Source: Escherichia coli
Lineage (GTDB): Bacteria > Pseudomonadota > Gammaproteobacteria > Enterobacterales > Enterobacteriaceae
Length of the DNA stretch: 64,000 bases
Assembly (NCBI RefSeq): GCF_011045215.1
Contig: NZ_CP049201.1
Reading direction: 5' to 3' (one strand)
Shown one piece after another: positions 1 through 64,000 of the stretch. The notes under the pieces were generated by a model that ran no database searches, was not told where the DNA came from, and saw only the letters and a list, made by a program, of their open reading frames with translations. How positions within the stretch are numbered: position 1 is the stretch's first letter; each line of letters opens with the position of its first letter. Position numbers and translations under genes: made by a program.

Positions 1-617
1 AGCGTCAGCAGGCCGTTGACGACCAGGTAAATAATCCCTGCCGCACCGAACACCATTACATCGTAGGTGCGTCCGTACAACAACTGGCTGTATCCCATCA
101 CTTCCATCAGCGTAATGGTGTAAGCCAGAGAGGTACTTTTGAACACCAGCACCACTTCGTTGGAATAAGAAGAGAGCGAGCGTTTAAAGGCATACGGCAG
201 CAGGATCGCCAGCGTATCTTTTTTGCTCATTCCCAGGGCGCTACAGGACTGCCACTGACCTTCTGGGATCGCACGAATTGCACCGTAAAACAGCTGCGTG
301 GTATACGCCGCACTGTTCAGCGATAACGCAATCAGCGCACATAACCACGGTTCTGACAACAAATGCCACAGTGCCGGATACTCCTGCAAAGTCGGAAACT
401 GGCCCGGCCCGTAATAAATCAGGAAGATCTGCACCAGCAGCGGCGTACCGGTAAACAGCGTGATATAACCCCGCACCAGCCACACCAGCACCGGCGTTTT
501 CAGCGTCAGGATGATGGTAAAAATCAATGCCAGAATCAGTGCCACAATCAGCGAGGCAACGGTTAGCGTCAGGCTGGTGTGTAGCCCTTTCATCAGTTCG
601 GGTAAATACTCAAACAT
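1..617 (-). CDS. artM: Arginine ABC transporter permease ArtM (3' end cut by window start)
   Basis: Minus-strand start at 615-617 reads [21 protein letters not shown]; start overlaps artQ stop; conserved art operon order. Confidence 0.85.
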   Translation of the reverse strand, partial: MFEYLPELMKGLHTSLTLTVASLIVALILALIFTIILTLKTPVLVWLVRGYITLFTGTPLLVQIFLIYYGPGQFPTLQEYPALWHLLSEPWLCALIALSLNSAAYTTQLFYGAIRAIPEGQWQSCSALGMSKKDTLAILLPYAFKRSLSSYSNEVVLVFKSTSLAYTITLMEVMGYSQLLYGRTYDVMVFGAAGIIYLVVNGLLT

Positions 618-1333
618 TAGCTGGGCCTCCGCTCAAAACGTGTCGCGCGCAGGTCAATGCGTTTGAGAATGTACTGACTGAGCAGGGTGATCACCAGGTA
701 AATCGCCGCCGCCACAATGTACCAGGTAAATGGTTCCTGGGTACGAGTAGCGATGCTTTTTGTTTGCAGCATTAAATCATTCACACTAATCAAACTGACC
801 AGCGCGGTATCTTTCAGCAGCACCAGCCACTGGTTACCGAGGCCAGGCAGCGCATGACGCCACATCTGCGGCATCACCAGACGGAAAAAGATAGCCGATT
901 TCGACAGCCCCAGCGCCTGACCAGACTCCCACTGACCCACCGGCACCGCTTTCAACGCGCCCCGAAGCGTTTGCGAGGCATAGGCGGCATACAGCAGTGA
1001 CAGAGCGATGACACCACAAAGGAACGGGCTAACGTCGAAGTTCTCAATGTCCATCTGCACTGGGATCTGCACGAACCCAAGATTGATAGTGAAGCCATCC
1101 GAAAGCGTCAGCAGCAGCTGCGAGGAGCCAAAATAGATAAACAGCACCACCAGAATTTCTGGCAGGCCACGCAGAATGGTTACCAGCGCTGAACCTGCCC
1201 ACGCGACAGGACGCCATTTTGCCGACTCCCATACCGCAAAGAACATCGCCAGCGCCAGCCCGACAATCAATGCACAAACGGCAAGGCCGACGGTCATCCC
1301 GGCGGCGCTTGCTAAAGGAAAAAATTCATTCAT
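617..1333 (-). CDS. artQ: Arginine ABC transporter permease ArtQ
   Basis: 238-aa ORF with ABC permease features, between artM and artI. Confidence 0.9.
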
Positions 1334-1339
1334 CAGGAA

Positions 1340-2071
1340 TTACTTCTGGAACCATTTGTTGTAGATGGTTTCGTAAGTGCCATCTTTCTTCACTTTTTCC
1401 AGCGCAGTGTTGAGTTTCTGCTGCAGCTCAGTGTTGCCCTGACGTACCGCGATGCCGAGGCCAGTGCCGAAGTAATCTTTATCGGTCACTTTGTCGCCCA
1501 CCGCCGCCAGTTTCGGGTTATCTTTCAGCCACTCAGTGACCACTGCGGTGTCACCGAAGACGCCGTCGATACGCCCGTTTTGCAGATCCAGTTTTGCGTT
1601 CTGGTAGCTGTCATACGGAACGGTAGTGATTTCCGGGTGCTTATCCATAATGAATTTCTGGTGTGTCGTCCCGTTCTGTACGCCGACTTTTTTGCCTTTC
1701 AGCTGATCAACACTGGTGTATTTGCCTTGCTGACCCACAAACAGGGCAGAGTTGTCATAGTACGGGGTGGTAAACAGCACCTGCTTTTCACGCTCCGGAG
1801 TGATATCCATGCCCGCCATCACGGCTTCTACGCGACGGAATTTCAGGCTTGGGATCAGGCTGTCAAACGCCTGGTTAGAGAAAGTGCAGGTTGCATCAAT
1901 CTCTTTACACAGCGCTTGTGCCAGGTCGACGTCAAAACCAACGATCTGGTTGTTTGCATCAATCGATTCAAACGGAGGATAGGAGGCTTCGGTAGCAAAA
2001 CGAATGGTTTCGGCAGCTGTGGCGGAAAGACTAAAACCTGCAATTAACGCGGCAATCAGAACTTTTTTCAT
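1340..2071 (-). CDS. artI: Arginine-binding periplasmic protein ArtI
   Basis: 243-aa ORF with N-terminal signal peptide (MKKVLIAALIAGFSLSATA) and periplasmic binding protein character. Confidence 0.9.
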   Translation of the reverse strand: MKKVLIAALIAGFSLSATAAETIRFATEASYPPFESIDANNQIVGFDVDLAQALCKEIDATCTFSNQAFDSLIPSLKFRRVEAVMAGMDITPEREKQVLFTTPYYDNSALFVGQQGKYTSVDQLKGKKVGVQNGTTHQKFIMDKHPEITTVPYDSYQNAKLDLQNGRIDGVFGDTAVVTEWLKDNPKLAAVGDKVTDKDYFGTGLGIAVRQGNTELQQKLNTALEKVKKDGTYETIYNKWFQK

Positions 2072-2088
2072 TGTTGTTATCCCGAATC

Positions 2089-2817
2089 TTAGTGAGAGAG
2101 ATAGTTTTTAAATGCTTCGGTTTGCGGCTCGGTAAAGCAGCTCGCGTCGCCTTGTTCTACGATATGACCATTTTCCATATACACCACTCGGCTGGCGGTT
2201 TTACGCGCCACTTCAACTTCGTGGGTGACGATCACCTGGGTAATATTCGTTTCTGCCAGCTCACGAATGATGCTGACGATTTGTGCCGTAATTTCCGGGT
2301 CCAGTGCGGCGGTCGGTTCATCGAACAGCAGTACCTGCGGTTCCATCATCAACGCACGGGCAATAGCAACACGCTGCTGCTGACCACCAGAAAGATGCAG
2401 CGGGTAACGATCGCTATAAGGTTTGAGACGCAGACGTTCCAGCAGTTTTTCTGCACGGGCCAGCGCCTGATCTTTACTCAACCCCAGTACACGGCAGGGC
2501 GCTTCAATCAGGTTTTGCTGCACGGTCAGATGCGGCCACAGGTTGTATTGCTGAAACACCATGCCAACGTTACGACGCAAATCGCGAATCGCTTTGTCAG
2601 AGGGTGTTTTGGTGAAATCGAAATGGTTGCCTGCAATGTTGAGCGTACCGGAGCGCGGCATCTCAAGCAGATTGAGTACACGCAGCAGCGAGCTTTTACC
2701 CGCGCCGCTGGGGCCAAGTAACACCAGCGTTTCGCCCTGTGGGCAATCCAGCGTGATATCGAACAGCGCCTGATGCGCGCCGTAGAAGCAATTAATGCCG
2801 TTTAATTGAATACTCAT
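2089..2817 (-). CDS. artP: Arginine ABC transporter ATP-binding protein ArtP
   Basis: Walker A GPSGAGKS and ABC signature LSGGQQQR; internal start MSIQLNG (242 aa) preferred over the 275-aa extended ORF. Confidence 0.88.
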
Positions 2818-3034
2818 TGACACTCGTATACTGGCAGTCTGATAGCTATTGAGGTCGAAGATAGTACCTTTGACAGAATAATTATGCAATATTTCTGCTT
2901 TAAAAGTTAAAAGCAAAGCGCATTATTCAATAAACATAGCACAAAATAACGGGGGCGGTGGTCGGCGAGCATAAATGTCGGCATTCCTCACGAAATGCCG
3001 GACAATTTACGGGGTTTATTGGTTGATCAAGGCG

Positions 3035-3550
3035 TTAGCGATTCTCGATGGACTGACGGAGCGTACCCGCCGTGGCATGAACGCTACCGCCTAAGTAACG
3101 CACATCGTCGATGACCCAACACTGGCCTTCCTGAATCATTAACACTTCATCCTGCCAACCCTGGTCACCCTGTTTGAGATCCACGCGCAATGGAATGTTA
3201 CGGGCATCACGATTAGGGATAGTCGATGCACTGGCAACGTGGGCGCTATCTGGCAAGGTGGTTCGACTGGAGAATGGATCGTTGGTCAGTAGTTCCCGAT
3301 GGTTATTATCCCGGGAGGCATCGCTAAGCAGTGTCGCCAGTTTGTCGCTCAGATAAGGGCGCAAGGCGGTGATGTCGTTGCTGCGGTGCAAAATGCGGTA
3401 GTCATAAAATTGCTGGGCCACGTTATCCGGGCCTCCTTCAACGCAATGACCACTGCGTGTGCCGTTATCTTTATAAGCTGGAGTGACTGTGGTGCAGGCA
3501 CTGAGGAGCAGTGCGCAGGGGATAAGCATTGTCAATTTGCTGTAGCGCAT
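3035..3550 (-). CDS. ybjP: Lipoprotein YbjP
   Basis: 171-aa ORF with lipobox (LLLSAC) signal; synteny. Confidence 0.8.
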   Translation of the reverse strand: MRYSKLTMLIPCALLLSACTTVTPAYKDNGTRSGHCVEGGPDNVAQQFYDYRILHRSNDITALRPYLSDKLATLLSDASRDNNHRELLTNDPFSSRTTLPDSAHVASASTIPNRDARNIPLRVDLKQGDQGWQDEVLMIQEGQCWVIDDVRYLGGSVHATAGTLRQSIENR

Positions 3551-3675
3551 AATGATTTCCTTATAAGCGATCGCTCTGAAAGCGTTCTACGATAATAATG
3601 ATATCCTTTCAATAATAGCGTATCAGTCTGATAATGCTTTTGAGATCGAAGGCTTAGCAAACAAGGAGATCGATC

Positions 3676-3999
3676 ATGCAATTTTCTACAACCCCAACTC
3701 TGGAAGGCCAGACCATCGTTGAATATTGCGGTGTGGTGACCGGCGAAGCGATTTTAGGTGCCAATGTTTTCCGTGATTTCTTTGCCGGTATCCGCGATAT
3801 CGTTGGCGGACGTTCCGGTGCGTATGAAAAAGAACTGCGTAAAGCACGGGAGATCGCCTTTGAGGAATTAGGCTCCCAGGCGCGGGCGCTGGGGGCCGAT
3901 GCCGTCGTCGGTATTGATATCGACTACGAAACGGTCGGGCAAAACGGCAGTATGCTGATGGTTAGCGTCAGCGGTACGGCGGTGAAAACGCGTCGATGA
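3676..3999 (+). CDS. ybjQ: UPF0145 family protein YbjQ
   Basis: 107-aa ORF; stop overlaps amiD start (ATGA). Confidence 0.8.
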
Positions 4000-4826
4000 G
4001 AAGAGTCTTCTGGCTGGTCGCTGCCGCTCTGTTATTGGCAGGGTGTGCAGGCGAAAAAGGCATTGTCGAGAAAGAGGGATATCAGCTTGATACCCGACGC
4101 CAGGCGCAGGCGGCGTATCCGCGCATTAAAGTGCTGGTGATCCACTACACCGCAGATGATTTTGATAGCTCGCTGGCGACACTGACCGATAAGCAGGTCA
4201 GCTCGCATTATCTGGTCCCTGCGGTACCACCGCGATACAACGGTAAACCGCGCATCTGGCAACTGGTGCCGGAACAAGAACTGGCCTGGCATGCGGGGAT
4301 TAGCGCCTGGCGCGGGGCAACGCGCCTTAACGACACCTCTATTGGCATTGAGCTGGAAAACCGTGGCTGGCAAAAATCGGCCGGAGTGAAATATTTTGCC
4401 CCGTTTGAACCGGCACAGATTCAGGCGCTTATTCCACTGGCGAAAGATATTATTGCCCGTTATCACATCAAGCCGGAAAACGTAGTGGCACATGCGGATA
4501 TCGCACCGCAGCGCAAAGACGATCCGGGGCCATTATTTCCCTGGCAGCAACTGGCGCAGCAGGGGATTGGTGCCTGGCCGGATGCGCAGCGGGTTAACTT
4601 TTACCTTGCCGGGCGCGCGCCGCACACACCGGTAGATACCGCGTCATTGCTGGAGCTTTTGGCGCGCTACGGTTATGACGTTAAACCTGATATGACACCG
4701 CGCGAGCAGCGGCGCGTGATTATGGCATTCCAGATGCATTTCCGCCCGACGTTATATAACGGCGAAGCGGATGCAGAAACTCAGGCGATTGCCGAAGCAT
4801 TGCTGGAGAAATACGGGCAGGATTAG
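3996..4826 (+). CDS. amiD: N-acetylmuramoyl-L-alanine amidase AmiD (lipoprotein)
   Basis: 276-aa ORF with lipoprotein signal (LLLAGCAG) and amidase_2-like core. Confidence 0.85.
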
Positions 4827-5836
4827 CGCGGCAGTTTTCCGTGGTCGCGTAGCCAGGCGGCAGTTTTCTCGATACCTTCATCCAGGGTGATGACCGGCTG
4901 ATAACCTAACTCTTCCTGCGCACGCGTAATATCCAGCGTAAAGTCAAAATTCAACTTGGAGACGCCGTAGTGGGTCAGCGGCGGCTCTTTTGCTGACTTG
5001 CGGCCTAAACGCTCCATGCTGCGGGCGATCATATCCAGCATCGGGTAGGGGACGGAACGAATACGACAGTCAATATTCAACTCGTCGATCAGCTTCTGCA
5101 CGATGCTGCGCAGTGTGCGATGCTCGCCGTTGGTGATGTTGTACACACGCCCGGAAGGTAGCTTATCGCAGGCTTCCTGGCTTGCCAGCCACATTGCGTG
5201 CACGGCATTTTCATAGTAGGTCATATCGACCAGCGCACTGCCGCCATGCGGTAACAGAATACTGCCGTAGTGGTGCATCATATGCGCCAGACGGGGAATA
5301 AAGACTTTATCGTGCGGTCCGAACAGACTTTGTGGGCGCAGAATAGTAAAGCGCGTTTGTGGATTCGCCTGCGAAAGCATATTGATCACTTCTTCGCTGG
5401 CTGCTTTGCTGCGGGCAAACTCGTTGGCGAAGCGGTGAGGGCGAAAATCTTCTTTAATATCGCGATGGTGGTGATAATCGAAGTACAGGGAGGGGGAAGA
5501 GATATGAATAAAGTTACGCACACCCCAGGCGACAGCCCATTCACCCAGGCGGCGAGTGGCGCGAACGTTAGCCAGATCGAAAGCCTGTTGTGTCCCCCAG
5601 GGTGAGGTAAAGCTGGAGCAGTGCCACAGCGTATCAATGCCCGCGAGCATCACTTTAGCTTGTGATGAAACCAGCTCGGTCAGATCCGCCGGAACAAACT
5701 CTGCGCCCATTTTTTCCAGCAATTTGCCCATTGCCTCGTTGCGACCGGTCGCTCGCACGCTGATGCCTTTCTGGCATAAAAACTCTACCGCGTTTCGACC
5801 TAAGCCGCTGGTGGCGCCGGTAACCAGTACCTTCAT
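4823..5836 (-). CDS. ybjS: NAD-dependent epimerase/dehydratase family protein YbjS
   Basis: Rossmann motif [13 protein letters not shown] at the chosen internal start (337 aa); 3' end overlaps amiD convergently. Confidence 0.75.
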
Positions 5837-5934
5837 ATCAATCCACTGTTGTTGAGAAAATAACGTGCGCATTCTTCCGTGATTTCCCCCATGATGCAAT
5901 GGGAAACATGAAAGAATAACGCAGGTTTTGTCGA

Positions 5935-7365
5935 TTAATCTGTGCTTTGTTCTGCCAGTCTGGCGATTTGTTTTGCCATTCCGCGAAAAATAAACAGATG
6001 CGCGGGGATCATCAATAACCAGTAAAACAGCCCCGGCATACCGTGCGGATGCCAGAAAGCGCGGACATCGATAGTACGATAGTCGCCTTTATCTTCCAGG
6101 CTAAAACACAGTCGTCCCAGCCCCGGCGCTTTCATGCCAAATAACAACGTAAGTTGTTTTTCCGGTTCAACGACAATCACTTTCCAGCTATCTACCGCAT
6201 CGCCAGTCTGTAAATATTCGCGCTCCGGGCGGCCTTTCGCCAGCTTATGACCGATCGCGCGGTCCATCAACGCCCGTGTCTGCCACAAAATATTGCCAAA
6301 GAAATAACGCTCTTTACCGCCGATTTGGTTCACTACCTGCCATAAAGCAGCAAGGCTGGCGGACGTTTTAACGGTAAACCCCGCCTGTTTGGCAAAATAA
6401 CCGTACTCCGGTCGCCAGCGGGCAAAGGCCTGAGCGTCGTAGCCCCAGTCGCTGGAGTTGACCAGTTTTTCCTCCTCTTTCAACGTGCTACGTACCGCGT
6501 CATCGAAAGCGATCAGCCGTTGTGGGATGAGTGCACGTAGCGCGGTATCATCCGCCAGCAGATCGTGTTTCAGCCCCTGAATCAACGCCCTGGCGGTGGT
6601 GGGCGGTACGGAAGTAATCACATTGAGAAACCATACCGAAATCCAGCGGGTGGGGAGGGGGATGGGGATCAACCAGCGGCGCTTACCGCTCACCGCCATA
6701 AAATGTTCAAACTGTTGCTGATAACTGAGCACCTCTGGTCCGGCGGCTTCGAAGATGCGGTGTTCGCTGGCCGGATGATCTAACAACGCCACCAGATAGT
6801 GCAGCAAGTTTTCCAGCGCGATGGGCGTGGTGCGTGAACGTACCCAGCGTGGCGGCGTTAACACTGGCAGGTTGTAGACCATATCGCGCATGACTTCGAA
6901 CGCCGCTGAACCTGCGCCAACGATAATTCCGGCCCGAAGTTCGGTCACAGGTACATTCGCTTCACGAAGAATGTCCGCCGTAGCCTGACGAGCACGCAGA
7001 TGATCCGACTGCTCATGTGGCGGGGCCTGCAACGAACTGAGAAAGATTAATTGCTTAACTGGTACTTCACGTAGCGCATCGCGGACGTTGAGAGCCACCT
7101 GGCGCTCCTGAGCGATAAAATCGCCGCCTTCGCCCATGCTGTGCACCAGAAAATAGACGGTATCGATATCCTGCAACAGGGCCGGAAGGTTATCCGGCCA
7201 GCTGAGATCGACTTTATGGCAACTGACGTTTGCCAGTTGCAGCTTTGCAAGCCTGTCGACATGACGTGCCGCCGCCAGGATCTGATGCCCTTGCTGGCTG
7301 AGTGTGCGCACCAGATGCTGGCCAATGTAGCCACTGGCACCGAGAACTAAAATGCGTTGCGGCAC
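5935..7365 (-). CDS. ybjT: NAD(P)-binding epimerase-like protein YbjT
   Basis: Rossmann motif [14 protein letters not shown]; GTG start at 7363-7365 chosen to give about 476 aa. Confidence 0.7.
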
Positions 7366-7375
7366 GTCTCTCTCC

Positions 7376-8377
7376 TTAACGCGCCAGGAATGCGCGCCAG
7401 TGGGCGGCGACTTCCGCCAGTTGTTCGCGCGAGACGTCAAGATGCGTCACCAGGCGGACAATCGGCGAGGCGTTAATCAGCACGTTTCTCGCTTTCATGT
7501 ATTCGCCTAACGCGGCAGCATTTTCTTCCCCGACGCGAACAAACAGCATATTAGTGTCCTGACGCATCACATCCGCGCCTGCTTCACGCAGTTGCTCCGC
7601 CATCCAGGCGGCGTTGTCGTGATCTTCCTGCAACCGTGCGACGTTATTTTTCAGGGCATATATTCCGGCGGCAGCCAGAATGCCGGACTGGCGCATCCCG
7701 CCACCTGTCATTTTCCGCCAGCGGATGGCACGTTTAATGTAATCACGATTACCGACGAGTAATGAACCGACTGGCGTCCCAAGACCTTTCGACAGGCAAA
7801 TGGTGAACGAATCACAATATTGCGTGATCTCTTTCAGTTCGCAGCCGTAAGCCACCACGGCATTAAAGATGCGCGCACCGTCAACATGCAGCGCCAGATT
7901 GCGCTCGCGGGTAAATTCCCATGCTTCTTTAAGGTATTCACGCGGCAACACTTTGCCGTTGTGGGTGTTTTCCAGACTGAGTAATTTGGTGCGGGCGAAA
8001 TGGATATCGTCGGGTTTGATTTTCATCGCCACTTTATCCAGCGGTAGCGTGCCGTCGGCAGCCGCGTCGATGGGTTGCGGTTGAATACTGCCCAGCACCG
8101 CTGCGCCACCGGCTTCAAACAGATAGTTATGCGCGGCCTGACCGACAATATACTCTTCGCCACGTTCGCAGTGACTGAGCAGAGCGACCAGGTTGGCCTG
8201 AGTGCCGGTCGGCAGAAAAATGGCGGCTTCTTTACCGGAAAGCTCTGCGGCGTAGTCCTGCAGAGCATTAACGGTAGGGTCGTCTCCGTAAACGTCGTCC
8301 CCAACCGGGGCGGCCATCATTGCTTCGAGCATGGCGCGGCTCGGTCGGGTAACGGTATCACTGCGTAAATCAATCAT
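7376..8377 (-). CDS. ltaE: Low-specificity L-threonine aldolase
   Basis: 333-aa ORF, PLP-dependent aldolase-like; synteny upstream of poxB. Confidence 0.88.
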
Positions 8378-8413
8378 GGCATGTCCTTATTATGACGGGA
8401 AATGCCACCCTTT

Positions 8414-10132
8414 TTACCTTAGCCAGTTCGTTTTCGCCAGTTCGATCACTTCATCGCCGCGTCCGCTGATGATTGCGCGCAACATATACAGGCTGAAACC
8501 TTTGGCCTGTTCGAGTTTGATCTGCGGTGGAATGGCTAACTCTTCTTTGGCGACCACCACATCCACCAGCACCGGACCGTCGATGGAGAAGGCGCGTTGC
8601 AGGGCTTCATCAACTTCAGACGCTTTTTCTACACGGATACCCGTAATGCCGCACGCTTCGGCAATGCGGGCAAAGTTTGTGTCGTGTAGTTCGGTGCCGT
8701 CAGTCAAATAGCCACCAGCTTTCATCTCCATCGCCACAAAGCCCAGCACGCTGTTGTTAAAGACGACAATTTTCACTGGCAGTTTCATCTGCACTACTGA
8801 GAGGAAATCGCCCATCAACATGCTAAAACCGCCATCGCCGCACATGGCGACCACCTGACGTTCTGGCTCTGTCGCCTGCGCACCCAGCGCCTGCGGCATG
8901 GCGTTAGCCATCGAACCGTGGTTAAACGAACCTAACAGGCGACGCTTGCCGTTCATTTTTAGATAACGTGCCGCCCACACCGTTGGCGTACCAACGTCAC
9001 AGGTGAAAATAGCGTCATCGGCGGCAAAATGACTAATTTGCTGCGCCAGATATTGCGGGTGAATGGCTTTCTCGCTCGGTTTAGCTAAATCGTCCAGCCC
9101 TTTGCGGGCGTCGCGGTAATCTTCCAGCGCTTTATCCAGAAACTTGCGATCGGCTTTTTCTTCCACCAATGGAAGCAATGCACGCAGAGTCGACTTGATA
9201 TCGCCGACCAGTGCCATATCCACCTTGCTGTGAGCGCCGATGCTGGCTGGGTTGATATCAATCTGAATGATTTTGGCATCGGTCGGGTAGAAGGCGCGGT
9301 AGGGAAATTGCGTGCCGAGTAGCACTAACGTGTCGGCGTTCATCATGGTATGGAAACCTGACGAGAAGCCGATTAACCCGGTCATTCCAACATCATACGG
9401 ATTATCGTATTCGACATGTTCTTTACCGCGCAGGGCATGAACAATAGGCGCTTTAATTTTCCCGGCAAACTCAACTAACTCTTTATGCGCCCCCGCGCAG
9501 CCGCTGCCACACATCAGGGCGATATTGCTGGAATAACGCAGCAGTTGCGCCAGTTTGCGTAACTCTTCTTCTTCCGGCGTCACGACTGGTTGTGGCGCAT
9601 GATACCAGTGCATGGTTGCCCCTTCTGGCGCAGGTTTTAACGCCACGTCGCCTGGTAACACGACAACCGAAACGCCACGGTTAAGCACCGCTTTGCGCAT
9701 GGCAATCGCCAGTACTTGTGGGATCTGCTCCGGGCTGGAAACCAGCTCGCAATAGTGACTACATTCGCGGAATAGCTCTTGTGGGTGGGTTTCCTGGAAA
9801 TAGCCGCTGCCAATTTCGCTGGAGGGAATATGAGCGGCAATCGCCAGTACCGGAACGTGATTGCGGTGGCAATCGAACAGGCCGTTGATTAAGTGCAGGT
9901 TGCCGGGGCCGCACGATCCGGCGCAGACCGCCAGTTCTCCGCTAAGTTGTGCTTCAGCGCCAGCGGCAAAGGCCGCCACTTCTTCGTGGCGGGTGGACAT
10001 CCACTCGATGGTGCCCATGCGATTAAGACTGTCACTAAGACCGTTCAGAGAGTCGCCTGTGACTCCCCAGATGCGTTTCACCCCTGCCGATTCGAGTGTT
10101 TTGGCGATATAAGCTGCAACCGTTTGTTTCAT
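8414..10132 (-). CDS. poxB: Pyruvate dehydrogenase (ubiquinone) / pyruvate oxidase
   Basis: 572-aa ORF of the thiamine-diphosphate enzyme family. Confidence 0.92.
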
Positions 10133-10264
10133 GGTTCTCCATCTCCTGAATGTGATAACGGTAACAAGTTTAGTTCATCTGACGGAGGGGGAAGGGATGG
10201 GAGAGAAAGGAGGCACTAACGGTTAAATAGCCCGATGAAAGGAATATCATCGGGCATAAGGCGA

Positions 10265-11233
10265 TTATGCGAGAACCAAATCCCCCTGCGGATGGCAGGA
10301 GCAGGCCAGTACGTAACCTTCAGCGATTTCGGCGTCGGTCAGCGTCATTGTACTGCTCACCGTATATTCACCGGAAACCACTTTTGTCTTACAGCAGCCG
10401 CAAACACCCGCACGGCAGGCAGCGACAACCGGAACGTTATTGCTTTCCAGCGCCTCCAGTAGCGTGGTGCCAACCGGGGCGTAAAATTCTCGTGCCGGTT
10501 GCAGTTTGGTGAATTTCAGACCGCTGGTCGCCGCTTCTGCTACTGGGGTGAAGAATTTCTCTTTAAAGAAACGCGTCACGCCGAGCGCTTTCACTTCCTG
10601 CTCTACCCAATCCATATACGGAGCCGGGCCGCAGGTCATCACGGTACGTGAAGCTAAGTCAGGAACGCGAGTCAGCAGTTCGCGAGTGAGACGACCAGCG
10701 ATAAAGCCTTCGGTAACGTTATTTTCCGCCACCAGCGTTACCGGATAGTTACGCCACTCATCGGCGAAAATAACATCCTGCGGCGTGCGCACGTTGTAGA
10801 TCACCTGTACATCGGCCTGTGGACGGTTCTTCGCCAGCCAGCGACGCATCGACATAATCGGCGTGACGCCGCAGCCTGCCGCCAGCAACAGGAATTTATC
10901 TTCTGCTTTATCGTCGCAGGTAAATTCCCCCATCGCGTCCGAAAGCCAGAGATAATCACCGCGTTTTACATCGCGCGTCAGCCACTGGGAGCCGACACCG
11001 TCATCAATCCGCCGCACGGTCAGGGTGATATATTCACTCACGCCTGGCGTGGAGGAAATGGTGTAAGCACGCAGCGTTTCCGCTGAGTTTCGCACGCTGA
11101 CCAGTGCATATTGCCCGGCGCGATATGGGTAGTAATCGTGGCAAATCAGGGAAATCGTCCACACATCCGGCGTTTCTTGCGTAATGTGATGAACCTGCAT
11201 CCGCCACGGGCATTGATTCGTTGGCATCGTCAT
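10265..11233 (-). CDS. hcr: NADH oxidoreductase for hybrid-cluster protein (Hcr)
   Basis: Ferredoxin-reductase fold with C-terminal 2Fe-2S cysteine motif CRAGVCGCCKTKV; directly downstream of hcp. Confidence 0.88.
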   Translation of the reverse strand: MTMPTNQCPWRMQVHHITQETPDVWTISLICHDYYPYRAGQYALVSVRNSAETLRAYTISSTPGVSEYITLTVRRIDDGVGSQWLTRDVKRGDYLWLSDAMGEFTCDDKAEDKFLLLAAGCGVTPIMSMRRWLAKNRPQADVQVIYNVRTPQDVIFADEWRNYPVTLVAENNVTEGFIAGRLTRELLTRVPDLASRTVMTCGPAPYMDWVEQEVKALGVTRFFKEKFFTPVAEAATSGLKFTKLQPAREFYAPVGTTLLEALESNNVPVVAACRAGVCGCCKTKVVSGEYTVSSTMTLTDAEIAEGYVLACSCHPQGDLVLA

Positions 11234-11244
11234 CGACAAACTCC

Positions 11245-12897
11245 TTACGCGCTCAACAGTTGCTTCATGTCTTCTTCAACAGTGGTGATAGAACGCAGGC
11301 CGAATTTCTCGTTCAGCACCGCCAGCAGGTCTGGTGTCAGGAAACCAGGTGCAGTCGGGCCGGTGACGATATTTTTCACGCCCAGAGAAAGCAGCGTCAG
11401 CAGAATGACGATCGCTTTCTGTTCAAACCAGGAGAGCACCAGCGACAGCGGCAGATCGTTCACACCACAGCCCAGTTTCTCTGCCAGAGTGACAGCCAGA
11501 ATAATCGCTGAGTAAGCATCGTTACATTGACCTGCATCTACCAGACGCGGCAGACCTTCGATATCGCCAAACTCAAGTTTGTTAAAGCGATATTTACCAC
11601 AGGCGAGGGTCAGGATCAGGCAGTCATCCGGCACGCTGGTGGCGAAATCGGTGAAGTAGTGGCGCTCGCCGCGTGCGCCGTCACAGCCACCAAGCAGGAA
11701 GATATGACGCAGTTTTTCACGGCTCACCAGATCAATCAGCGTATTAGCAGCGCCAAGCAGCGTCTGGCGACCAAAACCCACGGTGATAAGGTGCGGAATT
11801 TCGCTGTACGGGAAGCCTGCCATCTGTTGCGCCTGGGTGATAACCGCAGAGAAATCATCACCGTCCAGATGACGCACGCCAGGCCAGCCAACAATGCTGC
11901 GGGTCCAGATACGATCGTCATAAGCGCCTACGGTTGGGTCGATGATGCAGTTCGAGGTCATCACGATGGGGCCAGGGAAACGAGCGAACTCCACTTGCTG
12001 ATTCTGCCAGCCGCTGCCGTAGTTACCGACCAGATGCTTGAATTTACGCAGCTCCGGGTAGCCATGCGCAGGCAGCATTTCGCCGTGGGTGTAAACATTA
12101 ACGCCCGTGCCTTCGGTCTGTTCCAGCAGGTTGTAGAGATCTTTGAGATCGTGACCGGAAATCAGGATGCATTTACCCGCCGTCGCTTTGACGTTGACCT
12201 GGGTTGGCGTCGGGTGACCGTATTTACCGGTTTCGCCTGCATCCAGAATGCTCATCACTTTGAAGTTCATCTGGCCGATTTCCATTGAACACTCAAGAAG
12301 CGCGTTCATATCGGCAGGCCAGGTCCCCAGCCACGCCATGATTTTATGATACTGGGCATAAATATCGTTGTCGTATTGACCGAGAACATGCGCGTGTTCC
12401 ATATAGGCCGCCGCACCTTTCAGGCCATACAGGCACAGCAGACGCAGGCCGAGAATGTTTTCGCCAATCGCCGCTTTATCTTTGTTAGGGGTAAATTCTG
12501 CTGCCTGACGTTGCAGCTCGCCGAGATCGTCGCTCACCAGTTGCAGGTCAGCCATCGGGTTATCGACGCGCGCGTTGGCATCTACAGCCAGGCATTGCGC
12601 TTTCAGCGCCTCGCGCAGGGCAATCGCTTCACGAGCGTAGCCGACAATACGCGGAGAATCGAAGTTAACGTTGGTCAGGGTTGAGAAAAAGGCACGTGGC
12701 GCGAAGCTGTCAACATCGTGGTTGATGATGCCGTATTCACGCGCTTTTACCGCCCAGGCAGAAAGCCCTTGCAGCGCCGCGATGAGTAAATCCTGAAGGT
12801 CAGAAGTTTCCGCCGTTTTACCACACATCCCCTGCGCGTATGAGCAGCCGTTTCCTGCCGGAGTACGGATAGTTTGTTCACATTGCACACAAAACAT
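11245..12897 (-). CDS. hcp: Hybrid-cluster protein (hydroxylamine reductase)
   Basis: N-terminal cysteine cluster MFCVQCEQT...[11 protein letters not shown]; 550 aa from the third Met. Confidence 0.9.
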
Positions 12898-13040
12898 GAT
12901 CACACCTTTTAAAGTTATATTTAATATACATGTTTAAGGTTAAGACGCTTAACGCGGGGATAAAAGGGATTTTTCATGCAACTTTAAGGGAGATTGATTT
13001 AGCGCAATTTTGGCGGCAGGGATCTACCGCCAGAGAGGTA

Positions 13041-13940
13041 TTACGCAGAGAAAAAGGCGATGAGGATCGGCACTAACAGGCTAAGAATAAAACCGTGAAC
13101 AATTGCCGCCGGGACCATATCCAGCCCGCCAGTACGTTGAAGAACGGGCAGGGTGAAATCCATTGATGTGGCACCGCATAAGCCCAGTGCAGTAGAGCGG
13201 CTGCGGCGAATCAGCCCAGGGATCAACATAATAGCAATCAGTTCACGGGCCAGATCATTAAAAAACGCCGCGCTCCCGATTACCGGGCCAAAAGATTCGG
13301 TCAATAAAATACCGGAAAGAGAATACCAGCCGAAACCGGAGGCCATTGCCAGCGCGGTATTGATGGGGAGATCAAGAATAAAGGCGTTAATTAAACCACC
13401 AATTAATGAACTGGCAACCACCACCACGGCGACAATCATTCCCCGGCGATTAAGGACAATCTGCTTTAAGGTCATGCCATTATTGCGCAACTGAATACCG
13501 ACGAGGAAAAGTAGCAGAATTAACGTGTATTCGCTGGCTTCGGTCGCGTGTTGTAAGAAAGCCAGTCCACTCAGACCAATGGCAAAACCAATCACTACTA
13601 CGCCGCACAGTTTTAGCGACTCCAGCGCCATCGCAATACGCGACGGGAGTTTTTCTTGCTGATGGTGATTGCGCCATGGCAGGCCTCGCTCCAGCCACAT
13701 CAGGGCGGCAATATTACATAGTAAAATAACGGTAATACTGACAGCAGAATAATGCAGAATCGCCAACAGGTTACTGGCGAGGTTATCGAGAAACGCCAGA
13801 CTGATACCCATAAAAAAGAGAATAAGGTAAACCATCCAGCTTAATAGCTGATTAATAACTTTTAACGCAGCTTTTTGGCGAAGCGGAATGAGGTAACCCA
13901 CAATCAGGGGAACCAGAATGATTAACAGCCCAGAAAACAT
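13041..13940 (-). CDS. lysO: Lysine exporter LysO (YbjE)
   Basis: Polytopic membrane protein; internal start MFSGLLIILVPL (299 aa). Confidence 0.8.
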   Translation of the reverse strand: MFSGLLIILVPLIVGYLIPLRQKAALKVINQLLSWMVYLILFFMGISLAFLDNLASNLLAILHYSAVSITVILLCNIAALMWLERGLPWRNHHQQEKLPSRIAMALESLKLCGVVVIGFAIGLSGLAFLQHATEASEYTLILLLFLVGIQLRNNGMTLKQIVLNRRGMIVAVVVVASSLIGGLINAFILDLPINTALAMASGFGWYSLSGILLTESFGPVIGSAAFFNDLARELIAIMLIPGLIRRSRSTALGLCGATSMDFTLPVLQRTGGLDMVPAAIVHGFILSLLVPILIAFFSA

Positions 13941-14129
13941 GAAAACCCAGTCCTTGCAAAGATGAAGTCGAAATGCGCGATGACACACTACTGAAAGCGG
14001 AAGGACGAGTAAAGTTGCAATTAAAAGGAAATGTTATGCATAAGGAGCAGTAGAGTATTCGTTTTCATTTAAAGATATTCTTGCGCTTTAATTACAAACT
14101 GCACCGATGTTGGTGGCGTCAAAATCGCC

Positions 14130-14340
14130 GAGGCGTTCCCTGAAGGCCGGGGCAGCCCACATGGATGTGGGCTGAGGGCGCGTTTTACAGGGATGTTACC
14201 TCGCGCCCGATCCGGTAGCCGTAAGGGATAAGTCGAGGGCACCGCGCAGCGGCGATTTTGTTCGCCAGAGCCCGGGGGTGCAGGGGGCGGCGGCGATTGG
14301 CCGCCCCCTGCGCGCTCCTTGCGCCAGTGGCAATATGTGG
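14130..14340. repeat. GC-rich palindromic intergenic repeat block (REP-like)
   Basis: Stem-forming palindromes seen directly, e.g. gcagggggcggcggcgattggccgccccctgc and gcccacatggatgtgggc, in the lysO-aqpZ intergenic region. Confidence 0.4.
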
Positions 14341-14395
14341 CTTAGCTCATGAAAGGAGCGCAACAAGATGATGAATCAACATATAACAACATCTT

Positions 14396-14422
14396 AAAAA
14401 AAGGCCTGACATTACGCCAGGC
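14396..14422 (-). terminator. Rho-independent terminator downstream of aqpZ
   Basis: Hairpin ggcctgacattacgccaggcc followed on the minus strand by a T-run. Confidence 0.7.
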
Positions 14423-14434
14423 CTTCTGCGTTAA

Positions 14435-15130
14435 TTAATTACGTTTTTCCAGCAGAGTCCGGTAAATCAGACCACCGATAATGCCGCCGACAATTGGCAC
14501 CACCCAGAAGAACCACAGTTGTTCTAATGCCCAGCCGCCCTGGAAGATAGCAACCGCGGTGCTGCGCGCCGGGTTAACAGAAGTGTTAGTCACCGGAATA
14601 CTGATTAAGTGAATCAGGGTTAAGGCCAGACCAATAGCGATCGGCGCAAAACCTGCCGGAGCGAATTTGTCGGTTGCACCGTGGATCACTAACAGGAAGC
14701 CCGCACTCAATACCAGTTCAACTACCAGCGCGGAAAGCATGGAATAACCGCCTGGTGAATGCTCGCCATAACCGTTAGAAGCAAAACCGCTGGCTGCCGC
14801 GTCAAAACCCGTTTTACCACTGGCAATTAAATACAGCAGCGCTGCCGCAACAATACCGCCGACAACCTGGGCAATTACGTAGCCAACGACTTCTTTTGCC
14901 GGAAAACGTCCGCCAGCCCATAAACCAATAGTGACCGCCGGGTTAAAATGACCACCAGAAATATGACCAACAGCAAAGGCCATCGTCAGAACGGTCAGAC
15001 CGAACGCCAACGCCACGCCGGCAAAACCAATGCCTAATTCCGGGAAGCCTGCGGCCAGAACAGCACTACCACAGCCACCAAAAACAAGCCAGAAAGTACC
15101 AAAACATTCAGCTGCTAATTTTCTGAACAT
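14435..15130 (-). CDS. aqpZ: Aquaporin Z
   Basis: MIP-family channel with two NPA-type motifs ([16 protein letters not shown]); 231 aa from the internal Met. Confidence 0.9.
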
Positions 15131-15555
15131 ATCCACCTCAATTAAAAATTGACCCTGTGAAAAATATGGTCGTTTTATAGGGTCGTCGTAAAAAAGTGAC
15201 GACGGAAATAATGCGCGGCTATTTTAAAAACGAAGGCGAGTCATTCACCAGATAAATAAATCCAGTAAATTTGATTTAGGGCAACAGCGGGTTGCCCCAT
15301 ATAGTCATTTGTCTGATTGACAGTGTAGTGCAAGCAAAAGATTTAATCCTTTAGGCGTAATAAAAAATAATTTATCATGCTAATTATTTGATTTTGTTGT
15401 TTTTGCAGACTTATCAGCAAGAGGGAGTATAACGCGATTATTCGCTCATTTTTCAGACATTTGCCATGCTTAAATGTGATGTCATCACGTATTAGCAAGG
15501 CCTTTCCCGTTATACTGCCAGCGTAAAGGATAAGTCACATATTTCTGGAGGGGAT

Positions 15556-17214
15556 ATGATTCTTGAGCGCGTTGAAATTGTGGGTTTTCGCGGTATCAAC
15601 CGTTTGTCGTTGATGCTGGAACAAAACAACGTCCTGATTGGGGAGAACGCGTGGGGTAAATCCAGCTTGCTGGACGCCTTAACCCTGCTGCTATCGCCAG
15701 AATCAGATCTCTACCATTTTGAGCGCGACGATTTCTGGTTCCCGCCGGGAGATATCAACGGGCGAGAACATCATCTGCATATTATTTTGACCTTCCGCGA
15801 ATCGCTGCCAGGCCGACATCGGGTTCGCCGTTATCGGCCGCTGGAAGCGTGCTGGACGCCATGCACCGATGGCTATCACCGTATTTTTTATCGTCTGGAA
15901 GGGGAGAGTGCGGAAGACGGCAGCGTGATGACACTGCGCAGTTTTCTCGATAAAGACGGACATCCGATTGATGTTGAGGATATTAACGATCAGGCACGCC
16001 ATCTGGTGCGTTTAATGCCGGTGCTGCGCTTGCGTGATGCCCGTTTTATGCGCCGTATTCGTAACGGCACGGTGCCAAATGTCCCCAATGTGGAAGTCAC
16101 CGCGCGCCAGCTCGATTTCCTCGCCCGTGAGTTGTCCTCACATCCGCAAAATCTCTCTGATGGACAGATTCGTCAGGGACTTTCCGCAATGGTGCAGTTG
16201 CTTGAGCATTATTTCTCTGAGCAGGGGGCTGGACAGGCGCGATATCGTTTAATGCGGCGGCGGGCCAGCAATGAGCAACGAAGCTGGCGCTATCTGGACA
16301 TCATCAACCGGATGATTGACCGACCTGGAGGGCGCTCGTATCGGGTTATTTTGCTCGGCCTGTTTGCTACTTTATTGCAGGCAAAAGGCACATTGCGACT
16401 GGATAAAGACGCCCGTCCATTGTTGCTGATCGAAGATCCAGAAACGCGTTTACACCCCATTATGCTTTCAGTTGCCTGGCATCTGTTGAATCTTTTGCCT
16501 TTACAACGTATTGCTACCACCAACTCTGGCGAGCTGCTTTCGTTAACTCCAGTGGAACATGTTTGCCGCCTGGTGCGTGAATCTTCTCGTGTTGCCGCCT
16601 GGCGTCTGGGGCCTAGTGGCTTGAGCACCGAAGACAGCCGCCGCATCTCTTTTCACATTCGTTTTAATCGTCCGTCATCGCTGTTTGCTCGCTGCTGGTT
16701 GCTGGTGGAAGGGGAAACGGAAACCTGGGTTATCAATGAACTGGCGCGTCAGTGCGGACATCATTTTGATGCCGAAGGAATCAAGGTCATTGAGTTTGCC
16801 CAGTCCGGGCTAAAGCCACTGGTTAAATTTGCCCGGCGAATGGGGATTGAATGGCATGTACTGGTCGATGGAGATGAAGCAGGAAAGAAATATGCCGCTA
16901 CGGTACGCAGCCTGTTGAATAATGATCGGGAAGCCGAACGAGAACATTTAACGGCGTTACCGGCGCTGGATATGGAACATTTTATGTATCGCCAGGGATT
17001 TTCCGATGTGTTCCACCGCGTGGCGCAAATCCCGGAAAATGTCCCAATGAATCTGCGCAAAATTATCTCGAAAGCGATCCATCGCTCTTCCAAACCCGAT
17101 CTTGCCATTGAAGTGGCAATGGAGGCCGGACGTCGTGGTGTGGACTCCGTACCGACGCTGCTGAAAAAAATGTTCTCACGCGTGCTGTGGCTGGCGCGCG
17201 GTCGCGCGGATTAA
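15556..17214 (+). CDS. ybjD: OLD-family ATP-dependent endonuclease-like protein YbjD
   Basis: 552-aa ORF; N-terminal P-loop-like GENAWGKSSLLDAL, then acidic DxD-rich C-terminal (TOPRIM-like) region. Confidence 0.8.
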   Translation: MILERVEIVGFRGINRLSLMLEQNNVLIGENAWGKSSLLDALTLLLSPESDLYHFERDDFWFPPGDINGREHHLHIILTFRESLPGRHRVRRYRPLEACWTPCTDGYHRIFYRLEGESAEDGSVMTLRSFLDKDGHPIDVEDINDQARHLVRLMPVLRLRDARFMRRIRNGTVPNVPNVEVTARQLDFLARELSSHPQNLSDGQIRQGLSAMVQLLEHYFSEQGAGQARYRLMRRRASNEQRSWRYLDIINRMIDRPGGRSYRVILLGLFATLLQAKGTLRLDKDARPLLLIEDPETRLHPIMLSVAWHLLNLLPLQRIATTNSGELLSLTPVEHVCRLVRESSRVAAWRLGPSGLSTEDSRRISFHIRFNRPSSLFARCWLLVEGETETWVINELARQCGHHFDAEGIKVIEFAQSGLKPLVKFARRMGIEWHVLVDGDEAGKKYAATVRSLLNNDREAEREHLTALPALDMEHFMYRQGFSDVFHRVAQIPENVPMNLRKIISKAIHRSSKPDLAIEVAMEAGRRGVDSVPTLLKKMFSRVLWLARGRAD

Positions 17215-18203
17215 CCGCGAAACATCGTGGCCATTTGTGGCTGAATAGCGTCGAGCATCTCATAGCGCCGACGGTATTCAGCCCGTTTTTTACTGGCGAT
17301 TTCGGCAATCTCTTTTCGTGCTATCTGTGCTGGAAGGCGGTAATGGCGTTCAGCATCACATACGCCGCCAACCGATTCCCAGAAAGCGTTGTAATCGGCA
17401 TGGATCTTGCCTTCTTTATCGCGATAACGCAGGCTGCGGTAAATATGCGTTTCATTGCTGACGGCAATAATCTGCTCTACCTGCAAACGTTGGGCAAACA
17501 GACAGGCCGCTTCCATCACGAGGCGTTTGGGAAATAGCCCGTGGCAGGCTTTCGTCGCATTCTGGATTTCCTGATGTGGAATTTCCCATTTTGCGCCTTG
17601 CAGTCCACCAATAAACATCGTTCTTTTCCCCTGATATTCACACAGGGTAAACGTGATTTCTGCCAGAGGAATACCTTCGCTGTTGCGGAACAGGATTGTG
17701 CTATCACCTTCTTTATCCATTGAGATCATCATGGTCAGCTCAAGCGTGAACTGCTCGCCGTTTTTGCCTTCCAGCTTCGCCAGTTGCAGCCCGGGGGTAT
17801 TCAAATATAAGCTGAATTCTTCCGCCGACATACACCCGCGGAGTAACGCATAATGGTAACGTAACGCCTCCAGCAATTGCTTACGGCTAAGATTCGCCGC
17901 AAGGTAAGGGCGATGCAGACGTACAGGCAGTCGCGGCTGGCGCGTTAACAACACATTGAGATTAGGCCAGTGTGAAAGTTCGTTCATCCACTCAACGCTT
18001 AAACGCGGCATAATCAACGAGCGCAGCAAAAATTTCTGGCGAAAACTACGGCGATGCCAGAATTTACCCGGCCGACACTGTCCACGTGCCAGACTAAGAA
18101 AAAGTGACAGGCTGCTGAGAGATTCAGATGGCGTAAAGGTCCGTTCAGTTAGCTGCGACATATTCATGAAATCAATGGTTATACATGACGTCGATTTCAC
18201 CAT
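17211..18203 (-). CDS. ybjX: VirK/YbjX family (DUF535) protein
   Basis: 330-aa ORF; 3' end overlaps ybjD convergently by 4 nt. Confidence 0.8.
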   Translation of the reverse strand: MVKSTSCITIDFMNMSQLTERTFTPSESLSSLSLFLSLARGQCRPGKFWHRRSFRQKFLLRSLIMPRLSVEWMNELSHWPNLNVLLTRQPRLPVRLHRPYLAANLSRKQLLEALRYHYALLRGCMSAEEFSLYLNTPGLQLAKLEGKNGEQFTLELTMMISMDKEGDSTILFRNSEGIPLAEITFTLCEYQGKRTMFIGGLQGAKWEIPHQEIQNATKACHGLFPKRLVMEAACLFAQRLQVEQIIAVSNETHIYRSLRYRDKEGKIHADYNAFWESVGGVCDAERHYRLPAQIARKEIAEIASKKRAEYRRRYEMLDAIQPQMATMFRG

Positions 18204-18317
18204 TGCGTATCTTAACCAAACATCAATAGTGCGATTACTAACGTAAATTTTAGGGTTTTGTTGATATTTCGTTGAAGTTAATGACCCGGATTGGCATATG
18301 GAGTATTCAGAATATTT

Positions 18318-19433
18318 ATGAAAAAGCGGAAAACCGTGAAGAAGCGTTACGTTATTGCGCTGGTGATAGTCATCGCCGGACTGATTACGTTATGGAGAAT
18401 TCTTAACGCACCCGTGCCGACTTATCAGACACTGATTGTGCGCCCCGGTGATTTACAGCAAAGCGTGCTGGCGACCGGAAAGCTGGACGCGCTGCGTAAG
18501 GTTGATGTGGGCGCGCAGGTCAGCGGTCAGTTGAAAACGCTGTCGGTGGCGATTGGCGATAAAGTAAAAAAAGACCAGCTTTTAGGGGTCATTGATCCTG
18601 AACAGGCTGAAAACCAGATCAAGGAGGTCGAAGCAACGCTGATGGAGCTACGCGCGCAGCGGCAGCAGGCGGAAGCGGAGCTGAAACTGGCGCGGGTGAC
18701 GTATTCCCGTCAGCAACGTCTGGCACAAACGCAGGCGGTTTCACAGCAGGATCTCGACACCGCCGCGACGGAGATGGCTGTGAAACAGGCGCAAATTGGC
18801 ACCATTGACGCGCAAATCAAGCGCAATCAGGCTTCTCTCGATACGGCTAAAACCAATCTCGATTACACTCGCATCGTTGCCCCGATGGCCGGGGAAGTCA
18901 CGCAAATCACCACTCTGCAAGGCCAGACGGTGATTGCCGCACAACAAGCACCGAACATTCTGACGCTGGCAGATATGAGCACCATGCTGGTAAAAGCGCA
19001 GGTTTCTGAAGCGGATGTAATCCACCTGAAGCCGGGGCAAAAAGCCTGGTTTACGGTGCTTGGCGATCCACTGACGCGCTACGAGGGGCAAATCAAGGAT
19101 GTGCTACCGACGCCGGAAAAGGTTAACGACGCCATTTTCTATTACGCCCGTTTTGAAGTACCCAACCCCAATGGTTTGCTGCGGCTGGATATGACTGCGC
19201 AAGTGCATATTCAGCTCACCGATGTGAAAAATGTGCTGACGATCCCTCTGTCGGCGTTAGGCGATCCGGTTGGCGATAATCGTTATAAAGTCAAATTGTT
19301 GCGTAATGGTGAAACACGCGAGCGTGAAGTGACGATTGGCGCACGTAACGATACCGATGTTGAGATTGTCAAAGGGCTGGAAGCGGGCGATGAAGTGGTG
19401 ATTGGTGAGGCCAAACCAGGAGCTGCACAATGA
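18318..19433 (+). CDS. macA: Macrolide export membrane fusion protein MacA
   Basis: Periplasmic adaptor protein with coiled-coil; internal start MKKRKTVKK (371 aa). Confidence 0.88.
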
Positions 19434-21376
19434 CGCCTTTGCTCGAATTAAAGGATATTCGTCGCAGCTATCCTGCCGGTGATGAGCAGGTTGAGGTGCT
19501 GAAGGGCATCACCCTCGATATTTATGCTGGTGAGATGGTGGCGATTGTTGGCGCTTCGGGTTCCGGTAAATCGACCCTGATGAATATTCTCGGCTGTCTG
19601 GATAAGGCCACCAGCGGCACCTATCGCGTCGCCGGTCAGGATGTTGCCACACTGGACGCCGATGCGCTGGCGCAACTGCGCCGCGAGCATTTCGGCTTTA
19701 TTTTCCAGCGTTACCATTTGCTTTCGCATTTAACCGCCGAGCAGAACGTTGAAGTACCCGCCGTCTATGCCGGTCTTGAGCGGAAACAGCGGCTGCTTCG
19801 CGCCCAGGAGTTGCTGCAACGGCTGGGGCTGGAAGACCGTACAGAGTATTATCCGGCACAGCTTTCGGGCGGTCAGCAACAGCGCGTCAGCATCGCGCGG
19901 GCATTGATGAACGGCGGTCAGGTAATTCTTGCCGATGAACCAACCGGCGCACTGGACAGCCATTCTGGCGAAGAGGTGATGGCGATCCTGCATCAGCTGC
20001 GCGATCGCGGACATACGGTGATTATCGTCACCCACGATCCGCAGGTCGCTGCTCAGGCCGAGCGGGTGATCGAAATTCGCGACGGCGAAATTGTGCGCAA
20101 TCCTCCCGCCATTGAAAAAGTGAATGTTGCTGGCCGGACGGAACCTGTTGTCAACACGGTGTCTGGCTGGCGGCAGTTTGTCAGCGGTTTTAACGAGGCG
20201 CTAACGATGGCGTGGCGGGCGTTGGCAGCGAATAAAATGCGTACTTTACTAACCATGCTGGGGATTATAATCGGTATTGCGTCGGTGGTTTCCATTGTCG
20301 TGGTGGGCGACGCCGCCAAACAAATGGTGCTGGCGGATATTCGTTCTATTGGTACGAATACTATTGATGTCTATCCCGGGAAAGATTTTGGCGATGACGA
20401 TCCGCAATATCAGCAGGCGCTGAAGTACGATGACTTAATCGCCATCCAAAAACAACCGTGGGTCGCCTCAGCCACACCTGCCGTCTCGCAAAACCTGCGC
20501 CTGCGTTATAACAATGTTGATGTTGCTGCCAGTGCCAATGGCGTGAGCGGCGATTATTTTAATGTCTATGGCATGACCTTCAGTGAAGGGAACACCTTTA
20601 ATCAGGAGCAGCTGAACGGTCGTGCGCAGGTCGTGGTTCTCGACAGTAATACTCGCCGCCAGCTTTTCCCCCATAAAGCAGATGTGGTTGGCGAGGTGAT
20701 TCTGGTCGGCAATATGCCCGCCAGAGTCATTGGTGTGGCGGAAGAAAAACAGTCGATGTTTGGTAGCAGTAAAGTGCTGCGTGTCTGGCTACCTTACAGC
20801 ACGATGTCCGGGCGAGTTATGGGCCAGTCGTGGCTTAACTCCATTACTGTCAGGGTGAAAGAAGGATTTGACAGCGCCGAGGCGGAACAGCAACTCACGC
20901 GTTTACTTTCACTGCGCCACGGAAAGAAGGATTTCTTTACCTGGAACATGGACGGCGTCTTGAAAACTGTTGAAAAGACCACACGTACTTTACAACTGTT
21001 TCTGACGCTGGTGGCGGTGATTTCGCTGGTGGTGGGCGGTATTGGTGTAATGAATATTATGCTGGTGTCAGTGACCGAGCGGACGCGGGAAATTGGCATT
21101 CGCATGGCTGTAGGTGCGCGAGCAAGCGATGTTTTGCAACAGTTCCTGATCGAAGCCGTACTGGTTTGCCTGGTCGGTGGCGCGTTGGGAATAACACTGT
21201 CACTGTTAATTGCTTTCACCTTGCAGCTTTTCTTACCCGGCTGGGAGATTGGTTTTTCACCGTTGGCGCTGCTGCTGGCGTTTCTCTGCTCGACGGTCAC
21301 CGGGATTTTATTTGGCTGGTTACCCGCACGAAATGCGGCACGACTGGATCCAGTAGATGCTCTGGCACGAGAGTAA
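19430..21376 (+). CDS. macB: Macrolide export ABC transporter ATP-binding/permease MacB
   Basis: Walker [10 protein letters not shown], signature [15 protein letters not shown]-terminal FtsX-like permease; 648 aa. Confidence 0.92.
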
Positions 21377-21390
21377 TTTTTGAGATAAAA

Positions 21391-21417
21391 ATGCCAGCCG
21401 ATCGGGCTGGCATTTTG
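21391..21417. terminator. Bidirectional rho-independent terminator between macB and cspD
   Basis: Hairpin atgccagccgatcgggctggcat flanked by a T-run on each strand. Confidence 0.7.
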
Positions 21418-21448
21418 CCTTTAGGATGTACACAATGAGACAGAAGAG

Positions 21449-21673
21449 CTATGCGACTGCCGCTTCTACTTCGACGGGCACAATAACACTGGCGTGATTG
21501 CCTTTTGGCCCCTGGTGGACATCAAACTGAACGGATTGTCCAGCTTTTAGCGTTCTGTAACCATCCATCTGAATGGTGGAATAATGAGCGAAAATATCTT
21601 CGCCGCCGCCTTCAGGGCAGATGAAACCAAACCCTTTGGCATTGTTGAACCACTTAACAGTACCCTTTTCCAT
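21449..21673 (-). CDS. cspD: Cold-shock-domain protein CspD
   Basis: 74-aa CSD protein MEKGTVKWFNNAKGFGFI. Confidence 0.88.
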   Translation of the reverse strand: MEKGTVKWFNNAKGFGFICPEGGGEDIFAHYSTIQMDGYRTLKAGQSVQFDVHQGPKGNHASVIVPVEVEAAVA

Positions 21674-21995
21674 GCTTCGACATCCTTCGCAAATCTTATA
21701 CAAGTAAGATGGAATAAACCGGGGTCAGAGAGGGGGCTGTTCAAAACCTCGCCAACTCTAGAAATACAATTTAGAGAATTAGGGCGAGCCGTCAAGCATT
21801 TGACAGGGGACAAGGGGCAGGTATGAATCAAAAATTTGAAGCAGTTAACGCTATTGACAGGAATGTGACAGATGTCGCTGATGCCAACGATAGATGATAG
21901 TTATCTATCATGTGGAGTAGATTGGTCAGGCAAATAAGCTCTTGTCAGCGGCAGGGCGTTCTGCCGATAACCGTAACCGAAGATGATAACTGACA

Positions 21996-22316
21996 ATGGG
22001 TAAAACGAACGACTGGCTGGACTTTGATCAACTGGCGGAAGAAAAAGTTCGCGACGCGCTAAAACCGCCATCTATGTATAAAGTGATATTAGTCAATGAT
22101 GATTACACTCCGATGGAGTTTGTTATTGACGTGTTACAAAAATTCTTTTCTTATGATGTAGAACGTGCAACGCAATTGATGCTCGCTGTTCACTACCAGG
22201 GGAAGGCCATTTGCGGAGTCTTTACCGCCGAGGTTGCAGAAACCAAAGTGGCGATGGTGAACAAGTACGCGAGGGAGAATGAGCATCCATTGCTGTGTAC
22301 GCTAGAAAAAGCCTGA
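21996..22316 (+). CDS. clpS: ClpS adaptor protein
   Basis: 106-aa [20 protein letters not shown] immediately upstream of clpA. Confidence 0.9.
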
Positions 22317-22346
22317 ATGCAGGCATAAAAATTGGGGGAGGTGCCT

Positions 22347-24623
22347 ATGCTCAATCAAGAACTGGAACTCAGTTTAAATATGGCTTTCGCCAGAGCGCGC
22401 GAGCACCGTCATGAGTTTATGACCGTCGAGCACTTGTTACTGGCGCTGCTCAGTAACCCATCTGCCCGGGAGGCGCTGGAAGCGTGTTCTGTGGATTTGG
22501 TTGCGCTCCGTCAGGAACTGGAAGCCTTTATTGAACAAACCACACCCGTTCTGCCTGCCAGTGAAGAGGAGCGCGACACACAGCCGACGCTGAGTTTTCA
22601 GCGTGTACTGCAACGTGCGGTCTTCCATGTCCAGTCCTCCGGTCGCAATGAGGTTACCGGTGCAAACGTTCTGGTCGCTATCTTTAGCGAACAGGAGTCG
22701 CAGGCGGCATATCTGTTGCGTAAACATGAAGTCAGCCGTCTCGATGTGGTGAACTTTATCTCTCATGGCACGCGTAAAGACGAGCCGGCACAGTCTTCTG
22801 ATCCTGGCAGCCAGCCAAACAGCGAAGAACAAGCTGGTGGGGAGGAACGTATGGAGAATTTCACGACGAACCTGAATCAGCTTGCGCGCGTGGGCGGAAT
22901 CGACCCACTGATTGGTCGTGAGAAGGAGCTGGAGCGTGCTATTCAGGTTCTCTGCCGTCGCCGTAAAAACAACCCGCTGCTGGTGGGGGAATCTGGTGTC
23001 GGTAAAACCGCGATTGCAGAAGGTCTTGCCTGGCGAATTGTTCAGGGCGATGTGCCGGAAGTGATGGCTGACTGTACGATTTACTCTCTCGATATCGGTT
23101 CTCTGTTAGCGGGCACAAAATATCGCGGCGACTTTGAAAAACGTTTTAAAGCGTTGCTCAAGCAGCTGGAGCAGGACACTAACAGCATCCTGTTTATTGA
23201 TGAGATCCACACCATTATCGGTGCGGGTGCAGCGTCTGGTGGTCAGGTCGATGCGGCTAACCTAATCAAACCGTTGCTCTCCAGCGGTAAAATTCGCGTA
23301 ATTGGTTCGACAACCTATCAGGAGTTCAGCAACATTTTCGAGAAAGACCGTGCTCTGGCGCGTCGCTTCCAGAAAATTGATATTACTGAACCGTCGATCG
23401 AAGAAACTGTTCAAATCATCAATGGCCTGAAACCGAAGTATGAAGCGCACCACGACGTGCGTTATACCGCAAAAGCGGTGCGTGCGGCGGTAGAGCTGGC
23501 GGTGAAATACATTAACGATCGTCATCTGCCGGATAAAGCGATTGATGTTATCGACGAAGCGGGCGCTCGCGCACGCCTGATGCCGGTAAGCAAACGCAAG
23601 AAAACCGTAAATGTGGCGGATATTGAGTCCGTGGTGGCCCGTATTGCACGCATTCCAGAGAAGAGTGTTTCTCAGAGTGACCGCGATACCCTGAAAAACC
23701 TCGGCGATCGCCTGAAAATGCTGGTCTTCGGTCAGGATAAAGCTATTGAGGCGCTGACTGAAGCCATTAAGATGGCGCGTGCAGGTTTAGGTCACGAACA
23801 TAAACCGGTTGGTTCGTTCCTGTTTGCCGGCCCTACCGGGGTCGGGAAAACAGAGGTGACGGTACAGCTTTCGAAAGCTTTGGGCATTGAGCTTCTGCGC
23901 TTTGATATGTCCGAGTATATGGAACGCCATACCGTCAGCCGTCTGATTGGTGCGCCTCCGGGATACGTTGGTTTTGATCAGGGCGGTTTGCTGACTGATG
24001 CGGTCATCAAGCATCCACATGCGGTGCTGCTGCTGGACGAAATCGAGAAAGCGCACCCGGACGTGTTCAATATTCTGTTGCAGGTGATGGACAACGGTAC
24101 GCTGACCGATAACAACGGACGCAAAGCGGACTTCCGTAACGTGGTGCTGGTGATGACCACCAACGCCGGGGTACGTGAAACTGAGCGTAAATCCATTGGT
24201 CTTATCCACCAGGATAACAGCACCGATGCGATGGAAGAGATCAAGAAGATCTTTACACCGGAATTCCGTAACCGTCTCGACAACATTATCTGGTTCGATC
24301 ATCTGTCAACTGACGTGATCCATCAGGTGGTGGATAAATTCATCGTCGAGTTGCAGGTTCAGCTGGATCAGAAAGGTGTTTCTCTGGAAGTGAGCCAGGA
24401 AGCGCGTAACTGGCTGGCCGAGAAAGGTTACGACCGGGCAATGGGCGCACGTCCGATGGCGCGTGTCATCCAGGACAACCTGAAAAAACCGCTTGCCAAC
24501 GAACTGCTGTTTGGTTCGCTGGTGGACGGCGGTCAGGTCACCGTCGCGCTGGATAAAGAGAAAAATGAGCTGACTTACGGATTCCAGAGTGCACAAAAGC
24601 ACAAGGAGGAAGCAGCGCATTAA
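22347..24623 (+). CDS. clpA: ATP-dependent Clp protease ATP-binding subunit ClpA
   Basis: Two AAA+ modules (Walker A GESGVGKT and GPTGVGKT); 758 aa from [11 protein letters not shown]. Confidence 0.92.
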
Positions 24624-24647
24624 TCTGATTGTTAAGTAGGTTGGTGA

Positions 24648-24681
24648 AGTCCGTAATCTCGAAAGAGGTTACGGACTTTTT
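24648..24681 (+). terminator. Rho-independent terminator of clpA
   Basis: Hairpin agtccgtaa / ttacggact followed by TTTTT. Confidence 0.75.
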
Positions 24682-24836
24682 ATTTATGGGGTGGAGGAGG
24701 TTCAGACCCTTTTTTTGATGATGATGGTTAGTTGTTGATAATTAGTCCTGCTGGAAGGTAAGGATAAAAAAGGGTGGCAGCAGGAGAATGAGATGGTTTT
24801 GCTTTATTAACAACGGGCTAAACGTGTAGTATTTGA

Positions 24837-24984
24837 GTTCACTGCCGTACAGGCAGCTTAGAAAAATTGTCGGCGCATTTTCCCATTAGTTGCAAAGTTC
24901 ACTGCCGTACAGGCAGCTTAGAAATTCACAGGTAACATACTCCACCCGCCCACCATGTTCACTGCCGTACAGGTAGATAAAATG
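24837..24984 (+). CRISPR. Orphan type I-F-like CRISPR mini-array (3 repeats, 2 spacers)
   Basis: 28-bp repeat GTTCACTGCCGTACAGGCAGCTTAGAAA at 24837-24864 and 24897-24924; degenerate third copy at 24957-24984; two 32-bp spacers; AT-rich leader-like sequence upstream; no cas genes in window. Confidence 0.85.
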
Positions 24985-25041
24985 CGAAAAAAAAGCTCGT
25001 ACTTTCGTTCGAGCTCTTCTTTAAATATGGCGGTGAGGGGG
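24982..25041. repeat. att-like direct repeat copy 1 (tRNA-Ser 3' end plus terminator)
   Basis: 25028-25046 is the reverse complement of the last 19 nt of tRNA-Ser(GGA), preceded by hairpin plus A-run (a minus-strand terminator); the 60-bp unit recurs at 25161-25220. Confidence 0.7.
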
Positions 25042-25160
25042 GGATTGACTCGCTTCGCTCGCCCTGCGGGCAGCCCACTCACTGCGTTCGTGGTCTGTCC
25101 AACTGGCTGCGCCAGTTGTCGAACCCCGGTCGGGGCTTCTCACCCCCCCTGGAGTGCATT

Positions 25161-25220
25161 ATGCGAAAAAAAAGCTCGCACTTTCGTACGAGCTCTTCTT
25201 TAAATATGGCGGTGAGGGGG
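25161..25220. repeat. att-like direct repeat copy 2 (island left junction)
   Basis: Near-identical to 24982-25041 (2 mismatches); the tRNA-like match is shorter (about 14 nt); lies directly upstream of the integrase gene. Confidence 0.7.
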
Positions 25221-25380
25221 ACCGCCTGAAATAAATCTGACTTAATCCAGGGGTGTTATATAATTTCATTATAAACAATGTATTACACTTTTTGTTGTCC
25301 GATATTATCTAATGTATTCTTAGTGAAGCGAGAGACTAATGGCATACTGGATGGCATACCAGAGTGACGGGAATTAGCGT

Positions 25381-26583
25381 ATGGCAGTATTGACGGATAC
25401 GAAAGCAAGACATATCAAACCTGATGACAAACCATTGCCCCATGGGGGAATTACCGGACTGACCCTTCATCCTTCTTCAGTAAAGGGGCGGGGGAAATGG
25501 GTTTTTCGTTATGTAAGTCCGGTGACACAAAAAAGACGTAATGCTGGATTGGGAACTTACCCAGAGGTCAGTATTGCTGAAGCTGCACGTACTGCCCGGA
25601 TAATGCGAGAGCAACTTGCTGCAGGTGATGATCCTCTGGAGATTAAAAAGGCTGAATCTGAGAAAGTCGTTATCCCAACATTTGCCGATGCAGCCAGGCG
25701 TGTACATGCAGAACTGTCTCCTGGATGGGAAAATCCAAAGCATGTAAGGCAGTGGTTATCGACGCTTGAGAATTACGCGTTTCCTCAACTGGGAGCAAAA
25801 ACGCTGGATTCGATTACGGCTGCGGACGTGGCAGAAACATTGCGTCCAGTCTGGTTAACCTTGTCAGAAACGGCAAGCCGGGTTAAACAGCGCATTCATG
25901 TTGTTATGCAGTGGGGATGGGCGCACGGTTTTTGTGTGGCAAATCCTGTTGATGTGGTTGACCATTTGCTTCCTCAGCAGACAAGAGGACGTGATGAACA
26001 CCAACCCGCAATGCCCTGGAGGCAGTTACCGCTTTTTGTGGCGACCAGTGTGTATAGTGATGAACCTTATAATGTTACCCGCGCACTGTTATTAATGGTG
26101 ATACTTACAGCAACTCGCTCGGGCGAAGCCAGGGGAATGCGCTGGGCTGAAATTGATTTTCATAAGCGGGTATGGACTATACCTGCAGAAAGAATGAAAG
26201 CTAGGCTACAGCATCGTGTTCCTTTATCCCGGCAGGCTATTTACATTCTGGAAAATATACGTGGCCTGCATGATGAACTGGTGTTCCCTTCACCCAGAAA
26301 GCAGCAGATCCTTTCCGATATGGTGTTGACAAGTTTTCTGCGTAAAAAGAAAGCCGTCAGTGACATTCCGGGGCGAGTTGCCACGGCACATGGTTTTCGC
26401 TCAACATTCAGGGACTGGTGTAGTGAACAGGGGTATTCGCGGGATCTGGCGGAAAGGGCGCTCGCTCATACGCTGAAAAATAAGGTTGAGGCGGCATATC
26501 ATCGCACTGATCTACTGGAGCAGCGTGTACCGATGATGCAGGCATGGGCGGATTATGTGATGTCTCAAATTGTGAATAAATAA
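25381..26583 (+). CDS. Tyrosine recombinase, P4-type integrase family
   Basis: 400-aa ORF; N-terminal arm-binding-like region and C-terminal catalytic region (AHGFRSTFRDW...LAH...Y); adjacent to att repeat. Confidence 0.85.
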   Translation: MAVLTDTKARHIKPDDKPLPHGGITGLTLHPSSVKGRGKWVFRYVSPVTQKRRNAGLGTYPEVSIAEAARTARIMREQLAAGDDPLEIKKAESEKVVIPTFADAARRVHAELSPGWENPKHVRQWLSTLENYAFPQLGAKTLDSITAADVAETLRPVWLTLSETASRVKQRIHVVMQWGWAHGFCVANPVDVVDHLLPQQTRGRDEHQPAMPWRQLPLFVATSVYSDEPYNVTRALLLMVILTATRSGEARGMRWAEIDFHKRVWTIPAERMKARLQHRVPLSRQAIYILENIRGLHDELVFPSPRKQQILSDMVLTSFLRKKKAVSDIPGRVATAHGFRSTFRDWCSEQGYSRDLAERALAHTLKNKVEAAYHRTDLLEQRVPMMQAWADYVMSQIVNK

Positions 26584-26770
26584 TAGTGAAAATGTATATT
26601 GTACGATCATGATTTGATATGTGATCGTGGCAGTAGTAATTAAGGAACCGCTTTTATGTCAAATGTATTGAGCTGATAATTATCAGATCGTCAGGAAAGC
26701 GTATTTTTATAAACAGGGGATTACTCAACAATCTCCTGTTTATAAAAAACAATTTGCCTGTTTTAACGTT

Positions 26771-28588
26771 TCACTCCTGCTGAGACTGAATTATTCCTAG
26801 TGCGTCATAAATCAGTCTTCTGCGTAGTTTATTGTTTTTATCTGCACCATATAACATAAATATATTTTCAACTTTTTCTTCAGGTGTTCTGAGATAATGG
26901 ATAAGAAAGGTTATCATTCCAACACAATGGAATAAAGTGAATCCATCAAACAGGCTTATCAGGTTTCCTTTTTTTTCCCGTGTTGTAAGTATTTTTTCGC
27001 GGGTAAGAATATTTGCTAGTTCATGGGGGGTTGATATATTTCTGCTGTCTATAATGTTATTTATTTTACCAAGGGCTATATCAACTTCCTGTAATAGGTT
27101 ATTTATCATAGCTGAGTGAATGTTATTGGTTTCATGTTCCTGACAGTTTATGAACTTATAAATCATTGAGTTATACAGAAATATTACTCTTCCTAATAAA
27201 TATGTGTTTGTGTCATTTTGAAGACAGGACTCTGGGTATTCGTGATCCAGTGAAATAAGGTTAATGGACTCGCCCTGATAAGTCATAAAATAATTGATGT
27301 CATTTAATAATGCTCGGATATTTACATGATTTTTACTGAATTTTATTTTAAATGCTATCTTTAGTATAGCAAACGCGGCAATGATAAATCCAAAAGGTAA
27401 TTTCTCATAGTTCAGTTTATTGATGGTGCGATGAACACTTTCAGTCTTTCCTGAAGTAAGTTGTATCAAACAGTTAACAAATTCTGTATAGCCATTTAAG
27501 ACATAATGGCATGAAGAATCTTTTAAAGTGTTTTCTATGTTTTGTAATGTGACGCCGTTGTTCAATGTATAAATGTAACCGCCAAAGACAATGTTTTCAA
27601 TCTCAACGACACAATTTATTGTTTTTTGTTCAGGATAAAGATAAATATCAGAAATACTATAGTCTCGTATTGCGTCAATGGCCTCCCACGATAATGCACT
27701 GTCAATTTTCAGTGTATAAAATGGTGAGTTCTCATTAGGAAAGTAATATATGTGTTTGTTCAGTATATTCATTACATCTATTGGGTTGGTTAAATATAAT
27801 AACTGGCATTCATATTCTGAAACTTCTCTTTCGCTTATCAGCATTTTATATAAAGTTGCCAGGGCGCTTGTTAATGAAGTTCGTCTTTCGAAAGCCAGTA
27901 ATATGGTGAGATAATAACATGCAACTTGAATTTTATCTAAGTCAGAAATTATTTTTTCCTTGTCTTCATTACTTAAATAAAGCAGATGTTTACAGGTTTC
28001 TTTGCATGTGTTGATAGTTGCGGTAAGTTTTGTTTTTCCTGGTGTACTGTTTTTGCGAATATTACGAATGAATTCATATACGCCATCAAAGATATCTTTG
28101 AAATGCGCATTCGCTGGTGTGTATCCGGATAAACATAACTTAATGTAATTTCGCAGATATGTCCTTGCAGCATGATATATATCATCCTCATTATCCGGTA
28201 TCTGAGTGAGAAAAGAATGAATATGATAGTAAAATGCCATCTCATTATCCGGGCGATATGTGTTCCTGATGTCGAGTGCGAGAATCATTGGTACAATGTC
28301 ATTAAAATATTTTTGTTTTATTATTTGATGTGTTTTGTCTGTAAAAACAGAATAGTGCATTAGCTTAACATAGAGATCTTCATATCTCCTAAATATAACT
28401 TTTCGTTGTTCTGTACTCAATACTTGTTCTTTATCAATAATGTTTATTAATTCATCAAACATGTCGCCCAGTGAATGTTGATGTGAGGAAAAATTTTTAA
28501 TATTTCGGATGTCACGGGTATTCTGGTTTTTAGCCAGAACACCAAAACATGAAAAGACATCATACATTATAGTGATAAAATTATACAT
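26771..28588 (-). CDS. Hypothetical 605-aa protein, AT-rich, no recognised domain
   Basis: Long uninterrupted ORF with strongly AT-biased codons; no P-loop or nuclease motif recognised by eye. Confidence 0.55.
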   Translation of the reverse strand: MYNFITIMYDVFSCFGVLAKNQNTRDIRNIKNFSSHQHSLGDMFDELINIIDKEQVLSTEQRKVIFRRYEDLYVKLMHYSVFTDKTHQIIKQKYFNDIVPMILALDIRNTYRPDNEMAFYYHIHSFLTQIPDNEDDIYHAARTYLRNYIKLCLSGYTPANAHFKDIFDGVYEFIRNIRKNSTPGKTKLTATINTCKETCKHLLYLSNEDKEKIISDLDKIQVACYYLTILLAFERRTSLTSALATLYKMLISEREVSEYECQLLYLTNPIDVMNILNKHIYYFPNENSPFYTLKIDSALSWEAIDAIRDYSISDIYLYPEQKTINCVVEIENIVFGGYIYTLNNGVTLQNIENTLKDSSCHYVLNGYTEFVNCLIQLTSGKTESVHRTINKLNYEKLPFGFIIAAFAILKIAFKIKFSKNHVNIRALLNDINYFMTYQGESINLISLDHEYPESCLQNDTNTYLLGRVIFLYNSMIYKFINCQEHETNNIHSAMINNLLQEVDIALGKINNIIDSRNISTPHELANILTREKILTTREKKGNLISLFDGFTLFHCVGMITFLIHYLRTPEEKVENIFMLYGADKNNKLRRRLIYDALGIIQSQQE

Positions 28589-28755
28589 AACATTCTCCTT
28601 TTATTGCACTATATAAAATTTTAACATTATATCATTTTGCTTTTCTGTTAACTGGTTTTCATTTTTGAATCAATATTTTCTGAACAGGGTAATAGTACAC
28701 GTATTAACAGATTATGTCAGAAGGCCCCGGTGATGCCTTCTGACGATAGATTAAT

Positions 28756-29477
28756 GTGATATTCTATTGGTATCTGGAGACCATATGGCAACAGTTACAG
28801 TACATTCTCCCCGCTGTAATTCCTATAAAGTGTACCATTATGATCACAGCACCTCAGATCATGAGCGTTTCCAGTGCTAATCCTGCAAATGTGTGTATTT
28901 CAACTGAATTACATCTACGAAACCCGAAAACCAGGCATCAAAGAGCAAATTGTTGAAATGGTTCATAACGGAGTCGGGTTCGCGATAGCTCCAGAACGCT
29001 GAAGGTGGATATCAACACCGTCATTCTCACTTTATAAAACGCTCACCACGCAAAGTAACCACATCTCCAGACGTCAGTGCCGATGTGGCGCTTATCTGCG
29101 AACTTGATGAACAATGGAGTTTTGTCGAAAACAAAGCTCGTCAGCAGTGGCACTGGTATGCGTATAACACCAAATCTGGAGGTGTGCTGGCTTACACTTT
29201 TGGTCCTCGCACTGATGAAACATGTCGTGAGTTGCCGGAACTCCTGAAGCCATTCTCCACAGGCATGATAACCAGAGACAACCGGAGCAGTTATACCAGA
29301 GAAATGCCACAGGATAAGCATCTTGTCGGCAAGATATTTACCCGGCGCATTGAGCGCAACAATCTGACACTTCGTACTCACATCAAACGACCAGCCCGGA
29401 AAACGATTTGCTTTTCACGCTCCCTGGAAATTCACGAAAAGCCATTGGTTCATTTATCGAAAACACTGTACTACTGA
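28756..29477 (+). pseudogene. Degenerate IS1-family element remnant (InsA/InsB-like, frameshifted)
   Basis: 29085-29477 translation ALICELDEQW...YTFGPRT...QRIERNNLTLRTH matches the InsB pattern; InsA-like pieces upstream broken by stops. Confidence 0.6.
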
Positions 29478-29700
29478 CTGGAGTCATTACCAGGGCCTCT
29501 TTTGCTGTTTTTTTACCAATGAATGATAATGAGAATCGACAGTGATAAGGAGAAAGTAAAATAACAATAATGCTGTTGTTTTCTATCGTATTGATTTTTA
29601 ATTATTTATTGTCTTTTTGCTCAGCCCATTTTTTTACGCAGACAAATTTACCCGGGGAATACAAACTGTAACGACAGTTCACCACACTATGGGGGATAAA

Positions 29701-29997
29701 ATGCCAGATCAATCCGGATACTGCTGGACTCCTTCACGCATCTTACGGATGCCTGAACTGAGCCAATTGTTAGGTATATCTCGTTCGACAATTTACGAAA
29801 AAATGAATCCGTTATCGAAATACTACGATGCAACCTTCCCCAGGCCGGTACGTCTTGGTAGTGGTTCTGTGGGCTGGCGTTCATCAGCTATTGACGAATG
29901 GCTTACTTTACATACTGTACCTGCCAGATCAGCAGTCAAAGGTGTTAATGACGAAGTGCGACATACGCTTTCTTCAGATATGACCATGAGCAGATAA
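29701..29997 (+). CDS. AlpA-family transcriptional regulator / excisionase-like
   Basis: HTH segment LSQLLGISRSTIYEKM...FPRPVRLGSGSVGWRSSAIDEWL; SD-like ggggga before ATG at 29701. Confidence 0.65.
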   Translation: MPDQSGYCWTPSRILRMPELSQLLGISRSTIYEKMNPLSKYYDATFPRPVRLGSGSVGWRSSAIDEWLTLHTVPARSAVKGVNDEVRHTLSSDMTMSR

Positions 29998-30170
29998 GTT
30001 TTTGTCATCACGTGATCACCTCAGGAGGAAAAAGAAGCATAAGAACAATTTAGCCAGAAGTTTAATTGATAAACAGAATTTCCAGCATTCATTGTTGAAA
30101 GAGCAGCTATTGTCGCTATTGTAGCGGTAATTGCTGCTATAACCGAAACGTATTACGAAAAAGGAAGCAT

Positions 30171-30421
30171 TTATGTCTTACATCAAACCGGATATGCCGT
30201 ATTCAGTATATACGTGACCATCAATGATAGGGAAGGCAATAATTAAAGCTCAATACAATAAACAAGTACCTCTGACTCTGGTTGCAATGTCAGTATTAAC
30301 AGCGATGTCAATTGCCTGTCAGAATCAGGTTGACGTATGCAGCCCCGGAAATTTACGTGGGGCCGTTAATATTTACACTATGGTTCTGGAGAAAGGGAAA
30401 AGACCGGGGGAAAGGTATTAG
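30171..30421 (+). pseudogene. Truncated, frameshifted duplicate of the N-terminus of the downstream DUF3987-like gene
   Basis: 30224-30421 translation ...VAMSVLTAMSIACQNQVDVCSPGNL parallels VATSALTAISIACQNQIDVCRPGNL of the 30640 gene; upstream leader also duplicated. Confidence 0.45.
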
Positions 30422-30639
30422 TGAAATAATTTCTGGAGGTATTAAGAATGAGAAATATGAATGATATTTCGTGGTAAATAATACAGTCTGCACTGAATTA
30501 ACCTTATCGGTTTATTAAACATCAGATCTACAAATGCTCAGTATTTCTCAGAGCATCAGGTCTGAATAGCAGCTATTTTCGCTATTGTAGCGGGAGTTGC
30601 TGCTATTTTACTAACCCATTAATGAAAAGAGAGGCTTTT

Positions 30640-32073
30640 ATGTGCTTACTTGCACCAGAAAATCCTTATCCGATATATGCACTACCACCGCTGGTGAGAA
30701 ATGCAATAATTGAAACTCAAAAAAATACACAGGCACCTTTGGCTATGGTGGCAACATCCGCATTAACAGCGATCTCAATTGCCTGTCAGAATCAGATTGA
30801 CGTGTGCAGACCTGGAAATTTACATGGGCCTGTTAATCTTTACTCTCTGATTCTGGCTGATTCCGGTGAAAGGAAAACGACCGTGGATAAAGTGTTTATG
30901 AAAGCATTTTATCTCAGGGATGAAGCCCTGGCGGAAGAATACGCGAAACTGGTTGAGAATTACAGTACAGAAAAGGAAATATGGGAGCAAAAACAAAAAG
31001 CGCTGGAATCAAAATTTCATAAAGAGATTCGTGCCGGTAAAGATTACAAGGCAACAGAATCAGAGCTTGAAACGCATCTGAATAAATCTCCTGTTCCGCC
31101 GCAGATACGTCGAACAATTTTTAATGAGACAACGATAGAGGGAATGTTAAAATATTACTCTGATAGCAATCGCTCTTTTGCTCTTGTATCCAGTGAAGGG
31201 GGGGTAATTTTTGACAGCCGGGCCATGAGTAAACTGGGAATTATTAACACTTTGTGGGATGGAGGTTCTCTTTTCATCGACAGGAAATCATCTCCCGGAA
31301 TTAATTTGAAGGAGCCAAGACTGACGATATCGGTGATGATTCAGCCTGATGTTTACCACAAAGGTTTTTGTACGCGAAAAAAAGAACTTGTGAAAACGTC
31401 AGGACATCATGCAAGGTTTTTGATGTGTCAACCAACATCAACGCAGGGGACAAGGATAATAACCGGAGATAATTATTCATCACAGTATCAGGATTTGTTT
31501 GAAGAGAGGATCAATGAGCTTATTGATGAAAGTCTGGCGATGAGTGGTGAACGACGTTGCCTTCACTTTTCTCCTCAGGCTGCCAGAATCTGGACGGATT
31601 ATTACAATGATGTGGAATCGAAGCTGGGGGGATTGGGGCCTTTAAGACATTGCCGGGAATATGCTGCTAAAAATGCAGAGTATATGGCAAGACTGGCAGG
31701 ACTTATTTACCATTCGAGCGGTGAAGAGGGGGAGATTTCCCCTTACACTGCAGAAATGGCGAGAGAATTAGCAATATGGTACGGTAATGAGTATGTGCGG
31801 TTGTCTAATCCGTTAACTTTTGACAACTCCGCCCTGACCGTACCTGTGCGACTCATTCCAGAGGAGCTTGAACTTTTCAACTGGATAAAAAGCTATTGCA
31901 TTGAGAAGGGGATCCTCTGTATGAAAAAAAATGACATTTTACAGCGTGGCCCGAACCGTTTCCGGAAAAAGGATAAAATCAACTGGTTACTGGATTTACT
32001 GTATGAACAAAACAGAGTTGTACCGGTTATTGAGGGAAAAACGTTGTGTGTCGCACCTAACTTTGACCTCTGA
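30640..32073 (+). CDS. DUF3987-like (YfjI-like) island protein
   Basis: About 478-aa ORF; assignment from recalled similarity to prophage YfjI-type proteins; SD agagagg before ATG at 30640. Confidence 0.5.
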   Translation: MCLLAPENPYPIYALPPLVRNAIIETQKNTQAPLAMVATSALTAISIACQNQIDVCRPGNLHGPVNLYSLILADSGERKTTVDKVFMKAFYLRDEALAEEYAKLVENYSTEKEIWEQKQKALESKFHKEIRAGKDYKATESELETHLNKSPVPPQIRRTIFNETTIEGMLKYYSDSNRSFALVSSEGGVIFDSRAMSKLGIINTLWDGGSLFIDRKSSPGINLKEPRLTISVMIQPDVYHKGFCTRKKELVKTSGHHARFLMCQPTSTQGTRIITGDNYSSQYQDLFEERINELIDESLAMSGERRCLHFSPQAARIWTDYYNDVESKLGGLGPLRHCREYAAKNAEYMARLAGLIYHSSGEEGEISPYTAEMARELAIWYGNEYVRLSNPLTFDNSALTVPVRLIPEELELFNWIKSYCIEKGILCMKKNDILQRGPNRFRKKDKINWLLDLLYEQNRVVPVIEGKTLCVAPNFDL

Positions 32074-32334
32074 ACGACTTAATCGTTGAGTACATATAGT
32101 CTCCTCTGCTACTTGCGGAGGAGACTAATGTCTTTACCATGTCAGCGTTGTATTAGAAAACTCTGGTACAGGTCAGTCAGTAAATATAACTGGTGTAACC
32201 ACTATTTACTATTGGATAGAGTGTTGCTCAGGATATTGTCGGCTTTAGTCTGAGGTGAGGTGGGGCCTTCATTGTTTTCGTGTTCAATAAATAATTTAGG
32301 TTAATTAGTATTATTAGTGGGAGTTATGTGATCT

Positions 32335-32702
32335 GTTATGTTGTCTCTTTTATCGTAATGTCACTCCTCTCTATGCTAAGTATTCTGTATGTGTGTAATA
32401 CATATATCTCCATACACTACGCAGTGAAGCATATGGGGGGAAGCTGTATGGTGAATTATGTGGTGTAATGTTGGGAACATAAATCTGTTATGTTATGTTG
32501 TCTTGTACGCACTTAACACTGGTTACGTACCGGAACACTATTAGAGTATGTTATGGCTCCGTTACAGTTTATAAGCATAGGTAAATATAATATTTTCTGT
32601 ATGAAATAATCTTCTTATTGTGAGGTTAAATATCTGTAGGCTCTCTCTGCAGAGTCTCTGTTTTTACTTAATGGTACGGCAATATTAATAGCGATGTTGT
32701 CT
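32335..32702. repeat. Iteron-like short direct repeats in AT-rich non-coding region
   Basis: GTTATGTTGTCT at 32335-32346 and 32504-32515, related ATGTTGTCT at 32694-32702, within a 0.9-kb gene-free AT-rich stretch upstream of a Rep-like gene. Confidence 0.4.
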
Positions 32703-33011
32703 GTGGCTACCCGGTACTGACTTTTGTGAAGATCAGATTATATCCTGTAAGTAATTGAATGGTGCTTTCTTAAACTCAATTATATGAGGTGTGTTTTTTA
32801 TTGTAATTCGTTCTGGTCCTCAGTTTAAGAAAGTCTTACTGTATTCTGAATCATTACCCTATTACTGTAATGAGGTAATACGAAACAGTTTTATCAGGTT
32901 GTCTGTGCTGCTGGTTACCTCTTTTATTAATGCCGCGGTACGGCGTTTCTGTACTCTCAGTATTTATGTAATTCCACTTTCCTGTCAGTTTTATAAAGTA
33001 AGGACTATAAA

Positions 33012-33575
33012 ATGTATAATGCCAATCCCAATTACGAAATGAATTTCGCGATTCTGAAAGATGTGAATGAACACATGGAAGGTCTGTTTCAACGTTTTTC
33101 TAAACTGTTACCTTTCAGAATTGATTTTGCTTACAGGAAAGACACGCCCAGTTTTGGTCTTTCCTGTAAGCACAGTATGTGTATGGAAATGTACCGCTTA
33201 CTTAGCGAAACCCAGACGATGTTGGCGGGATATTACTGGGTAATGGAATATACACCAGACAAAGGGCTTCATATTCATTTTATCGGCTATCTGGATGGAC
33301 AACGTCACAAGAACTCTTATCAGATATCCAGGCAACTGGGAGATATCTGGAGGCGGATCACGGAAGGGGAGGGTTATTTTCACCTGTGCCGGGCTAAAGA
33401 TAAATACCCGGTGCGTATCGATCATGTAATTCACTATAGTGATAAATCTGCGGTAGACGACTTACGTTACGCCCTTAGCTATCTGGCGAAACAGGATCAG
33501 AAAGAACACGGTATTATTCTGGGGCGTAGCAGGCTTCCCGAAAAAAGTAACCGCGGCCGACCACGACATAACTGA
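33012..33575 (+). CDS. HUH-motif Rep-like protein (YagK/YfjJ, inovirus Gp2-like family), paralog A
   Basis: 187-aa ORF with His-hydrophobic-His motif (GLHIHFIGY) and downstream Tyr-containing region. Confidence 0.55.
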   Translation: MYNANPNYEMNFAILKDVNEHMEGLFQRFSKLLPFRIDFAYRKDTPSFGLSCKHSMCMEMYRLLSETQTMLAGYYWVMEYTPDKGLHIHFIGYLDGQRHKNSYQISRQLGDIWRRITEGEGYFHLCRAKDKYPVRIDHVIHYSDKSAVDDLRYALSYLAKQDQKEHGIILGRSRLPEKSNRGRPRHN

Positions 33576-33669
33576 ATTATGGGGGCTTATGTCCGAACTA
33601 TCGTAAGTTATCGCGTGGATTTGCCTTCACACGAATTTCAGTCGTGGTGCCGCCGGGAGACAGGTACAA

Positions 33670-34033
33670 GTGATAACGCATATGGTTTATAAATCTGACA
33701 GCGATGAACTAGCAGTACTGCGGGCAGAAAATACCCGGCTGGTCTCATTACTTGAAGCTCATGGGATTGAATGGCGACGTAAACCGCAGAGCCCTGTGCA
33801 GTGCGTTTTCGTATTATCCACGGATGAGAAAGTTGCGTTATTTTGTCGACTGTTTCGCGGGCGTGATGATGTATGGGCCCTTCGATGGGAAAGCAAAACC
33901 AGCGGAAAGGGTATTCGTCTACCTGGCTAACGAATGGCTGTTGGGAATATGCAGTAAGCCCTGGATAAAATGTGGGGACTGCGCTCACCGTCAGTTGATC
34001 CCTGTATCTGATCTCATCATCTACCAGAGGTAG
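33670..34033 (+). pseudogene. 5' remnant of a larger gene (coiled-coil plus Cys-rich segment), frameshifted
   Basis: 33670-33930 encodes ...ALFCRLFRGRDDVWALRWESKTSGKG; an overlapping frame continues ...ANEWLLGICSKPWIKCGDCAHRQLIP before a stop; no downstream body. Confidence 0.3.
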
Positions 34034-34147
34034 TGTACAATATGCCGATATCGAACTGATACTTAATTAAAATATCTAGAGTGTGATATATCTCTGAGAA
34101 CTATCAATACGAATATTAAAAATACTTCCAGAATAACAGCAATACGG

Positions 34148-34651
34148 GTGGATCTCCATTACCCTCCTGTGATTGACAACGGGGATACCATTACCTGTTT
34201 TCCTAACCTGACCCCCGGAGAAATATCTCGTTTCCGTAACTCGCTGAATGCGAAAATTAATGCAGATCAACACCGTAAAAAACAACAAGGCAAACGCACC
34301 TACGCAACGTCGGTTTGTATTATCTGGGCGAAAGAATATACGCAGTCCTTTAAATGTCATTATCACGTCTGCCTGTTGTTTAACAAAGACGCCTATTACC
34401 ACCTGGGAGACTATGAGCGCTCTGACACCCTGAGAGGGTTAATTACCGGAGCCTGGTACAGTGCCTTAGGGTTGGAACTGGAAGATCACCAGGGATTAGT
34501 TCATTTCCCTACTAATGGGCGTTACATCCTGGATATTAACGATCCTGATTTCCCTGAGCAGTACCAGCGCTTATTGGTACGTCTGGATTATTTGACGAAG
34601 CTCGACACTAAAGCATCAGGCCAGCGTAACTTTGGCTACAGCGGTTTTTGA
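34148..34651 (+). CDS. HUH-motif Rep-like protein, paralog B (start uncertain, GTG at 34148)
   Basis: His-hydrophobic-His motif CHYHVCLLF aligning with paralog A; upstream in-frame sequence still resembles the A N-terminus, so the gene may be 5'-truncated. Confidence 0.5.
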   Translation: MDLHYPPVIDNGDTITCFPNLTPGEISRFRNSLNAKINADQHRKKQQGKRTYATSVCIIWAKEYTQSFKCHYHVCLLFNKDAYYHLGDYERSDTLRGLITGAWYSALGLELEDHQGLVHFPTNGRYILDINDPDFPEQYQRLLVRLDYLTKLDTKASGQRNFGYSGF

Positions 34652-34941
34652 CCTATTGTAACTATAAGGTGATTTATTATGTATATAGAATCTTACCAGA
34701 AAAAATACTTTTCCTTGTGATTTGGTACTGAGTTAACATTTAGTACAGTATTAGGGCCTTCATTGTCAGGCCCTGCTTTGCAATTTTTCAAAGCTCCAGG
34801 TAAGCTTTTTTCCGATAAACATGCTGATATCAAACACCGCTTCTTTACCAGCACTATCAAAAATAATTCTGATATTTGGTTTTTATCTCCTTGTCTATAG
34901 ATTCGTCACCAATACTGTAGCTTGTATCATTACTTCCTCAA

Positions 34942-35715
34942 TTAAGTGGTTAAAGCTCTAATGCTAAAAGAATGCAATATTGGTAGAGAGTTTTTTGAGC
35001 ACCATGACAGATTTTCTTTACTCAGTATTTCATCAATAACAGACTTAGCAAATGGAATGGTGAGCAAGAATGAAGCTTTTTTATCTTTATTTGGAACTAT
35101 GCGGTTACCACCATTTACCCAATGTGCTTCAAGTCTGACATTTAGATCTTGCCATTTTACACCTTTTCGAACACGTTCTTTTTTTAATGAATAGAAAAAA
35201 GTTGATTTACCATTTGGTGTCGGGTGGTTATCCATTAACATTAGCATAAGAGGGATTCCCCAGTCAGGCATATAGCTATAATGCCAGATCCCAAAACTAT
35301 CCGCGATCCTGACCATCCGAATGAATGATTTTTGATCAAGCTTCCCTTCACCTCCCCTTAATGCTCTACAAACAACCCAGGCCCGATAGAGGTTATCAAA
35401 TTGCATGAATTGATTTCGGCGAGATACTGCAATTTCTGCTGAAGCAGAGCGTTCATTACCTGAAAAACCAGAAAAACGTTGAGATCTTGCGCTTAGGGGA
35501 CAGAACTCTTTATTTTCTGGTGAAGCGGAATGAGAGAATCTGGGGCTATAATCAGGATTGGGAGTGACTAATCCGCTATCATGGACAGGTTTCTCGCATG
35601 AGATACAACGTAATGGTGGGTAGTCATCTCGTGATATACCCTTAACTTTTTGTGCATATGCATCAATACTGATTTCAATCCAATAACCTTTTTCCAGAAC
35701 TTCAGCTTTATTCAT
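34942..35715 (-). CDS. Hypothetical 257-aa protein
   Basis: Uninterrupted ORF with AT-rich upstream region; no recognised domain. Confidence 0.45.
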   Translation of the reverse strand: MNKAEVLEKGYWIEISIDAYAQKVKGISRDDYPPLRCISCEKPVHDSGLVTPNPDYSPRFSHSASPENKEFCPLSARSQRFSGFSGNERSASAEIAVSRRNQFMQFDNLYRAWVVCRALRGGEGKLDQKSFIRMVRIADSFGIWHYSYMPDWGIPLMLMLMDNHPTPNGKSTFFYSLKKERVRKGVKWQDLNVRLEAHWVNGGNRIVPNKDKKASFLLTIPFAKSVIDEILSKENLSWCSKNSLPILHSFSIRALTT

Positions 35716-36022
35716 AATGTGTTGCCTCTGATATTGTTCATGTGATTATTGATAATAATAGATTACAGATAAAAAAGAAGAAATATGTATTTAAATCTTG
35801 TATTACAATGTATATATACAATTCAATCAAAAATTAGTGTTTTTAATCTCATGGCATAATCAGAAAACAGCAGAACGGGGTATTTGTTTTAATGGCGCCT
35901 CGATAAAAATTGAGATAACAGTTGCAGTTTAAAACACCTCTATTTCGTGGTTCTGAATATAGAGGCTTTACGATTTATTAAAATATTACTAAAATATGTT
36001 CATATTCCGATGCACAGACCTT

Positions 36023-36418
36023 TCACTTCTGCTTTTTCTCATTTTTGTCAGTTGTAGACTCAGTTTTTTTACGTTTTAACTTTAATATCATCTTTCCATT
36101 GCTAAATTCAATTTCTTCGTAATCGCGGAAAACAGTAATAACCAGAGCAATACCAATGGATGCTGCAGCAATAATAACAGCGATATCAAGTCCGGATAAT
36201 GCAGCTAAAGAACTAACAGCTAAAACAGAACCTCCACCAGTGAGTGGAATAGTAGCACAAGTTGCGATCATGGCAGCAATAACAACACCACTTACTTTTG
36301 TTACAGCCTTTGCTTTTTTAATTTTATTTGCTAACTCTCCTTCAATAATTATAATTTCAGCTCTGCTGTTTTGAGCTTTTTCGAGTTCATCCTTCGATCT
36401 TACAGTAAATTCAGCCAT
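36023..36418 (-). CDS. Hypothetical small membrane protein (131 aa)
   Basis: Central long hydrophobic segment with charged N- and Lys-rich C-termini; hairpin cctctat...atagagg downstream. Confidence 0.45.
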   Translation of the reverse strand: MAEFTVRSKDELEKAQNSRAEIIIIEGELANKIKKAKAVTKVSGVVIAAMIATCATIPLTGGGSVLAVSSLAALSGLDIAVIIAAASIGIALVITVFRDYEEIEFSNGKMILKLKRKKTESTTDKNEKKQK

Positions 36419-36677
36419 AATTATCCTGGTCTTGTAACATTTATGCCATCTTAAGTACTTTTATTTAGAGCGTTAACACGCTCCGCAGTCTATTAAACGC
36501 AACCGCAATAAAAATTAATGTATTTTACCAATCGTAGTCAACTAAAAGTTTCTTAATACCCTGAACGCTACATCCCATACTTCTACTACGATTTGAGCAA
36601 CATTTTGGTATTGACACTGCAGTTTTCCCAATGAAATATGGGCTTATTCAGCTTTTATTGTTTCCTGAATCTATATT

Positions 36678-37301
36678 ATGCGTACACGAATTGATTATCT
36701 GGTGAATAAATACTGTTTTACAGAACTGAATGAATCTCCACGTCTTCGTCGGCAGTGGCAGGATGTTCTGGATGAGTGCCGGCAGACAGGGGCCGGGCCA
36801 GAAGAACGGCTGCGTATTGCACTGCTGAATGTGGATTACGTCACCAGTTTTGAGCTGCCTTTTCGCTTGCTGCTTACCCGGACACCACAACTGATTGCCG
36901 CGCTGCGTGAAGAATGGGGCATCAGCCAGAAAAATGTGGTGTTCAACGATAAACGGTTTGGCTGCGTGTACAGCCTGAAGGCCAGCCTTTCGGGTGTGCC
37001 GGATACATTCCGGTATCATCTGTCTCACCGTATTCGTCGCGTGGTTGGGAATGAAAACACATCATTGCCATATCAGCAGGTTGCCCGGGAAGTGAAAGCG
37101 TCCCGTGAACGGCTGAAGTATGCGCTGGAAGCAGGTTTACTGGTGACCGCACTGGACGGGCTGTTCTGGTCTGGCAGTCAGCGTATTGCGGCTGATGTCC
37201 TGAGATTAAGACAGAGCGGAATGCCGGTAGTGACAACGAATGTGGAGGTGCACGATAACCTGACGGGAACAACCCGCAAAGTGCCGGCATACCATCTCTG
37301 A
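36678..37301 (+). CDS. Hypothetical 207-aa protein
   Basis: ORF with balanced composition; no recognised motif. Confidence 0.4.
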   Translation: MRTRIDYLVNKYCFTELNESPRLRRQWQDVLDECRQTGAGPEERLRIALLNVDYVTSFELPFRLLLTRTPQLIAALREEWGISQKNVVFNDKRFGCVYSLKASLSGVPDTFRYHLSHRIRRVVGNENTSLPYQQVAREVKASRERLKYALEAGLLVTALDGLFWSGSQRIAADVLRLRQSGMPVVTTNVEVHDNLTGTTRKVPAYHL

Positions 37302-37387
37302 TACGACCATCAGGGGGGGCTCTGGCAGCAGTATGACATTCTTTATACTTTTACCCGTGCCTGAAAACATGTGCTAAGGAAACGGGA

Positions 37388-37621
37388 ATGGCAAGGTCCG
37401 ATTACGATATTATCAATCTGTCTCTGGAACATGAACTGAATGAGTGGCTGGCAGAGAGAGGTTATGCCGGACTGGCGGATAACCGGAATCGCCTGGCAGA
37501 AGTTGTTACCCGCAGATTGCAGGACAGCTTTTATATAAACGTTTCCTGGGATGCGCTGAACACGGCATACAGTGAACACCCGGAGTGGTTTTCTGGGCTT
37601 GTCTTCGGGGATGAGAATTAA
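37388..37621 (+). CDS. Hypothetical 77-aa protein
   Basis: Short ORF directly downstream of the 207-aa gene; weak support. Confidence 0.3.
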   Translation: MARSDYDIINLSLEHELNEWLAERGYAGLADNRNRLAEVVTRRLQDSFYINVSWDALNTAYSEHPEWFSGLVFGDEN

Positions 37622-37673
37622 AAAGTGGATTATGCTGCCATCAGGCAGTGTGATTGCCGGCAGGAATTTCGTT

Positions 37674-37865
37674 TTATTCTGTTTCTTCCCGGGGTTCGGG
37701 TTTGAATTTTCCTGGAAAGTTGTACATTGGCCGCATACAGGGATGTGGATAGCCGTCCCGCATAAATACCACCCGGGTTTCCTCAACACTGGTTACGGTG
37801 ACAAGCGCACCATGATCGTCTCTGTATCGCTGACCGACTTTGGGTAACGGGATATCTTCAGACAT
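37674..37865 (-). CDS. Small DUF4222-like protein (63 aa)
   Basis: Short ORF; family assignment by recalled similarity only. Confidence 0.3.
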   Translation of the reverse strand: MSEDIPLPKVGQRYRDDHGALVTVTSVEETRVVFMRDGYPHPCMRPMYNFPGKFKPEPREETE

Positions 37866-38231
37866 AACTTCCGGAACAATGTTGTTTTACACGATATTGT
37901 TGTTATTACCCGGTACGTTGCGGATGCTTTTTCGGGGTATGTTAATTTATTGTTTTGTTGATTTTTTTTTGCTTTTTGTGCATTCCTGTCACTCTGATTT
38001 CTGCCTTTTACCTCACCTCCCTTTCTTCTGACTTTCGCTGAGAACCGCTCAGATTCTGTACTGCATAAACTTCAATGATTTTAATCAAAAATCACTTTTT
38101 TCAGTGTTGACTGGCTGTATTTGAAGCATCTTACGGAATAATTTTCTGTCGTTTTTTGTTCTCCGTGGTTATAAGTTTTGCAATATGCTGCTTTTGCGAT
38201 ATTAGTTGGAATAAATAACTACGTGATAACT

Positions 38232-38291
38232 ACATATCGATCGATATGTCTGCAATATTGAGAATTTTCAGATCTTCATTCTATAATGATC
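38232..38291. promoter_or_regulatory. GATC-containing palindrome and candidate promoter upstream of cdiB
   Basis: Perfect 18-bp palindrome ACATATCGATCGATATGT (38232-38249); GATC at 38239, 38271, 38288; TATAAT at 38283-38288 with TTGAGA 19 bp upstream. Confidence 0.35.
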
Positions 38292-38456
38292 AAAATTAAA
38301 CCAATTCAGAGTTGACAAATTTATTACTCAACATTCTGGTACCGGTTGATGCGGGTAAATACCGGAAGGGCGGTAGCGTACCATCGCAAAACATGGTGGG
38401 AGGTATCGTCAGGAGGCTGGTGATTGTTGGTATGACATGAATAAAAGGTTTTTCGT

Positions 38457-40196
38457 TTGACTGGAAAATTATGTTGCAGGAACGAGAGGGCTGAGGAACA
38501 AAGCGTATTCCGGCGCTGTCCGTCCTTGCTGTCACTGACACTGATGTCTGTTTTATTATCGCCTTTATCTCTTCAGGCCGCGGATGTCCGGCGTAGCGGA
38601 GATAATGCATTTATCATTCAGCAGCAGCGTCAGGAAGCCCTTGAGCAACAACTGACGCCTTCAGCCCCTGATGTTCGCCTTTCTGCACCTGGCTCTTTTG
38701 CCCGTAAGATTAATTTTCCTGTTGAAACGCCCTGTTTTCAGATTAAACAGACGGAACTGGAGGGGGCTGATGCGTTACCACACTGGCTGCCTTTACAAAA
38801 AATCGCCAACGGGGCGGTCGGGCATTGCCTGGGGGCGAAAGGAATTAATCTGCTGATGAGTACATTGCAGAACCGTCTGGTCGATCATGGTTATGTCACC
38901 ACCCGTGTTCTGGCACCTTCGCAGGATTTAAAAAGCGGTATCCTCCGGCTGGTTGTTATTCCCGGTGTTGTGCGACATGTGCGTCTGACACCGGACAGTG
39001 ATGACTATATTCAGTTGTATTCCTCATTCCCGGCACACGAAGGTTCTCTGCTGGATTTACGGGACATTGAGCAGGGGCTGGAGAATATGCAACGACTGCC
39101 GGGTGTGCAGGCTGATATGGAAATTGTACCCGGTGAGCAGCCAGGGGAAAGTGACATTCTTATTACCCGCAAACAGGACAAATACTGGCGACTGGGGTTT
39201 TCGCTTGATGATTCAGGTACCCGCAGCACAGGGCGTTATCTCGGTGGTATAACATTTTCTCTGGATAATCCTTTTTCCCTGAGTGACCTGCTGTATGTTT
39301 CTGCCACCCGTAATTTTCCACATTACGGGGGTAAGGGCAGTAAAAACTACACGGCCCATTACTCTGTGCCTTTCGGCTACTGGCAGTTTTCCGTCACCGC
39401 CAGTGATTACGATTACCATCAGACGGTAGCTGGTGCGGTTGAGGATTACCAGTACAGTGGCGAGAGTCAGAATCTGGGTATGCAGCTGAGCCGGGTACTG
39501 CACCGTAACGGGACGCAGAAAACGGTGCTGACCTACGATGTTCAGGCCCGCAGGTCGCGTAACTACATTAATGATACGGAAATCCAGGTGCAGCGCCGGC
39601 AGACAGCGGCCTGGCGACTTGGGCTGCAGCACCGTCATTATATTTCTCAGGCCACACTGGATGCTGGTGTCAGCTGGCAACGGGGAACCCGCTGGTTTGG
39701 TGCACAGCCGGCGCCGGAAGAAACGTTCGGTGAGGCAACGGCGCTCAGTAAGATCCTGCAGTTGAATGCATCCTTTAATCTGCCCTTTACCCTTGCAGGG
39801 CAGCCCTTCAGTTATTCCTTCCGGTATCAGCGCCAGCTGAGCAATACCCCGCTGACCCCACAGGAACAGTTTGCCATCGGTAACCGCTGGACGGTTCGTG
39901 GTTTTGACGGGGAGCGAACGCTGAATGCCAGTAACGGCTGGTATATCCGCAACGACCTGGCCTGGCGTACGCCACTGCCGGAGCAGGAGTTATATCTGGG
40001 AATGGATTACGGCGAGGTGGGGGGAGCCGGCAGTGAATACCTGGTGGGACGTCATCTGGCTGGTGGTGTTGTGGGGCTGAGGGGGCAACTGTTCAGTACG
40101 GATTATGACGTTTTCATCGGTCGTCCGTTTTCAAAGCCGGCGGGTTTTATGACGAGTGATGTGACAGCCGGTTTTAATCTGTTCCGGGATTTCTGA
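38457..40196 (+). CDS. cdiB: Two-partner secretion outer-membrane transporter CdiB (TpsB family); start uncertain (TTG at 38457)
   Basis: Signal peptide ending [13 protein letters not shown]-like N-region, C-terminal beta-barrel ending in aromatic residue; directly upstream of cdiC-cdiA. Confidence 0.85.
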
Positions 40197-40205
40197 GAAA
40201 GTTTC

Positions 40206-40733
40206 ATGCGTAACGGGAAATATGACGTTCTGAGTCCCCTGTATTCCGGTGAGCCGGTCAATGAGGCGGAAGTCCTGGGGGCGGCCGTCTGGTTGTGGAT
40301 GCACTCCCCCCTGCATCGTGATGCGCCACTGCATACCCTGCCGGACCTGCTGCTGCCGGTGATTAAGCACCGACAGTATGTGGTGGCAACAGAGCAGGGG
40401 CGACCGGTTTTCTTCATGAGCCAGGCCTGGCTCAGCCCGGAGGCAGAGGCGCGTTATCTTACGCAGCCGGCAATTCTCATGCCTCAGTCGGACTGGAACA
40501 GCGGCGACCGGATGTGGGTCTGTGACTGGATTGCCCCTTTTGGACATACCCCGGATATGAGTCGTCTTGTCCGGCAGGATATTTTTCCCCGTCTGTGCTG
40601 GCGTTCGCTGTACCACCGTGGGCAGCAGACCGGGTTGCGGGTGATGAATTTCCGGGGTGCACAGGTCAGTCGTGAAGAGGCGCGCCAGTGGCGTGTGCAG
40701 CACCCGCTTGCTGTGGATGTGCCGGAGAGATAA
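40206..40733 (+). CDS. cdiC: HlyC/RTX-family toxin-activating lysine acyltransferase (CdiC-like)
   Basis: Motifs WLWMHSPLHRD and GDRMWVCDWIAPFG closely parallel HlyC (WLWASSPLHRN, GDRKWFIDWIAPFG); 175 aa. Confidence 0.8.
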   Translation: MRNGKYDVLSPLYSGEPVNEAEVLGAAVWLWMHSPLHRDAPLHTLPDLLLPVIKHRQYVVATEQGRPVFFMSQAWLSPEAEARYLTQPAILMPQSDWNSGDRMWVCDWIAPFGHTPDMSRLVRQDIFPRLCWRSLYHRGQQTGLRVMNFRGAQVSREEARQWRVQHPLAVDVPER

Positions 40734-40748
40734 GTCAGGTTTATCAGA

Positions 40749-43700
40749 ATGAACAAAAATTGTTACCGCATTATTTTTAACAAAGCCCGGGGAATGCTGA
40801 TGGTGGTGGCAGATATTGCCCGTTCCGGTCGCGCCGGTGCATCACCCTCCTCCCGTACAGGATATCCACGCAGGCAACGTATCTGCCGTGTCACATCGCT
40901 TGCATTCTCCCTGTGGCTGGCCTCGGGGATGGTGCATTCTGTCAGTGCTGCAGGCATTGTCGCAGACCATGGCGCACCGGGGCATCAGCAGCCCACGATT
41001 ACGCAGACAGCCAGCGGCATTCCTCAGGTCAATATCCAGACACCTTCTGCAGGTGGGGTATCGCACAATACTTACAGTCAGTTTGATGTCAGTCATCAGG
41101 GTGTCATTCTGAATAACTCGCATAAAAATGTGCAGACCCAACTGGGCGGCATGGTTGCCGGTAACCCGTGGCTGGCGAAGGGAGAGGCCCGAATCATTCT
41201 TAATGAAGTGAACAGTCGCAATCCCAGCCAGTTGAACGGTTTTGTTGAGGTTGCCGGGAAAAAGGCGCAGGTGGTGATTGCGAACCCGGCCGGCATCAGT
41301 TGCGACGGGTGCGGTTTTATTAATGCGAACCGGGCCACGCTGACCACGGGGCAGCCTCAGATGAAAAACGGCAGTCTGACCGGATTCAGTGTTGAACGTG
41401 GTGAGATTCAGATTACGGGCAAAGGGATGGATGCCTCGCGCACGGATTATACCGATATCATTGCCCGGTCTGTGAAGATTAATGCGGGTATCTGGGCGCA
41501 GGACCTGAAAGTGACCACCGGACGTAACAATGTGGATATTGCACACGGGCAGACTGAGAAAAAAGCCGCTGATGCCTCTTCGCAGCCACAGGTGGCGCTG
41601 GATGTGTCCAGCCTTGGTGGAATGTATGCCGGAAAAATTCGCCTTGTCGGTACGGAAACGGGGGTGGGTGTTCGTAACGCCGGTCATATTGGTGCGCAGG
41701 CAGGGGCGGTTACCCTGACGGCTGACGGACGAATTGAAAACAGTGGCAGTATCAGTGCGAAAACGGATGTGCATCTGGTGACAACCCGGGAGCTGCATAA
41801 CAGTGGTTCTGTTTATGCGGGGCAGGATACGCAGATACAGAGTGATGGTGTATTCACCCATACAGGCTCTGTGGCATCACGTCGCAACACCCGGATTCAG
41901 ACAGCGCGTCTGACCGGCGGTGAGCGGAGTCTGCTGGCCGCCGGGGTGAAAGATGACGGACGTCTGGCGGCAGCGGGCAACCTGACTGTCAGTACCACCG
42001 GCGAACTGGCGGCACACGGACAGGTTCTGTCCGGTGGGGACATGCAACTGAAGGGGCAGGGGCTGGATTTAAGCAACAGCCGGATACAGGGACAACATAC
42101 TGAGCTGGATGCAGGCAGCGGAAATCTGTTCACGCAAAATGCGCAACTGAGTGCCGGTACGCTTTCCGCCCGGACTGCCGGGCAGTTCAGCAATAATGAC
42201 GGCACGATAAATGCCGACACACTGCAGATATCAGCACAGAGCCTGTCAAACCACAGGGGTAAACTGATTCAGACGGGAACAGGGGATTTTTCACTGAACC
42301 TGCCGGGAGGTGTGGATAACCGGGAAGGGCTGCTTGCGGCAAATGGCGCGGTGCGCCTGGATGCACTGAGCCTTGATAATCGCAGGGGGAAAGTGCAGGC
42401 GGCGCAGTCAGGTAGTCTGCAGGTGAGGACAACCGGCGCCGTGGATAACCAGCAGGGAAGTCTGATTGCCAGCCGTGACATCCTGATTAATACACAGGCA
42501 CTGAATAACGACAACGGACTGATTTCAGCTGCTGCCGGAACGGGCAGGATAAAAACACAGCAGGCTGTCAGCAATACTGAGGGACGAATGGAGTCCGCCG
42601 GCAGGCTGGATATTTCGGCAGGGAGTCTGAATAACCACCAGGGTACGGTGGTGTCTGACGGGCTGTCCGTGACGCTGGATGGTGCGCTGGATAATACGTC
42701 CGGCAGACTGCTTTCACAGAAAACGCTGTCTGTGTCAGGCAGCGAACTGGTCTCTGATGATGGTCTGATTCAGTCCGGCAGTGACATGACGCTGGATGTA
42801 CAGGACGGGGTTCTCAGTAACCGGAACACGAAAACACGGGGTGGTATCAGCAGCGCCGGTACCCTGACAGTACGGGCCGGTATGCTGAATAACCAGCAGG
42901 GATTTATGGCGGGTCAGAAGGATATGACCCTGAACGCCGGAACGCTCGATAACCGTCAGGGCGTGCTGGGGAGTCAGGCGTCATTACAGATATCGTCAGG
43001 TACGCTGATGAACCAGAAAGGCGCACTGAAGGCCGGGACGGATATGTTGCTGAGTGGTGGCGATGTCAGTAATCAGGAAGGGACGCTTGCCGCCGGCGGG
43101 GACCTGAATGCGCACCTGAATGTGCTGGAAAATCAGCAGGGGACGGTGGTCAGCAACGGTAACAGCAGGCTGGATGTCACCCGCTCTGATAATCAGGGCG
43201 GCAGACTGGTGGCACAGCAGTCACTGACCCTTTCCTCGACGGATATCAGCAATGATGCAGGTGGTCTGATACAGAGCGGTGCCACACTGAATCTCCGTGC
43301 TGACACACTGAGCAACCGTAACAGTGGTGACCGGGGCGGGGTTATCAGTCAGGGCCCGATGACGCTGAATGCCGGCACACTGGACAGCACTGCCGGTGTG
43401 CTTTTGTCGGGAGATGCGCTGTCCCTGACTGCAGGCGTGGTTAACAATACATCCGGTCAGGTGGTGGCGAATGGTCAGATTGTGGCGACCGGTCTGCCCG
43501 GCCGGAACAGTCTGGCGCTGAACAATCAGTCCGGTCTTATTCAGGGGAAAGGCATCAGCATTAATAGCGCAGGCCGGACGCTGGATAACAGAGGGGGTAC
43601 GCTGAACAGCCTGCAGGAACTGACTGTCAGTACCGGAGCAATGGATAACCGGGGCGGGACCGTGGGGGCGAAAACGACAGCTGACCTGAGCACCACCTCG

Positions 43701-46700
43701 CTGGATAACCGTGAGGGTGGCCGGCTGGTCAGTGAAGGTGAACTCCGTCTGCATACGGGAGGCCTGCAGAACAGCCACGGACAGATACAGTCTGTGGGCG
43801 ACATTCTGTTCGACAGTGTACGGGGCGTTGTGGACAACGTCTCTGGTCTGATTCGCAGTGGTTCTGCCATTACGCTGAACGCCCTGCAGTTTATCAATCG
43901 CCACACGCAGAATACCGGCCAGGGGCTGGAAGCGCAGACAATACACATCACGACGCAGGACCTTGATAACCAGGAGGGCAGTATTCTGGCAGACAGGGCG
44001 CTTACGGTTATGGCAGACAGGACGCTCAGTAATAATGATGGCGTGCTCTCTTCCGGCGCGACATTGTCTGTCAGTGGCCGTCAGCTGGCGTTTTCGAACC
44101 GTGACGGCGTGGTTAAGGCCGGGCAGTCAGTCTCTGTGGATGTCGGTCAGCTTGGTGGTGACGGGAAACTGCTTTCGCCGGGCGATATAACGCTGAAAAG
44201 TAACACAGCGTTCAGTAACAGTGGTCAGACCATTGCAAACGGAAACCTTACGCTTTCCGTTAATGGCGATGTCTCTAATACCGGCAGCCTGCTGGCAGGC
44301 AGCCGGCTTGACCTGAACAGCATCCGCCTTGAAAACACAGAGAAAGGTGAAATCAGTGCCGGGCAGACCTGGCTTAACGTGACGGACACACTGCTGAACC
44401 GTGGGCTGATTGACGGGAAATATACGCATCTTCAGGCGAACACCCTGACGAATTCCGGTACCGGGCGAATCTACGGCGATGCTGTTGGTGTCAGCGCTGC
44501 CACATTTAATAATCTGGATGAAAATGGCGTGGCGGCGACGCTGGCCGGACGTGAGCGTGTGGACCTGGGGGTACAGACCCTGAATAACCGGACGCACAGC
44601 CTGATTTACAGTGCAGGTGATATGCATATCGGTGGCATGCTGGATGCGAATGGCGCCGCCACGGGGAAAGCCGGTGTACTGAATAATCACAGTGCCACGA
44701 TTGAAGCCGCCGGTTCCCTGACACTGAGTGCCGGGCAAATCAATAACGTCAATGACCATTTCACCACGGAGCGCGTGGTGGTCTCCACGGAAAAGGTGAC
44801 TGAGTATCAGCATCGCGGGTCAGATGTCCGCTGGAATGCAAAAGATGAGGGGGTGTTCATTGATAACAACTCCTCTGATGGACTGCTGAACCTGAACACG
44901 CCGGATGATACCGGACATAACAACGACCGGTTCACAAAATATGAATACACCCGTACCGTGGAGGAAACCCGGGTAAAAGACTCCGACCCGGGGAAAATAC
45001 TGTCCGGTGCCGGCATGACGGTTGTGGCAGACAAACTGCTTAATGACAAGAGCCAGGTGGTTGCAGGTGGTCTGCTGGATATGCAGGCCGGTGATGTGGA
45101 AAACGTCAGTGTCAGCGGAGAGCGCCATGTTACTGATAAAGGGACATCCACATATTATTACCGGATAAAAAGAAAAAATAAAAATGACAGGCAGGGGGAA
45201 AGAATTTCCCCTTACGAGCCGCCCCCCGTCATTCAGACCATCACGCTGAAGCCGGGAGAGCTCACCAGCCACGGACAGGTTCAGGGCAGCCAGGTCACGC
45301 TTTCTCCCCTGAAGCCACAGGGAACGGATGTACAGACAGGACTGACCGGAAATGTGGATGCGACAGTAGCCGTTACTGACCGGATACCGCTTCGCCCGGT
45401 GGTGTCAGCCGGTGAACCGGTCATTCTGTTGCCGGGGCAGCAGTTTGAAGTCAGCGCACCTCAGGGCAGTATCCATGTTGCCGGGCCGGATACCCGTCTG
45501 CCGGACAGCAGCCTGTTTAAAACAAATCCGGCAGTGAATGTGCCATATCTGGTTGAAACGGACCCGCGTTTTACGAACCAGAAGACGTGGCTGGGCAGTG
45601 ATTACATGCAGAAGGCGTTTTCTCAGAACGGGGATAACATGCTCAAACGCCTGGGGGATGGTTTTTACGAACAGCGTCTGATTCGTGAGCAGGTTGTCGC
45701 TCTGACCGGGCAACGGTACCTGGACGGATACAGTAATGATGAAGAGCAGTTTAAGGCGTTAATGGATGCGGGTATTGCATTTGGTAAGCAATACAACCTG
45801 ACACCAGGTGTGGCGCTGACTGCTGAGCAGATGGCGTTACTGACCGGTGATATTGTCTGGCTGGTTAACACCACGGTGACACTGCCGGACGGCAGCACGC
45901 AGACGGTTCAGGTACCTCAGGTGTATGCCCGTGTAAAACCCGGTGATGTGAACAGTGCCGGTGCGCTGATTGCCGGCAGGGACATGGTGATGAAGCTGGA
46001 TGGTGACCTGTTTAACAGCGGTAAACTGGCCGGGAAGCAGGCCGTGCAGCTCAGTGCAGAAAACATTCACAACCAGGCCGGCACCATTCAGGGAGCAAAT
46101 GTCAGCCTGACGGCCCGGACGGATATTAACAGTACCGGCGGGCTGCTGCAGGCCACGGACAGCCTGCTGGCGATGGCCGGACGGGATATCAGTCTGACCA
46201 CCACCACCCGTACGGCACAGCGCGACGCCGGGCAGAACCATTTTGAACGTACCAGTATCGACAGTGTGGCCGGCGTGTATGTGCAGAACGACCAGGGAAG
46301 ACTGGTGCTGCAGGCCGGACGGGATATGAATCTGACGGCGGCAACGGTGGTGAATCAGGGTAAGGACAGCCTGACACAACTCAGTGCCGGCAGGGATATG
46401 ACGCTTTCCACGGTGACCACATCCGCGCAGGACAATATTACCTGGGATAAAAATAATCGTCTGTCGCAGGGCGTCACACAGAATACGGGCAGCACACTTG
46501 CCGGTAACGGTGATGTCACGCTGACCGCCGGACGGGATATGACGTCACAGGCGGCATCGCTGTCAGCTCAGAAAGGCCTGGCCCTGATGGCGGGTCATGA
46601 CGTGACGCTGACCGGTGCACAGAATACCCGCTCGCTGGATGAATACCATAAAGTGACCGGCAACAGCGGGATGTTATCGAAAACCACCACTACCACGCAT

Positions 46701-49700
46701 GATGTCACTGACCGCCGGACCATGACGGGCAGTGAACTGAACGGGGATACGGTCAGTATCGGTGCCGGACATAATCTGAACGTCACGGGCAGCAGTGTGG
46801 CCGGGGATAACCGTGTCTCCCTGGCTGCCGGAAATAACCTGAGTATCGGAACGCTGACAGAAAGCAACCGTGAAACACACCTGAAACAGGAGAAAAAATC
46901 CGGACTGATGAGCTCCGGAGGTGTGGGATTCAGCGTGGGCAGCCAGAGTCTGAAGGTCACGGACACCGCAACAGACACCACGCAGAAAGGCAGCACGGTG
47001 GGGAGTGTTCACGGTGATGTTTCCCTTCAGGCAGGTAACCGGTTGACCGTCAACGGCTCTGACCTGATTGCCGGCAGGGACATGGCACTCAGTGGTAAGG
47101 AGGTCAGCATTACCGCCGCCACTGACCGGCATGTGCAGACACATACGGTGGAGCAGAAAACCTCCGGTCTGACGCTTGCCCTGTCCGGCACAGCGGGCAG
47201 CGCCCTGAACACGACGGTGGAGACCGTACAGGCGGCGAAATCTGCCGGAAACAGCCGGCTTGAAGCCCTGCAGGGGGTGAAGGCCGCGCTCTCGGGGGCT
47301 CAGGCCGTGCAGGCCGGACGACTGGCAGAAGCACAGGGCAACCAGAAAGAGAATAACAATACCGTGGGTATCAGCCTCTCTTACGGCAGCCAGTCTTCGA
47401 AATCAGAACAGCAGTCAGAGCAGACGGTGGCGAAGGGCAGTACACTGACCGCAGGTAATAACCTCAGTATTCAGGCCACCGGCTCCGGCGTGAAGGGCGT
47501 GGATGGTGACCTGACGATACAGGGCGGTCAGATAAAGGCCGGGAACAACGTTCTGCTGCAGGCAAACCGTGACGTGAATCTGGTATCAGCAGAAAACACG
47601 TCAAAGCTGGAAGGAAAGAACACATCCAGTGGTGGCAGCGTGGGTGTCGGTATCGGTGTGGGGCCCGGAGGGCCTGGTTTCAGTCTGTCAGCCAGCGCAA
47701 ACCAGGGTAAGGGCAGTGAAAAAGGCAACGGTACCACCCATACAGAAACCACGGTGGATGCGGGAAACCGGCTGACCATTATCAGCGGGCGGGACACCAC
47801 GCTTACCGGCGCGCAGGCTGGCGGTGAAACGGTGAAAGTGGATGCCGGTCGTCATCTGACACTGACCAGTGAGCAGGACAGTGACCGTTATGACAGTAAG
47901 CAGCAGAATGCCAGCGCCGGAGGCAGCTTCACTTTCGGGTCCATGAGCGGTTCGGCGAGTGTGAACCTCAGCCGGGATAAAATGCACAGTAACTACGACA
48001 GTGTACAGGAGCAGACGGGGATTTTTGCCGGCAGGGGCGGGTTTGATGTCACCACCGGACAGCATACGCAACTGAACGGTGCGGTGATTGCGTCCACGGC
48101 AACGGCAGATAAAAACAGGCTGGATACCGGCACACTGGGCTTCAGTGACACTGAAAACCGGGCTGACTTTAAAACGGAACATCAGAGTGCAGGGCTCAGT
48201 ACCGGTGGCAGTGTTGCCGGAAATTTCCTGGGGAACATGGCAAACAATCTGCTGGTCGGTGCAAATCATGAAGGCCATGCGGACAGTACCACGCAGTCGG
48301 CTGTGTCTGCCGGGAATATCACTATCCGGGATACACAGAGCCAGAAACAGGATGTGGCAGACCTGAACCGTGACGTTGCGCATGCAAACCAGACGCTGTC
48401 CCCCATCTTTGACAGGGAAAAAGAGCAGCAGCGGTTGCAGCAGGCGCAACTCATTGGTGAGATTGGTAACCAGGTGGCAGATATTGCCAGAACGGAAGGA
48501 CAGATAGCCGGTGAGAAAGCGAAGCGGGACCCGGCAGCACTGAATCAGGCCCGCGCAGAGCTTGAGGCAGCAGGAAAACCGTACACGGAACAGGATGTGG
48601 CACAGCGGGCCTACAATAACGGTATGGCAGCCTCCGGTTTTGGAACGGGAGGCAAATACCAGCAGGCGATACAGGCCGCAACGGCAGCGGTACAGGGACT
48701 GGCCGGCGGTAATCTGAGTGCAGCCCTGGCAGGTGGTGCAGCGCCGTATATTGCTGAAATTATCAAACAGACCACCCCGGACGGTGCGGGGCGTGTGGCA
48801 GCTCATGCAGTAGTGAATGCCGCCCTGTCTCTGGCACAGGGTAAGAATGCCCTTGCCGGTGCTGCAGGTGCAGCCACCGGCGAGGTGGTGGGAATGATAG
48901 CCACACAGATATACGATAAATCGGTGAGTGAACTGAGTGAGACAGAGAAACAGACGGTCTCCACGCTGGCAACGGTTGCTGCCGGCCTGGCCGGTGGTCT
49001 GGTGGGAGACTCGGGGGCTTCAGCGGTAGCCGGCGCACAGTCAGGTAAGACGACTGTTGAGAATAATTATCTTAGCGTGTCTGAAAAGACAGAGCTTGAG
49101 ATAGCAAAACAGAAGCTTAAAAACAGTAAAGATCCGGCAGAGCGTGAAAAGGCACAGCAGAAATATGATGCATTGCTTGAAAAAGATATCAGCAGTGATA
49201 AGGCAGTAATCGCTGCGTGCAGTAACGGACAGGCAGCCAGCGCAGCTTGTGCCGGTGAAAGACTGAAGGTTATTGCAGCTAAAGGAGGTTATGAAACCGG
49301 ACACTACAATAACCAAGTCAGCGATATGTATCCGGATGCTTACGGGCAGATAGTAAACCTGCTGAATATCACCAGTGTTGATGCACAAAATCAACAACAG
49401 GTGAAGGATGCGATGGTGAACTATGCCATGGTGCAGTTTGGGGTCGATAGGGCGACGGCACAGGCATACGTTGAAACTTATGATGGAATGAAAGTTGTAG
49501 CTGCTTCGATGGCACCAGTAATAGGTGCTGCGGCGGCCAGTAAGATAGAAGTTCTGGCTGGTAAACAACGCTTGTCTAATAGTTTCGAGGTTAGCTCACT
49601 TCCAGATGCAAATGGGAAAAATCACATCACGGCTGTAAAAGGTGATGCTAAAATACCTGTCGATAAGATTGAACTATATATGCGTGGTAAAGCTTCTGGT

Positions 49701-50069
49701 GACCTTGATTCTTTGCAAGCAGAATATAATTCTTTAAAAGATGCAAGGATTAGCAGCCAAAAAGAATTTGCAAAAGATCCAAACAATGCTAAAAGGATGG
49801 AAGTATTAGAAAAACAAATCCATAATATTGAGCGTTCTCAAGATATGGCTCGTGTATTAGAACAAGCAGGTATAGTGAATACTGCCAGTAATAACAGCAT
49901 GATAATGGATAAGTTATTGGACTCAGCTCAGGGGGCTACGTCTGCAAATAGAAAAACATCTGTTGTTGTATCAGGGCCTAACGGTAACGTAAGGATTTAT
50001 GCTACATGGACAATATTACCTGATGGCACGAAAAGACTTTCAACTGTTAATACGGGGACATTCAAATGA
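40749..50069 (+). CDS. cdiA: Contact-dependent inhibition exoprotein CdiA (3106 aa) with VENN-delimited C-terminal toxin
   Basis: Extended signal peptide MNKNCYRIIFNKARGMLMVVADIA, TPS domain (ANPAGISCDGCGF), long FHA-type repeat tracts, VENN at 49056-49067, AT-rich C-terminal 333 aa. Confidence 0.9.
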   Translation: MNKNCYRIIFNKARGMLMVVADIARSGRAGASPSSRTGYPRRQRICRVTSLAFSLWLASGMVHSVSAAGIVADHGAPGHQQPTITQTASGIPQVNIQTPSAGGVSHNTYSQFDVSHQGVILNNSHKNVQTQLGGMVAGNPWLAKGEARIILNEVNSRNPSQLNGFVEVAGKKAQVVIANPAGISCDGCGFINANRATLTTGQPQMKNGSLTGFSVERGEIQITGKGMDASRTDYTDIIARSVKINAGIWAQDLKVTTGRNNVDIAHGQTEKKAADASSQPQVALDVSSLGGMYAGKIRLVGTETGVGVRNAGHIGAQAGAVTLTADGRIENSGSISAKTDVHLVTTRELHNSGSVYAGQDTQIQSDGVFTHTGSVASRRNTRIQTARLTGGERSLLAAGVKDDGRLAAAGNLTVSTTGELAAHGQVLSGGDMQLKGQGLDLSNSRIQGQHTELDAGSGNLFTQNAQLSAGTLSARTAGQFSNNDGTINADTLQISAQSLSNHRGKLIQTGTGDFSLNLPGGVDNREGLLAANGAVRLDALSLDNRRGKVQAAQSGSLQVRTTGAVDNQQGSLIASRDILINTQALNNDNGLISAAAGTGRIKTQQAVSNTEGRMESAGRLDISAGSLNNHQGTVVSDGLSVTLDGALDNTSGRLLSQKTLSVSGSELVSDDGLIQSGSDMTLDVQDGVLSNRNTKTRGGISSAGTLTVRAGMLNNQQGFMAGQKDMTLNAGTLDNRQGVLGSQASLQISSGTLMNQKGALKAGTDMLLSGGDVSNQEGTLAAGGDLNAHLNVLENQQGTVVSNGNSRLDVTRSDNQGGRLVAQQSLTLSSTDISNDAGGLIQSGATLNLRADTLSNRNSGDRGGVISQGPMTLNAGTLDSTAGVLLSGDALSLTAGVVNNTSGQVVANGQIVATGLPGRNSLALNNQSGLIQGKGISINSAGRTLDNRGGTLNSLQELTVSTGAMDNRGGTVGAKTTADLSTTSLDNREGGRLVSEGELRLHTGGLQNSHGQIQSVGDILFDSVRGVVDNVSGLIRSGSAITLNALQFINRHTQNTGQGLEAQTIHITTQDLDNQEGSILADRALTVMADRTLSNNDGVLSSGATLSVSGRQLAFSNRDGVVKAGQSVSVDVGQLGGDGKLLSPGDITLKSNTAFSNSGQTIANGNLTLSVNGDVSNTGSLLAGSRLDLNSIRLENTEKGEISAGQTWLNVTDTLLNRGLIDGKYTHLQANTLTNSGTGRIYGDAVGVSAATFNNLDENGVAATLAGRERVDLGVQTLNNRTHSLIYSAGDMHIGGMLDANGAATGKAGVLNNHSATIEAAGSLTLSAGQINNVNDHFTTERVVVSTEKVTEYQHRGSDVRWNAKDEGVFIDNNSSDGLLNLNTPDDTGHNNDRFTKYEYTRTVEETRVKDSDPGKILSGAGMTVVADKLLNDKSQVVAGGLLDMQAGDVENVSVSGERHVTDKGTSTYYYRIKRKNKNDRQGERISPYEPPPVIQTITLKPGELTSHGQVQGSQVTLSPLKPQGTDVQTGLTGNVDATVAVTDRIPLRPVVSAGEPVILLPGQQFEVSAPQGSIHVAGPDTRLPDSSLFKTNPAVNVPYLVETDPRFTNQKTWLGSDYMQKAFSQNGDNMLKRLGDGFYEQRLIREQVVALTGQRYLDGYSNDEEQFKALMDAGIAFGKQYNLTPGVALTAEQMALLTGDIVWLVNTTVTLPDGSTQTVQVPQVYARVKPGDVNSAGALIAGRDMVMKLDGDLFNSGKLAGKQAVQLSAENIHNQAGTIQGANVSLTARTDINSTGGLLQATDSLLAMAGRDISLTTTTRTAQRDAGQNHFERTSIDSVAGVYVQNDQGRLVLQAGRDMNLTAATVVNQGKDSLTQLSAGRDMTLSTVTTSAQDNITWDKNNRLSQGVTQNTGSTLAGNGDVTLTAGRDMTSQAASLSAQKGLALMAGHDVTLTGAQNTRSLDEYHKVTGNSGMLSKTTTTTHDVTDRRTMTGSELNGDTVSIGAGHNLNVTGSSVAGDNRVSLAAGNNLSIGTLTESNRETHLKQEKKSGLMSSGGVGFSVGSQSLKVTDTATDTTQKGSTVGSVHGDVSLQAGNRLTVNGSDLIAGRDMALSGKEVSITAATDRHVQTHTVEQKTSGLTLALSGTAGSALNTTVETVQAAKSAGNSRLEALQGVKAALSGAQAVQAGRLAEAQGNQKENNNTVGISLSYGSQSSKSEQQSEQTVAKGSTLTAGNNLSIQATGSGVKGVDGDLTIQGGQIKAGNNVLLQANRDVNLVSAENTSKLEGKNTSSGGSVGVGIGVGPGGPGFSLSASANQGKGSEKGNGTTHTETTVDAGNRLTIISGRDTTLTGAQAGGETVKVDAGRHLTLTSEQDSDRYDSKQQNASAGGSFTFGSMSGSASVNLSRDKMHSNYDSVQEQTGIFAGRGGFDVTTGQHTQLNGAVIASTATADKNRLDTGTLGFSDTENRADFKTEHQSAGLSTGGSVAGNFLGNMANNLLVGANHEGHADSTTQSAVSAGNITIRDTQSQKQDVADLNRDVAHANQTLSPIFDREKEQQRLQQAQLIGEIGNQVADIARTEGQIAGEKAKRDPAALNQARAELEAAGKPYTEQDVAQRAYNNGMAASGFGTGGKYQQAIQAATAAVQGLAGGNLSAALAGGAAPYIAEIIKQTTPDGAGRVAAHAVVNAALSLAQGKNALAGAAGAATGEVVGMIATQIYDKSVSELSETEKQTVSTLATVAAGLAGGLVGDSGASAVAGAQSGKTTVENNYLSVSEKTELEIAKQKLKNSKDPAEREKAQQKYDALLEKDISSDKAVIAACSNGQAASAACAGERLKVIAAKGGYETGHYNNQVSDMYPDAYGQIVNLLNITSVDAQNQQQVKDAMVNYAMVQFGVDRATAQAYVETYDGMKVVAASMAPVIGAAAASKIEVLAGKQRLSNSFEVSSLPDANGKNHITAVKGDAKIPVDKIELYMRGKASGDLDSLQAEYNSLKDARISSQKEFAKDPNNAKRMEVLEKQIHNIERSQDMARVLEQAGIVNTASNNSMIMDKLLDSAQGATSANRKTSVVVSGPNGNVRIYATWTILPDGTKRLSTVNTGTFK

Positions 50070-50551
50070 TAAATGTGAATAGTACCGCAAAGGATATTGA
50101 AGGTTTAGAAAGTTACCTAGCTAATGGCTATGTAGAGGCTGACTCTTTTAACGACCCAGAGGATGATGCGTTAGAGTGTCTCAGTAATTTATTAGTTAAA
50201 GATTCGAGGGGGGGGCTGTCATTTTGTAAAAAAATACTTAATTCAAATAACATTGATGGTGTTTTTATTAAAGGTTCGGCGCTGAATTTCTTATTATTGT
50301 CAGAACAGTGGTCTTACGCCTTTGAGTATTTGACAAGCAATGCGGATAATATAACTCTTGCAGAGCTTGAAAAGGCGCTTTTCTATTTTTACTGTGCAAA
50401 AAATGAGACAGATCCTTATCCTGTACCAGAGGGTTTATTCAAAAAACTGATGAAAAGATATGAAGAACTGAAAAATGACCCTGATGCAAAATTTTATCAT
50501 CTTCATGAAACGTACAATGATTTTTCAAAAGCTTATCCTCTGAATAATTAG
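50066..50551 (+). CDS. cdiI: Putative CdiI immunity protein for the main CdiA-CT
   Basis: 161-aa AT-rich ORF; start overlaps cdiA stop (ATGA at 50066-50069). Confidence 0.6.
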   Translation: MINVNSTAKDIEGLESYLANGYVEADSFNDPEDDALECLSNLLVKDSRGGLSFCKKILNSNNIDGVFIKGSALNFLLLSEQWSYAFEYLTSNADNITLAELEKALFYFYCAKNETDPYPVPEGLFKKLMKRYEELKNDPDAKFYHLHETYNDFSKAYPLNN

Positions 50552-50780
50552 AAGCTATCGCCATGGAATATTGTCTATGACTGCATGGAAGGATGATGGT
50601 CATAGTGTGTTGGGAGCTATTCTTTAACAGATTTGGGGGAAATGGTGTAACTGGCTGAAAGGGCGCGTCAGGGCAAAAAGTTGTTGCGCCGGAATTATAG
50701 CAGGACAAAGCGGTTTTAACGCGCTGAAAGCACAGGGAAAACTTGTTTTATCACAGCAACCTGCGGCGGAAAGAGTTGTT

Positions 50781-51716
50781 GTTGAGAATAACTTTTTGAC
50801 CGCGGATCAGATCGATAGCTTTGCGGCAAAAGCAAAAGGGTGTGAAGTACGTGGCGACTGCAAACAGATTGTAAAGGAGATGGAGGAGCTCAGCCTTAAG
50901 CAACAGCAGGAAATGATAGCTGTCTGCGCAACAAACCCTGCGGCCTGCAAAGAGAAATTCGGCGATATACCAGCTAAAGGAATGCTTGTACGAGAAGCGA
51001 TAGATCGTGTGTTAGGTGCAGATGTACCGTCTGCAATGAAGAATGATATGTCTTCGTTGTTAGCTCAGCAGATCGAAGCGGAAGGTGTTGTTACCAGTAC
51101 TGAATTTGCCTGTCAGCTACAAAATCGTTACGGTATAGACAAGCAACAGGCTGAAATCCTTGCCGTCGCAGCATTGGGAGCAGTGACAGGTGGGATGGGG
51201 AAATCAGGTACTTCAACGGTAACTAAAAACATCGTTGTGGTTAATTCAGGTAAGAAAGGGGCCTGGAATCAAGCAATGAATAAGCCGGAACCGAATACCG
51301 TTTATAAGGTCGATGGAAATAAAACATACCAGACTGATGCATTGGGAAGAACTAGTTCAGTTGAGGGTATACTAGTTGCTTCGAAAAGCGACAGAAACAC
51401 TTATCAGCAATGCAAGGCCGGGAAATGTGGTAGCTCTGGTGATGAAGGTGGTCATTTAATTGCCAGTATTTTTAATGGTCCTGGCGAAAAACTCAATCTT
51501 GTTCCTATGGATGGCAACCTGAATAAAGGTGTATGGAAACAGATGGAAAACACATGGGCTAATGCTTTGAAAGATGGCAAACAAGTTAATGTTAAAATAG
51601 AACCTGTTTACACTGGGGAGAATAAGCGTCCTGAAAGCTTTAGTGTAACATACTCTATTGATGGAGGCCGTCCTGTTATCAAAGACATCAGCAACACACC
51701 TGGAGGGGTAAAATGA
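50781..51716 (+). CDS. Orphan cdiA-CT module 1 (VENN-prefixed toxin domain, activity unknown)
   Basis: VVENN at 50781-50792 without upstream CdiA body; about 310 aa follow, with a His-containing segment GDEGGHLIASIFNG. Confidence 0.6.
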   Translation, partial: VENNFLTADQIDSFAAKAKGCEVRGDCKQIVKEMEELSLKQQQEMIAVCATNPAACKEKFGDIPAKGMLVREAIDRVLGADVPSAMKNDMSSLLAQQIEAEGVVTSTEFACQLQNRYGIDKQQAEILAVAALGAVTGGMGKSGTSTVTKNIVVVNSGKKGAWNQAMNKPEPNTVYKVDGNKTYQTDALGRTSSVEGILVASKSDRNTYQQCKAGKCGSSGDEGGHLIASIFNGPGEKLNLVPMDGNLNKGVWKQMENTWANALKDGKQVNVKIEPVYTGENKRPESFSVTYSIDGGRPVIKDISNTPGGVK

Positions 51717-52051
51717 ACGAATTAGATGATCTGCATAATAAAATAGGTCAGTTATTAGTGGATGCCGGTCCTGCTAATGCGATGAAGATCATTGCTCGTG
51801 CTAAATTATCACTAGATGGTGAGTCATGTGAGTATGAGTATGATTATCTTGATCAAGAGGGAGATGAAGATTGGTTCGTTCCTGATAAGTTAGCCAGTCA
51901 CGATCTTAGGCTACTGTTAGTTAAAATGAGGGATTTTTACATCCGAAATAATATGACTAACGGGAAACCAGCATGGATAGGTTGTGAAATAATCGTTGAT
52001 ATACCAGAAGAAAAAATTAGCATAAACTTTCAATATGATGATGAACTATGA
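51713..52051 (+). CDS. Orphan cdiI module 1 (putative immunity protein)
   Basis: 112-aa acidic ORF; start overlaps the orphan toxin stop (ATGA). Confidence 0.55.
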   Translation: MNELDDLHNKIGQLLVDAGPANAMKIIARAKLSLDGESCEYEYDYLDQEGDEDWFVPDKLASHDLRLLLVKMRDFYIRNNMTNGKPAWIGCEIIVDIPEEKISINFQYDDEL

Positions 52052-52215
52052 TCTAGGCCCCGGGATCTCCACAATGCCCATAGCGTGTACGGTGGAACAA
52101 AGCGTGTCGGGGAAAAAATCGGCGGGCAGCGAAACGCAACAGAATAAAGGTTGTAACAAACTGAAAGAAAAGGGGAAAATCGTCTCCTTCACCACAATGC
52201 GCGTCAGAGAGAGTT

Positions 52216-52710
52216 GTTATTGAGAATAACTTCTTAAGCTCTAAAGAAGCCCGACAATTCGATGAAGAACTGGTGGAATGCAAGGCTTCTGGTGGAGACT
52301 GTAAATCTGTTATTCAGAAATATCTGGATATCAGCAACCAAAACAGTAAGGAACTGGCTGAAGCCTGTACTGGCGGTGGTGTTGCATGCGTAACTTGGGA
52401 GGAATTAATTCAGGGAAGGACTAATGTTGCTAATGTTGCTAATGATCCACATTCCGGACAATTCAGACTGGATGAAAAACTTAAGGATCCCGATGCGGTC
52501 GCTATTGTGAATTATCTCAACGGCTCAGACCTCAAGTTCCTTAAAGATAATATTACAGAGGGGGATCGCTTACTGTCTGTTATCAGCGATCCAACTTCAT
52601 GGCCTGTTGCTGTAATGGGAGGAAAGGCCTTTATCACCAATGCAGTCAATAATACTAAAGAACAGCTTATAGCTGTGGGGGTTGGTGTTGGATTAGGGGC
52701 CGGTATTTAG
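52216..52710 (+). CDS. Orphan cdiA-CT module 2, N-terminal part (VIENN-prefixed)
   Basis: VIENN at 52216-52230, then Cys-containing region ECKASGGDCKSVIQKY similar to module 1; ends at TAG 52708-52710. Confidence 0.5.
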   Translation, partial: VIENNFLSSKEARQFDEELVECKASGGDCKSVIQKYLDISNQNSKELAEACTGGGVACVTWEELIQGRTNVANVANDPHSGQFRLDEKLKDPDAVAIVNYLNGSDLKFLKDNITEGDRLLSVISDPTSWPVAVMGGKAFITNAVNNTKEQLIAVGVGVGLGAGI

Positions 52711-52751
52711 CAACAGGCAGCGTTGCCCTGTTACCGGGGAGTGCCCAGGCT

Positions 52752-53231
52752 ATGTGGTTACTTGGTGCCGGGACAAATGCCGGGATGCAGTATGCAGATA
52801 GTGGTGAAATAAACCCGGTCAACTCAGTGGCAGCAGGCTGGATAAATGTGATAACCATGGGGCAGGGCTGGAAAGGGACAATAGCCTGGAATGCGGCAGG
52901 TGGAGCATTAACCAACGCCATAAACGGAGATGATCCTCTTACTGGGGCGATTACAAATGGAGCGGGGGCCGGGTTTGGATATGGGGTTGGCAATTATGTG
53001 GTCAAGCCTGCTGCAAATACAATCGGTAAATGGATAACCGGTGGCTGGAATCCTAAATTCGATCCGACTCTACTAAAATATACTGAAGTTAAAGGGCAGT
53101 TAGGTCTATCTAAAGAAATGGTACCGAGTAAGATCCCTGGTGCTGTGGGTAATGCGGGTGGTAGTTTATCATCTGAGTTTGGAAGCTCCATTATCCAGAA
53201 AAAGAAAGATGCAATGGAGGCTGGGAAATGA
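52752..53231 (+). CDS. Glycine-zipper-rich protein, probable C-terminal toxin part of orphan module 2 (different frame)
   Basis: 159-aa ORF with Gly-rich hydrophobic stretch (GAITNGAGAGFGYGVGNYVV); stop overlaps the next small gene. Confidence 0.45.
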   Translation: MWLLGAGTNAGMQYADSGEINPVNSVAAGWINVITMGQGWKGTIAWNAAGGALTNAINGDDPLTGAITNGAGAGFGYGVGNYVVKPAANTIGKWITGGWNPKFDPTLLKYTEVKGQLGLSKEMVPSKIPGAVGNAGGSLSSEFGSSIIQKKKDAMEAGK

Positions 53232-53461
53232 AGAACCTTCTTATTGTTGTCTTATTAATGACTGTATGCATATTTGGTTTGTTTATAGTCGGTTCGATTT
53301 TTTATCTTCTTCTGAAGATATTTATGTATTTTTATTTGAATGCCCCAATATCATTTGAAGTTTTTCAGTTTTCTAGACTGTTAAAAATGAGTGTGTATGG
53401 GGGGGGGATCTTAGGCTTGGGTATTGGTTTGTTGCATATCATGAAAGTTAAGGGGTTCTGA
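53228..53461 (+). CDS. Small two-helix membrane protein, putative immunity protein of orphan module 2
   Basis: 77-aa very AT-rich ORF with two hydrophobic helices; ATGA overlap with upstream ORF. Confidence 0.5.
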   Translation: MKNLLIVVLLMTVCIFGLFIVGSIFYLLLKIFMYFYLNAPISFEVFQFSRLLKMSVYGGGILGLGIGLLHIMKVKGF

Positions 53462-53464
53462 AAT

Positions 53465-53605
53465 GTTGTTGAGAATAACTACCTCAGCTACGACGAGGTA
53501 CATGCTTTTGACAGAGAAATGACTGTCTGTCGTAAAGCTGATCGTGAATGCGGAGATATTCAGAACAAGTATGCTGTAATTAATGCTGATAACCGGTTGA
53601 AATAG
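53465..53605 (+). pseudogene. Orphan cdiA-CT module 3 remnant (VENN plus 41 codons)
   Basis: VVENN at 53465-53479 followed by a short Cys-containing peptide and stop at 53603-53605; no immunity gene follows. Confidence 0.5.
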
Positions 53606-53726
53606 CATATTAATGTAGCTGTTGTTCCTCTGACGTATCAACCACCCTCAGAGTGATTGACATCAGATAGAAATATTAGCATCATTATTTCATCAAATAA
53701 CTCTCATTAACAATGGAGATAATAAA

Positions 53727-54284
53727 ATGAAAAAACTGTCAGTTCTTTCAGCCATCATATTATCAGTGGCAAGCGGTTCCGTGCTGGCTGACAACCATTC
53801 GTTTTCTGTCGGTTATGCACAGAGTAAAATTCAGAACTTCAAGAATATTAGAGGGGTAAACCTGCAGTACAGGTATGAATGGGACTCCCCGGTCAGTATT
53901 ATGGGCAGTTTCTCCTGGATGAAAGGGGATGGTAATCAGGAATATCATTCATATGGCGATTCAATTAAAAACCAGGTTGATGCAAAATATTATTCCTTAC
54001 TGACCGGCCCCGTATGGCGCATTAACGATTATATGTCACTGTATGCGGCTGGCGGCGTGGCGCATGTTAAAGCTGATGGTAAAACAGCATGGACAAACGT
54101 TGATGGTTATTTCGCCAGAGAAAATATTTCGAAAAAATCCACATCTTTTGCTTATGCTGCCGGGGTAATGATCAATCCGACAAGTAATATTACAATTAAT
54201 GCCGGATATGAAGGAACCAGAGCAAAACTTGGCGATAATTATTCCATTAATGGATTCAATATTGGCGTGGGTTATCGCTTTTAA
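53727..54284 (+). CDS. Ail/Lom/OmpX/PagC-family outer-membrane beta-barrel protein
   Basis: 185-aa ORF with signal peptide, alternating aromatic/hydrophilic strands, terminal ...GVGYRF. Confidence 0.75.
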   Translation: MKKLSVLSAIILSVASGSVLADNHSFSVGYAQSKIQNFKNIRGVNLQYRYEWDSPVSIMGSFSWMKGDGNQEYHSYGDSIKNQVDAKYYSLLTGPVWRINDYMSLYAAGGVAHVKADGKTAWTNVDGYFARENISKKSTSFAYAAGVMINPTSNITINAGYEGTRAKLGDNYSINGFNIGVGYRF

Positions 54285-54852
54285 TAAAGTAGAATGAACA
54301 TAATAGCGTTCATATCTGTTTTTTTACTTAACCAAGCGGTACATATATGTACCGCTTGTCTGTAATAAATCAATACCGCCTGTAACGGTACGAATGACTA
54401 TTGCCATGAACGCAATCATGTTTCTGTTGTTGCCGAACATCGTTCTGTGCAGAGGCTTTTGGTGTGCCTTCCATCAGCCAGCGTAATGATTCTCAGGCAA
54501 TTTTGTATCGTTTCGGTTAACTCATACTGATGCGTCGGTGGCGGGGCATCCGAACGATCGCAGTCTGACAATGGTCGATTTATTTTGCTTGCGCAGGGGC
54601 GAGCGCCAGGCTGGTATCGGAGGCGGGTTCTGAAGGACTGAGTCGGGTAATTGCGTCAGGTCGCGAAGTACTGACACGGGTACTGGTGGCAGGTGATGAA
54701 GTGCAGCCCCGGGAATGGCTCCGGGCTGACTCAGGTTCTGATTCGCTGTCAGCCCGCGTGGTGGCTGGCCTGGCTCATTTCCTGTCGTCAGGCGTTCAAC
54801 TCCCGACTGCAGATTATGGCACGCTGCAAGAACACCTGACGACAGGTATCAC

Positions 54853-56355
54853 TCACCCGGAGAAGGTAAATCCCTCAAGGGGCAGCAACTCTGCCAGTCG
54901 CTCCTCTGGCCATTCCGGCAGACGCGCCAGGACGTCTGTCAGCCAGGCATGTGGCTCCAGACCATTACGTTTTGCCGTTTCCAGAAGGCTCATTATCTGT
55001 GCCGCGCGGTTTCCGGCCATCAGTGAACCGGCGAACAACCAGGCCTTTCGTCCCATAACGACCGGGCGGATAGCACGCTCGCAGATATTGTTGTCCAGGG
55101 GCACGGCTCCGTCACCCAGGAAGCAGCTCAGTTCATCGCGCCGGTTCAGGATATAATTAATCGCTTTGTTTAGTGGTCCGTCGGGCGGACAGCACGGCTC
55201 CTGCTCTTCAAGCCAGGCAAACAGGTCATTCACTATCGGCCGGGAATACCGTTGTCGCCATTGCCGTATTTTTTCCACAGGACGTTCACGGATGAACTTC
55301 TCAATGCGATAAAGACCCGCGATTTTTCTCAGCGCCATGGCTGCACGGGGCTCCCTGCTGGCCTTATACAGACTGGCGAAGCCGCGTCTTGCGTGGCTCC
55401 AGCAACAGGCAGATGTAATACCGGGGTCATTATCCGCCAGAGATTTGTACACGCTGTATCCGTCACTCACCAGCGTGCCACCACGCCAGCCCTGCAGCCA
55501 GGCCTCAGGATATCTGAGGGCCCGTCCGGTCTGCGAGTCAAAACAGACGACCGGCGGGCCGCTTCTTTCTCCGCTGACGTAAGCCCACAGCCAGCCGGAG
55601 CAGGATTTACCGCCTTTCCGGGTATCAAGGAGCCTCAGGGACGTTTCATCTGCATGAATAACATCCCGTGTCAGAAGCTCGTGGCGTAACAATTTTGCCA
55701 GCGGGGCCAGTGCAGCGCCAGCAACACCGACCATATCCGCCATTGTACTGACGGGGAGCTCCACACCCATTCGGGAGAAAATGTGCTGCTGGCGATACAG
55801 GGGCAGATGGTCGGTATATTTGCTGATGACAACCTGTGCGATGACCGATGGCTCAACAGCACTTTTCGGAAGGATATGTGCCGGCATTTTTCCGCTGAAC
55901 ACTTTCTCACAGCAGGGACAGCTGTACTGCGGGCGGATATAGCGGTGGACCACAACCTGTGCGGGGATATATTCCAGCTTCTCGCTGACTTCATCGCGAA
56001 TGAAGTGCAGGGGGGCATCACAGTCAGGACAACGTTCCTCAGCTGGCGGGATAACCTTTTCAGCACGGGGAAGATGTGAAGGCAAGGGCTTACGAACAGG
56101 ACGTGTTGTTTTTTCTTCGTCCCCGGTCTGAGGAAGCAGTTTGTCCAGACGCGCCGAGATTTCTGCGATATCCGCGTCAACATCCTCTTCGAACAGGGAA
56201 CGCTGCATCCCGGCCAGCGATTCGCATTTTTTACCAAAACGCTGCTGGCGTGCGAGCTTCATCTGCTCTTCCAGGATGCGGATACGGTTCTGAAGTTCTG
56301 CAATATTCCGGTCTTTTTCCAGCACCATATTTGCAAGGTTCTGACTCTCAGCCAT
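54853..56355 (-). CDS. IS66-family transposase TnpC
   Basis: 500-aa ORF; N-terminal leucine-zipper-like coiled coil, Cys-rich zinc-finger region (CPDCDAPL...CPCCE), DDE-type core. Confidence 0.8.
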   Translation of the reverse strand: MAESQNLANMVLEKDRNIAELQNRIRILEEQMKLARQQRFGKKCESLAGMQRSLFEEDVDADIAEISARLDKLLPQTGDEEKTTRPVRKPLPSHLPRAEKVIPPAEERCPDCDAPLHFIRDEVSEKLEYIPAQVVVHRYIRPQYSCPCCEKVFSGKMPAHILPKSAVEPSVIAQVVISKYTDHLPLYRQQHIFSRMGVELPVSTMADMVGVAGAALAPLAKLLRHELLTRDVIHADETSLRLLDTRKGGKSCSGWLWAYVSGERSGPPVVCFDSQTGRALRYPEAWLQGWRGGTLVSDGYSVYKSLADNDPGITSACCWSHARRGFASLYKASREPRAAMALRKIAGLYRIEKFIRERPVEKIRQWRQRYSRPIVNDLFAWLEEQEPCCPPDGPLNKAINYILNRRDELSCFLGDGAVPLDNNICERAIRPVVMGRKAWLFAGSLMAGNRAAQIMSLLETAKRNGLEPHAWLTDVLARLPEWPEERLAELLPLEGFTFSG

Positions 56356-56474
56356 GGCTTTTGCACCATGGCAATTGCCAGAGCGCGAAGCTGTTCAGGG
56401 TCACTGGTGGTACTGAGAAGCGAGATATCCATGCGGTGGATTATATGACATCACGCATGGATATTCATTATATT

Positions 56475-56876
56475 TCATTGAGTTATTGCGTTGCTCTGAG
56501 CATCTTCGGGTTCTTCCTGGTATACCCATTTTGCCAGGTCATGCCCTTTCACCTGTTGCCAGTCAACCCCACAGACCAGCCAGTGAAACTCATCCTGTGT
56601 GAGATGCCATGTGGCATCACCTTTCCGGGGCCAGCGGAAGCTTCCCCGGTGCAGTCGTCGGGTACACAGCCATACGCCATGTTTGTCCCACCGGAGAACT
56701 TTTATGCGGGAGCGGACTTTATTGGTGAAGACAAAAGCAGCACCGTCATGCCATGCAGCGTTAAGTTCGTTCTGGACGTACTGTGTCAGTGTGTCGATAC
56801 CCCGGCGCATATCGACGGGTTTTACGACCAGGAATACGTTATCAGGCGTCAGCATGGCGAAGAGCCCGGAAAACAT
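56475..56876 (-). CDS. IS66-family accessory protein TnpB (Orf2)
   Basis: 133-aa ORF (MLTPDNVFLVVKPVDMRRG...) between tnpA and tnpC. Confidence 0.7.
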   Translation of the reverse strand: MFSGLFAMLTPDNVFLVVKPVDMRRGIDTLTQYVQNELNAAWHDGAAFVFTNKVRSRIKVLRWDKHGVWLCTRRLHRGSFRWPRKGDATWHLTQDEFHWLVCGVDWQQVKGHDLAKWVYQEEPEDAQSNAITQ

Positions 56877-57171
56877 CGGTTAACTGAGAAGGCTGGCAGC
56901 ACATCCGGATACCTCCGGGAAGGAAAAGTGTGACAGGCTCATCCGACAATGGTCTGCCATCAGCCATACCGGGAGCGCCAGACACTGAAACTGGAATAAT
57001 TTCAGGTGCTCTGGCTCGTTTTTCGGCTTTTGCAACATCCTGCGGCCACTGGCGCAGGGATTTAAACGGAATGTCGTAAAGTTCACAGTACTGTTCACGG
57101 GTAAGGCCGCTTGCGCGCCATGCGGCAACGTGATGTTTTTTCTGATCAAGCGTCCATCGTATCCTGGGCAT
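56842..57171 (-). CDS. IS66-family accessory protein TnpA (Orf1)
   Basis: 109-aa ORF with HTH-like N-terminus, overlapping the tnpB start. Confidence 0.65.
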   Translation of the reverse strand: MPRIRWTLDQKKHHVAAWRASGLTREQYCELYDIPFKSLRQWPQDVAKAEKRARAPEIIPVSVSGAPGMADGRPLSDEPVTLFLPGGIRMCCQPSQLTDVFRALRHADA

Positions 57172-57288
57172 TGTTTACTCTCCACAGAAGGAAGTTATAC
57201 GAATACCGGAATGTTAATGAACAGAATATTTCTGTGAAGATAAGATCCCCGAAACGATACAATCATTAAATATGAACTGGAGGTACAA

Positions 57289-57771
57289 ATGAATAAATAC
57301 TTAATTATTTTATTTTTTATTGCTGACACTTCTAACGCTTCAGAAGCTATATCAAATAAGTACACAATAGATTCAGACAGTCAGTTAATATTATCGAATG
57401 GAAATATTAAGGCTGTTGGCAATGTACACGCTGTAAGCGGGGACATGACTATTGATGCAGATGAAGCTATTTATCATCGTGAAACCCCTGATAACACCTA
57501 TATAACTGCCACAGGGGATCCAATAAAATACAATGGGATAACAGAAGATGGCAAGCCGTTTTCAGGAAACTCGAAAAAGCTTAAATATACTCCCAAAACA
57601 GGAGAGGTGATCCTGACAGACGAAGCTTTTGTCCAACAGAGTGGAAATTCTCTGTCGGCCGAAGTAATAACATATAACACCATCACAAGAAAAATGACAG
57701 CCTCAGCAACTCCCGGTAAAAGAGTAAGGAGTGTGATTTATCCTGACAATATATCCCAGAATGAAAAATAA
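57289..57771 (+). CDS. Secreted LptA/OstA-N-like domain protein
   Basis: Signal peptide MNKYLIILFFIADTSNASEA, then repetitive beta-strand pattern resembling the LptA fold; AT-rich. Confidence 0.45.
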   Translation: MNKYLIILFFIADTSNASEAISNKYTIDSDSQLILSNGNIKAVGNVHAVSGDMTIDADEAIYHRETPDNTYITATGDPIKYNGITEDGKPFSGNSKKLKYTPKTGEVILTDEAFVQQSGNSLSAEVITYNTITRKMTASATPGKRVRSVIYPDNISQNEK

Positions 57772-58052
57772 TTACGCTTGGTTAATAATATGCTGAATCT
57801 GCCAAAACCTTTTATCCTGACAACTTACTGCCAAGATAAAAAGTCAGACGTCATACAGCAGAGTTATTAACAGGCAGCATACATCACCCCGACTGGAGAG
57901 TAAGCTCGCACAGTTCAAGTCATTGACGAAAAAATGTTTCACTACTGACGATACAGTGGCAGGTATTCGCAGTATTTTCCCGTTACAGAGCCGGCGTTGC
58001 CGCGCTCTGTCAGGCAGAACGGGACTGGCGCTTACTTGTTATCTGAACATTC

Positions 58053-58699
58053 ATGTGTACTATCTTTATGTTACTGATGATGCAACAACATAAATTCGTT
58101 TTTCTTCTCACAGCATTGTTAAGCACCTTCTGCCTCAATTTGTTTCCTGTGGCAGAAACAGGAAATAGCATTACTGTATTGTTACAGATTGCTGCTGATG
58201 TCAATTTATTGTATCGCCGCTGGCAGATGACAGGCCTGAGCATACTGCGGATAATTTTATTACTGCGCAGTGGTTATACAACTCAGCCCTCACAGTACTA
58301 TTATATTACAGTGCTTATCTGTTATTCTCTATTCTTCAGTCAGTTATTGTCTTCCGGCAGGTTGTTTTCTCCTCTGGCATTAATACTGAAACTGTATGCG
58401 CAGCCCTGTGCGGATTTTTACTCATCGGATATATGGGATTCTTTCTATTTGCAACACTGGAGAATCATACGTCGGGCTCTTTTCGTGGTCTTCCCAAAGA
58501 AGGGTTATTGATGATGAAGGGATTATTTTATTACTCTGTTATCAGTATACTGACTGTAGGATATGGTGACATAGTTGCCGTCATCTGGCCAATCCGTAAT
58601 GCAACCATTCTGGTTATATTACTTGACTGCGTCTATTCTCTGGTATTTATTGCACGTATTGTTGGTAGTTTTTCCGCACAAAAAAACGAACAAACGTAA
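58053..58699 (+). pseudogene. Potassium-channel-like gene with TVGYGD selectivity-filter signature, apparently frameshifted
   Basis: 58433-58699 frame encodes ...YYSVISILTVGYGDIVAVIWP... plus a following TM helix; upstream TM helices are in the same frame but without a start codon, while the ATG ORF at 58053 is in another frame. Confidence 0.45.
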
Positions 58700-58844
58700 A
58701 AATCTCCGCCCGTATTCTACCGGACATAACTATTCGCATAATATCCATTCCTTCGGATTTTTCCTGCCCCCGAACACGCTAAAAAACCGGGCTTTCATAC
58801 CCAGTAATCAGAGCTCCAGGAGAAAGCCCGGATACAATATATTA

Positions 58845-59249
58845 TCACCAGCCCCCTGTGCCAGGTAATTGTTTTTCCACACGTATACTGGCTCGTTCTT
58901 TTTCCAGCTGACAAATCTGTCGATTTAACGCATTACGCCGGGATATATCTGTCACTCCTCCCAGCTGACTTCGCAATTCATCAATTTTCATCTGCAAAAC
59001 CAGTTTTCTCTGTTGCACTGACTGCATACGCTCAACGGATAATATGACTGAGCGACTGACGCTATCTCCCTGCTTCCTGAGTACATCCGCATGAGTATCC
59101 ATATTAGCTGAAAGCGTCTTCAGAGCCGCTTTCCCACTTTCTGATTTCAGTTTACCAATTTCCATACCAGGCTCCGCTGCAACACCAGCACCAGTCACCA
59201 GAATTACCACTATCGTAAACAAAGTCGGTAATATTACGTTCCTCTTCAC
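58845..59249 (-). CDS. Hypothetical secreted coiled-coil protein (134 aa)
   Basis: N-terminal signal-like hydrophobic segment, then heptad-like region. Confidence 0.4.
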   Translation of the reverse strand: MKRNVILPTLFTIVVILVTGAGVAAEPGMEIGKLKSESGKAALKTLSANMDTHADVLRKQGDSVSRSVILSVERMQSVQQRKLVLQMKIDELRSQLGGVTDISRRNALNRQICQLEKERASIRVEKQLPGTGGW

Positions 59250-59779
59250 TATAGCTTAGCCTCCGGCACAATAAGTCTATCATCGCCTGAGCCATCACCC
59301 GTGACGTAAGCGCGAAAAAAGTCAGCAGTATGACAATGACTCATGCAAAGATACACTAAAAAAAGCCGCTACCAACAGCCAATAACAGCACCAGACTTGT
59401 CGTCATCAGAAAATAAACATAATCACATAACCTTTTATTAATATAACAATCAATACGATAATGGCAACAGGCGACCAGCATACTGTATTTCCGCCGGAAT
59501 AATCAACAGTAAAAAAACGCACCTGTCCTTGACCCACGATATTCAGACAGTCGTTGTATCTTAAGTTGATGTTACCCGCTGACGTCGATATTCCCTTGGT
59601 GAGAGATAACCTAACGCACTATGCGGATGGTTTTCATTGTAATACTCGATTGCCACTGCAAGGTTATGCAATGCCGTTCTTGCGTATTCCGCTCTATTCG
59701 ATCACGGATTTGCATCGAAGTCCGATCAGCGATTCGCATACTTTCGATCAACCGGGAACTTAACTTTTTCTACCGCTTT

Positions 59780-60535
59780 TTAACTCGTTTTTTCGATGCT
59801 TTCCACTACCGGGGGGTTTTTCCTCAGGGACTCTCCCTGAAGGACCAGTCTGTGTGAGTTATGTACCAGTCTGTCCAGGATGGCATCTGCTGTTGTTGGG
59901 TTCTCCATCAGACCATGCCATTTATCTACCGGGAACTGGCTTACCACTATCGTGCTGCTTTGACCGTAACGATCTTCTATGAGCTCCAGAAGGTCATTAC
60001 ACTGGGCGTTACTTAACTGTTCCAGCCCCAGATCGTCCAGGATTAGAAGCTGTATTTTTTGCAACTGTTTCAGATATTTCAGCCAGCTGCCATCAACACG
60101 TCCCTGAGTCAGTTCTTCCAGTAATCGCCCGGTTCTACAGTACCGGACGCTGTGTTTCTGTCTACATGCCTGTTCGCCCAACGCATTGGCTATCCAGCTT
60201 TTGCCGCATCCTGTCGGACCGGTTATCAGCAGGTTTTTCCTGTGGATTATGTAGTGACCGTTCAGCAGCTCCCTCATCTGTTCAGCCCGCAGACCTCTTG
60301 AGGCCGGATAGCGCAGCCCTTCCGGTGTTGCCTGGTATTTCAGACCGGCATTTTTTCTCAACCGTGCCACACGATTGGTTTCTCTGCTCAGAAGCTCGTC
60401 ATCAACCAGCTGCGTCAGCCTTTCCTCGAACGACAGTTCGTCGTAAGTCTGAGGCGTTTCCCGCTGCCGTATCAGGCTCCCGGCCATCGCCGGGAGTTTC
60501 AGTTGGGTCAGTTTGTTTAACAGATTATCACTCAT
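59780..60535 (-). CDS. istB: IS21-family helper ATPase IstB
   Basis: Walker A GPTGCGKSWIANALG and Walker B LLILDDLG; start chosen at MSDNLLNKLTQL (251 aa). Confidence 0.8.
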   Translation of the reverse strand: MSDNLLNKLTQLKLPAMAGSLIRQRETPQTYDELSFEERLTQLVDDELLSRETNRVARLRKNAGLKYQATPEGLRYPASRGLRAEQMRELLNGHYIIHRKNLLITGPTGCGKSWIANALGEQACRQKHSVRYCRTGRLLEELTQGRVDGSWLKYLKQLQKIQLLILDDLGLEQLSNAQCNDLLELIEDRYGQSSTIVVSQFPVDKWHGLMENPTTADAILDRLVHNSHRLVLQGESLRKNPPVVESIEKTS

Positions 60536-60551
60536 TCGGTTGTTCCTTCTG

Positions 60552-62087
60552 TCAGTGGTAGTAGCCAGGACCACGCAGGTTTTCATGCTCTGAAGCATAT
60601 GCCGGATGTTGTTCGCCCTGGCGGGATAACGGAAGCTCAACGTTATCCCGATGATGACGCAGCAGATTGTCGATAAAGCGTCTGTCCGGGGCGTTATAGT
60701 GCAGGGCAACGTAACAGGCCTTTTCCAGCCGTTCCGGGCCGTATTTTTTCTGAAGTGCCAGCAGACCCAGGACTGCACGGTAAGCCAGCTCCGGATGGGG
60801 TTTGGCTTTCAGCATGGATTCAACCACCCGGCCTGTGGACGGACCTGTACGGTTTCCCTGCTCGATAAGGCGTTCCGGTGTCCATGTCCCATGCCGCCGG
60901 TGGCGTTCTGGCATGTGAAGCGGATTGGTTGTGTGTTTATATTCATGTGTGCTGCGCGGATGTTGCGCCACACACTGCCCCTTGTGCCAGAGTTGTACCA
61001 CCGACTGCCCCGCCTTCAGTGACAGACGCTGACCGACCAGTTCGTGTGGAACGGAGTACCAGTGACGGGCATATTCAACGTGATAGTCAGGGCCAACCTT
61101 CACGGCTTTGTATTCCGTGTATTCATAAGGTGCCAGAGGCAGCGGAGAGAGTGCTGGCGCATCCAGTATGCGGAAGCGTTCTGCACGGGTTTGATTGCCG
61201 TACCCCTTCATTGGCCGGTTATTCATGTCTGTCAGTAACTCCCGAAGGCGCGCATTCAGCGCCCTGAGCGTGTGGAAGGTTTCATTACGGATGCGGGCAA
61301 GAAGCCATCGTTCGACGATGAGGACGCCGTTTTCTGCTTTTGGTTTATCTTTAGGTTTGCGTGGTCGGGCCGGGATAATAACCGTGCCATAGTGCTCAGC
61401 CAGCGCCTGATAACTGTCGTTGATGACAGGCTCATAGCGATCGGCTTTTTTCACTGCGCTTCTGAGGTTATCGGGGATGAGCAGCTTCGGTACGCCGCCC
61501 AGGAAGGTCAGGCAACGGCTGTGGGCATTTAACCATGACATCATGTCCTGACCTTCGCACGCTTCAACATAGGTATAGTTGGACGCCCCCATTACAGCCA
61601 CGAAGATTGCCACGCGGCGTATCTCTCCGGTGTCCGGATTAATAACAGGGACCGTAGGACCACAGAAGTCGATAAAGAGCTTTTCGCCAGCACGATGCTC
61701 CTGTCGCATGGAGAGGCGTCGCGTTTTTTTCCACTTCCGGTAGCAACGGCAGAAGTGTGAGTATCCCATCGCTTTGTCACCCGCCTGTGCCTTGTATTCC
61801 ATCCACAACAGTTGGCGCGTCACGCCAGGTTTTCTCATTTCCGTATCGAAGTACAGCATGTCAGGCATAACAAGCTCCGACGCAGAGGTGTCTTTGGGCG
61901 GGTAAATGAGTTTCTCCAGCGTGTCATGGGATATATCAGCAGGTAATGGCCATGACAGAGAAGAGGCTTTGAAGCGTGCAAGAACCTCAAAAACGGTTGA
62001 GGCGCTGATGTGTAATGTCAGCCCGATACAACGGTTAGTCAGCTTCTGGTCGAACTTGAGCTGAAGGATCTTAAAACAGGTTTCCAT
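60552..62087 (-). CDS. istA: IS21-family transposase IstA
   Basis: DDE integrase-like core upstream of istB; start METCFKIL chosen, the longer ORF start at 62198 lies in flanking IS sequence. Confidence 0.75.
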   Translation of the reverse strand: METCFKILQLKFDQKLTNRCIGLTLHISASTVFEVLARFKASSLSWPLPADISHDTLEKLIYPPKDTSASELVMPDMLYFDTEMRKPGVTRQLLWMEYKAQAGDKAMGYSHFCRCYRKWKKTRRLSMRQEHRAGEKLFIDFCGPTVPVINPDTGEIRRVAIFVAVMGASNYTYVEACEGQDMMSWLNAHSRCLTFLGGVPKLLIPDNLRSAVKKADRYEPVINDSYQALAEHYGTVIIPARPRKPKDKPKAENGVLIVERWLLARIRNETFHTLRALNARLRELLTDMNNRPMKGYGNQTRAERFRILDAPALSPLPLAPYEYTEYKAVKVGPDYHVEYARHWYSVPHELVGQRLSLKAGQSVVQLWHKGQCVAQHPRSTHEYKHTTNPLHMPERHRRHGTWTPERLIEQGNRTGPSTGRVVESMLKAKPHPELAYRAVLGLLALQKKYGPERLEKACYVALHYNAPDRRFIDNLLRHHRDNVELPLSRQGEQHPAYASEHENLRGPGYYH

Positions 62088-62241
62088 AGTGCTCCTGGAT
62101 TTTCTCTTTCTGGACATTGCCGTCTCCATTGGTTTAAACACGGCAATGAAGACTGTGGCGAAAAGAGTTAATTCCCGGAGTGACTGGCAGGATGCCAATC
62201 AATGATCGGAAGCGTGCCAAATCGTGATCGATTGTGATGCC

Positions 62242-63737
62242 AACATACCCTTACCCACAAGTTTTCTGGGCTATTTCTATGGCATTAATTGACAGCATTA
62301 ATTGTGTTAATCCTGACCATATAGTCTTAGGGCCTGGAGGCGAATCATTTTTTCTTGCCAGATATCCTCCTAATCTTGCAAGCATTAAAACCGCCGTTCT
62401 TATATTCGGTATGTTTTCAGGTGGAGGCGTATTCTCTACCAATATCCAGAGATACTCATATTCTTTCTTTTCGAAAATTAAATCACAGGGTTCCTCCGGA
62501 ACCATTTTATACAATGAGCTAAGATAAAGTATTCTCCATGAGATTATAAGGTATAAGGCCAGACAGTTCCTTGTGCGTTCAAATGTCTCAAGTTGTAATT
62601 TCTCAACCTGACATCCGCTTTTTAATACCTTAAAGAAAACTTCAATCTGCCAGCGTAATAAATACCATTGAATAAGCTGTGCGGGTTCCGTCAGCTTTTC
62701 TGGAGGTACACTACTCATTAGCCACCATACTAATGGCTGGACACTTTCTGGAGCATTTATTTCCTTTGCAAGTAATACAGTTACCGTTACCGGAGAACAA
62801 CGTAACTTTCCTCTTCGACCGGTGGGTGGATGTAGCGTCAACCTTGCTAAGCGTAGCTCCTGCTGGACTTTGCGGGAAGGTTGTCCTCGTCCTTCCGGAA
62901 GGGTAAACTCAATTATCTGCTGTGGCAAAATCTGCATCATTTTTTCATTCAGGAGTAATGAGTCTCTTTTTCCTGATGAATTCAGTATAGCCCGGTTAAT
63001 GCTCTTCATTCTTACGAGCCAGTCAGCCTTTATCCCACTTTCATTTTCTGCACTCTCAAAGAGGTCGTAAATATCACCTTCACGGTCTGAAACAGAAATT
63101 ATCTGGGTATCAGGACAGGACCTAGCCAGTTCTGTTGCTTTTTTATATCCTTCTATCCACCGTCCTGTTTCTTTCTCACTGATATGTTTCCTGTGAAGTG
63201 AATCATTAGTTATTTCTTTACGACTTTGTTTCTGAGTTTTGAGTTCTTTTCTGAACCATTGATAATCATCATAAACCCCTAAGCAAATACCTGAATCACT
63301 TATAACCAATTGAGGGTGAATAAACAAATCTCGCTCATTTTCATGTCGTCTGGGACCGACGCCCTGTTTCTTTTTTTGACCAGAATAATTTAGTTCAGTC
63401 GTATCCTGTAAAACCAGAGCCCGTTTAAACTGTTTAGTCCTTTCGATGATATTTTTCTTATGGGGAGCCATGATTTTATCGGCTGAAATTTTATCACTGG
63501 AAAAGCAACGATAAGCAGCTTTTGTCTCACTCCAGGTACGGCAGGATACGGGAATACTTTCCTTTGGTGAACGGCTAAGCACACTGAGAACGTGCTTTAT
63601 TCGCTTTTCGAGCCTGATATCACCAACATTCAGAGATTCCAGCTCCTTAATAACCCAGTTTTCCATAGTTCCTCTAAATTATGGTTAATTTATCAACAGA
63701 ATAACATCACTCGGATTTATGGGTAAGGATATGGAAT
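62242..63737 (-). mobile_element. IS4-family (IS50-like) insertion sequence
   Basis: Terminal inverted repeats CATACCCTTACCCACAAGT (62244-62262) and its imperfect reverse complement at 63715-63733 bracket a single transposase gene. Confidence 0.7.
62251..63666 (-). CDS. IS4-family (IS50/Tn5-like) DDE transposase
   Basis: 471-aa ORF with DREGD motif and YREK-type signature (YLLRWQIEVFFKVLK); several segments align with remembered Tn5 transposase. Confidence 0.8.
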   Translation of the reverse strand: MENWVIKELESLNVGDIRLEKRIKHVLSVLSRSPKESIPVSCRTWSETKAAYRCFSSDKISADKIMAPHKKNIIERTKQFKRALVLQDTTELNYSGQKKKQGVGPRRHENERDLFIHPQLVISDSGICLGVYDDYQWFRKELKTQKQSRKEITNDSLHRKHISEKETGRWIEGYKKATELARSCPDTQIISVSDREGDIYDLFESAENESGIKADWLVRMKSINRAILNSSGKRDSLLLNEKMMQILPQQIIEFTLPEGRGQPSRKVQQELRLARLTLHPPTGRRGKLRCSPVTVTVLLAKEINAPESVQPLVWWLMSSVPPEKLTEPAQLIQWYLLRWQIEVFFKVLKSGCQVEKLQLETFERTRNCLALYLIISWRILYLSSLYKMVPEEPCDLIFEKKEYEYLWILVENTPPPENIPNIRTAVLMLARLGGYLARKNDSPPGPKTIWSGLTQLMLSINAIEIAQKTCG

Positions 63738-63766
63738 GCCAAACCGTGATCGATTCAGATGCCATT

Positions 63767-64000
63767 TTGCAGTTCTTACATTCGGTTTCGACATGAACGC
63801 GATGTAGTCTTCTTTCATCGTTTTCACGAACCTTTCTGCCATTCCATTGCTCTGAGGGCTACTGACTGCCGCCGTGCAGGGCTCCAGATTCAACTCTCTG
63901 GCGAACTGCCGTGTTTCATGCGCTCTGTACGCTGAACCGTTATCTGTCAGCCACTGGATTGGCCGTTCCGCTCCTTTATCGCCAAAGCGTTTTTCTATCG
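63767..64000 (-). CDS. IS3-family transposase OrfB, C-terminal fragment (continues past window end)
   Basis: Minus-strand translation ...[51 protein letters not shown]... matches the IS3/IS2 integrase core. Confidence 0.6.

Follow-up and report, generated by a model that had tools for sequence, protein, structure and literature searches.

A mobile LptA-fold protein captured by a Tn1/2/3-like transposon and stranded on an Escherichia coli island

What is a gene resembling lptA doing among mobile elements, and is it the cell's own copy, a second copy with work of its own, or a frame without meaning? The question is raised by the window analysed here, a 64,000-nucleotide stretch of Escherichia coli DNA (contig NZ_CP049201.1). 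An earlier note, made from its letters alone, had proposed that a 160-aa AT-rich ORF with a signal peptide encodes a secreted LptA/OstA-like protein as cargo of an island. We found the ORF exactly where it had been placed, and its GC content is 37.1% compared with 49.0% for the window as a whole. The gene and its export signal are as follows:

57289..57771, + strand: orphan LptA-like gene, intact, with an ATG start and 160 aa plus stop
57289..57339, + strand: predicted Sec signal peptide, residues 1-17, cleavage after SNA, its n/h/c pattern read off the sequence

A GGAGG ribosome-binding site (57279-57283) lies 5 nt upstream of the ORF. In the N-terminus, MNKYLIILFFIADTSNA|SE, a basic n-region is followed by a hydrophobic core of 9 residues, and the residues at -3 and -1 are small. 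The NA|SE motif at the predicted cleavage site is the consensus in the family alignment, and in an AF2 model of the product residues 1-20 are disordered (pLDDT <50) and the first strand begins at residue 25, all of which agrees with the signal peptide read by the earlier note. With this signal peptide and with no lipobox, N-terminal Cys or transmembrane anchor, the mature protein is predicted to be soluble and periplasmic. A 6-codon upstream ORF, ATGAACTGGAGGTACAAATGA, which overlaps the start codon, was dismissed because it is not conserved across copies.

Several methods converge on the family of the product. The Pfam LptD_N model (PF03968) matched it with E=2.8e-18 and 66.6 bits (cutoff 20.4) over profile positions 2-111 of 113, the NCBIfam LptA model TIGR03002 gave 97.7 bits against a cutoff of 71.7, and phmmer against the PDB returned E. 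coli LptA (2R19, E=5.6e-14). The AF2 model, which was built on a 21-sequence alignment, has a mean pLDDT of 85.6. Its best Foldseek matches in the PDB were ten chains of E. coli LptA (2r1a/2r19; target-normalised TM 0.76-0.88, rmsd 1.8-3.0 Å, typically about 2 Å), followed by LptH, thanatin-bound LptA, the LptD N-domain and LptC. The domain that had been assigned by pattern recognition was thus recovered by Pfam, NCBIfam, phmmer and Foldseek alike, that is, both by profile search and by structure prediction, and we regard the identification of the product as a secreted LptA-fold protein as solid. A defence or phage role was also looked for; there was no PADLOC match, and only a weak match to an unannotated PHROG.

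In E. coli, lptA is essential and universal, and current annotation would make the window gene a further instance of it. PGAP labels the whole clade lptA and RefSeq names every copy 'lipopolysaccharide transport periplasmic protein LptA', because the TIGR03002 'equivalog' model scores above its cutoff, and the distinction from the housekeeping gene is thereby hidden. Against that name stand several lines of evidence. The product is 28% identical to E. coli LptA and scores 67.1 bits with the enterobacterial LptA model NF008143, for which the cutoff is 234. It has no lptC or lptB neighbour, and copies lie in an island, on plasmids or on a transposon. Merely 3 of 5,426 complete E. coli genomes carry the gene at ≥80% coverage (C5 and 52F4 at 99%, and 401651 at 87%). 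Identity, model score, context and rarity together refute a housekeeping lptA, and we see practically no chance that this is the cell's own gene. The 'stray paralog on a mobile island' of the earlier note is the description that fits, the gene lying in an integrase island.

The relatives of the gene form a small and scattered group. An exhaustive HMMER search of 1.8 billion representatives returned a small clade at 70, 61, 53, 51, 44 and 35% identity, and beyond it ordinary LptAs in mass at 25-34%; the nearest outgroups that could be placed, P0055 and P0059 (33-34% identity), both reside in kdsC-lptC-lptA-lptB operons. Among 72,556 plasmids, 12 carry a relative, and when about 100,000 species-representative genomes were scanned by pattern, the gene turned up in 4; the census of contexts comprises 30 loci obtained by other routes, the genome-collection scan having given 4 loci. 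No Lpt gene was found next to any member in about 20 distinct contexts, and we call the group the orphan LptA clade for this reason. Its members occur in at least 10 genera, on plasmids, in islands, on a Tn3-type transposon, in an ICE, beside a T6SS cluster and at chromosomal sites. In the literature we found no prior description of a mobile, plasmid or fimbrial LptA paralog or of a Tn3-lptA element; the Brucella 'lptA' that is reported there has only the name in common, being an unrelated gene for lipid A remodelling. The fold and the LptA family are themselves known, and what appears to be new is a mobile clade of extra copies.

Conservation at the DNA level indicates that these copies are maintained. 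Eight of them, from E. coli, Enterobacter, Pantoea, Cedecea and Erwinia, share 82-99.6% nucleotide identity and keep all 160 codons with no indels, and pairwise dN/dS values for the window copy and 7 homologs range from 0.10 to 0.33. The ORF is therefore a real gene and not a chance reading frame, and the orphan clade is under purifying selection. Between contexts, DNA homology covers the ORF, 33 nt upstream and about 50-80 nt downstream, and nothing else.

How so small a unit came to be scattered is revealed by copies that lie within complete transposons. On a Cedecea neteri plasmid the orphan lptA is found within a complete 4,409-bp element bounded by inverted repeats of 39 nt that are 97% complementary, the first 38 nt being GGGGTCTGACGCTCAGTGGAACGAAAACTCACGTTAAG. 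These 38-bp repeats match what we take to be the Tn3 inverted repeat. From the left repeat onwards the element comprises tnpA (1,001 aa) and tnpR (181 aa), which are divergently oriented, then the lptA-like gene, and a strong hairpin (-22.4 kcal/mol, z -6.6) before the right inverted repeat; tnpA, tnpR and the lptA-like gene are likewise borne by a 4,409-bp contig of the C. neteri type strain. Pantoea ananatis has a second complete copy that is 89% identical (element sizes 4,409/4,410 bp). The backbone, consisting of the left repeat, tnpA, res and tnpR (positions 1-3740) together with the right repeat, is about 88.6% identical to transposons carrying blaTEM, and at least 1,811 plasmids cover ≥80% of the query. 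TnpR is 91% identical to what we presume to be the Tn3 resolvase sequence. Homology to the blaTEM transposons ends just before the end of tnpR and restarts at the right inverted repeat, and the orphan lptA therefore sits in the bla passenger slot; it is the sole passenger of both the Cedecea and the Pantoea elements.

Complete transposons were identified at loci L004 and L003 and partial ones at L002, L005, L008 and L027. No target-site duplication surrounds the complete element at L004; the flanks at L003 (TATTC on the left and T-TATTC on the right, with a 1-nt offset) are suggestive only. The remaining copies can be arranged as a series of decay. Partial tnpR and/or the right inverted repeat is left in Enterobacter, Erwinia pEPIR37, the Lonsdalea chromosome and Serratia pWVU-009, a 28-60-nt tail of tnpR only is left in the Salmonella IncFII plasmids, and the leader and hairpin flank only are left in the window, in E. 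coli C5, in the ICE of E. coli 401651 and in several others. A search of the window for Tn3 remnants found no inverted repeat within 3 mismatches, and tblastn found no tnpA or tnpR. The crown clade was captured by a Tn1/2/3-like transposon as its only passenger and then scattered.

The transposon is not the oldest home of the gene. In a neighbour-joining tree rooted on E. coli LptA, the transposon-borne copies fall deep inside a young crown clade (62-99% identity), below which there are four successively more basal branches, each in a different setting. The two deepest, L021 (a metagenomic contig) and L020 (the Serratia marcescens chromosome), both lie in chaperone-usher fimbrial clusters and share orthologous genes for a GerE/LuxR protein, YuaE and a long FkpA-like PPIase, and the L020 cluster additionally has an MrpH_C adhesin. 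The same set recurs around the Salmonella IncFII copies, and the GerE, YuaE, FkpA-like and MrpH_C genes of these clusters are orthologous across 35-75% identity.

A further branch, at 47-51% identity, is found in E. coli of cattle and sheep, on seven large plasmids of the IncF type. The gene at locus L026 (47% identical) has a GTG start 4 nt past the stop of a co-oriented 723-aa ORF, in which a GT4 glycosyltransferase is fused to a DUF535 domain and which is preceded by a Shf-like polysaccharide deacetylase gene; RefSeq complete E. coli genomes gave no match to this type of gene. Over 90% of its length the 723-aa ORF is 49% identical to the adjacent CapU and VirK of Shigella virulence plasmids, and its GT4 half is about 54% identical to an E. 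coli plasmid gene annotated as the LPS N-acetylglucosamine transferase Ecf2. At the equivalent place a Shigella plasmid has the order deacetylase-capU-virK-lpxM. The shf-capU-virK-msbB2 operon is concerned with outer-membrane/LPS components (PMC5775216, PMC12562796). The LptA paralog of the cattle plasmids thus takes the position of the LpxM paralog, which is the strongest contextual evidence for an LPS role. The Salmonella IncFII loci also have a deacetylase and a GT4 gene upstream of the orphan lptA, with DUF535 absent. Upstream of the L026 operon we found only two near-matches to a PhoP box, about 10 kb off and at chance level. The history of the clade is traceable from envelope modules, on plasmids or chromosomes, to the passenger of a Tn3-type transposon and on to an island remnant.

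That remnant is the copy in the window, whose surroundings are listed below:

25381..26583, + strand: P4-type tyrosine integrase at the island boundary beside clpA (Pfam Phage_integrase, Phage_int_M, Arm-DNA-bind_3)
53727..54284, + strand: Ail/Lom-family outer-membrane beta-barrel gene (Pfam Ail_Lom, E=3.5e-23), the neighbour of the orphan gene once IS66 is discounted
54546..57255, - strand: IS66-family element abutting the leader, its limits set by other copies of the same IS
56842-57171, 56475-56876 and 54853-56355, - strand: the IS66 genes tnpA, tnpB and tnpC, respectively
57256..57288, + strand: conserved 33-nt leader common to transposon-borne copies, with TACAAT at 57258-57263 and the ribosome-binding site
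57772..57847, + strand: conserved 3' flank with a decayed hairpin (57807-57844), homologous to the transposon copies as far as 57817-57847
58068..58690, + strand: ion-channel gene with a TVGYGD filter, a frameshifted pseudogene (Pfam Ion_trans_2; tblastn with the intact 207-aa ICE ortholog)

The claim of the earlier note that the gene is island cargo is upheld by the left boundary, where the clpS-clpA core sequence stops near 25220 and the integrase follows. A query spanning this boundary matched 5,425 of 5,426 E. coli genomes, of which 228 cover at least 80% of it; among the matches listed, those of genomes without the integrase end at query position 3221 (about 25220 in the window). No intact tRNA was found at the clpA/integrase junction. 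The island region is rich in IS66, IS21 and IS4, and the orphan gene indeed sits between an IS66 and a channel-like gene, as had been stated. The earlier note was silent on the channel gene being a frameshifted pseudogene: residues 1 to about 60 are encoded at 58068 to about 58250, and residues 64-203 in another frame at 58256-58675. In the ICE of E. coli 401651 an intact 207-aa channel follows the lptA-like gene in the same order as in the window.

The IS66 element, which points away from the orphan lptA, has taken the place of the tnpR side of the ancestral transposon, so that no native sequence is left beyond -33. Homology to all other copies starts at 57256, directly after the end of the IS. 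The 8-mers flanking the IS66 (gtggcggg and gatacaat) differ; there is therefore no target duplication, and a rearrangement, not a simple insertion, produced the junction. The same IS66-lptA junction is present in E. coli C5, and 52F4 shows a 99% match to the same 751-nt query that spans it. Downstream, the hairpin is reduced to -6.3 kcal/mol (z -2.5), as against the stable structure of the intact transposon, and the right inverted repeat that follows the hairpin in the transposon copies is absent. Ail/Lom genes also flank relatives in the Salmonella IncFII plasmids and at L019, and that of the window is 33-37% identical to them. Given this low identity and the IS66 junction without target duplication, the Ail/Lom-lptA adjacency is secondary. 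A functional pairing of the two genes in the window is weakened by the same identity values and by the lack of DNA homology outside the ORF.

The window copy is thus a stranded remnant, and its expression is doubtful: a consensus scan of the + strand upstream found no sigma-70 promoter, the -35 region being IS sequence with ≤3/6 matches. That it is a silent relic in the source strain, intact merely through recent rearrangement and with no phenotype, is quite possible, though not the outcome we would expect. Besides the replaced upstream region with its outward-pointing IS and rearranged junction, the frameshifted channel gene and the decayed hairpin speak for it, as does the fact that C5 and 52F4, the only E. 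coli genomes with near-identical matches, share the junction. On the other hand, the ORF, ribosome-binding site and TACAAT -10 element are intact, a scan for consensus promoters is a crude instrument, and a -35 element is often provided by the end of an IS. The window and C5 copies differ at about 2 nt, too few to judge by. Silence would in any case concern expression in the source strain and not the identity of the protein.

As regards function, the clade is never found with lptC or lptB and would therefore have to work with the Lpt machine of its host. A gene that moves alone across at least 10 genera under selection should have as its partner something present in every host, and the Lpt machine fits this. 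We accordingly lean towards the orphan LptA being an alternative or extra subunit of the host's periplasmic LPS bridge, a reading that we place a little short of evenly balanced. Docking would be by beta-strand augmentation at both ends, with LptC (or LptA) as the partner of the N-terminal edge and the LptD N-domain (or LptA) as that of the C-terminal edge, and the docked protein might then serve as an alternative or additional bridge subunit. In the older homes of the clade it could be a private LPS-pathway component that is expressed together with surface remodelling. Docking into the bridge, carriage of LPS and a phenotype are all steps that we infer, and the effect on envelope or LPS handling suggested by the earlier note has the same standing. 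As the clade is very rare, any benefit would be a niche one.

The N- and C-terminal edge strands of LptA mediate the LptC-LptA, LptA-LptA and LptA-LptD contacts (PMC7237710, PMC6235536). The fraction of the family identical to E. coli LptA has a mean of 0.27 and peaks at Ec37-46 (0.44) and Ec150-164 (0.42-0.47), that is, at these two edges. When compared with canonical LptAs matched for divergence of the mid-region, the edges were more E. coli-like (0.44 vs 0.34, nominal p~1e-8, the sequences being non-independent), and the edge values of basal members, 0.35-0.39, are near the control mean. We treat the enrichment at the edges as suggestive, given the shared phylogeny of the sequences and the resemblance of the basal members to the controls. 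An edge identity of only about 44% counts against a bridge subunit. In the window itself, the loss of the native upstream region to IS66, with no sigma-70 consensus promoter, weighs against a bridge role.

Of the five LptA positions that we take to crosslink LPS (T32, I36, F95, Y114 and L116), only Y114 is kept in the orphan LptA, the others having changed (T32 to I, I36 to Y, F95 to Y and L116 to P). These four changes keep alive two rival readings in which the protein does not hand on LPS. It might cap the C-edge of LptC or the N-edge of LptD and so act as a modulator or antagonist of the bridge, tuning LPS flux or outer-membrane composition during the production of fimbriae or adhesins. Conserved edge strands are compatible with binding without transport, and the gene is located with surface-structure clusters. 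However, both edges and not one are conserved, the hydrophobic jellyroll core fits the LptD_N profile over 110/113 positions, and a transposon that persists in several genera would hardly be expected to have as its only cargo a cap that inhibits growth through an essential pathway; we therefore judge such a modulator unlikely.

The protein might instead be a periplasmic jellyroll unconnected with LPS, which carries another hydrophobic cargo or acts as a chaperone for fimbrial subunits or Ail/Lom-type barrels. For such a role one may cite the basal members, which reside in chaperone-usher clusters with orthologous GerE, YuaE, FkpA-like and MrpH_C genes, and the Ail/Lom genes, which are adjacent in three arrangements; the recurrent fimbrial neighbourhood, which could point to a non-LPS role, counts to that extent against a bridge subunit. 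Yet a cluster-specific chaperone should decay once outside its cluster, whereas the gene is intact and under purifying selection on the transposon, in the ICE, beside the T6SS and at chromosomal sites. The Ail/Lom gene of the window, moreover, has little identity to the others and adjoins a rearranged IS66 junction, and the only operon to which the gene clearly belongs is one for LPS remodelling. A function apart from LPS thus appears improbable to us, and the bridge subunit remains the reading that we prefer.

LPS export depends on LptA, which is essential and present in a single copy, and antibiotics derived from thanatin that are now in development are directed at it. An extra copy that could join the bridge would thus be of interest in another respect, namely as a transposable bypass of LptA-binding peptides (insect thanatins and thanatin-derived leads) that occupies the blaTEM slot. 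Thanatin kills by docking on the N-terminal (first) strand of LptA, resistance to it arises at LptA Q62 or D31, and a resistant lptA allele placed in a sensitive strain raises the MIC (PMC6235536); species in which LptA is <70% identical to that of E. coli are largely thanatin-insensitive (PMC10208570). At Q62, the position chiefly associated with resistance, 95% of orphan-clade members have Ser; the positions of D31, D33, Q34, E84 and D119 are all uncharged, and the docking-strand residues E39 (as D), S40 and D41 are kept. At 28% identity the chance that six of six contact residues have changed is ~0.73^6 = 0.15, which is not significant. We rejected the pattern of thanatin-contact residues as evidence for this reason, the changes being real and indistinguishable from background divergence. 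The hosts include many Enterobacterales associated with plants or insects (Pantoea, Erwinia, Rosenbergiella, Lonsdalea, Cedecea, Serratia and Providencia). On balance we consider a thanatin bypass to be a long shot.

The interest of these results lies in the orphan family, which is surprising for the Lpt field, and not in the window locus, a stranded and possibly silent remnant. If the orphan LptA can join the bridge, the family would provide a natural system for testing the interchangeability of Lpt bridge subunits, and it would constitute a pre-existing mobile route around LptA-directed drugs. There is also a point for annotation, since the naming of these genes as lptA by PGAP through TIGR03002 masks the clade.

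Comparison with known systems places the orphan LptA more precisely. It shares with E. coli LptA (YhbN; PDB 2R19/2R1A) a beta-jellyroll over the whole mature protein with a core of similar length, a Sec signal peptide, solubility without a lipobox, and N- and C-edge strands that are the best-conserved parts. It differs in its signal peptide (17 aa compared with 27 aa in E. coli LptA), in a shorter C-terminal tail, in uncharged replacements at Q62, D31, D33, E84 and D119, and in being accessory, rare, mobile and outside the lptC-lptA-lptB operon. Low identity does not prevent LptH from replacing E. coli LptA, and so that of the orphan protein would not preclude a bridge function. The LptH of Pseudomonas aeruginosa (PDB 4UU4) is likewise a divergent LptA fold, and it was matched by our model with a Foldseek E=4.9e-9 and a query-normalised TM of 0.70. 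LptH is, however, the essential housekeeping LptA of that species (PMC7204523), whereas the orphan LptA is an extra copy beside a resident LptA.

With regard to its vehicle, the closest counterparts are Tn1, Tn2 and Tn3 carrying blaTEM, the orphan lptA of the Cedecea and Pantoea elements being at the exact position of bla; the differences are that the lptA passenger is no known resistance gene and that the window keeps none of the inverted repeats, tnpA or tnpR. An analogy of organisation only may be drawn with SrgA, which we take to be a DsbA paralog in the pef-srg-rck region of Salmonella pSLT, beside fimbriae and an Ail/Lom-family gene. It would be a private plasmid copy of a periplasmic biogenesis factor, comparable with the FkpA-like and LptA-like proteins of the Salmonella IncFII plasmids, Serratia and L021, with another fold and substrate. 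The shf-rfbU(capU)-virK-msbB2 operon offers a nearer parallel for the older relatives, although no operon of that type surrounds the window copy any longer. Within that operon MsbB2/LpxM2 (of Shigella pINV, and related to the ecf genes of pO157) duplicates on a plasmid, as the orphan LptA does, a gene of the LPS pathway that the chromosome already has, and the L026 relative occupies the same operon position, after deacetylase, glycosyltransferase and VirK. MsbB2 is a lipid A acyltransferase of the cytoplasmic face, whereas the orphan LptA is a periplasmic protein with a transport fold.

The orphan lptA clade includes members carried as transposon cargo: in a Tn1/2/3-like transposon of 4,409/4,410 bp, an orphan lptA replaces blaTEM. 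This transposon, which is apparently new to the literature, was located as follows:

L004 (Cedecea neteri plasmid), 4241-8649: Tn1/2/3-like transposon with orphan lptA
L003 (Pantoea ananatis), 6243-10652: Tn1/2/3-like transposon with orphan lptA
L022 (Cedecea type strain), whole contig, 4409 bp: Tn1/2/3-like transposon with orphan lptA

The C. neteri and P. ananatis copies are complete and are 89% identical to each other, and one contig of the Cedecea type strain has exactly the length of the transposon and the same gene set. All orphan-clade members in the RefSeq records that we examined are labelled by PGAP as 'lipopolysaccharide transport periplasmic protein LptA', because TIGR03002 is handled as an equivalog, and these genes also carry the LPS-transport GO term. 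As a result of this label, such genomes seemingly contain two lptA genes.

In the window, the lptA-like gene (57289-57771) is adjoined by an IS66 element (54546-57255), around which no 8-bp target duplication was present. A perfect 14-nt inverted repeat at 54503-54525 and 57240-57262 (TTGTATCGTTTCGG and CCGAAACGATACAA) covers the IS66 end together with 7 nt of the conserved lptA leader, which indicates that a further IS66-like terminus lies ∼40 nt to the left of the IS, flanked by these 7 nt in inverted form. This junction pattern may reflect an inversion or recombination mediated by the IS, or else a target preference. Two distinct IS66-family elements adjoin the start of an lptA-like gene in opposite orientations, one in the window (57255/57256) and one in L006, an ICE of E. 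coli 401651 (7756-8013), the distance upstream of the start being 33 nt in the former versus ∼9 nt in the latter. The IS66-family genes of the ICE are oriented toward the lptA-like gene and could drive its expression.

Beyond the lptA-like gene and its IS66 neighbor, the following features were found in the window:

24837-64 and 24897-924: two CRISPR-DR4 repeats, between clpA and the island integrase
25028-25163, minus strand: RtT-like element, between clpA and the island integrase
38457-40196: ShlB/FhaC-type transporter
40749-50069: 3,106-aa ORF of a two-partner-secretion/CDI-like system, with small ORFs downstream
58068-58690: channel-like gene with a TVGYGD K+-channel filter, a frameshifted pseudogene
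58845-59249, minus strand: 134-aa ORF with a hydrophobic N-terminus

Alignment of the channel gene with an intact 207-aa ortholog places residues 1-∼60 in one frame and 64-203 in another; in the E. coli ICE the lptA-like gene is followed by an intact channel and then by a DsbA-family gene. The 134-aa ORF has no Pfam match and is 99% conserved in E. coli C5, a strain sharing the IS66-lptA junction, whose annotation has a shorter hypothetical protein at this position. The two-partner-secretion/CDI-like system occupies 38457-53231 of the window, in the island upstream of the lptA-like gene, and its 3,106-aa ORF is probably the counterpart of the C5 'hemagglutinin repeat-containing protein', 3′ of which polymorphic toxin type 25 and DUF596 are annotated. 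At the clpA edge, neither ARAGORN nor Rfam detected a tRNA at 24837-25220; a tRNA-Ser is annotated within the homologous stretch in many E. coli genomes, and the intact tRNA probably lies beyond the window, at the island's opposite end.

Elsewhere, clade members lie in fimbrial clusters or near a T6SS cluster. A recurring type of chaperone-usher fimbrial cluster, with a GerE/LuxR regulator, YuaE and an FkpA-like PPIase of 457-531 aa (including an N-terminal extension of ∼200-300 aa), was observed in two Salmonella IncFII-type contexts (L012, L016), the Serratia marcescens chromosome (L020) and a metagenomic contig (L021). An MrpH_C adhesin is encoded in all of these except the metagenomic contig. 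We came across no account of such clusters in the literature. Among the crown members, the most divergent one (62% identity; in L013/L014, 1-7483) lies 214 nt 3′ of a T6SS cluster (VgrG, DUF2169, pentapeptide, DUF3540, PAAR-like), at a site frequently occupied by immunity or effector genes, and no Tn3 traces are left at this locus.

A further clade member belongs to an LPS-remodelling operon:

L026 (E. coli IncF plasmid CP057604.1), 10927-14465: shf-like deacetylase, fused 723-aa ORF, lptA-like gene

The 723-aa ORF joins a CapU-like GT4 and a VirK-like DUF535 in a single reading frame, of which the PLSDB annotation records only the DUF535 portion, and the lptA-like gene begins 4 nt past it. 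The operon is a variant form of the Shigella shf-capU-virK-msbB2 operon in which the final gene has been exchanged, the lptA-like gene taking that place.

Follow-up and report, generated by a model that had tools for sequence, protein, structure and literature searches.

A probable frameshifted pseudogene of a compact six-helix potassium channel-family protein in an Escherichia coli genomic island

The selectivity-filter signature of potassium channels, TVGYGD, is encoded in a 64,000-nucleotide stretch of Escherichia coli DNA from contig NZ_CP049201.1 (hereafter, the window). The locus raises the question of whether this motif belongs to a working channel, to a channel that has been inactivated, or to an intact gene whose frame is broken only in the assembled sequence; the last two were the alternatives offered in an earlier note made from the sequence alone. 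Between positions 58053 and 58699, two frames of the plus strand each encode part of one channel gene (Table 1). The mod 3 = 2 frame is open from 58199 to a TAA stop at 58697–58699; its translation includes LFYYSVISILTVGYGDIVAVIWPIRNATILVILLDCVYSLVFIARIV and is also read as VCAALCGFLLIGYMGFFLFATLE ... LFYYSVISILTVGYGDIVAVIWPIRNATILVILLDCVYSLVFIARIVGSF. As the earlier note had it, TVGYGD and a following helix lie together in this frame, and the HMM search that it proposed matches the stretch to Pfam Ion_trans_2 (PF07885) with an i-Evalue of 7.8e-5 and a score of 22.9 bits. Its description of the channel frame as lacking a start codon is right for the upstream hydrophobic helices, as a search for ATG, GTG or TTG from 58199 to the ATG at 58433 found none, but overlooks the ORF of 88 residues that begins at this ATG, in the middle of the outer pore helix. 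Similarly, the only ATG-initiated ORF was said to be in a different frame, which is true of the long ORF that starts at 58053 but not of the 88-residue ORF.

Table 1. Features of the channel locus and its surroundings, in window coordinates
Feature	Position	Strand	Description
Island integrase	25381–26583	+	Start of the island
IS66 copy	54853–57171		Brackets the channel remnant
lptA paralogue, 160 aa	57289–57771	+	TIGR03002, 97.7 bits (cut-off 71.7); precedes the channel gene
IS66-family tnpC relic, 130 bp	57880–58010	+	Matches IS66 tnpC genes of thousands of E. coli records at about 80% identity
ATG ORF, 152 aa	58053–58511	+	mod 3 = 0 frame
Putative channel pseudogene, whole	58068–58699	+	K+-channel-family gene over two frames
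5' part of the putative pseudogene	58068–58258	+	Codons 1–63 and two bases of codon 64; mod 3 = 0; helices S1–S3
Frameshift site	58255–58258	+	T4 where intact relatives have T5; 1-nt deletion in codon 64 (Phe), third helix
3' part of the putative pseudogene	58259–58699	+	mod 3 = 2; end of S3, S4, S5, pore helix, filter, S6, stop
Out-of-frame tail of the ATG ORF 58053/58068–58511	58259–58511	+	84 codons without homologues
ATG ORF, 88 aa	58433–58699	+	C-terminal 9 residues of S5, then pore helix, filter, S6
Selectivity filter TVGYGD	58553–58570	+	Read from the sequence; preceded by LFYYSVISIL
Codon 187, GAC (Asp)	58625–58627	+	G187D; near-invariant inner-helix glycine in the family
IS21 copy	59780–62198		Downstream of the channel remnant
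IS4 copy	62251–63666		Downstream of the channel remnant

A hybrid protein, in which the N-terminus from the mod 3 = 0 frame is joined to the C-terminus from the mod 3 = 2 frame, was used as the search query. In the protein database search, it matched intact proteins of about 207 residues over 96% of its length. These proteins are named "ion channel", "ion transporter" or "potassium channel family protein". Matches at 58–63% identity, with E-values from 3e-69 to 8e-64, come from Salmonella enterica, E. coli, E. marmotae and one genome labelled Vagococcus sp. WN89Y, and those at 42–47% identity are proteins of Hafnia, Yersinia ruckeri and Edwardsiella. Together with the Ion_trans_2 match, these scores place the signature well outside what chance would give. 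In the hybrid alignment, the homology carried by the mod 3 = 0 frame ends at ...LSILRII and that carried by the mod 3 = 2 frame runs from ...TAQWLYNSAL onward. Thus, the comparison with intact homologs that had been suggested aligns the ~207-residue channels across both frames, and the locus is one gene split by a frameshift. The 5' part aligns with the N-termini of the intact relatives (MLxxMKQHKF...). An alternative ATG is present upstream at 58053; however, the likely native start is the ATG at 58068, judged from the N-terminal pattern common to all relatives (MLLMMQQHKF here). The gene-caller product P0031, from other assemblies, begins at the equivalent ATG.

PF07885 is precomputed for nearly all of the intact relatives. 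In an alignment of 26 family members, filter residues T163, G165, Y166, G167 and D168 are invariant and V164 is conserved in at least 90%. The P-loop of the window copy is flanked by outer and inner transmembrane helices, as in the pore fold of K+ channels, but the single intact reading frame of an Ion_trans_2 channel subunit is interrupted by the 1-nt deletion at 58255–58258. The family is large: a profile search of 1.84 billion representatives returned 11,181 proteins at E ≤ 1e-3, of which 6,655 reached E ≤ 1e-10, and most of the 150 best-scoring representatives listed have 205–250 residues and match the profile over its full length. Several relatives (P0036, P0039, P0040, P0043 and others) have 430–460 residues and match the profile in two stretches; these appear to be tandem duplications of the six-helix unit, with two pore domains per chain. 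Many others (P0012, P0014–P0016, P0026, P0032–P0034 and P0057) are truncated, fused to unrelated N-termini or frameshifted; at least two such defective members carry an E. coli or E. marmotae label, and pseudogenisation seems to be frequent in this family. Nothing relevant emerged from a full-text literature search for Salmonella integrative conjugative elements that carry potassium channels, and to our knowledge no member of the RefSeq "ion channel" family of Enterobacterales has been studied experimentally.

The lesion lies within the interval 58190–58440 that had been proposed for resequencing. The window reads ATAATTTTA at this site, and four intact relatives read ATAATTTTT or ATCATTTTT. 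The window codons at the junction are CGG ATA ATT TT- ATT ACT (CGG ATA ATT TTA TTA CTG as written), compared to ATA ATT TTT GCC in three of the T5 relatives (L003, L005 and L009) and GTC ATT TTT ACC in the fourth (L007). Addition of one T to the T4 run gives a protein of 210 residues that includes RIIFITAQWLYN, with the repaired junction RIIFITAQW in the place of LLIIFATTHW in relatives. Its identity to the intact ~207-residue proteins of Enterobacterales is 60–64% (E about 1e-69). No internal gap is needed to align the repaired protein with 24 close intact relatives; BLASTP against the channel of E. coli 401651 (L018) gives 63% identity, also without gaps, and the repaired frame contains no further stop or indel. 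The T4 run in place of T5 and the gap-free alignment once the T is restored identify the break as a single-base homopolymer deletion.

Single-base lesions in homopolymers are the commonest type of sequencing error, and the gene could in principle be intact in the cell, with the missing base a fault of sequencing or assembly in the window. This is exceedingly unlikely. The same T4 run, in an identical context of 36 nt spanning the site, is present at seven other loci (L001, L002 and L011–L015), which represent the complete E. coli chromosomes of C5 and 52F4, four draft assemblies and one SRA assembly, that is, two complete genomes and five independent contigs outside the window. Therefore, the deletion is inherited and is not a sequencing error. 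Moreover, T4 sister copies bear additional, independent lesions (see below). Gene-caller products in the draft and SRA contigs with T4 reflect the split, consisting of a 145-residue protein in the mod 3 = 0 frame (P0031) and an Ion_trans_2 fragment of 62–86 residues. No T5 allele of the window sublineage was found in the protein database search, and a pattern scan built to catch T4 and T5 alleles alike (CGGATAATTTT and ATTACTGCGCAGTGG separated by 0–1 nt) had no match in JGI metagenome contigs or GTDB species-representative genomes. Of the two alternatives in the earlier note, the sequencing frameshift is thus excluded by the seven T4 loci, and the inactivated channel is supported by the two-frame homology, the repair of the alignment by a restored T and the damage in sister loci.

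A shifted frame could also be bridged during expression, and a full-length channel might be produced by programmed −1 ribosomal frameshifting or by transcriptional slippage at A-AUU-UUA. The required change of frame is indeed −1, the site carries a short U-rich stretch and both frames are open nearby; however, ATA ATT TTA in the upstream frame does not match the X XXY YYZ heptamer, and efficient transcriptional slippage needs a longer run than four Ts. Folding of the 102 nt downstream is no more stable than that of shuffled sequences (z = 0.13). The two-frame arrangement is also not conserved, with the intact relatives being single ORFs with T5, and sister alleles have gathered damage at invariant residues downstream of the site. 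On balance, we consider recoding scarcely credible.

The predicted architecture of the repaired protein was examined with AlphaFold2, using an alignment of 26 sequences (mean pLDDT 75, pTM 0.75). The main helices in the model comprise residues 9–25, 31–48, 53–69, 74–101, 107–134, 146–163 (the pore helix) and 174–209, of which S1–S4 are short and modelled with low confidence (pLDDT 55–68). The fourth helix (residues 74–101, ALTVLLYYSAYLLFSILQSVIVFRQVVF) contains one arginine, as does the family consensus, in contrast to Kv-type channels with Arg or Lys at every third position of S4. The protein ends about 10 residues past S6. Almost all entries in the top list of a Foldseek search against the PDB, which has weak E-values (at least 0.07), are K+ channels and related cyclic-nucleotide-gated channels, including Kv1.2, Slo2.2, hERG, GORK (TMq 0.56), SthK, MlotiK1 and KcsA. 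A sequence search of the PDB with the family profile gave only marginal matches, in the pore region (E 2e-3 to 9e-3). As modelled, the family represents a compact K+-channel type of six helices that lacks both voltage-sensor charges and a cytoplasmic gating domain. We infer that the intact ancestor would have formed a K+-selective tetrameric pore.

In repaired length, in its six helices plus pore helix and in TVGYGD, the protein is the same as the RefSeq "ion channel" proteins of Enterobacterales, such as WP_000912556.1 on E. coli plasmids and WP_115439636.1 on an E. coli integrative conjugative element (ICE). The window copy differs from these intact relatives in its frameshift, in 14 substitutions at conserved positions and in belonging to a sublineage that diverges from about 58146. 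E. coli Kch (NCBIfam NF007828/PRK10537) is likewise a six-helix K+ channel without a classical charged S4, and relative P0001 has weak similarity to its membrane domain (profile positions 82–217, E 1e-6); however, the score of 27.7 bits falls short of the cut-off of 425, and the family protein is half as long and lacks the RCK/TrkA cytoplasmic domain. Identity to solved pore domains (Kir6.2, KirBac3.1, KcsA, NaK and Slo2.2) and to the AKT1, KAT1, SKOR, HCN, SthK and LliK group is 10–22%, and, unlike the latter group, the repaired protein has no cyclic-nucleotide-binding or other cytoplasmic domain. A role in a defence system was considered and dropped, as the PADLOC-DB defence models matched none of three intact relatives, the lptA paralogue and the 134-residue ORF downstream of the channel gene. 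Rfam showed no RNA family in or near the channel locus.

Further lesions distinguish the known T4 alleles. In C5 and 52F4, an IS21 plus IS4 composite of about 4.1 kb lies within codons ~14–17 of the pseudogene; in the window, copies of IS21 and IS4 are instead found downstream of the gene. The composite is flanked by a 10-bp duplication, CACAGCATTG (58109–58118 of the window; 1904–1913 and 6001–6010 of L001; also in L002). The five loci L011–L015 share a 6-bp deletion of bases 58452–58457. The alleles differ by five SNPs, all but one of them nonsynonymous, and family-invariant residues are hit in sister alleles by S157F, within the pore helix, and R177H, which follows the filter. The window allele itself departs, in a leave-one-out comparison, from the family at 14 of 80 positions that are conserved at 90% or more, compared to 0–7 departures (median 0) in the 24 intact relatives. 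One of the 14 is G187D, 19 residues after the filter aspartate, at a spacing that we take to be that of the Gly99 gating hinge of KcsA. The 14 departures could in part represent a divergent, once-functional sublineage rather than decay.

Compared to its nearest intact relatives, the repaired gene has a pS of 0.71–0.79, which is saturated, and a dN of 0.24–0.28. Where calculable, dN/dS against relatives is at most 0.11, with synonymous sites saturated; the use of this ratio to date the inactivation was dropped because of the saturation, and a qualitative statement of constraint survives. Most of the 36–40% protein divergence from the nearest intact relatives presumably predates the loss of selection. 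The absence of any further stop or indel from the repaired frame suggests a young frameshift: it is recent relative to the divergence from relatives, and older than the ~1% divergence among the known alleles.

The two ORFs that remain could themselves be functional, either as an 88-residue mini-channel (58433–58699) similar to Kcv or as a 147-residue chimera (58068–58511). Viral miniature K+ channels of the Kcv type have 82–94 residues in an M1-P-M2 arrangement and share the Ion_trans_2 pore with the remnant. The 88-residue remnant is of similar size and retains the pore helix, filter and S6 (P-loop and inner helix), and its last 62 codons (58511–58699) correspond to WP_244589335.1, annotated by PGAP as "ion channel" in strain C5; P0053 is the version of this ORF encoded by the C5-type allele. 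However, its outer helix is incomplete, with only about nine hydrophobic residues before the turret, and would not span the membrane. The hinge glycine is replaced by aspartate, and S157F and R177H affect invariant residues in sister alleles. For the chimera, no stop interrupts the +1 frame over 84 codons, beginning exactly at the shift site, whereas the equivalent of 58259–58511 in six intact relatives contains 3–8 stops. Synonymous resampling left this frame open in 0.17% of trials (p ~0.002, in a post-hoc test), and the 6-bp deletion in sister alleles preserves both frames. A plain loss-of-function model does not predict the open tail. On the other hand, the only match in a homologue search with the tail is P0031, which is the same ORF in other assemblies, and the tail carries no SNP in 253 nt where ~1.3 are expected, a density that is uninformative on constraint. 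Because the test was post hoc and the ORF is destroyed by the IS insertion in C5 and 52F4, the stop-free tail is probably due to chance. Function in either remnant is very unlikely, and there is equally little to recommend the specific proposal that the frameshift created an expressed chimeric membrane protein of 147 residues, consisting of S1–S3 and a new hydrophobic tail from the +1 frame.

The surroundings of the intact relatives suggest where the pseudogene may have come from. Intact copies form part of ICE conjugation modules in E. coli 401651, Salmonella and the genome labelled Vagococcus sp. WN89Y, flanked on one side by TraU/TIGR03756 and DUF1525/TIGR03757 and on the other by a DsbA-like gene and a TraC-type ATPase. 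Some relatives in E. coli and E. marmotae adjoin a type VI secretion cluster and IS fragments. Large E. coli plasmids and islands also serve as carriers: among 5,426 complete E. coli genomes, about 181 (about 3%) have plasmid copies, for example beside IS1 on p1002-4. Speculatively, the compact K+ channels of ICE transfer modules and large E. coli plasmids might have an element-specific role, for instance in tuning the membrane potential when transfer or exclusion takes place.

In the window, the channel gene is preceded by a paralogue of lptA, which is also upstream in every frameshifted copy whose contig reaches that far (L001, L002 and L011–L014). The order lptA, channel, DsbA, with an intact channel, occurs within the ICE of E. 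coli 401651 (4010–5275 of L018). The paralogue was ruled out as a universal neighbour: it is missing from the ICE copies L003 and L007, and L005 has an unrelated gene upstream of the channel. On a 221-kb plasmid of E. coli 401651, the paralogue occurs a third time, beside F4 fimbrial genes (4028–4510 of L019). As the same lptA paralogue precedes the channel in the E. coli 401651 ICE, the pair in the window appears to be a fragment left over from an ICE module. Across lptA, the intergenic region and the start of the channel gene (~80 nt), the window is 80–97% identical to E. coli 401651; from about 58146 (58140–58150), the identity falls to 49–78%, which suggests a recombination (mosaic) boundary inside the channel gene near this position. 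Separated from the channel start by 58 bp, the IS66-family tnpC relic follows the lptA paralogue and is missing from the otherwise colinear intergenic region of E. coli 401651.

The window begins with E. coli core genes, from poxB to ybjT. The description of the locus as an island gene in the earlier note agrees with the integrase that starts at 25381 and with the IS66, IS21 and IS4 copies around the gene. Just before the integrase are two CRISPR-DR4 repeats on the plus strand (24837–24864 and 24897–24924), forming a two-repeat remnant array, and an RtT-like element on the minus strand (25028–25163). ARAGORN detected no tRNA gene in the whole window, so the attachment site of the island is not obvious. 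Elsewhere in the window, the plus strand between 38457 and 50069 encodes, in order, a 579-residue ORF, a 175-residue HlyC-family acyltransferase (Pfam E 4.6e-32) and a 3106-residue ORF whose 3' end (from 50000) matches the end of a hemagglutinin-repeat protein gene of strain 08-00022. It is unusual for an exoprotein resembling filamentous haemagglutinin to be directly preceded by an RTX-type acyltransferase. Downstream of the channel gene, the 134-residue ORF at 58845–59249 (minus strand) has a signal-peptide-like N-terminus and a coiled-coil-like remainder and belongs to no Pfam, NCBIfam or PADLOC family; RefSeq has a shorter hypothetical protein of 106 residues at this site in C5 and 52F4.

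Taken together, 58068–58699 is, with high confidence from its nucleotide sequence and homology, a pseudogene in which a frameshift has split the coding sequence of a compact six-helix member of the K+-channel family. The ancestral gene would have encoded about 207–210 residues, with S1–S4 lacking a charged S4, followed by S5, the pore helix, TVGYGD and S6, and with no cytoplasmic domain. In the lineage of the window, one T was lost from the T5 run in codon 64, within helix S3. Translation from the native start would exit the channel frame after residue 63 and terminate at 58511, and S4, S5, the pore helix, the filter and S6 would be left without a usable start. A functional channel is presumably no longer made. 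The locus is ordinary decaying island cargo among insertion-sequence debris, from a channel family that is already annotated.

One consequence concerns annotation. RefSeq places an "ion channel" CDS on the last 62 codons in C5 and calls no CDS in 52F4; the locus would be better marked as a frameshifted pseudogene of a ~207-residue channel gene. It also provides an example of the stepwise decay of island cargo, in which a homopolymer deletion was followed, in different strains, by IS insertion, a small deletion and changes at invariant residues. The window copy is uninformative on the role of the intact family, and it is the intact members, as compact K+ channels without a gating domain that are carried on mobile elements, that may interest ion-channel specialists.

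Follow-up and report, generated by a model that had tools for sequence, protein, structure and literature searches.

At one end of a 64,000-nt stretch of Escherichia coli DNA (NZ_CP049201.1; hereafter the window), IS21-family istA and istB, a Tn5/IS50-like transposase gene and a fragment of an IS3-family orfB are all found within positions 59540–64000 using Pfam and NCBIfam models, which raises the question of how these elements are arranged. The earlier note had named the three families correctly but described them as packed back to back, whereas we find them nested. The region is very probably a three-level nest, in which an IS3-family element contains ISSso4, which itself contains an ISEc13-like IS (Table 1), and should be annotated as such. 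The overall finding is ordinary, a nest of known IS types with no new repeat-bounded structure, and the window itself, which carries IS debris at an island edge, is of little importance; the target preference of the Tn5-like element is the sole mildly novel point. Element names were taken from PGAP and depositor annotation and not from ISfinder reference sequences.

Table 1. Coordinates of the nested elements and their parts in the window.
Feature	Position	Strand	Details
IS3-family (IS2-group) element, terminal end and orfB C-terminus	59524–59680	−	Multi-copy homology, C-terminal peptide matches
Coding part of orfB C-terminus	59561–59680	−	Stop codon 59561–59563 included
Target-site duplication GTTCT of ISSso4, left copy	59676–59680		Junctions and empty site L002 8630–8690, ...ATGCCGTTCTTACATTCGG...
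ISSso4 (IS21 family) with Tn5-like IS inside	59681–63771	−	4091 bp; termini TGCG...TTTTGCA
istB-proximal terminal inverted repeat of ISSso4	59681–59745	+	Subrepeats 59699–59714 and 59723–59738; motif scan; inverted-repeat pairs I4 and I10 with other end
istB, AAA+ helper ATPase	59780–60535	−	251 aa, intact; PF01695 6e-60; NF038214 2.6e-76, above cut-off
istA, IS21-family transposase	60552–62087	−	511 aa, intact; NF033546 1.8e-85, above cut-off; rve and Mu-transpos_C_2
istA-proximal terminal repeat of ISSso4, inner part	62193–62243	+	r1 62193–62214; r2 62215–62237 (inner repeat copy); TGCCAA of next unit 62238–62243
Left 9-bp flank of Tn5-like IS, TGATGCCAA	62235–62243		Hybrid duplication, 7/9 identical to right flank
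Tn5/IS50-like IS (ISEc13-like)	62244–63733	−	1490 bp; boundaries from 100% identical copies elsewhere with 9-bp duplications
Terminal inverted repeats of Tn5-like IS	62244–62260 and 63717–63733		17 nt, 88% complementary (pair I9)
Transposase gene of Tn5-like IS	62251–63666	−	471 aa, intact
Right 9-bp flank of Tn5-like IS, GAATGCCAA	63734–63742		Related copies
Outermost subrepeat r5 (outer repeat copy) and true terminus of ISSso4	63737–63771	+	r5 63737–63759; terminus TGCCATTTTGCA 63760–63771
Target-site duplication GTTCT of ISSso4, right copy	63772–63776		Junction
IS3-family orfB, upstream part	63772–64000	−	Runs past window end; joined to 59680 in L002 empty site

The middle element shares 96–99% nucleotide identity with elements labelled ISSso4 by PGAP (“IS21-like element ISSso4 family”); relatives of its istB are annotated as ISSso4 IstB, and its istA has the length of annotated ISSso4 istA. 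Consecutive istA and istB genes, 5′-TG...CA-3′ ends with subrepeats and a duplication in the 4–8 bp range all point to the IS21 family. As in known ISSso4, istA and istB form an operon, the termini are TG...CA, the subrepeats are spaced by 23 bp and the duplication is 5 bp long. Homology to ISSso4 in unrelated contexts covers exactly 59681–63771, and an empty site in E. coli 52F4 gives the 5-bp duplication GTTCT; other ISSso4 copies are flanked by duplications of 5–7 bp, plus one ambiguous 4/5-bp case. Intact copies measure 2592–2662 bp with the same termini, and the length of the interrupted copy corresponds to the sum 4091 = 2592 + 1490 + 9. In some ISSso4 matches, similarity extends 10–19 bp further into the left flank. 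We considered a shared IS3 site and rejected it, as the contexts differ and the similarity reflects nothing more than T-rich targets.

We confirmed the 26-bp imperfect direct repeat reported on either side of the Tn5-like IS (62216–62241 and 63738–63763; 23/26 identical), which extends to 25/28 identical positions at 62215–62242 and 63737–63764. A degenerate 28-nt pattern, built from the two copies after they had been seen, has only these two matches in 64 kb and none in 100 shuffles. As the earlier note rightly stated, the length and divergence of the repeat are too great for a target-site duplication. Sequence comparison indicates that its two copies are r2 and r5 of the ISSso4 terminal array, made of ∼23-bp TGCCAA...GATCG units and ordered r1-r2-r3-r4-r5-TTTTGCA in uninterrupted copies (L006, L019–L022, L033–L035). 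In uninterrupted ISSso4, the two repeat copies are separated by 46 bp and no IS intervenes; their distance of 1.5 kb in the window is due to the intervening Tn5-like IS. The segment 63737–63771 is identical to the last 35–38 bp of an uninterrupted ISSso4 (L006) and forms inverted-repeat pair I4 with the opposite end (89% complementary). GATC cores occur at nt 21, 44, 68 and 91 from the tip, and the motif TGCCAAN4TGATCG has five matches in 64 kb versus 0.44 expected, inverted between the ends: one ISSso4 end has three + strand matches and the opposite end two − strand matches.

When ISSso4 copies are aligned to the window with Megablast, the alignments break off at 62243, as if a complete ISSso4 ended there and the outer copy (63737–63771) were the solo end of a second, different IS21-family element. 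We consider this highly improbable and rejected it, since the same uninterrupted subject copies read past the stop with r3-r4-r5-TTTTGCA (L006, L019–L022, L033–L035). Moreover, the target duplications of those copies flank the TTTTGCA terminus and not 62243, and at the other end the tip and the conserved core are 27 nt apart, which agrees with the 28 nt of the outer end but not with the 21 nt of the inner one. The alignments stop there only because the query contains the IS, and the real ISSso4 end lies 76 bp beyond the stop that BLAST suggests against an interrupted copy. Boundary calling is also affected by the number of subrepeats, which is 3, 5 or 6 in uninterrupted ISSso4 copies. We also considered a 65-bp element made of ISSso4 ends only as an active miniature element; because it is mostly present in a single copy per genome and has no clear duplications, it is more likely a fossil.

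That the repeats directly flank the Tn5-like IS in the window could also mean that they are its own termini, an outcome the earlier note had itself raised. The probability of this is close to nil: 100%-identical copies of the IS are bounded by CATACCC.../...GGATATG and lie between other flanks, without the repeats, be it in ISEc12 (L023, L028, L029), in the ato region (L025) or in opposite orientation (L002, L032), and the flanks do not move when the IS is inverted. The earlier note itself preferred to read the IS50-like element as lying between two terminal fragments of IS3 type, the repeats being C-terminal OrfB sequence that continues its frame in both copies. The broken orfB frame does run through the outer copy (ORF 63717–63893), which resembles coding sequence there, but this read-through is an artefact of the insertion. 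The inner copy adjoins the sequence upstream of istA and has no IS3 sequence beside it, both copies are present in uninterrupted ISSso4 ends, and no 26-bp unit is present at the intact IS3-family site of L002. We therefore give this reading virtually no credence.

The outer IS3-family element spans ∼59524 to beyond 64000 and is split in orfB by the insert; multi-copy homology begins at L002 8504–8505, which corresponds to about 59524 in the window. Deletion of 59681–63776 restores a clean OrfB C-terminus (...MSKPNVRTA|...), again without the 26-bp unit. The restored C-terminus matches rve_3 (3.3e-16), an IS2 TnpB model (8.5e-45) and an IS3 model (1.3e-25), all partially because the window ends. 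The orfA–orfB arrangement falls outside the window; L002 carries an uninterrupted relative, whose inverted repeats are 21 nt long and which is annotated as a frameshifted IS3-family transposase. OrfB, with its predicted rve-type DDE integrase core, can be assigned to the IS3 family (IS2 group). ISSso4 has inserted into orfB of an IS2-group element, duplicating GTTCT, and the 1490-bp Tn5-like IS is located inside the istA-proximal terminal inverted repeat of ISSso4. The Tn5-like IS may have entered ISSso4 either before or after ISSso4 reached the IS3-family element. IS-dense regions are prone to collapse or mis-joining of IS copies during assembly, a possibility also mentioned in the earlier note. 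However, the same architecture recurs in many independent complete genomes, its junctions are also reproduced in metagenome contigs, and a coherent duplication is found at every junction of the nest, which makes an artefact very improbable indeed.

The transposase of the inner IS contains Tnp_DNA_bind, DDE_Tnp_1 and Dimer_Tnp_Tn5 domains (PF14706, PF01609 and PF02281, all above cut-offs), scores 1.5e-103 against NF033590 and is a remote match to Tn5 transposase (2e-25, phmmer). Alignment to 4dm0_A reveals that the D-D-E and Y-R-E-K residues, aligned with Tn5 D97, D188, E326 and Y319/R322/K333, are all conserved. These features, together with the short inverted repeats and the 9-bp duplication, place the element by homology in the IS50/Tn5 group of the IS4 family. 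It resembles IS50/Tn5 in having a single transposase with the same three domains, short terminal inverted repeats and, in relatives, 9-bp duplications, and differs in its inverted repeats, which are 17–18 bp long and of different sequence. Within the 90%-identity protein cluster, one protein was named “transposase of ISEc13” by its depositor. If the nest is read correctly, the ISSso4 reference should end in ...GATGCCATTTTGCA with five subrepeats, and ISEc13 should measure ∼1490 bp with CATACCC.../CATATCC... ends. A transposase scan of species-representative genomes returned only distant relatives, with 32–61% identity over the best aligned segments (Legionella and metagenome-assembled genomes).

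Unlike other ISSso4, the window copy carries a foreign 1490-bp IS 38 bp from its istA-proximal tip and lacks two subrepeats (46 bp). The 9-bp flanks of the IS, TGATGCCAA and GAATGCCAA, are mismatched, with 7/9 positions identical. We dropped a diverged duplication as the explanation because perfect 9-bp duplications were found at both neighbouring sites in related copies, TGATGCCAA at r2|r3 (L031, L032) and GAATGCCAA at r4|r5 (L001, L030); the L028 copy of the IS also has a perfect 9-bp duplication. The mismatch is best explained by loss of 46 bp, that is, two units. Judging from these relatives, the IS would have entered a 9-bp target present at every subrepeat boundary, and r3-r4 would then have been lost by homologous recombination between IS copies at two neighbouring sites or, alternatively, by slippage of one 46-bp repeat unit. 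The 52F4-type and L027 structures would require as a parent an r4|r5 insertion in the opposite orientation, which was not seen intact among the copies examined.

The consequence for ISSso4 can be gauged by analogy with IS5376. IS21-family ends carry direct repeats 23 bp apart; the corresponding subrepeats of IS5376 serve as assembly sites for IstA at the end, and two complete repeats are required by IstA in vitro (PMC10122671). The ISSso4 subrepeats are thus probably IstA-binding sites. As only one subrepeat is left at the tip, the interrupted end is probably crippled, the two-repeat requirement being one shown for IS5376, not ISSso4.

A different history is suggested by the window and 52F4 copies, which share hybrid flanks, the 46-bp loss and the identical last 360 bp of ISSso4, and whose two insertion sites are 1.5 kb from each other and have separate duplications. 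ISSso4 and its inserted IS could have moved into the IS3 element as one unit via the outer terminus, the orientation in 52F4 then resulting from an in-place flip by the Tn5-like transposase. We regard this as unlikely. An end with one subrepeat at its tip should be a poor IstA substrate, by the same analogy, and a mechanism that inverts a cut-and-paste IS at precisely its own position is not known. If crossover took place within the inverted repeats, chimeric repeats should result, which are not seen, and crossover at ATCGAT palindromes in the flanks should leave flanks other than those present; excision with subsequent religation was dropped as speculative. Furthermore, independent insertions in both orientations are documented in one genome. 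Because three different configurations of the IS in ISSso4 coexist in that genome (GCA_014105865.1), we favour hot-spot insertions in both orientations, followed by recombination, over inversion.

Related copies lie repeatedly in IS21-family terminal subrepeats, in both orientations and with perfect 9-bp duplications. All 33 full-length copies among 5426 complete E. coli genomes are located in an ISSso4 end. The number of independent events is small, ∼6 of ∼9. Sequence contexts were sampled on a limited scale: of the 364 index blocks in which the transposase protein is listed, 23 were used, giving 23 contigs. The IS occupies ISEc12 in the same register as ISSso4; in both, the duplication stops 5 nt outside the GATC core. 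In E. marmotae, a 78%-identical relative is inserted in an ISSso4-like end of divergent sequence. Independent insertions recur at the same terminal-repeat position in ISSso4 (r4|r5 and r2|r3), in ISEc12 and in the E. marmotae pair. The association is not exclusive: a copy in the ato region (L025) lacks a duplication, and the flank of a degenerate 74% relative near ompC has no significant IS21 similarity (L017).

These observations suggest that the IS strongly prefers IS21-family terminal subrepeats in a register-specific manner. We lean towards the view that the ISEc13-like element is a specialised “IS of ISs” that recognises these subrepeats in a fixed register, and not a particular 9-mer. 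Such recognition would account for both ISSso4 and ISEc12 being targets despite IstA transposases that are only 46% identical. If true, insertion leaves the tip subrepeat detached from the remainder of the end and could disable the host IS. A Tn5-like IS homing to IS21-family subrepeats would then be a natural probe of end recognition and would exemplify one IS limiting another. We found no description of this target preference in the searchable literature, where ISSso4 and ISEc13 receive only incidental mentions.

Tn5 has only a weak target preference, unlike the ISEc13-like IS, which in the great majority of cases is found in terminal subrepeats of the IS21 family. Insertion is in a single orientation for IS5075 and IS4321 but in both for the ISEc13-like IS, and IS231 reportedly prefers the terminal repeat of Tn4430 (Hallet et al.). 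The ISEc13-like IS further differs from IS5075 and IS4321 in transposase family and chemistry and in its hosts, which are IS21-family elements where several equivalent subrepeats are targeted. It shares with them a recurrent position in the terminal repeat of another mobile element, a behaviour described for an IS in PMC8269217, citing Partridge and Hall 2003. The likeness to IS231, another IS4-family element associated with the ends of a transposon, is one of description and not of sequence, the IS4 subgroup, host and target element all being different. Structural association of IS231 with Tn4430 ends in Bacillus thuringiensis is attributed to Mahillon et al. 1987 in PMC6199540.

Three IS families, namely IS21, Tn5/IS50-like and IS3, are present within 59540–64000 according to Pfam and NCBIfam models, as an earlier note had proposed. 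Our results indicate that they form a three-level nest in which a Tn5-like IS resides within ISSso4, an IS21-family element that itself interrupts orfB of an IS3-family element; the nesting order, all boundaries and both classes of target duplication were directly observed. The junctions of ISSso4 with the IS3-family element join ...GCCGTTCT to TGCGTATTCC... and ...CCATTTTGCA to GTTCTTACATT..., and the uninterrupted site in the same island of E. coli 52F4 (L002) reads ...GCCGTTCTTACATT...; ISSso4 therefore generated a 5-bp duplication, GTTCT. Excision of 59681–63776 gives back an IS3-family OrfB C-terminus, and the lengths add up (4091 = 2592 + 1490 + 9). The interrupted element, a multi-copy IS of ~1335–1350 bp with 21-nt inverted repeats, begins at about 59524 and extends off the window. 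The earlier note, which placed the IS50-like element between two IS3-type fragments, saw the nest correctly but misinterpreted it. Just upstream, an IS66-family element (tnpC, tnpB and tnpA, − strand) occupies 54853–57171, followed by small AT-rich ORFs including one for an LptA-like protein (57289–57771). A 30-nt similarity (73% identity) between 62072–62101 and 63651–63680, across the start codons of istA and the Tn5-like transposase gene, is probably due to chance.

Genes of the nest and comparison copies of ISSso4
Feature	Location	Strand	Remarks
istB	59780–60535	−	ORF list; Pfam IstB_IS21; reading frame intact
istA	60552–62087	−	ORF list; NCBIfam IS21 transposase model; reading frame intact
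Tn5-like transposase gene (471 aa)	62251–63666	−	Tnp_DNA_bind, DDE_Tnp_1, Dimer_Tnp_Tn5; reading frame intact
IS3-type orfB fragments	both edges of 59540–64000		rve_3, IS2 TnpB model, IS3 model
ISSso4, 3 subrepeats	L022		2592 bp
ISSso4, 5 subrepeats	L019/L020, L006		2638–2639 bp (L019/L020, 2638 bp; L006, 2639 bp)
ISSso4, 6 subrepeats	L021		2662 bp
ISSso4 + inverted Tn5-like IS	L002 3001–7092 (52F4; also C5)		window-equivalent 58113–58118, CAGCAT

The imperfect direct repeat described in the same note does exist, matching at 23 of 26 positions (62216–62241 and 63738–63763) and extending to 25 of 28 at 62215–62242 and 63737–63764. A degenerate 28-nt pattern, derived from the two copies after inspecting them, matched only these copies in the 64-kb window and nothing in 100 shuffles. 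The motif TGCCAAN4TGATCG matched five times in the window versus 0.44 expected by chance; three + strand matches fall in the istA-proximal end of ISSso4 and two − strand matches in the opposite end. In complete E. coli genomes, homology to ISSso4-annotated elements runs from 59681 to 63771, the Tn5-like IS and the outer repeat copy included. Alignments of about 300 ISSso4 copies to the window halt at 62243 because the query is interrupted, and a terminus at this position was rejected since uninterrupted copies go on beyond it, as ...GATGCCAAACTGTGATCGGAGATGGATGCCAAATCATGATCGATTCGAATGCCAAACCGTGATCGATTCAGATGCCATTTTGCA (L006, L019–L022, L033–L035). The istA-proximal end therefore comprises an array of direct subrepeats of ~23 bp, r1 to r5, with r5 at the tip, and the two repeat copies are r2 and r5. 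Target duplications of uninterrupted ISSso4 adjoin a TTTTGCA terminus and measure 5–7 bp, L033 being an ambiguous case (4/5 bp). Subrepeat number at this end is naturally variable (3, 5 or 6). This organization matches the textbook architecture of IS21-family ends, in which terminal direct repeats are spaced 23 bp; for IS5376, two direct repeats are required by IstA in vitro (PMC10122671). Given this biochemistry, the ISSso4 end in the window, where r5 alone remains beside the tip, is probably a poor IstA substrate. A 65-bp ends-only derivative of ISSso4 (3470–3534 in both L004 and L005), a near-perfect palindrome joining the left 30 bp to the right 35 bp, occurs at ≥80% coverage in 840 of 5426 complete E. 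coli genomes, mostly as one copy; no clear target duplication was seen around it.

The Tn5-like IS spans 62244–63733 (1490 bp) and ends in the inverted-repeat pair CATACCCTTACCCACAA and CATATCCTTACCCATAA. Its transposase resembles that of Tn5 (E = 2e-25), with conserved DDE and YREK residues, and its 90%-identity protein cluster contains one member named by its depositor ‘transposase of ISEc13’. Elsewhere, perfect 9-bp duplications flank the Tn5-like IS: GAATGCCAA where it separates r4 from r5 (L001, L030), and TGATGCCAA where it separates r2 from r3, in opposite orientations (L031, L032); L030, L031 and L032 come from a single genome, GCA_014105865.1. In the window, the left flank of the Tn5-like IS is TGATGCCAA and its right flank is GAATGCCAA; r3–r4 (46 bp) are missing. 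A crossover between copies at neighbouring sites would yield both the hybrid flanks and the 46-bp loss. An identical outcome would be expected if a single 46-bp repeat unit had been lost by slippage, and a natural 3-subrepeat ISSso4 exists (L022). We infer that the Tn5-like IS came by hot-spot insertion and that the 46-bp loss is secondary.

Across 5426 complete E. coli genomes, the Tn5-like IS has 33 full-length copies, every one of them inside an ISSso4 end. An identical Tn5-like IS, flanked by the duplication ATAACATCG, is also inserted in ISEc12 at its istA-proximal end (uninterrupted site in L015); the IstA proteins of ISEc12 and ISSso4 share only 46% identity. Within the first 120 nt, both ends (ISSso4, L019; ISEc12, L028/L015) carry GATC cores 21, 44, 67/68 and 90/91 nt from the tip, and the duplication always ends 5 nt outside such a core (ISSso4 nt 30–38 and 77–85; ISEc12 nt 76–84). 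These cores are Dam sites. In E. marmotae plasmid pEM148 (L014 1278–7601), a 78%-identical Tn5-like IS occupies the innermost TGCCAA site in a relative of ISSso4 (~84% identity); this Tn5-like IS is in turn split by ISEc16, with the distal part inverted. The 9-mers alone are insufficient as a target, since the window contains one further copy each of GAATGCCAA and TGATGCCAA, both without an insertion. Exceptions do exist: in L025 the Tn5-like IS lies in the ato region and lacks a duplication, and in L017 a degenerate relative (74%) is located near ompC. With about 6 of about 9 independent insertion events in IS21-family ends, under limited sampling, the preference for such ends appears strong but not absolute.

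The region is an ordinary IS nest, with this target preference as one modestly interesting by-product: ISSso4, ISEc13-type and IS3-family elements are already known, and nested ISs are commonplace. Homing of ISs to the terminal repeats of other mobile elements likewise has precedents: IS5075 and IS4321 target Tn21-family ends, and IS231 is associated with Tn4430 ends. The searchable literature yielded no description of a Tn5-family element that homes to IS21-family subrepeats.

E. coli 52F4 and C5 share the hybrid flanks of the window, with the Tn5-like IS exactly inverted and ISSso4 1.5 kb from the window site, duplicating CAGCAT; the IS3 orfB site occupied in the window is empty in the 52F4 island. 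An in-place flip provided no account of the inversion. Independent insertions in both orientations, combined with recombination, account for this arrangement and likewise for that of L027 (3896–5461), where two inverted 38-bp ISSso4 tips flank the Tn5-like IS, with no duplication outside them. L027 looks like a recombinant between opposite-orientation insertions, and its structure would offer two IS21-type ends to IstA. ISSso4 copies are recombination mosaics: the window and L002 copies show 51 differences, of which 38 fall in 60081–60880 and none in the last 360 bp. In an afa/dra-locus lineage (L003 1691–4345) comprising 29 genomes, among them a strain named ST-131, istA of ISSso4 is truncated from window-equivalent 60744 and annotated within a 2.6-kb gene for an ‘IS66 family transposase’. 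This gene is probably an annotation fusion that spans a rearrangement. In the same lineage, two ORFs make up the split Tn5-like transposase.
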